A stretch of DNA of 27,498 bases from Amoebophrya sp. A120. Its lineage: Eukaryota; Protista; Dinoflagellata. Below the pieces are notes generated by a model. That model worked only from the letters and a program-made list of their open reading frames with translations, was not told the origin of the DNA and ran no database searches. Shown here in pieces: positions 1 to 27,498 of this stretch (positions are counted from its first letter, which is position 1; each line of letters opens with the position of its first letter). A program made the position numbers and the translations under genes. The stretch spans positions 37,059-64,556 of the forward strand of contig CAJINV010000030.1 in assembly GCA_905178155.1 (NCBI GenBank), in the 5' to 3' direction.

Positions 1-97
1 TTCCGGGGGTGCGAGACGGGGGTCTGCCTGGGGTGTGACGGGGGGGGTGTGTCGGGGGTGTGTCGGGGGTGTGTCTGGGGTGTGTCCGGGGTGTGTG
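1..97. repeat. Degenerate G/T-rich simple repeat (GGGGGTGTGTC-like units)
   Basis: Seen: repeated GGGG(G)TGT(G/C) runs at the window edge. Confidence 0.6.
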
Positions 98-263
98 TTG
101 CAAATTGCAAATCACGATGCTACGCAGCCACTTTGCATACCCCAGAACACACCCAAAAGCTTCAAAAGTTCTGGTTTGCTGCAGTTTGAATAGTAATGAT
201 TTCCACTTTGAGGATTTCCAACCTGAGGCTTTCATAGGGAGGGAAGAAGAAGGAGAGACCGGT

Positions 264-601
264 TATGAATGCGTCAGGATTTCGAAATCGACGAAGTTGA
301 AATAAAAATTTGTGATGCATATATAACGGATACCAGTTCTACTTGGAAAGCCAATTATTCTAAGCGGCGCATGACAAACTTCGGTAGCACCTACATCCAG
401 TTTGATGGGTTCATGCTGTTTTGGCACAGAGGACTGCTTTTCTTGTCGTGCCTTTTTAGAAGCTCTATCTCAGACCTGAGATAGGCTTACAAGCATAGCC
501 TCACTTGCCATCCCTGCAAGATTGGCACTTCATACCTTGCATTTTGTGCATGACAAACTATTTATAAGAACTTTGTCGAATTCCGTCCTGACTCTCCCAT
601 A
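264..601. mobile_element. TIR element (introner/MITE-like), 338 bp, 5-bp DR CCGGT
   Basis: Seen: left end tatgaatgcgtcaggatttcgaaatcgacgaagtt versus reverse complement of right end tatgggagagtcaggacggaattcgacaaagtt. CCGGT at 259-263 and 602-606. Internal TGTGATGC (311) and GCATGACA (548). Host gene and strand not determined. Confidence 0.85.
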
Positions 602-1956
602 CCGGTGTTTGCGCCCGTAGAATTCGACGAGTTTTCACCTATGCACTTGCGCTGATCGTGGTCACGGGTGATGTATTATAATATACGTAACACTAACATT
701 TTGTTGTTTTTATTCTCAAGTTCTTTATGCAGTTTCTGTTTCGACATCAACAACATGTGCCACCTGTGCCAACAACTACGCTACTAGATTTCTTGAGTAA
801 ATTATGCTTGGTCCAAGGCATTGGATCAAAAGACTCACCCAAGAGTCTTCTTTCGTGGATGTGGATCGAAGTAGAAGTAGACATGTAATATTTATTGCGA
901 GCTGCTTTTTTTCAATTTCAATATTAAGATGGACGACCAGGGCCACTTTGCAGGTCTACAAAAGCCAAGGTACGTCGCAAGTGGCTTTTTTGGATCTTGA
1001 TGAGATTCTGTTTGCTAGAACAGCTCAGCGTGATTATGGACGGTTCGAGTTATTTCCGCGTTGATATAATACAAATTTGTTTCAACAAGAATCGCCAATT
1101 GCAGTCAATGCGATCATTTAGTCAAGAAGCTGGGTCATAGTTTTGCTGCGGATTCAAGTACAGCGATTTGTAAAAGTTGTAGAATCGGACACAACCCGTC
1201 TAGGGTGCCAGCGCCGAATCCAAAGTGACTTTGTCAATCGACAAATATATACTTATACTAGACATCGATACAGAAGCAAATAAAGAGGCTTAATCTACAA
1301 GGAAGATGCACAGGACTAGCCGAATCGGTTGTGTCGGAAGACAATGTTGGTAGAAGAAGTATTTTTTTGACGAAGCAGTAGGGGATGAGTCAGAGTTCAG
1401 AGATGCAAACGGAAAAGCCGGAGAATGCGATGCCGGATTCAAATGAGAATTTGGCGTGACCGCTTAGATACAAAAAAGGTGGTGGACCACGACCAACACT
1501 GATGTGGGCTGACAAAATAAAATGTAAATGATCAGATGTTTGTGCTGTCTTTCGAATGCGCAATCTTTCTTGTTAATCTCTTCTCGCTACATGGTTTCGC
1601 ACGCTGAAAAAAAATGCAGAAAGAAGAACCGGTTGCGCTGGTAATGGAAGAACTTCACTAATTGATTCCAAGCGTGAACTTCGTCTTCTGTCTTTGAGTT
1701 AGAGCAACGACGTGCTTAGCTCTTGAGATCCCCTTTGAATTCTAGCATCTCCAGTGAAAAGGAATGGGCACCAGAATTGTGGTTTCTTTTTATCGATAAG
1801 CGGCCTCCGAAGCGACTGCGACAAGAATTATTTGCATGTGAACGAGTTAGCGAGTCTTGAACTTGAATTTAGTTTCCCTTGATCGTATTGCATCCGGTCT
1901 TTGCGTGTACTATTCTCATTTTTTGCTCCATCTGCACGAGATACTGGTAACATAAC

Positions 1957-2031
1957 ATGGTCGTCATCGAGCGCTACGAAAAAACAAGCGCCGACCGAGA
2001 AGCGGCCTATCGGGCGGGAACTATATATTGA
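1957..2031 (+). pseudogene. 5' fragment of the Tudor-like/AP2-like gene family (MVVIERYEKTSADREAAYRAGTIY*)
   Basis: Seen: near-identical to the first ~23 codons of 4855 and 6047, then truncated. Upstream 1466-1956 is homologous to 4361-4854. Confidence 0.75.
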
Positions 2032-2100
2032 TTTAGATTAAGTACATGTTCGCAGCAGAAGCATAGTTGTTGTTTTCTGTGGACACAGTTCAAGCTACCA

Positions 2101-2889
2101 ATGTCAAAACTTGCAAGAGGAAAGTGCTGCTTGTTCGCCCTTCTCGTGAACTCGGCGTTCGCAGCAACGGCAGTTGTCGCGTCCGGCCTCCGCCAAGAAG
2201 CATCGTCGCCACACGCAGAAGTAGCCTCCTCGACTATCAATCATGCGAATGGTGGTCATGGTGAGGTGCATCTGCATCGCGTCCGCGGGCACCTAGACCT
2301 CCGACAATTCGCTGAAAACGCTGCGGCGCACAGCAGCCCGCAATCCCAGACGCAGGCAGGGCGACTGGACCGGAACGCACAATCAAGGACGACTGGACCG
2401 GAACGAGAGGCGAAGCACAGCCGCCCGCAATCCCCGACGCGCAGCCGCCCGCAATCCCCGAGTCGCAGCAACATGATGCTGGGACTGTTGCCGATCCACC
2501 CGACGGCGCGGGGCAAAAATGGGGATAACGACTTTGAAAAACAAAGATCCCACATGCCCCGCAACAGGGCGGACCCAGCGCCCTCGTGCTCGTCTGCGAG
2601 TTGTGATTACTTTTATATTTTTGGAAGTGGATCGAGTTCGAGGCGAAACAGCAACGACGACCGTGTAGGGAGTGGCGCGGCATCTTCGTCGGCCTTGCTG
2701 ACGATGAGCAGAACACCTTCCTCGCCTAGGCCTCCTCCTGAAGAGTCGAAACGGAGGCCGCTTCGTAGTATCCTTGTACTGCCAGATGAGCCAGCGTCTC
2801 TATCTCTACTTCCCCCGTTCAAATTACCTGCAGCGTTTGGGCTTGAAGATGACTCTGACTTTCTCGACGGGCCTGGTGCTGGCGGTTGA
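2101..2889 (+). CDS. Predicted secreted Ser/Pro/Arg-rich protein, 262 aa (paralog of 8781-9512)
   Basis: Seen: signal-peptide-like N-terminus (MSKLARGKCCLFALLVNSAFA), RPQSP repeats, C-terminal FLDGPGAGG. Start and stop are conserved with the paralog. Secretion is inference. Confidence 0.7.
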   Translation: MSKLARGKCCLFALLVNSAFAATAVVASGLRQEASSPHAEVASSTINHANGGHGEVHLHRVRGHLDLRQFAENAAAHSSPQSQTQAGRLDRNAQSRTTGPEREAKHSRPQSPTRSRPQSPSRSNMMLGLLPIHPTARGKNGDNDFEKQRSHMPRNRADPAPSCSSASCDYFYIFGSGSSSRRNSNDDRVGSGAASSSALLTMSRTPSSPRPPPEESKRRPLRSILVLPDEPASLSLLPPFKLPAAFGLEDDSDFLDGPGAGG

Positions 2890-4854
2890 GAAAGATTCGC
2901 CAGTGCGAGCACTACATTCCCGTGCGTCGGGACCTAAGGGACTTCTACGACAAGTTAAATTTCTTCGTGGAAAATGACCACTGGGCGGTGTGTTTTATTA
3001 TCTTGTTCTACAAAAATTTCATGTTGATACTTTCACTCTAAGCTGTACATAGCCCAGGGTAATACATTCGCTTTCGAAAACAAAGCTTTTTCAGAAAACC
3101 AGGAATGCAAAGCTTTCAAGCTTCTTTTTATCCAGCCACTATCTTCTCTATCCCGTTGTATAAAGCTTGTCGGTGCCGAATTCTTTTGAAATAAAAGAAA
3201 AGAACGTGTGCAATTTTTGTTTTACCGTACCATGCCAGCCTATAAAAGACAAAGATCTAACTTTACGAAAATAGCATGGCAAATTCACGTACAATCAGCA
3301 CAATATACAAATTCATGATCGCAAATGGGGCACGACAGTAGTATTGTGCTTTTCCCCCGGGCGAACTTGCGGTAGGTGACTCTCTGTGGGAATCACCACG
3401 CCAGAAGCAAGTTCGGCCCCTGATTTGTCTGTAGAGTTCCCAGAGAAGCCAACTCCGGGGCGTGGGGGCCGTGCTGCTGAGATGGGGATTAGAGGCGAGC
3501 TTAGTTGTTTTGGACACCGACGCTATATGTCATTCTTTTCCTAGTCATCAAGATCACCTTTTCACGACGACAAAGGAGTAGCATAAGGACTCGCAAAAGA
3601 CGCAAAATTCATCTTCTAAGTTTCTGGCGTATTTAGGAGCGACCTTTTCTTTGTCACGAACTAAAAATGACAAGTGATCTCGCACACCACCCTGCTCCAG
3701 GCACTATCTTTGGAAGTTTCAACAGTATGTCATCAGCATTATTAAATTGTTACCTTTTTTGTAGGCCTTTACTTTCGCCTTGTCTAGCCACTAGCTTCGT
3801 AGATATACTTGCTACCACCATTGTTCTCTACGCCATGTTTTTTGTAAAGCAAGGCAAGTGAGCCAACTGTGGAGGAGCAGAAAGTTGAAAGTTCTCGAAC
3901 AAATCGGATATTTTCAGACGGAGCAAAGGGATGGTTGGACGGAGAAAACTCTCTTGGAAAAAGGGAGTTTGTTTCGAACATCCGATGCTACGGACAGAAT
4001 TACAATCCGACGCAAACCGAAAAGCCGAAAAATACGATGCAGAGCACGGCAGACGAACCTTTTTTCGCATCAGAAAGGAGAAAGGACTCAAATGAGAACG
4101 TGCCGTGACCGCATAGTGTCTCCGCACTGAATCGTGAAGAAAAATCAATTTCTGTTTTTGTTTTTTGTGATGAGCCAAGAAATGTTTTTTCACGACGAGA
4201 ACAGAGAAAGAGAAAGAAGAATTTCTCATGCGCGAAACGAGTTCGAAATTGAACATTTCGATTTTTCATGAAAAACGCACAGTCTTTTGGGAGTCTATCA
4301 GCGTGAACCTTTGGCGAAGTCTCGGAGTAATTTCTGAGTGTTCGAAGATCCAACATTGGTAGAGATACAAAAAAGGTGGCGGGCCACCATTGTGGGCTGA
4401 CAAAATAAGATGTAAGTGATCAAATGTGCTGTCTTTCGAATGCGCAATCTTTTTTGTATAGTTAGTTTCTTCTAGTTACTTTCGCACACTGAAAAAAAAA
4501 AATGGAGCAAAAAGAACCGGCTGAAAGTACAAATTAACCGATTGATGCCGAGCGTGACGATCTTCGTTTTCTGTGTTTCAATTGTGCTGCAACGTACTTG
4601 GTTCTTGACGAGAAGATCCCCCTTGAATGAATTCGCAACTCCAGTGAAATGGAATGGAAACCTCCATAAGTGTGGTTTTTTGATCGACAAGCGAACTCCG
4701 AAGCGACAAGAGTCATTTTGATATGAACGAATTAGCGGGCCTTTGAGCCCCCCGTGATCGTATTACATCTGGTCTTCGTCTTTCTCCTTTCTACTATACT
4801 TGTGTTATTTCTTAGTTCCTCATTTCCATCCGCACGAGATAAAGAGAAGACATC

Positions 4855-5415
4855 ATGGTCGTCGTCGAACGCTACGAAAAAACGGCCGCCGACCCCGAGG
4901 CCGCCTATCGCGCAGGGACCATAATTCGGGTGAAGTGGCCGCATACAGATGGCACCAAGGGTTGGTACACAGCAATGATCACGGGGGTGTCAGAGCGCAT
5001 TAGTCCGGTCCGGAAACGCAGCACTCCGTCGCACTATCGCTACACGCTGATGTGGGCAGACGGGAGCAGATCGCTGGCCTCTAGGTTGCTGCACCTGAAG
5101 CACAAGATACGATACCAACCACATCAAGACAAGCGCTGCAATCTGCGCGCCTTCGTTCATTGTAGTGATGGGAAAAGACACGAACTGCCTTTGGGTGTCT
5201 CTTACACTCAGCCAACATCTCGCTGCACAGTACACTCCGCTCCCCGATTGAAAGTTGTTTCGCCTACTACTATTTCTCAGATGAGTCGCTGGGCTTCTAT
5301 AACTCTACCACAGTACCCAACGGGAAAAGCCGCAGTGGATGTGGCCAACCGGAAAAGGCTTGGCTTCATACTGGATCACCTGCACAAACAACGCCGCCGC
5401 GGCGACCAGGAATAA
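4855..5415 (+). CDS. Small protein with Tudor/Agenet-like N-terminus and possible AP2-like C-terminus, 186 aa
   Basis: Seen: conserved with 6047-6565. The pattern GTIIRVKW..DG..GWYTAMI...YRYTLMWADG resembles Royal-family Tudor. LPLGVSY...QYPTGKAAVDVANRKR resembles AP2. Domain calls are by eye. Confidence 0.7.
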   Translation: MVVVERYEKTAADPEAAYRAGTIIRVKWPHTDGTKGWYTAMITGVSERISPVRKRSTPSHYRYTLMWADGSRSLASRLLHLKHKIRYQPHQDKRCNLRAFVHCSDGKRHELPLGVSYTQPTSRCTVHSAPRLKVVSPTTISQMSRWASITLPQYPTGKAAVDVANRKRLGFILDHLHKQRRRGDQE

Positions 5416-6046
5416 CCCATCACAGCGGATTTTCGGCTGGACGCTCCGACCTTGAATGCTGCGAAAGGCAGCGGCAAAAAGCGCAAAGGGGCTGGGGCTG
5501 CTCCCGAGGTGAAAAAGCCAACAGCCTCGTCTGGAAACGAGCCGGGCGATGCTCTGGTCGTGGACATGGTCAACAGAATCCAGAAAGAGTTGTGAAGAGA
5601 CCTACTGCTACTTCGACGGTTCAATCCAATTCGAAGGTTTGTGCAAAAATGTTGACAAAAGCGAAAAACCAAGTTGCCTCGTGGCCTGTAGTAATTGCGT
5701 CGAGCCGCGTCTCCATTTGTGTCCAAAAGAGAAATTTTTTCTGTGCTGGTACTGCGTATTTTGCTTCAAATAGTTTCATCAGTTAGCGTTGCCAAGCCAA
5801 CATGGACCGCACCATGCGAAATAAACCGACATCAGCACATACTTCAGACTGGCACGAAAACTTCCCACTAGACTAGCAGCTAGAGGGCGGAAGAAAGGAA
5901 TCTACGAGGTGTGGTTTTGCACGGCTGATGTGTTAGACTTAGAGCTTAGCTTTCGCCGAATCGGTCTGACCCTCGTAAGGTGCCGCTTGTTTTGTACATA
6001 TCAGTCTAGTACCCAGAGTCATACACATCGTCTTCAACGGTTCATA

Positions 6047-6565
6047 ATGGTCGTCATCGAGCGCTACGAAAAAACGGCCGCCGACCCGGAAGCGGCCTAT
6101 CGGGCGGGAACTTTGATCAGGGTGAAGTGGCCGCATGTCGATGGAGCAAGTGCCTGGTATACAGCAATGATCACGGCAGTCTCGGAGCGCATAGCTCCCG
6201 TCCGAGAACGCAGCACTCCGTCGCACTATCGCTACACGCTTATGTTTGCCGATGAAAGCAGGTCGCAAAGTTCCAGGCTGTTGCATCTCCAGCACGAAAC
6301 CCTCTTCAAGCCAAGAGCACAGCTCGGCCGCCCTCGTTCCTTCGTCCATTGTGACAACGGCAAAAGATACGAACTGCCTGTCGGTGTTTACTACAGCGCG
6401 AAGCAGCCCAGATTGCGCGTTGCAATGATTGCGACTCCTCGCAATTTCAACCTAAGTCTGGGCCAATACCGCTCTGGCAGACTCGCGGTTGAGGCAGCAA
6501 ACCGGAAAAGGCTCGGAGTTATACTGGACCACCTGCACCGGCAGCACGAGGGCCGCGAGGACTGA
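6047..6565 (+). CDS. Tandem paralog of 4855-5415 (Tudor-like + AP2-like), 172 aa
   Basis: Seen: ATG at 6047 (MVVIERYEKTAADPEAAYRAGT) aligns with the paralog start. The ORF-track start at 5909 is a GTG extension. The stop is at the equivalent position. Confidence 0.72.
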   Translation: MVVIERYEKTAADPEAAYRAGTLIRVKWPHVDGASAWYTAMITAVSERIAPVRERSTPSHYRYTLMFADESRSQSSRLLHLQHETLFKPRAQLGRPRSFVHCDNGKRYELPVGVYYSAKQPRLRVAMIATPRNFNLSLGQYRSGRLAVEAANRKRLGVILDHLHRQHEGRED

Positions 6566-8780
6566 AGGCACCTTCAGACTTAGAGTTGCGCTCGCTCTAA
6601 GAACTACATACAGGCCGAAGAAAATCTCCTTCGTTTCATCGATTGATGAGCAACACATAGCAAGAAGTCCAGCGACGTGGCTGTGAGAGAAATCAAAGGA
6701 CAGCAAAGCGATGTGGAAACAAAATGCAATGAACGTTTTTTACATGATTATTGGTTGCTTTATTGAAATCGAATGGACCGTCCCGCACAGTGTTTTGAGC
6801 CACCAGCTTGATCCAAATTCATATACCACTACTTCCACGACGACGGTTGTGTATCTGCGGACATATGAATTTCCCCAGCTTGAAGTACTTGCTGGGAGCC
6901 AAGATTCAGCGTAGACGCTGAGTTTTGTGGTATGTCTGAAAAGTATTGGAAGAATTAGGAGCATTAGAACAAGTAGGAGTATCCATATCACACGAATACG
7001 CGTGTTAACAAACAGCACATTGACATTCGTGAACTACAGATAAAGAATCACAGTCGCGACCCGCTAGGTTTGCTCTCCGATTGAAATTTCATTGCGCACG
7101 ACGGAAAAAAAAAGGATCATTTCTCCGTAGTGTATTGTCGACTTTCAAACTTGCGACGTTTTTGATCACGCGGTGCTATGTGCAAGGATCCCGGCTACCT
7201 ATGTGTCAGCGTACGGGGGGCAAATTTTTTATGATAGATCAGTATGCATCGATCAGGGAAGCTCTAGTCCTGTGTCGAAGCATTTCACAAAAGTCCTAGA
7301 GTGTGTAAAGGATTCGTAATGGTTGAGTACGAACTGCCTCTCCAAGCGTTACAAACCCACTGATCGATCCGCTCCAAATTTTATTGATCTCTTTTTCCGA
7401 TCCTTTGAAAATGTATAATTTCCTTTGGTGTTTGTCAGTATTAAATGTTGTTCCATCAAATGGGTCTTAATCTCGTGAGCCTTTTTTGTGCAATTTTGTT
7501 CAACACAAAAAAACAGTTGGTCCATGTCGAATCTGTTTCTGTCAAGAAAAAATGAAAAAACAACATGACAAAGAACGATCTCGATAACCGATATGATTTT
7601 CGAATAGGTCTTAAAGATCTTCGTGTATAGTATAGGTGAGATCAGAATCGCAAATGAGGATCGATCCGCATTCCGCCCGCTATGATGCAAATCACTGGTA
7701 AGGCACATGATCTGGAATGACATGATCTATAGACAGCATTGCCCTGGTTCGGCGCACATTCACCGGATGGCGACGATTTGGCCCAAGATAAAAAACCATT
7801 TCCACAAAGGGTTTAGCTTGGGCCAAGCGTGTGGCTATTGGGCCGCCAATTGGCTTCTTCAGCGTCGCGCACTACAGAATCGCGCTCTGTATATTTTCGC
7901 ACTTGCCACCGAATCACCAAGGGACTGAATCGATCGGGCAGCTTTAGTTACAAGTAGTAGCTTCGACCTAGAGCTAGGCTATTTGGGTAAAAATAAAACG
8001 GGGGCGGAAGTAGCACTAAAGCGTGGCAACAAGTGACCCGCTGACTCGCGCCCTTGAGTTAACCGGCCGGCCGGCCGGGCAGTCATTTAACTCGCGGCTT
8101 GAACGGTAGAGAATTCCTGGTTAAGTGCAAACAGCTCCAGTGGTGCTCGCTCTCTCGTTGTTATTGGCCGGCCGGCCGAACGCTTAGCGTGCGGGCGCGA
8201 GTTAGCAGTTGATGTTACCCCGCTCTTACAAATCGGCAACGAAGTAAAAACTGAAGTTGTTTGGTGAGTGGAACGCGCACATTTTGGGAAGAAAAACGCA
8301 TGAATTGCGAGCCCCCGCCGAACTGTGGGCCTTTTGGAAAGAATTGCGGTGCTCTAACCTATCCATTTCGGAACTAGATTCTTCGAGCGGTGCTTCTCTT
8401 TCAATCAAAACCCAGGGCAGTCTTGAGAATATTGTCACCTACTTCGGGCATCTCGCCTCTTTGTGGAATAGTTACGTATGACAAGCAACGACCCGCATTC
8501 ACAAACGATTTTTCTATAGCCCTGGTATCGAATAGAAAGCCTCACCCTGTGCAGCCACGGTATTATTCCGTAATAGTTGGCCCCGGCTGCTCCCGTGTTG
8601 TAAAACGTCCTCTGCCACGGTCGCTTGCAGAAGCGTCGTGTGAATAGCGACTGGGCCAGTATATTTTCACTTTCGCCTTCACCTTCAAGCGTAGCTACCT
8701 AAATATTGATTTGGATTACATGTGTGCAGCATATGCAGAACCATAGTTGTTGTTTTCTGTGGACACAGTTCAAGCTACCA

Positions 8781-9512
8781 ATGTCGAAACTTGCAGGAGG
8801 AAAGTGCTGCTTGTTCGCCCTTCTCGTGAACTCGGCGCTCGCAGTAAAAGTAATGTCAGTTGTCTCGCCATTCGGCCTCCGCGAAGAAGCATCGTCGCCA
8901 CACGCAGAACAAGTAGCCTCCGCGACTATAAATCATGCGAATGGTGGTCGCGATGGGCCGCGTCTGCATCGCGTCCGCCGGCATGTAGACCTCCGACAAT
9001 TCGCGGAAGACGCTGCGACACACAGAAGCCCACAATCCCCGAGCCCGCAATCCCCGACGCAGACAGGACGACTGGACCGGAACGCACAATCAAGGACGAC
9101 TCGACCGGAACGATTGGCGACGTACAGCTGCCCGCAACCCCCGACACACAGCCGCCCGCAATCCCCGACGCACAGCCGCCCGCAATCCCCGAGTCGCAGC
9201 ATTGTGCTGGGATCGTTGCCGACCTACTCGATGGCGCGGGACAACAATGTGGATCATTTTTATATTGCATCGAGTTCGAGGCGAAACGGCAACGGCGATC
9301 ATGTAGGGAGCGGCGCGACATCTTTGTCGGCCTTGCTGCCAAGGAGCAGAACGCCTTACCTGCTTAGGTCTCCTTCGGATATGTCGGATGATCGTCCAGC
9401 ATCTTTATCTTTACTTTCCCCGTTCAGATTACCTCCATCGTTGTGGGATGAAGATGAATCTGGGTCAGACTATGAATCTAACTTTCTCGACGGGCCTGGT
9501 GCTGGCGGTTGA
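8781..9512 (+). CDS. Predicted secreted Ser/Pro/Arg-rich protein, 243 aa (paralog of 2101-2889)
   Basis: Seen: ATG at 8781 (MSKLAGGKCCLFALLVNSALA), 24-bp HSRPQSPT repeats, same C-terminus FLDGPGAGG. 5' and 3' flanks are also duplicated. Confidence 0.7.
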   Translation: MSKLAGGKCCLFALLVNSALAVKVMSVVSPFGLREEASSPHAEQVASATINHANGGRDGPRLHRVRRHVDLRQFAEDAATHRSPQSPSPQSPTQTGRLDRNAQSRTTRPERLATYSCPQPPTHSRPQSPTHSRPQSPSRSIVLGSLPTYSMARDNNVDHFYIASSSRRNGNGDHVGSGATSLSALLPRSRTPYLLRSPSDMSDDRPASLSLLSPFRLPPSLWDEDESGSDYESNFLDGPGAGG

Positions 9513-10518
9513 GAAAGATTCGCCAGTACGAGCACTACATTCCCGTGTGTCGGAACCTAAAGGACTTGCGCGACAAGTTAAATTTCATCGTGGAAAATCA
9601 AAATGACCACCGGGCGGTGTGCTGTTTCATTATCTTCTACAAAAATTTCATTTGGATACTTTCACTATATTGAAAACTAAAATCCCCAAGGGAAGTTTGA
9701 AAATGAGCACTGTAGCATAGCGAACTGAGAATATTTTTGGACTGATACTCCTAGCGCACTGATGCTTTCACTGTAAGCTGTACATAGCCCAGGGTAATAA
9801 TAATTTCGCTTTCGAAAACATAAGCAAAGCTTTTTCAGAAAACCAGAAATACCTAGCTTTCAAGCTTCTACTTATCCAGGTCCAGCCACTATCTCTATCC
9901 CGTTGCACGAAGCTTGTTGATGCCAAGTTGCAAATTGTTCTTTTCGGATATATAAAAACAAGATCACCAAGGTGTGAACCTGTTCGAGCACACTCACGAC
10001 CTTTAGCTTTCATACGCACTGCCTTTCAACAGCTTCTTTTGACGTGCCGGAGTGTGTGGTGTTGCGCACGCCTCTCGGCTACCGATCGACAGTGGTAACA
10101 CTGAAAAGATCATACTTCACTGATAAAAACTAGCCGTCGTTTTTTTGAACTTGAATTTGACGAATCGCTACATAATTCTTTGTGTCGTTAACTTTCACGT
10201 TCCGTTCTGTCATTCCCAGCGATAAAAGAGTGTCAGAACGAAATGATGAAGTAGGGCAATGAAAAAACGATCACGAGTGGAGACAACTTCGACTGATCTT
10301 CATCACCTTCTGTAGCTTAATAGAGCTACTAGCTTTACTACCCCATCTGTTGGAAAATCTATCGTTGCTCACTGACTCATATTTTATCCTGCCCACTTGA
10401 TTTTGATATGTGCAAAAATTCTGGTCATCTTGTCGTAACTTTATCTTTTTTTTCTCACGACCTGTCAAAAGTAAAACTCATGCTAATTCTTGTTTAGAAG
10501 AAGCCCCGGCGCATCAAC

Positions 10519-13500
10519 ATGGCTGAAGATTTCCCCAAGAACAGCAACAACCCTCGTTCTCCCAAGGACATTCTGGTCCAGCTTTGGGGCCAAAAGACGG
10601 GAAGTGGCATCGCGAACGTCCTTGAAGATTTTTTTGACGCTAAAGACGTTGATGCCAATGCTGACTGTAGCACGTTCGAGTATATAGCCGAGCAGTATTC
10701 CAAGGCCGCACCCGCAGACCGGAACAGCCGGGCCTCTCTGGGAGATGTTTTAGTAAGTGTCTTTGAGGACGCGGCGGATGCGCGCAACGCACTAACCGGT
10801 GGAGGACGGACTAATCCAGGAGTTCTGCATGTGTGCGTGAAGCGGGCGCAAGAAAGCCCGAATCCTCTTGCTGCGGTGCGGGGCGAAGACCTCGTTTTTG
10901 TTTCGCAAAAAATCAAAGAATATCCGCTGCAAATAGGTCTGGCTCTAGAAGGTTGGAGCTTGTGATGCTAGCTTTCCACAGTACCTCGGAAATTTGTATT
11001 GCATAACCAACAAAAGTCGCAGCCTCTTTTGTGCAAGCAAACACGCAGTTTCTCCTGCGGATTTCCCTTGAGAAAGCGCTCTGGAAAGTTGTCATGCTAG
11101 GTTGCATTCGTAACTGTTTCCATCATCCACATTTTAGCATCACAAGTTTCCAGACATCCAGGGATATTTGCATTTGATAGAGAACACCTTCCGAAACTTC
11201 CGATCTATGAAGCGCGGACGCATCCGCTTCGCGCCGGCTACTACCAGCTTCGAGCAATAACCAACAACCCGGACGACAGATTGAAAGTAGCTCCCAGTTC
11301 TAACAAAACCGTGCCTGATAGGACCACGCTGCAAGTCCTCCGGGAAGAGCGTGGGAAGATGCTGGAGGCACGAAACAAAAACAGGGAGAACGACTTTTCT
11401 GCCAAACGCCAGCTCCTTGATGATCTTCCAGACGAGAAGCCGTCTCTTATGAATAGGCGGTCTGTTCGTGGCGGCACCCCGCAGGATTTGTTGTCCCCTG
11501 GCGCCGCTTCCACCATGACCCCCATGTCGCGGCGAGCAGGTCCGACAGCGGCCGGCATGCCTGCTACTTTCGAGGGCCCCGCCGCGGGGGGAAGGACCGA
11601 CAGACGCAGCCACGACCCTGAGCAAGCGGGCGGTGCGCCGGGTAGTAGTTCTACTGCTAATGATCGAGGACCTTCACAGGACGTTCTTGCAGCTGTGAAC
11701 AAAGATAAGGAAATTAAAACGGCGCGAGGAAAAGCTTCTCTCGCAGCGCGCGTGAAAGATGCAGTCCTTCCCGGATATTTTGTTTTGGAGGGCACGGTCG
11801 CTGCTGGACTAACGCACAAGCTCGTGCAACTGCTGTTCGCATCGCCGTCACCGCAAGCCGCTGAATTCTTGCAAGGCGTGCTGAAATCCAACAAGCCTGG
11901 CACTGTTGCTGCTGCTACATCTTCTTCAAGTTTAACATCATCGTCCCGGAAGAGGAGCAACAACAACTACCAGGAGGGCAAGCACAACGGTCTGGAAGTG
12001 GACTTTTTCATCGAAGTGGGCCTCAGATTTTTCCAGAATTTCGCCGCGTTTGGCAACCACCTTTTACGCCTGATCGTGAACAGCGCACCGACAGCCTCAA
12101 CTCCGAGTACTACAACACCAAATAGTGACTCATTACAACGCCCATCGGCTGCAACGTCCAGCTTCGAATTCAAGAGTTGGCTGGAGCAATCCCGTGACAA
12201 AATGGCGCAGCTTCCGACCTGGAGAAACAGTGTGGCAGCGATGCGAGCTGCGAGCCTGGAAGGTGTTTCATCGTCGTCCTCCTCCTCGTCCCCACGCCAC
12301 GTTCTTTTTCGCGCCCCGGAGGAGCCTTTTTCCATCCCGCTGCCTGAAATGGCACAACAAGCGAAAGACCTCACCTTGAGGTCCTACAAAGAGGGCCGGG
12401 TTCTCGGCATGGTGCACCCGCGCGTGCTCGACGAAACGGACGAAGGGGTCGAGCGGCAACGGGTCGAACAAGCTGCAAATGTTGGCGGGTCAGAACAAGT
12501 TCTAGGCACTACGACTGTCACTGTGCACGAAGGAAATAAAAATATTACCAGAACAAACTACAACAACGCTACAAAGAATTTGGTCCTCGCAGACTCTTTT
12601 TCGCGATCTTTGCTCCCGTACGACTTTGACCAAATTTTCGATCAAAACATCGACGCTGCGCGGAAGCGGGCTTTGGGCCGCAGCGACCCTGCTGCCAGCG
12701 CAGACATGTTCGGGGACGAGGACCCTGACGGTGCGTCAATCGTAGCTCCTACGACCATATGAATTGCAAAAGTATCGTACTCGTAGTAATTGCAGTCATG
12801 CATGACAAGTCTGGTTCCTCAGCTTATTCAGCATTACAAATTCCATTTTTCCTTCTGGAAAAATTTGTAATGCTATTTTTACTAGTACGATACTTTTGCA
12901 CAGGATAGACCACACCCAGAAATAACGAACGCGAGCAGGGGCACAGTTACGACATCAGCTTCGGAACTGTGTTGATGTTGCATCCGGCGAAGCAAATCAA
13001 ACAAAATAGGCAGGTAAGACCACAACAAGCACGAGTCATGCATCAGGACATTACGCAGCAGCAGGTCGAGACCACACCGGACGGCACGATGAAAAGAGTG
13101 CGTCTTGGTACAGCACAACCCTCTCCTGGCGCTGCAACGAGAGGACCCTCCTCCCAACACGCCGGAACAATTCTTGCGCCTCCTTCCAAGAGCCAGTCCT
13201 CGAGTTTTATTCGACCTCCCGTGCAAGAACACGGGCCCGGATCAGCAACCGCATCCGGTGGCATTGCTGCCGTGCGTCCGGGAAAGCCACGCCAAGCTGC
13301 AAAAGCAAAAGCAATTCGCTCTAGTACCCGAACGGGTGAGACGGAGGCTGCGTTCCTGGAGAGAATCGGTCTGTTCGCAGCAGCATCTTCGCCCAACAGT
13401 AGTTCTGGGCTCCTCGGGGCACCAGATCATGGAAAACTAGAGGACGCCAGCGGGCAATTCGCCCGGCCCGAGGCGAGTCTGCAGCAACTGTTTGAGTCAG

Positions 13501-16500
13501 GCGTTCCCGAGGAAAATGCGAGCAGCCAGTTTGCGCGACCAGAGAGAATTTCGCGGACAGGACCTGCCGGCTCGTCTTCACGAGGAGGAGGACCTGCTAC
13601 CGCATTTTTCGCAAGGAGCAGTAGCTCTAGCAGCTCCCATGCAGCTACGAGTAGGGCTGTGGAAGCGCAACTTCTAGCTGCCCCTGGTTCATCAGGAGGA
13701 CTACATCGACGAGATGCTGGGGCGGGTCGTGAGCTCGCGGATAGCAAAGCCAGCGGCCGCATCAATCCTGCTTTGATGCAGAAGGCAGCTCCTGGAGGAG
13801 GTCCTCGTGGTGCGGACCAAGCCGTAGACACCGCTCTGTACGAAGTGCCAATGACTTTGTGTTGCAATCCCGGGAAAGCTGTGGAGCAAGTCGCGGACAG
13901 GTTGCGGTACCCACCCGAGAGCATGGAAGCGTGGCTGAACCCCTTTTCCTCGGCGCCGGAACAGAGGTTTGCAGGAACAGTATACGACCACATTGACGGC
14001 ATCCAGCGCAGCGAGGTTGATCGCCTCCTGCTCGAGCTGGGGGTACACCGCACCGACATGCGGGGCTTTTACGCGCAAAACTTCCAAGGGATGGTTGACA
14101 GAAATCACACGGTATCGGACAGAGCTGTGCGGCAGATGCTGTACTCGCACGCCAAAGTTTTTCCGACTGTGCTGACCCAGGCGGGATTGCGGAAGTTGAC
14201 GCCGCATCCCTGGGAGTGCACGGACCTGCTGATCCCGAACCCGGATGCCGAACGCGAGTGCGACATATTCTGACGAAAAATCCCCCCTCCCCATATTGAA
14301 AAAACATCCTTCTGAGAATTTGTGATGCAGATTTGTGACCACAAATCCTGACTGTCTTGCAAGAAGGCAAGGCCAGAGAGTCCGCCGCATTATGCAGGCG
14401 GTTTGTGATGCTGTTGGGCTTACAGAGCCGACATTTGTCTTCACGCTAGTCGCTTACGTTCAAACCTCTCGCCTCAGGCTTGGCATATGCCTGCAGTCCT
14501 CTCCGGCAGGACAGACCTGATTTGTGTACTTACGCAGATCCAGCATCAGAAATTTCGTTTCGATATGGGGAGGGGGGATCTTTTTCTTTGATACGACACG
14601 CCGCAGCTTTGGAGCGCTACGGAGTCGCTGCGGGCGGAGCAGGCTCGCACCGTGACCTGGATGCAAAAAATGGACCATGATCTGAGAGATGACCGGGACG
14701 CGTACCCAGAGGCACAAGAACAACCCGCCGAGGCTGCGGGGGCTCTTGATCTTGATCTTCTCGCGCCCCCGTCTCGTCGTCCACAAAAAACGTTTAGCGT
14801 TCAGTGGTCGCTCTATTCTGCCGGAAATGATTTTATCAAGGACAAAGCGCAGGTAGGTAAAAATCACAGGAAAGTTGGGGGCCTTGGAGCTGCCGACGCT
14901 GCTCCGGAAGCGGCCTGGAATCTCGAGCTCAGCTTGGACATTCGCTACCGAGCTCGCGGTGGCGTGCTGGCGGATAGCATGGGAACCGGGAAAACTGTTA
15001 CCACCATCGGATTTCTGTGCCATGACCTGCAGGACATCTACAGTGACAAGCTGCCGGCCAAACCGAAAGCGAAGGGGACAGCGAAAAAAGGGGCGGCAAA
15101 AGCGCTGGCGAAGCAGGCTCTATTGCGATCGAACAAACGACAAAGAGCTACTAATGCAGCAGGCGATGAACTGAAGGAAAACAAAAGCAGTGGAGACGAG
15201 GACGCAGCGATGTCGAAAAGGGGCAAAAAAGTGAGAAAGAAAAAAGTGATTACGCCGCTCTCTGACGAGTCGGACCCGGAGAGGGAAGCTCCATCGGCTG
15301 CTGCATCTTCTTCGCGACGAGAACTCCGACCAGGGACGACGAGCCAAGCGGCTCCTTTCGGGTCTTTGTTGTTTGGTGCAAATACTAACGACGTTCCGTA
15401 TTCAATGGCAGAGGGGGCGGATAGTTCGGATTCCGACCTGCTGCAACACTCGGGGCATGAAGCGAACCGGATTGCCATGGGCCTTCCATCCTCGGGGGGC
15501 CGTGCGCGGCGGGAAGCGCAGCCACAGAACAAAAACCGGGATCGGTCAGGGAGCTTGTCCTCTTCGTCTGCGGAGGGGGACCACAGTGATGATTCGTCCT
15601 CATCTTCGCGCAGCACAACTTCGGATTCCGTGGTTCTGGAACATCAAGAACCTACTACGCAAAGAACCGCAAACAAGAAAAGCAGCACTGGTGGAGGTCC
15701 TGCACGAGGACCGAATTCTAGTCGTGGTACAGCTTCAGCTTCTGCAGCTGCAAAGACGAAACTTCAACCTCCGGCCTCGCAGCTGGAACGTCAGCTTGGT
15801 GGAGGAGGAGGTCCGACGTCAGCCGCAAGTTCTAGTTCCAAGCCCCCCGTTGCCATCGGCACTGGCGGGGGCCCCTTGAACAAGCCCGGTCGGACGAAGT
15901 ACCAGGTGTGCGACGAGAAGCTCCACCAGGTTCTGCGGAAGATCGACGCAAACATCCCCGCGCACGACCGACGGTTCTACTTCCCCAGCCGGGCCACCTT
16001 GGTCCTCGCGCCGGAGAAGCAGCTGGCCCGACAGTGGGACGAAATGATCAAGAAGTTCACGCAGCCGGACGCCGTCAGCGTGCTCCGCTTGATGAAGTGG
16101 GACCAGCTGAAGCTGCTGAAGAAATCCGACATTGCGGAGAAATACGACGTGATTCTCGTTTCCTTGAGCGACGTGCTGCAGAAACAGAAGTACCAGGAGC
16201 GCATTCGCAGCCTGTGCGGCCCCGACACCTACGCGTCCGAGGAGCAACTGTGCGAGCTGTTCGCGAAACCAGTTCCAATGCAGTATTCCGAAGTCTTCAC
16301 CGAGCTCCAGCGCCGCGTTGCCGACGGGAAACGGCGGATGCCGGAACCCACGAGAGCAAGGGAGACGGCGACCACTAGTACCACGGTGAATACCAAACTA
16401 CCAGCAGGTCGCGCTAGTAAGCGCACGAACAACGCTGCGGGTCGTGAACTGCAGGGAGTGGCAGCAGGAATAACCTTCGACAGTGCATTTTTACCAGCGA

Positions 16501-19500
16501 GCGGACCGCCCGAGGAGGTCGTGGAGGACCTTGCAGAGGACTTCCATTTTCCGGTACTGGAAATGTTTTATTTTCGGCGGATCATTTTTGACGAGTTCCA
16601 CCAATATTGCGACCGGGACGGCGAATCCATCGCGGAACTCGAAGCGAAGCTGCGTCGAACAGACGAGCACAGGCCTGCGAAAACCAACAACCGGCGGCCC
16701 GGTATCCGGGAAGTCGCCACCTCTAGAAGTAGTTCCACCGGCGGGGCAGGGGCACCACTACATCAACTTCCAGGTGGAGCCACGTCGAAACAGCAGGCGG
16801 CCGCCAGTGCTAAACTTGTGAGGGACAATAAGGTCCAGAACGTGAACAGCCTGACGCGGCTGCAGCACTTGAAAGGTCTGGCTGCCTTTGGGCTTTCCGC
16901 GACCCCGCCCTGTGTGACGCTGGACGGTATCGACAAGACCAGTTGCTTGTTGCAAAAATTGGACCTTCTTCTGGACAAGACTGCCTGCACGAAGCGGTGG
17001 GAGTACTTCCAGCGGGGCGGGCAAAACGGCCTGCGCTACTTGGATACGTTTTGCCGGCAGACGCGGATGAACACCTACGTCGACAGCATTGAAGTTATCG
17101 ACCGCAAAATTCCGGTGGAACTGACCGCCGCGGAGCACACTTTGTACCTGGACCTGTTTCGGGAGTTGAACTACAAGGGCAAGAATCTGGACCTTATCAA
17201 ATGTAAAAATGTCTGGGTCTGGAAGATTGCAACTTGTGATGCTGCGTCTGCATTATCCAAAATTTTGTATTGCATGAACAGCAGAAGAGGTCTGGTTTTG
17301 GCCACGGCGAGAGGGCATTTCTCATGCGGTATAGGCATCAGAAAGCCCTCACAAGACCTGTGATGCTAGGGCATGCATCGCAGACATCAGCAGTCATGCA
17401 AAATGTGCATGACAAACCTTGCATCCTTCCAGACCCAGACATTTTTACAGTTGATAGACCTGCTTCGGGAGCAAAACGCCAGGCTGGAGGCCGGAGAGAT
17501 GGTGGTGGACGACCCAACTGTGGCCGCAGCTTTTAGTCTGACATCAAGTAGAAACAGCAGCACGACGACGACCAGCGCTAGAAGTCGTGCTGCGGCCCTG
17601 TACAGCGCGACGTCGACAAATCTTTCGCAAGAACGCGGCAGAACATTGGACGACACCTCCGAGCAGCCCGTTTTGACGGCGAACACGTTGAAGACCCGGA
17701 CGAGGCTGCTGAAATTGTGCTCCTTCACTTCCACGATGCAGGATTGCAAAGACCGGTACCCTATGCATTGCAAAAGTATGGTACTCTTATAAATGCATTA
17801 CAAATTTCCTCAGCATGAGAATAAAATCTGTAATGCGAATTTACCTTAAAAAAAGGTAAGAGAGGGAATCAGACTTAGTAAACGGAATCAGACTAATGGA
17901 ATCAGACTACAAGTGGAATCAGTATAGTAGAATCAGCATAATGAGTAGAATCAAGATACTAGAATCAAGCTTATGGATAGAATCAGGAGAAGCGGACTCT
18001 GAGTACGTCGACGAATGTGCTGGCCGCGCATCTCTATCGTATGCATTCGAAACGCTCTCTCCTTTGGTCCATCATGTTTTGCAGCTCCACCGGGTCGCTT
18101 TGGTCTCCTCGCAACTTCGCCCGAAGTTCTTGAATGCTGTGCGTTGCGATTCTACTTGGGGACTTAGTTTGCATGTTGGGTATGTATGTCTGCTTAGCTG
18201 TTTCCGTTCGCTCCTCGGCGCACTTCATGCACGACCACTTTAAAACAGACACGCGCCAGGAGTTTGCTATTGGCGATCCCGGTTGACAAGGTGAAATCTG
18301 AAGTAGCCAAAAAAACCGTAAAGGGTAGAAAAATAAGCGCCAACTATAGAAAAGAGAAACTAGAAGAACTACGTCCATCCACTGCGTTCTGTCTATTGTT
18401 TCTCTGTGCCCCTACTTCGCTGCTTTGCTTCTAGATTGCATCAAAAAAGCGCGCAAAAGTGCGATGCTTTGTGGGAGCAGAATTTCCGGACTTAGCCGAA
18501 AAACAGCTCTTCTTTGCGATATTTGTTGAAAAATAACGGGGGAACTCTCGCAAATTTTTAAATATCGGCCTCGTTTTTCGTGTTTTTACTTAGCGAAACC
18601 CGGCCGAGACAGGCCGAGGGGGATGATAGGCGCTGCCTCACAGCAGCGCAGACTGTGCCGCGCGTGCTCGCAGCAAGCTCTGCTGGCCATTCGTTCAGGC
18701 GCATCTGTGAGCCCCTTGCTCTGTAATGGCGCGCAGAAGCGCGGCGCTATATATGTGCCGCGGCCGCCGCGTTCGATGCTCTCCATCCCGCCCTGCCTGT
18801 CCTGGTCTGTCCTCCCGCGCCCCGCCCCGGCTGCGTTGGAGCTGCGCTCCAGGCCTTGCGCACCGATTGACGGACCAGGCGGCCCCCCCGCCCGTTGTTC
18901 GCTCGGTGGGCCGCCTAGAAAGTTGCTCAGGTTGGTACATCGTCGCACAGGCCGGGGCCGTCGGTGCTTCGATTTTTGGGTGGGGCGACTCCACTCGCAT
19001 TGCAAGTGGTCGGGGCCGCAGTGGCGCAGATGTGTCGGCTGGGACTGCCCTGCTCCCCCAGGCGCCGCCCCCCGACCTAGGGGTAGCCACCTTCCCAAGG
19101 GCGCAGCCATCTGTATGTCGCAGCAGGGCGGCTCCCATAGGCTAGCGACGTGGCACCGCCGAGCATAGAGGCGGGGCGTGCCGGCGGCGAGGCTGTCTTC
19201 CCGGTCCTTGTCCGCCTGTGACTGTGAGCAGCGCCTCCCGGCACGGGCGGTGGCGCCCCGGCACTGCCCAGGTCGACAGGGATAGATAGAAGTCGAGCAC
19301 TTCGAGCTTGGTCTTTTGTTTTGCGATCGATCAACGTTCGAACCCCTGCCCGCGTGCAACTGAACCGAGTGAACTTTTCTGATCTCTGAGCACGATTATG
19401 GGAGGCGCTCACCCTCCCCTTTCTCATACTCGCGCAGGGGAGTGTGAAAGGTGTCGAGGTGCGTGGGGGGGGGGGAGCGAAGACACGCCCCAGCAAATGG

Positions 19501-22500
19501 CGGGCGTGGGGCTTGTCGGGTCGGTGTTTGGCATGTGCACGCATGTTGGCCGTTTTTTCGTGGCTCCCTCTGCGTTTTCCCAGCAGCCGACCGCGCGCGG
19601 GCGCAAGCAGCGCACGGACTGGATAGCGCAGCACTAGTTTGATTCCACTAGTCTGATTCCACTGGTAAAGCTGATTCCATTAGCCTGATTCCATGAATAA
19701 GTCTGATTCCGTAAATCCTTTAGTCTGATACCATCGACGACCACTAAGACTTATAATGCATGAATGCAACACGAGTGCGATACTTTTGCACAGGATATAC
19801 CCGGAGAAAAAACGAGAGGTGCTCCGGCACCAGAAAGAGGTGGAGGAGCAACTGCTGCTGTTCGAGTTCTTTATGCGGTACGCTGACCTGATGCGGGCCT
19901 ACCAGGGCAACAATCCGCGGACGTTGAGCTATGCATTGCAAAAGTATCGTACTCGTCTCTATAAAGGCATTACAAATTTCCTCAGCATGAGAAATAAAAT
20001 TTGTCATCCTGATTTCCCTCAAGAAAAATACTTGGAATGCATATGCAAAACATGCATTTATACGAGTACGATGCTTTTGCACAGGATATGAGCCGGATGA
20101 ACCTCATGTTCGAGGAAGACATACGCACCGAGAGTGAAGTGGCCGTTTTCGGAGTTACGAAAGCGAAAGCCGAGGAAGTCGTGGTCCGGCAGCGCGGACA
20201 GCCTCCCGGTGAAGATGATCCACTCCGCGGCCGCGACAACAAAAATGCAGCATGCGCGAGTTATGCACTGCATCAAAACCATAAGTATCGTACTAGTATA
20301 AATTGCATTACAAATTTTTGTCCTCAAAGACAAGAAGAAATTGTAATCCTGATTTGCTTAAGGTAGAACATCAACATTTGTCATGCTGCATGACAACTGC
20401 AATTCATCCGAGCTGGCGATACTTTATTTGCAGTGGATGCGAGTCTTGTTCGAGATTTGGAGGCGCGGCGAAAGGAGTACAAGGATAGAGTGTTAGGGCA
20501 TGAGTGGTATGAGGACGCGGCCGAGCAGAACGAGAAGGACGGAAAAATGACGCTTTTCGACGGCATGCTGTTCCGTTTGAATTGGAGGCGGGAAACTCCA
20601 AGTTCGAAGCTGGTTCTGGGTCCTTCCAGTCGCGCAGTGATGCTGTTGCACCACGTGAAGGATGTCTTTGGCGACTCTGCCTGCCTCTGGGGCGGACGAG
20701 TCCTCAAGGATTTTGGGCTGGACGACCCGGACGATGACGCTCGTGTTGCCCAGGCGGGTCTCTCTGCCTATCAAATGCAAAAATGCCCGGGCCTGAAAGA
20801 GTCATGCTGTTTTTGCATGACACAGAAGGTCTGGCATGGAAGATCTAGCGTCACAGGTTTCATCGAGAAGCTTCCGCAATGCCGAATCCGCGTGACAAAT
20901 CCCCCATTTTGGTGACAGAAATAAGTGGGTAGCTTTTGCTACCTATGCATGAGAGATTTTTCTGTGTTTTGAAATGCGCATGATCGTAAGGCTGTATTCT
21001 TCCAGACCCAGACATATTTGCAATCCATAGACCGTACCACCGAGGAGAGGGCCTCCCAGATGAACCGGAAGACCTGATGCAGGTTGTCGCCTGCCGCATT
21101 CACCGGATCGTGCACGGAATGGCTCATGGCCAGCTCTCCAACGCACGCCTGGAAAGTTTGGTTTCCAAGTTCGCCGCAAATCTGTTTGGGCTGGACACGC
21201 AAGAATCGTCCCGGCTACAATTCCGTCGGCAGAAGAATAATAAATCCGGTCGTACTACCGCGCCGGGGCTGTACGCGGATATTTTCCTAGACGCCAGGGA
21301 GTTCGAAATGTTTTGCGAAATCAATGATTTTCAAATAGAGCAGGACATGGGCAGTGGGCGCGACAACATTGAAACGAGATGGAAAGCGAGGGAGGCCATG
21401 GCACTGGTTTCGGCGCGCGACCCGGGCCCCGGAAAGCGGACGCGACGGCACCTCGCGGGCTTTTGCGACCGCCACGAGCATATCAAATGTAAAAGTGTCT
21501 GGGTCTGGAAGAATGCAATTTGTCATGCTAAATCTGAAGCATGCAAAAATCTGTGTTGCATGATTACCAAAAGTCGTCCAGTTTTGACCATGTCGGGAGG
21601 GAGTTTCTCATGCGGGATAGGCATGAGAGAGATCGCACAGAATCTGTCATGCTAGGTCCTGCATTCCAGACCTCGTGGGTCATCGAAAAGCTGCATGACA
21701 AATCGCGCATTCTTCCAGACCCAGACATTTTTACATTTGATAGAGCACCGGTTTTCGCGGGAAGAGTTCCGGCGGCTCATGCGGCTCTATATGAGGGGGT
21801 TCTCAATCGTTCCATTCTCTACTGTTACAGGGATTTGTCATGCAAATTTGCCATGCGTCTCTACATTTATCACGCTGCCTCGCATTTTTACAGGTTCGCG
21901 ATTCGCTAAATAGCATTTAGATTCTACCGCCAAACAATCTGTAATGCAAAAGGCGCATCAATCTTCCCCCACCCCCTATACACTTTTGCCATTCTTGCAT
22001 TACAAGTTCATGCAACAGTTCAGAAGGTAACCGATTTGAGAACGCCATACTGTACGGCCGGAGCATTGGACGTCTGGACCCAAAACTAGATGTTTTTCAG
22101 AATGTCAGCGACAGCTACAGTGCTTACCTGCATTTTCGAAAACTTCTCCTACGCGACGACAACGCAACTACAAGCGTAGACGGTGGACTAGTACACCAGC
22201 AGGGCGGCAGGGGCTCTGTAGATGAAGTTGACACGACCGAGTTGATTGACGCCCAACTGGACTCCGGCAAGCCAATGCTGCTCGACGTCATGACGCACTT
22301 TCTCCCCAAAATCGCCTTATCGAAAAACAGTCCGTTCTATGACAGTGCACAACTTGATGATGTTCTCGTTCCCGGCCCCTCATTTTTTGTGTGCCATGAA
22401 TACAAAGACGAACTACTTACACACCATCACACGTGTAGCCTGTGCATGACAAGTTCATGGGCCCCCGCGGCCGGAATGTAGTACCGTAATATGGTGTCGT

Positions 22501-24670
22501 TCCTGAATTTGTAGTCATGCAAACAGTGTCACAAGGCAGCAACTACGTTCATCCTGAATTTAGCATGGCAAAAATTGAGAGATGAAGAGCAAGGGGACCA
22601 CGACCACGAGCACGAGTTGTACACTGTCATACGCTCCGAGACACCGACGAGCTCCTCGATGCTTGTGGAACTGATTTTCAATCGGTGCTGATAACTTTGT
22701 ATCGGTTCATCGAGGAAGTGTTTGTGCCGAAGCTGCAAGTGTTGCGGGACGCCACCAAGTCACTGCAGTTTTTCTCTCAGGCGCTCCGCGCGTTTCTGAA
22801 GACGAGCACCAGCGGGGGCAGAGAAGAGGAACCAACGACAGGATCTCCGGGAGGAAATGGTGCTGCCGGCGCAGCTCTGGACTCCAGTTTGGACGAGGTG
22901 GAAGAGGAGGAGGAGAAGAACCAGAAGCAGGAAAGCAAACGCCCGGTAACAGCTTCTTCCGTCGTAGCACAACTCGAACCAAAACTAGTTCCTGGACCAC
23001 AACTCAAGCACCTGTTTGACCCTGCGAATTACAACGAGAAGAGTGCAACCTGGTTGACCCTGCCGAAACAGCGTCCGACTCGTCGTGCTAAAGCCGCTGC
23101 TGGGGGCGCAGCAGGTTCATCTTCCACTGCAGCCGCCTCCGGGGTTAATGGAGGTCAAGACCAGGAGGAGCAGGTTATCTGCACGATTTGCCACGAAGAG
23201 ATCGTTGACAAGCCGTACGACCACGACGGCACGGGCATGGGAGTATCGGATTGCGTCATTCTCGCCTGCGGGCACATCTTTTGCCGGTTCTGTCTGGAGA
23301 TGCACCTGCAAACGAACAAACGGGATTGTCCCACTTGTCGGGAGAGCCTGCCTCCGGACAACAAAGACGCCTACTTCTCCCTGGCGAAAGAAATGTCGGC
23401 GTTGCAGCAGGAAGACCTCAGGAGGGAGCAGCAAAACCAGCAAATTCGGAGCGGTGCTATTTATATCGCTCAAAGATTTCCCTTTACGTGGGTGCATGTC
23501 AAATGTGGCTTTACGACAAACTACAGATTGAGATTGCTAGCGCTAGGGATGAAGGTTCGGTCCACAAAAGATGAATACGAATTTGACTTTCAAGCACGTT
23601 TTGATCGATAGACAAAACCTTTCGCAGCGCAAATGGAAATGCCAAACGTAAGTATCAGTATCTCCTCTTTCTAAGCTATAGAAAACATCTTTTTCTACTT
23701 TTAGGTACAGCAATCGATTGGCACAAGATTCGAGCTTTGCACGGCAGCAAACTCTGCAAGGTAATCTTCACATCTTCCTTTGTACAGCGTGAAAAACAAT
23801 GCCATCAGGATACATGTTTTTTCATCAATGGATCATCATCATCCGTGCATTACGTGCCGTACCTACGAAATATTGCTTGAATGAAAATGGCATTATAGCA
23901 TTAGTTCATAGGCATCAAATCGACGAGAAAGAAACAAATCCACCACAGCCAGCACCGAACAATCATGTTATTTCTTTCTACTACTCTATCAGGTCGCGCA
24001 GACGCTTCAAGACGACATTCCGTTACAGGACAAGTGTATTCTCTTCGTCCAGTGGCCCGAGCTGCAAAGCAAGATTCTGAAGTGCTTCAAAGACTGCGGG
24101 TTCCACGCCGCGAGCCTCACCGCCGGCCGTGTGGGCCCTGTGGATGATCATCATGAACGAGCCGGCAAAGGAGCTAGTGCGAGTCGAGGGGCTGCGGAGG
24201 TTCTTAGTGGCGCAGCGGCATCTGCGTCTTCCGCAAGCTGCGCCACGGGACGAGGAGCAGCAGGGACGTCGAAAAAATACACCCAGATGAAAAACGACCA
24301 GGAGCAGCTGACTGCCGAAGAGCAGAAGCGGAGCAAGAGTTCGATCATCGACCATTTTCTGGACAAGAAGAACCCGCTGCGCATTCTCATCCTGTCCCTG
24401 GATCAGCAGGCGACGGGGCTGAACCTGCAAGTGGCCCACCACGTGCTGTTTCTGCATCCCATGAACACGGCGGACTTTCAAGAGGGGATCTCCGCGGAAA
24501 TGCAGGCGATCGGCCGGGTCCGGCGAGTGGGCCAGGAATCGAAGCAGATCTTCGTGTGGCGGTTTTTCGCGAAGAATACCGTGGAGGAGGAAGTCACGTT
24601 GCAGCACGAAATGGAAGTGAAAATATCCAAGCTGGAATACCAGCTAGAATGTCACGGAATGATGTGTTAG
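10519..24670 (+). CDS. Multi-exon SNF2-family helicase/ATPase with embedded C3HC4 RING (Rad5/Rad16/HLTF/SHPRH-like), ~3,070 aa
   Basis: Reconstructed exons: 10519-10920, 11185-12757, 12913-14265, 14599-17194, 17462-17761, 19803-19929, 20094-20261, 20445-20768, ~21035-21480, 21748-21789, 22055-22337, 22637-23453, (23612-23647 tentative), 23705-23760, 23993-24670. All joins are in frame. Motifs seen: LRAEQARTVTWM, GGVLADSMGTGKT, ATLVLAP..LARQW, FRRIIFDEFH, LSATP, RING, HGSKL, ILFVQW, GLNLQVAHHV, QAIGRVRRVGQ. The 3' end is uncertain: a possible GT-AG intron 24617-24823 would extend the gene to 25108. Confidence 0.85.
10921..11179. mobile_element. Introner-like TIR intron 1 (259 bp, DR AAGAA/GAGAA)
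   Basis: Seen: tatccgctgcaaata...tatttgcatttgata. Removal joins ..QKIKE|HLPKLP.. in frame into the 11281 ORF. Related to the 262-bp family. Confidence 0.8.
12758..12907. mobile_element. Introner-like TIR intron 2 (150 bp, DR GACCA)
   Basis: Seen: tatgaattgcaaaagtatcgtact...agtacgatacttttgcacaggata. GACCA at 12753 and 12908. Removal gives APTT|TPRNNE in frame. Confidence 0.9.
14266..14593. mobile_element. Introner-like TIR intron 3 (328 bp, DR CGACA)
   Basis: Seen: ~36-bp imperfect TIR with core atcccccctccccatat. CGACA at 14261 and 14594. Removal gives ERECD|TPQLWSATESLRAEQ, which restores the SNF2 Q-motif region. Confidence 0.9.
14599..17194 (+). CDS. Exon encoding the SNF2 N-terminal ATPase lobe (motifs I, Ia, II, III) with long low-complexity inserts
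   Basis: Seen: GGVLADSMGTGKT at ~14958, DEFH at 16590, GLSATPP at ~16890. Confidence 0.9.
17195..17456. mobile_element. Introner-like TIR intron 4 (262 bp, DR GACCT)
   Basis: Seen: 31-bp TIR tatcaa(a/c)tgtaaaaatgtctgggtctggaag with 1 mismatch. GACCT at 17190 and 17457. Removal gives KNLDL|LREQNARL. Confidence 0.92.
17762..19797. mobile_element. Introner-like TIR intron 5 (150-bp family, expanded to 2,036 bp by a nested insertion; DR TACCC)
   Basis: Seen: tatgcattgcaaaagtat...atacttttgcacaggata. TACCC at 17757 and 19798. Removal gives CKDRYP|EKKREV. Confidence 0.88.
17862..19744. mobile_element. Nested non-autonomous DNA-transposon-like element with inverted subterminal GGAATCAGACT arrays; candidate DR TAAGA
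   Basis: Seen: ~8 GAATCA(GACT) units at 17865-17986 and ~6 reverse-complement (AGTC)TGATTCC units at 19640-19732. TAAGA at 17857 and 19745. Removal leaves a 148-bp element matching its siblings. No recognisable transposase. Confidence 0.7.
19930..20088. mobile_element. Introner-like TIR intron 6 (159 bp, DR TGAGC)
   Basis: Seen: tatgcattgcaaaagtatcgtactcgt...acgagtacgatgcttttgcacaggata. TGAGC at 19925 and 20089. Join PRTLS|RMNLMF. Confidence 0.9.
20262..20439. mobile_element. Introner-like TIR intron 7 (178 bp, DR CGAGT), diverged 150-bp family member
   Basis: Seen: tatgcactgca...tgcagtggatg. CGAGT at 20257 and 20440. Join AACAS|LVRDLE. Confidence 0.85.
20769..21029. mobile_element. Introner-like TIR intron 8 (261 bp, 262-bp family, DR decayed)
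   Basis: Seen: tatcaaatgcaaaaatgcccgggcctgaaag...cttccagacccagacatatttgcaatccata. The flanks ctgcc/gaccg do not match, but removing the element plus 5 bp still restores frame (GLSA|YHRGEG). Confidence 0.8.
21481..21742. mobile_element. Introner-like TIR intron 9 (262 bp, DR GAGCA)
   Basis: Seen: same TIR and length as 17195-17456. GAGCA at 21476 and 21743. Join FCDRHEH|RFSREE. Confidence 0.92.
21790..22049. mobile_element. Introner-like TIR intron 10 (260 bp, DR CTCTA/CTGTA)
   Basis: Seen: tatgagggggttctcaatcg...cgatttgagaacgccata. Join LMRLY|GRSIGR is in frame with the 22242 ORF. Confidence 0.8.
22338..22631. mobile_element. Introner-like TIR intron 11 (294 bp, DR CGTTC/CGCTC)
   Basis: Seen: TIR tatgacagtg(c/t)acaact. 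Join KNSPF|RDTDEL is in frame with the 22685 ORF. Confidence 0.85.
22637..23453 (+). CDS. Exon encoding the C3HC4 RING finger of the SNF2 protein
   Basis: Seen: CTIC...CGHIFCRFC...CPTCR at 23180-23341. Confidence 0.88.
23761..23992 (+). other. Canonical GT-AG intron
   Basis: Seen: aag|gtaatc ... tttctttctactactctatcag|gtc. Splicing gives HGSKLCK|VAQTLQDD..DKCILFVQW, the expected post-RING SNF2 motif. Confidence 0.8.
23993..24670 (+). CDS. Exon encoding the SNF2 C-terminal helicase lobe (motifs IV-VI)
   Basis: Seen: KCILFVQW, ILILSL..QATGLNLQVAHHVLFLHP, EMQAIGRVRRVGQ, VWRFFAKNTVEE. Confidence 0.88.
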   Translation, partial: VAQTLQDDIPLQDKCILFVQWPELQSKILKCFKDCGFHAASLTAGRVGPVDDHHERAGKGASASRGAAEVLSGAAASASSASCATGRGAAGTSKKYTQMKNDQEQLTAEEQKRSKSSIIDHFLDKKNPLRILILSLDQQATGLNLQVAHHVLFLHPMNTADFQEGISAEMQAIGRVRRVGQESKQIFVWRFFAKNTVEEEVTLQHEMEVKISKLEYQLECHGMMC

Positions 24671-25209
24671 ATGTGAGTGAGCAGGTGCTGCAGAACGATG
24701 CTGGTCATGATCTCTTCACCCGTTTATATGTCTTGCATGCGTATTAACCGTAAGTATCTATGTAGTATCATGAGAACATTTTTTATTCCAGATGTCAGCA
24801 TCTTTTTTGTTTGTCATTTTCAGGTTGTAAGAACATCCAAGAAAACACTAACACCTGGGCCGCACAGCCAACACGATGCGCTAGCTTTTTTTCCAGACGA
24901 TAACGACGTCGGTTTGGTGGGAGAGGCGAATTGCTCCAGTTTGCGCAGGAGAGCAACCGTGCCTAGCCTGGGAAAGTTGAGAACAGGAGGCGAAGAGAAG
25001 TTTTTCAGCGTAGGTCGTGGAAGAGCCTTCTCTATACTAGTCCAAAAACCCAATTCATCACAGCAGATCACCACGTGCACGTTCGTAGACAAGCTTAAGG
25101 AAACTTGAACTGAAAAAGAGGAACACGTCTGTTTTATATATTTGTATTCAGTTTACTCAAAAGTAGGTACAACATAGTCCCAGGTGGACAATCAACGAGG
25201 ACCTGCCGG

Positions 25210-26530
25210 AGGGCCAACAAGCCCCGGCGCCAAGGGCGGGTCGAAATTTACTCTAAAAAATCGGCCCCATACCTTCGGGGAAAGCGTTCGGGGAGCCAAC
25301 AAGCCTCGGGGCCCGAAGCGCGCGGGCCGGAATTTGCTGTAAAAAATCGGCCCTATACCTTCAGGGAAAGCTGCCGGGGGGCCAACAAGCCCCGGGGCCA
25401 AGAGCGGGTCGAGATTTGCTCTAAAAAATCAGCCCCATACCGTCGGGGAAAGCGCTCGGCGAGCCAACAAGCCTCGGGGCCCGAAGCGCGCGGGCCGGAA
25501 TTTGCTGTAAAAAATCGGCCCTATACCTTCGGGGAAAGCTGCCGGGGGACCAACAAGCCCCGGGGCCAAGGGCGGGTCGAGGTTTGCTCTAAAAAATCGG
25601 CCCCACACCGTCGGGGAAAGCGCATGGTGAGCCAACAAGCCTCGGGGCCCGAAGCGCGCGGGCCGGAATTTGCTGTAAAAAATCGGCCCTATACCTTCGG
25701 AGAAAGCTGCCGGGGGGCCAACAAGCCTCGGGGCCAAGGGCGGGTCGAGATTTGCTCTAAAAAATCGGCCCCATACCGTCGGGGAAAGCGCTCGGTAAGC
25801 CACAAAGCCTCGGGGCCCGAAGCGCGCGGGCCGGAATTTGCTGTAAAAAATCGGCCCTATACCGTCGGGGAAAGCTTCCGGGGGGCCAACAAGCCCCGGG
25901 GCCTAGGGCGGGTGGAGATTTGCTTTAAAAAATCAGCCCCATACCGTCGGGGAAAGCGCTCGGTGAGCCAACAAGCCGCGGGGCCCGAAGCGCGCTGGCC
26001 GGAATTTACTGTAAAAAATCGGCCCGATACCTTCGGGGAAAGCTGCCGGGGGGCCAACAAGCCCCGGGGCCAAGGGCGGGTCGAGATTTGCTCTACAAAA
26101 TCGGCCCCATACCGTCGGGGAAAGCGCTCGGTGAGCCAGCAAGCCTCGGGGCCCGAAGCGCGCGGGCCGGAATTTGCTGTGAAAAATCACCCCCATACCT
26201 TCGCGGAAAGCTGCCGGGGGACCAAAAGGCCCCGGGGCCAAGGGCGGGTCGAGGTTTGCTCTAAAAAATCGGCCCCATACCGTGGGGGAAAGCGGTCGGA
26301 GAGCCAACAAGCCCCGGGGCCCGAGGCGCGGGGGCCGCAGTTTGCTGTAAAAAACCGGCCCTATACCTTCGGGGAAAGCTGCCGGGGGGCCAACAAGCCT
26401 AGCCCAGGCGCCAAGGGCGGGGCGAAATTTTTGGTAAAAAAATCGGCCCCATACCGTCGGGGAAAGCGGTCGGAGGGTCAACACGCCTCGGGGTCCGAGG
26501 CAAGGGGGCCGGAATTTGCTGGAAAAAAGG
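25210..26530. repeat. GC-rich tandem satellite, ~8 x 168 bp, each unit a dimer of related 82- and 86-bp subunits
   Basis: Seen: CAACAAG-type anchors recur at 25215, 25383, 25551, 25719, 25887, 26055, 26223 and 26391, with the second subunit offset by 82 bp. Confidence 0.92.
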
Positions 26531-27283
26531 GCTACGACTGCTGAGTTGATACAGATGGACCGATGTAATTTATTTTGTGCGCCTGGTCCGCCCATCCCAA
26601 GCCCAAGAAGCTACATTTGAATAAAGAAAGCAAAATTGTTCCGCGCGAAAATGAAACGAAGTAATTGTATGTACTTAGCATCACAAATGGAAATGGTAAT
26701 CAAAAATGTCGTGTCTTTGCAATGAAGCACTACCAAGAAATGCGATTTTCTGTGTATTGTTCCTTCGAGACAGCCACAGTGATATTGCCATGTTGAACCA
26801 AGAGTATTGACAGGTACAAGCAACCGAAAAACGAACATTGGCCCGCGTGCGCCAGTAATGGTGTTGGAGTTGGTGTTCACATATAGCATGAGGCGGCTTT
26901 TTTTTCCTAAGCTCGTGCAGCCGTTCATGTGGAGATGTGTATCAAACAAAAACTTCGACTTCGTTTTTAGAGGGACCAAAAGAGCGAAGCGCTTTGATAC
27001 GGGGCAGAAAAAATTGGATTTGTAAACACAGCAATAGGCCATTTCGTTTGCATTACTTCGTTTCATCGTTTTGTCGCTTTCCTTTTGAGTAGCTTCTCTT
27101 CGCAACCACTTTTGGGTCTGGAATTGCTCGTTGCGCTGGTGAAAATGCAACTTGGCCGCGGCTGAGTTGCTGAAAAATCCAGAGAGGAGCAGCAGACCTG
27201 GAAACAATTTTCTTGGAAAAAAAATCGGCCCAAGAGATCCTGATGACGAGCGCCAAAAGGCTTCCGGATTGGGCTTGATTTTT

Positions 27284-27498
27284 TTGGCGGATTCCGCATC
27301 CACTTTTCGGACCGGAAAAATCGCATCGGGGCGTGCGGAGTAGGGAGGAAAAAGTTGGCGGATTCCGCATCCACTTTTCGGACCGGAAAAATCGCATCAG
27401 GGCGTGCGGGATAGGGGGGAAAAAGTTGGCGGATTCCGCATCCACTTTTCGGACCGGAAAAATCGCATCAGGGCGTGCGGGATAGGGGGGAAAAAGTT
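27284..27498. repeat. 71-bp tandem repeat, ~3 copies, running off the window end
   Basis: Seen: GATTCCGCATCCACTTTTCGGACCGGAAAAATCGCATC at 27290, 27361 and 27432. Confidence 0.9.

Follow-up and report, generated by a model that had tools for sequence, protein, structure and literature searches.

The locus described here raises the question of how a long protein-coding gene can be expressed while it is interrupted repeatedly by transposon-like inserts whose ends do not follow the GT-AG rule. The window, by which we mean the whole stretch of 27,498 nt from Amoebophrya sp. A120, contains a gene for an SNF2-RING-helicase C protein on the plus strand (10519–24966), modelled with 15 exons, a product of 3058 aa and a stop at 24964; the features of this gene given below lie on the same strand. 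The putative first exon and start codon were placed by the open frame and by RNA-like depth in the 10300–10786 bin. A sequence-only reading of this DNA had described a part of the gene with 11 elements. All 11 exist and carry terminal inverted repeats (TIRs), but the gene continues beyond that part, with two canonical introns (c1 and c2) and a twelfth element (E12) that had been missed.

Pfam domains follow one another in the product as SNF2-related (exon 4, 14598–17192, E 5e-13), C3HC4 RING finger (exon 12, 22637–23452, E 5.8e-8) and helicase C-terminal domain (exon 14, 23993–24622, E 1e-5), an order that we take to be a RAD5/RAD16-like layout. The canonical GT-AG introns c1 (23454–23704) and c2 (23761–23992), separated by a 56-nt exon, were seen in the RNA-like contigs and in a public protein, P0001. 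This protein (Amoebophrya sp. A120, 2585 aa) was the single match to an exon 4 query, at 100% identity, and corresponds to residues 474–3058 of our model with no mismatch over 2585 aa. Its start falls in exon 2, downstream of E1, and the junctions of E2–E12 (11 of the 12) together with c1 and c2 are already present in this gene model. P0001 probably derives from aligned transcripts and is to that extent not independent of the RNA data; the A120 annotation pipeline is described in section 25 of PMC7789003, as far as its available text goes. A second A120 protein, P0002 (3529 aa), has SNF2 and RING domains in the same layout and is likely a paralog. Two protein searches (1 and 4 matches, the others covering ~20% of the query) returned no ortholog for a presence/absence or dN/dS comparison.

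The elements were located by scanning the whole window for TAT...ATA pairs scored on TIR and direct repeat (DR). The scan returned 10 of the 11 elements noticed earlier and one more at 264–601; E7 was placed manually. BLAST grouped eight of them into two families, E1/E4/E8/E9 and E2/E5/E6/E7. The first comprises E1 (10921–11179, 259 nt, DR AAGAA/GAGAA), E4 (17195–17456, 262 nt, GACCT), E8 (20769–21029, 261 nt, decayed DR CTGCC/GACCG) and E9 (21481–21742, 262 nt, GAGCA); E4 and E9 share 79% identity, E9 has a near-perfect TIR, and the interior of E8 is reversed relative to E9. The second comprises E2 (12758–12907, 150 nt, GACCA), whose interior is reversed relative to E6, E5 (17762–19797, 2036 nt, TACCC), E6 (19930–20088, 159 nt, TGAGC) and E7 (20262–20439, 178 nt, CGAGT), which ends in ATG rather than ATA. 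The others are E3 (14266–14593, 328 nt, CGACA), E10 (21790–22049, 260 nt, CTCTA/CTGTA), E11 (22338–22631, 294 nt, CGTTC/CGCTC) and E12 (24624–24902, 279 nt), a TAT...ATA element with a decayed DR (GAAAA/ACGAC), a weak TIR and single-copy DNA depth. DNA depth is high over most elements, and among 150 outside loci listed neither E11 nor E12 found a match over 60% of its length. E5 is an E6-family shell interrupted by an unstranded nested insert of 1.9 kb (17854–19745), which has inverted subterminal arrays of a GGAATCAG-containing unit and a GC core of 60–70%. The DNA depth of this insert is ~100, compared with 25–30 for single-copy DNA, and therefore a few copies exist. A Pfam scan of three stop-free frames of the nested insert for a transposase gave no match.

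The TIR score of the first against the last 40 nt exceeded that of shuffles with p ≤ 0.002 in 10 of the 11 elements first noticed and with p = 0.026 in E7; TIRs are significant in all 12 elements at p ≤ 0.026. TAT is present at the 5′ end of 12/12 elements and ATA at the 3′ end of 11/12, so that the TAT...ATA rule, previously called strict, holds in 10 of the 11 with E7 as the exception. A run of A near +11 is clear in the E4 family, the E6 family and E3, and is shorter or shifted in E10–E12. The DR matches at 4/5 or better in 10/12 elements and at 1/5 in E8 and E12. Recounting the original 11 gave the same tally as before (7 perfect, 3 with one mismatch and 1 decayed, at 1/5), but the 5-bp DR rule is not strict, as E8 and E12 are cut precisely despite their 1/5 match. 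The earlier statement that no shift of the junction yields a consistent GT...AG was confirmed: six registers were tried and neither GT-AG nor GC-AG appeared in any of the 12 elements.

Restoration of the frame at 11 of 11 junctions by removing the element and one DR copy had been taken as support for the 5-nt rule. The frame is indeed open through all 11, but this fixes the length of the removed segment only modulo 3, and deletion of the element plus 2 or plus 8 opens the frame just as plus 5 does. In addition, each element has 7–70 in-frame GT/GC-AG alternatives within 60 nt, and in 7/11 one of these pairs matches the required length exactly. Because of these alternatives, the frame cannot by itself establish the 5-nt rule or non-canonical splicing, and the exact +5 is drawn from the RNA-like contigs and the public protein.

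Four sequencing runs were compared over 10300–24900: X1 (DNA), X3 and X6 (RNA-like contigs) and X9 (raw reads). X3 and X6 were called RNA by an automatic guess, no run being on record as RNA; we take them as mRNA because X3 record 14 and X6 record 20 lack both GT-AG introns, with 483 nt (c1 + c2) skipped between 23452 and 23991. Between 17189 and 20439, X6 record 18 lacks 2655 nt, which equals the summed element lengths plus 5 nt each (L+5) of E4–E7, and between 21475 and 22635, X3 record 14 lacks 831 nt, the summed L+5 of E9–E11; both losses are sums and not single-element measurements. For E8, a piece of X6 ends at 20766 and a piece of X3 starts at 21033, both without differing letters, a 266-nt skip that equals E8 plus 5. 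X3 and X6 alike have pieces with a start at 22635 and pieces with an end at 24622, and E12 was recognised because the latter stop there with leftover sequence. The RNA-like contigs thus support the junctions of E4–E12 (E12 at its 5′ side only) and P0001 supports those of E2–E12. A transcript loss of the element plus exactly 5 nt, as the sequence-only reading predicted, was found for E4–E7 and E9–E11 (as sums), for E8, and in P0001. Its statement that the gene looks functional and that the elements must be removed precisely accordingly stands for E2–E12. The loss of E1 appears in none of the RNA-like rows listed, and E1 lies upstream of the start of P0001; E1 is presumably removed as well, as the open frame, its kinship to E4/E9 and the RNA-like depth over exon 1 suggest.

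The unique interior of E5 has zero depth in X3 and X6 and a depth of ~100 in X1. In the RNA-like runs, sequence belonging to elements is plentiful. In the DNA run X1, exon–element borders are spanned with 0–1 differences at a depth of 16–29, and record 8 is unbroken from 21720 to 24900, covering E10, E11, c1, c2 and most of E12. The 15 joints listed, out of 881, included neither true junctions nor empty sites. In X9, 33 of 2,374,254 records matched, all partially and at 90–99% likeness, within 5 of 30 element-bearing bins. The contigs and P0001 support the view that the gene is expressed, that its inserts are introns of transposon origin without GT-AG ends, and that they are lost with exactly one DR length.

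Where the cut falls within the DR could be narrowed further. P0001 shows no mismatch to the model at register 3 or 4, three at registers 1–2 and one at register 5, and register 0 leads to a stop. At three junctions with mismatched DRs, the cut falls behind base 3 or 4 of the DR (E8 and E12 after base 3 or 4, E11 after base 3 or later), and the ends of the RNA-like pieces jointly allow the same two registers only. Registers 3 and 4 are indistinguishable from each other because DR base 4 is identical in both copies of 12/12 elements. The cut is most likely after base 4; every intron would therefore start with N-T, which retains the U that ordinary donors have at +2 and leaves the 3′ dinucleotide free. 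In Table S4 of PMC7789003 (available part), each of the nine motifs given as predominant in A120 has T at +2, which fits register 4, yet tie-breaking by the aligner could produce the same pattern. Pairing or slippage between DRs is not needed, because E8 and E12 with a 1/5 match are still cut at L+5, and length and interior are irrelevant to cutting, because the E5 shell with 1.9 kb inside is cut alike. The cut is thus likely measured from the element ends and not from DR pairing. We tentatively propose, at somewhat less than even confidence, that all TAT...ATA introners of the lineage share one register, in which the cuts fall one base upstream of TAT and four bases downstream of ATA, regardless of flanks, DR match, orientation and length.

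End-to-end folding is seen in most elements, for example in E9 with a z of −11.7. The end-to-end folds of E12 (z +0.3), E8 (z −1.2) and E7 (z −1.6) are weak and none of the three beats shuffles, and the pairing probability of TAT with ATA is ≤0.15 in E1, E2, E10 and E12. Because these three elements fold weakly and the TAT:ATA pairs are often open, the stem alone does not set the cut, and recognition of the motif may be as important as the stem. The 'hairpin-guided' removal suggested earlier therefore agrees with most elements but not with E12, E8 and E7.

Copies of the E4/E9 family were also found in another assembly. A search with the E4/E9 end pattern gave at least 150 loci, and the 80 of them listed with a source all come from the series JACKZZ01. 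The 150 loci listed include 120 full copies, selected with neither the far-end ATA nor a DR as a requirement; 110 of these have both TAT/ATA ends and 50-nt flanks, and 84 have an orientation margin >3. This part of the analysis concerns DNA sequence only. Among the 120 copies listed, ATA is present at the 3′ end of 112, and a 5-bp DR is perfect in 99 and matches at 4/5 or better in 111; DRs of 3, 4 or 6–10 bp are perfect in at most one copy, and the mean match is 0.93 at 5 bp compared with 0.24–0.32 at the other lengths. Such a fixed 5-bp TSD of variable sequence is what a TIR DNA transposon (MITE-like) has. Frame and orientation were tested with a codon model trained on the gene in the window, which classified 31/31 held-out segments of that gene correctly, an optimistic figure for other genes. 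The L+5 class read best in 73 of the 110 flank pairs listed (p 1.5e-12), and the interiors of the 84 oriented copies listed are divided 45 to 39 between the two orientations. A GT-AG pair is possible in any register in 5 of these 84 and GT/GC/GA-AG in 9. The outside copies thus seem, as far as DNA can tell, to carry a 5-bp target duplication of free sequence and to be tolerated in either orientation.

The same copies gave no sign of several other features. The ends are not strand-specific, the same end types occurring at both sides in the copies listed. No special conservation of DR base 4, the sole match left in E8 and E12, was seen (mismatches by position 7, 6, 5, 6 and 6 in the 110 copies listed), nor was G enriched at DR base 5 (27/110 listed) or AG clearly needed at DR bases 3–4 (9/110 listed). 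The first eight TIR bases come in a few variants common to several families (outside loci listed, E5/E6/E8), and the TATGCATT end of E5/E6 recurs as one end of E9-family copies; these shared variants suggest an exchange of ends between families.

Other features of the window lie outside the gene. The thirteenth TAT...ATA element, at 264–601, has a perfect CCGGT repeat and a fold z of −7.6 and is up to 72% related to three outside loci among those listed; no long frame opens upon its removal. A duplicated block (2055–3040 and 8735–9669, 80–96% alike) holds one intronless ORF in each copy (2101–2889, 262 aa; 8733–9512, 259 aa). Both ORFs have a hydrophobic N-terminus and contain 24-nt repeats that encode Ser/Pro/Arg motifs. 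Three paralogous starts (MVV[IV]ERYEK...) are found at 1958–2025, 4855–5415 and 6047–6565; two lead into ORFs (186 aa and 172 aa), and the first is truncated where the duplicated block begins. An intergenic inverted repeat at 8040–8206 (42-nt arms, 76% complementary) flanks GGCCGGCCGGCC runs, and two tandem arrays lie downstream of the gene, at 25203–26528 (168 nt × 7.9, the unit consisting of two 84–86 nt halves) and at 27284–27498 (71 nt × 3).

With the anatomy, the multi-copy families, the varied 5-bp duplications, the presence in DNA and the exact L+5 loss from contigs observed, we consider it probable that the elements are copies of non-autonomous TIR transposons with a 5-bp duplication, and that a modified spliceosome takes them out of the pre-mRNA, placing its cuts by distance from the TAT and ATA termini. 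A TIR transposase would insert the element and duplicate five target bases, and RNA processing would remove the element together with five bases, restoring the original message. The terminal stem, or a factor binding the motif common to both ends, would bring the ends together, and the putative spliceosomal catalysis would cut at a fixed distance from TAT and ATA. Removal independent of splice sites, as proposed in the sequence-only reading, is doubtful: the conserved motifs at the element ends, from which the cut keeps a constant spacing, would in that case be the splice signals.

Several other explanations were weighed against this account. Splicing of the usual GT/GC-AG kind at cryptic sites close by, known from the introners of Micromonas or Aureococcus, would find in-frame pairs around every element, as counted above, but the RNA-like pieces end inside the DRs, the skips are sums of L+5 and P0001 has no mismatch at E2–E12; apart from E1, where it could still apply, we regard this explanation as extremely improbable. 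Short DRs flanking stable hairpins are the typical setting of template switching by reverse transcriptase, which would create false introns in a MITE-riddled gene or pseudogene. That setting is present here and the runs compared contain no direct RNA; against such an artefact, E8 and E12, with a 1/5 DR and weak folds, are missing by the same L+5 rule, many elements are jointly absent from one contig, and the 3058-aa frame with SNF2, RING and helicase C in order appears only upon joint removal, which makes it hardly credible. Ciliate internal eliminated sequences (IESs) have transposon-like ends and are removed from somatic DNA precisely, with one repeat copy. An IES-like excision that acts on DNA in the transcribing stage, with the result that the mRNA never contains the elements, had been offered earlier as one of two routes, and the TIRs and the loss of one copy of the target duplication do resemble precise transposon excision; both orientations occur, and the runs compared do not separate life stages. 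Unlike ciliate sequences, however, the A120 elements are kept in DNA contigs and their repeat is a variable 5-mer. X1 has elements joined to exons at single-copy depth and its record 8 is unbroken, although contigs drop rare variants and the X1 counts overflowed, and the RNA-like runs are rich in element sequence. We therefore judge this route very unlikely. Removal is at the RNA level, both DNA excision and a template-switch artefact being unlikely.

At the RNA level, a non-spliceosomal endonuclease-ligase or a domesticated transposase-like protein could recognise the paired ends, a route that has been put forward for the nonconventional introns of euglenids. The available text of PMC7789003 reports 83/89 spliceosomal proteins and U2, U4, U5 and U6 in A120, without U1. 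Because nearly all spliceosomal proteins are kept and U1 is not detectable, a modified spliceosome is our first choice and a nuclease-ligase its main rival. The near-complete spliceosome speaks against the latter, as do the 15% of canonical A120 introns that have the DR/IR layout too (PMC7789003, available part), the +2 U kept by register 4 and the cutting of weakly folding elements, and we consider a non-spliceosomal route unlikely but worth keeping in mind.

E1–E12 belong to the introner elements (IEs) of Amoebophrya sp. A120, a class already published (Farhat et al. 2021, PMC7789003). The sequence-only reading was correct that non-canonical introns with inverted and direct repeats had been reported in Amoebophrya but understated it, as the TAT start, the A-run, a 5-bp DR example and a hairpin model are all found in the available part of that paper. 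There, the inverted repeat of A120 IEs is given as 8–20 nt, with TAT, seven variable bases and at least three A, and the DR as 3–5 nt overlapping the exon–intron boundary, with the 5-bp example in Fig. S19; A120 has 29,850 repeated introns, and canonical and non-canonical introns are mixed in single genes. The same text describes the splice position relative to the hairpin as variable or unknown and also mentions repeats that have four bases ahead of the 5′ end; the register may already be shown in figures 3, 4 and S19–S25 of the paper. As far as the available texts go, tens of introner introns occur in single A120 genes (PMC12130899), and elements of this kind occur in only part of the genus (PMC12005148). 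Our elements resemble the published IEs in the organism label of P0001, the TAT inverted repeat with its A-run, the hairpin, the DR across the boundary, RNA-supported non-GT-AG junctions and canonical introns alongside, and differ in that the removal of E5 (2041 nt) exceeds the 40–1000 bp window of PMC7789003 (available part).

Comparison with other lineages draws on the available parts of the sources cited. Introners of Micromonas, Aureococcus, Symbiodinium and Polarella share the TIR/TSD transposon origin, the loss of one TSD length and, in some families, bidirectionality (PMC9860276, PMC11282704, bioRxiv 10.1101/2020.10.14.339549), but they carry GT/GC/GA and AG sites or recruit them from the TSD, whereas GT-AG is possible in any register here in 0/12 window elements and 5/84 of the outside copies listed. 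Amoebophrya has no mention in the available part of the 2020 preprint of Roy et al. 2023 (Curr Biol). Euglenid nonconventional and Fritillaria non-canonical introns likewise have non-canonical ends, pairing TIRs, TSD-like repeats and species-specific positions, and differ in terminal motifs and lineage: Fritillaria introns prefer AG-AC/AG-AT ends, unlike the A120 elements, and euglenid ends obey a pyrimidine|purine rule that was not seen in the A120 elements (PMC11282704). The literature searched, with subscription journals outside its scope, contained no paper resolving how these elements are spliced. What our analysis adds is likely the three-junction evidence for a fixed, repeat-independent cut register and the precise cutting of elements with a decayed DR and of a 2-kb nested element.

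One gene thus offers a set of natural variants, the perfect E9, the decayed E8 and E12, the end-mutated E7 and the nested E5, beside two ordinary introns. That the register survives loss of the DR, inversion of the interior and a nested insert of 1.9 kb narrows the mechanism to end recognition. A fixed register can be tested on existing RNA data and would fix the annotation of tens of thousands of junctions. If the single register is true, the published 'variable splice sites' would come down to the DR leaving the position of the cut ambiguous. The end of the transposon would then serve as a novel and symmetric splice code, which a spliceosome lacking U1 or a novel excision enzyme would read and which would let an element land anywhere in a coding exon harmlessly.
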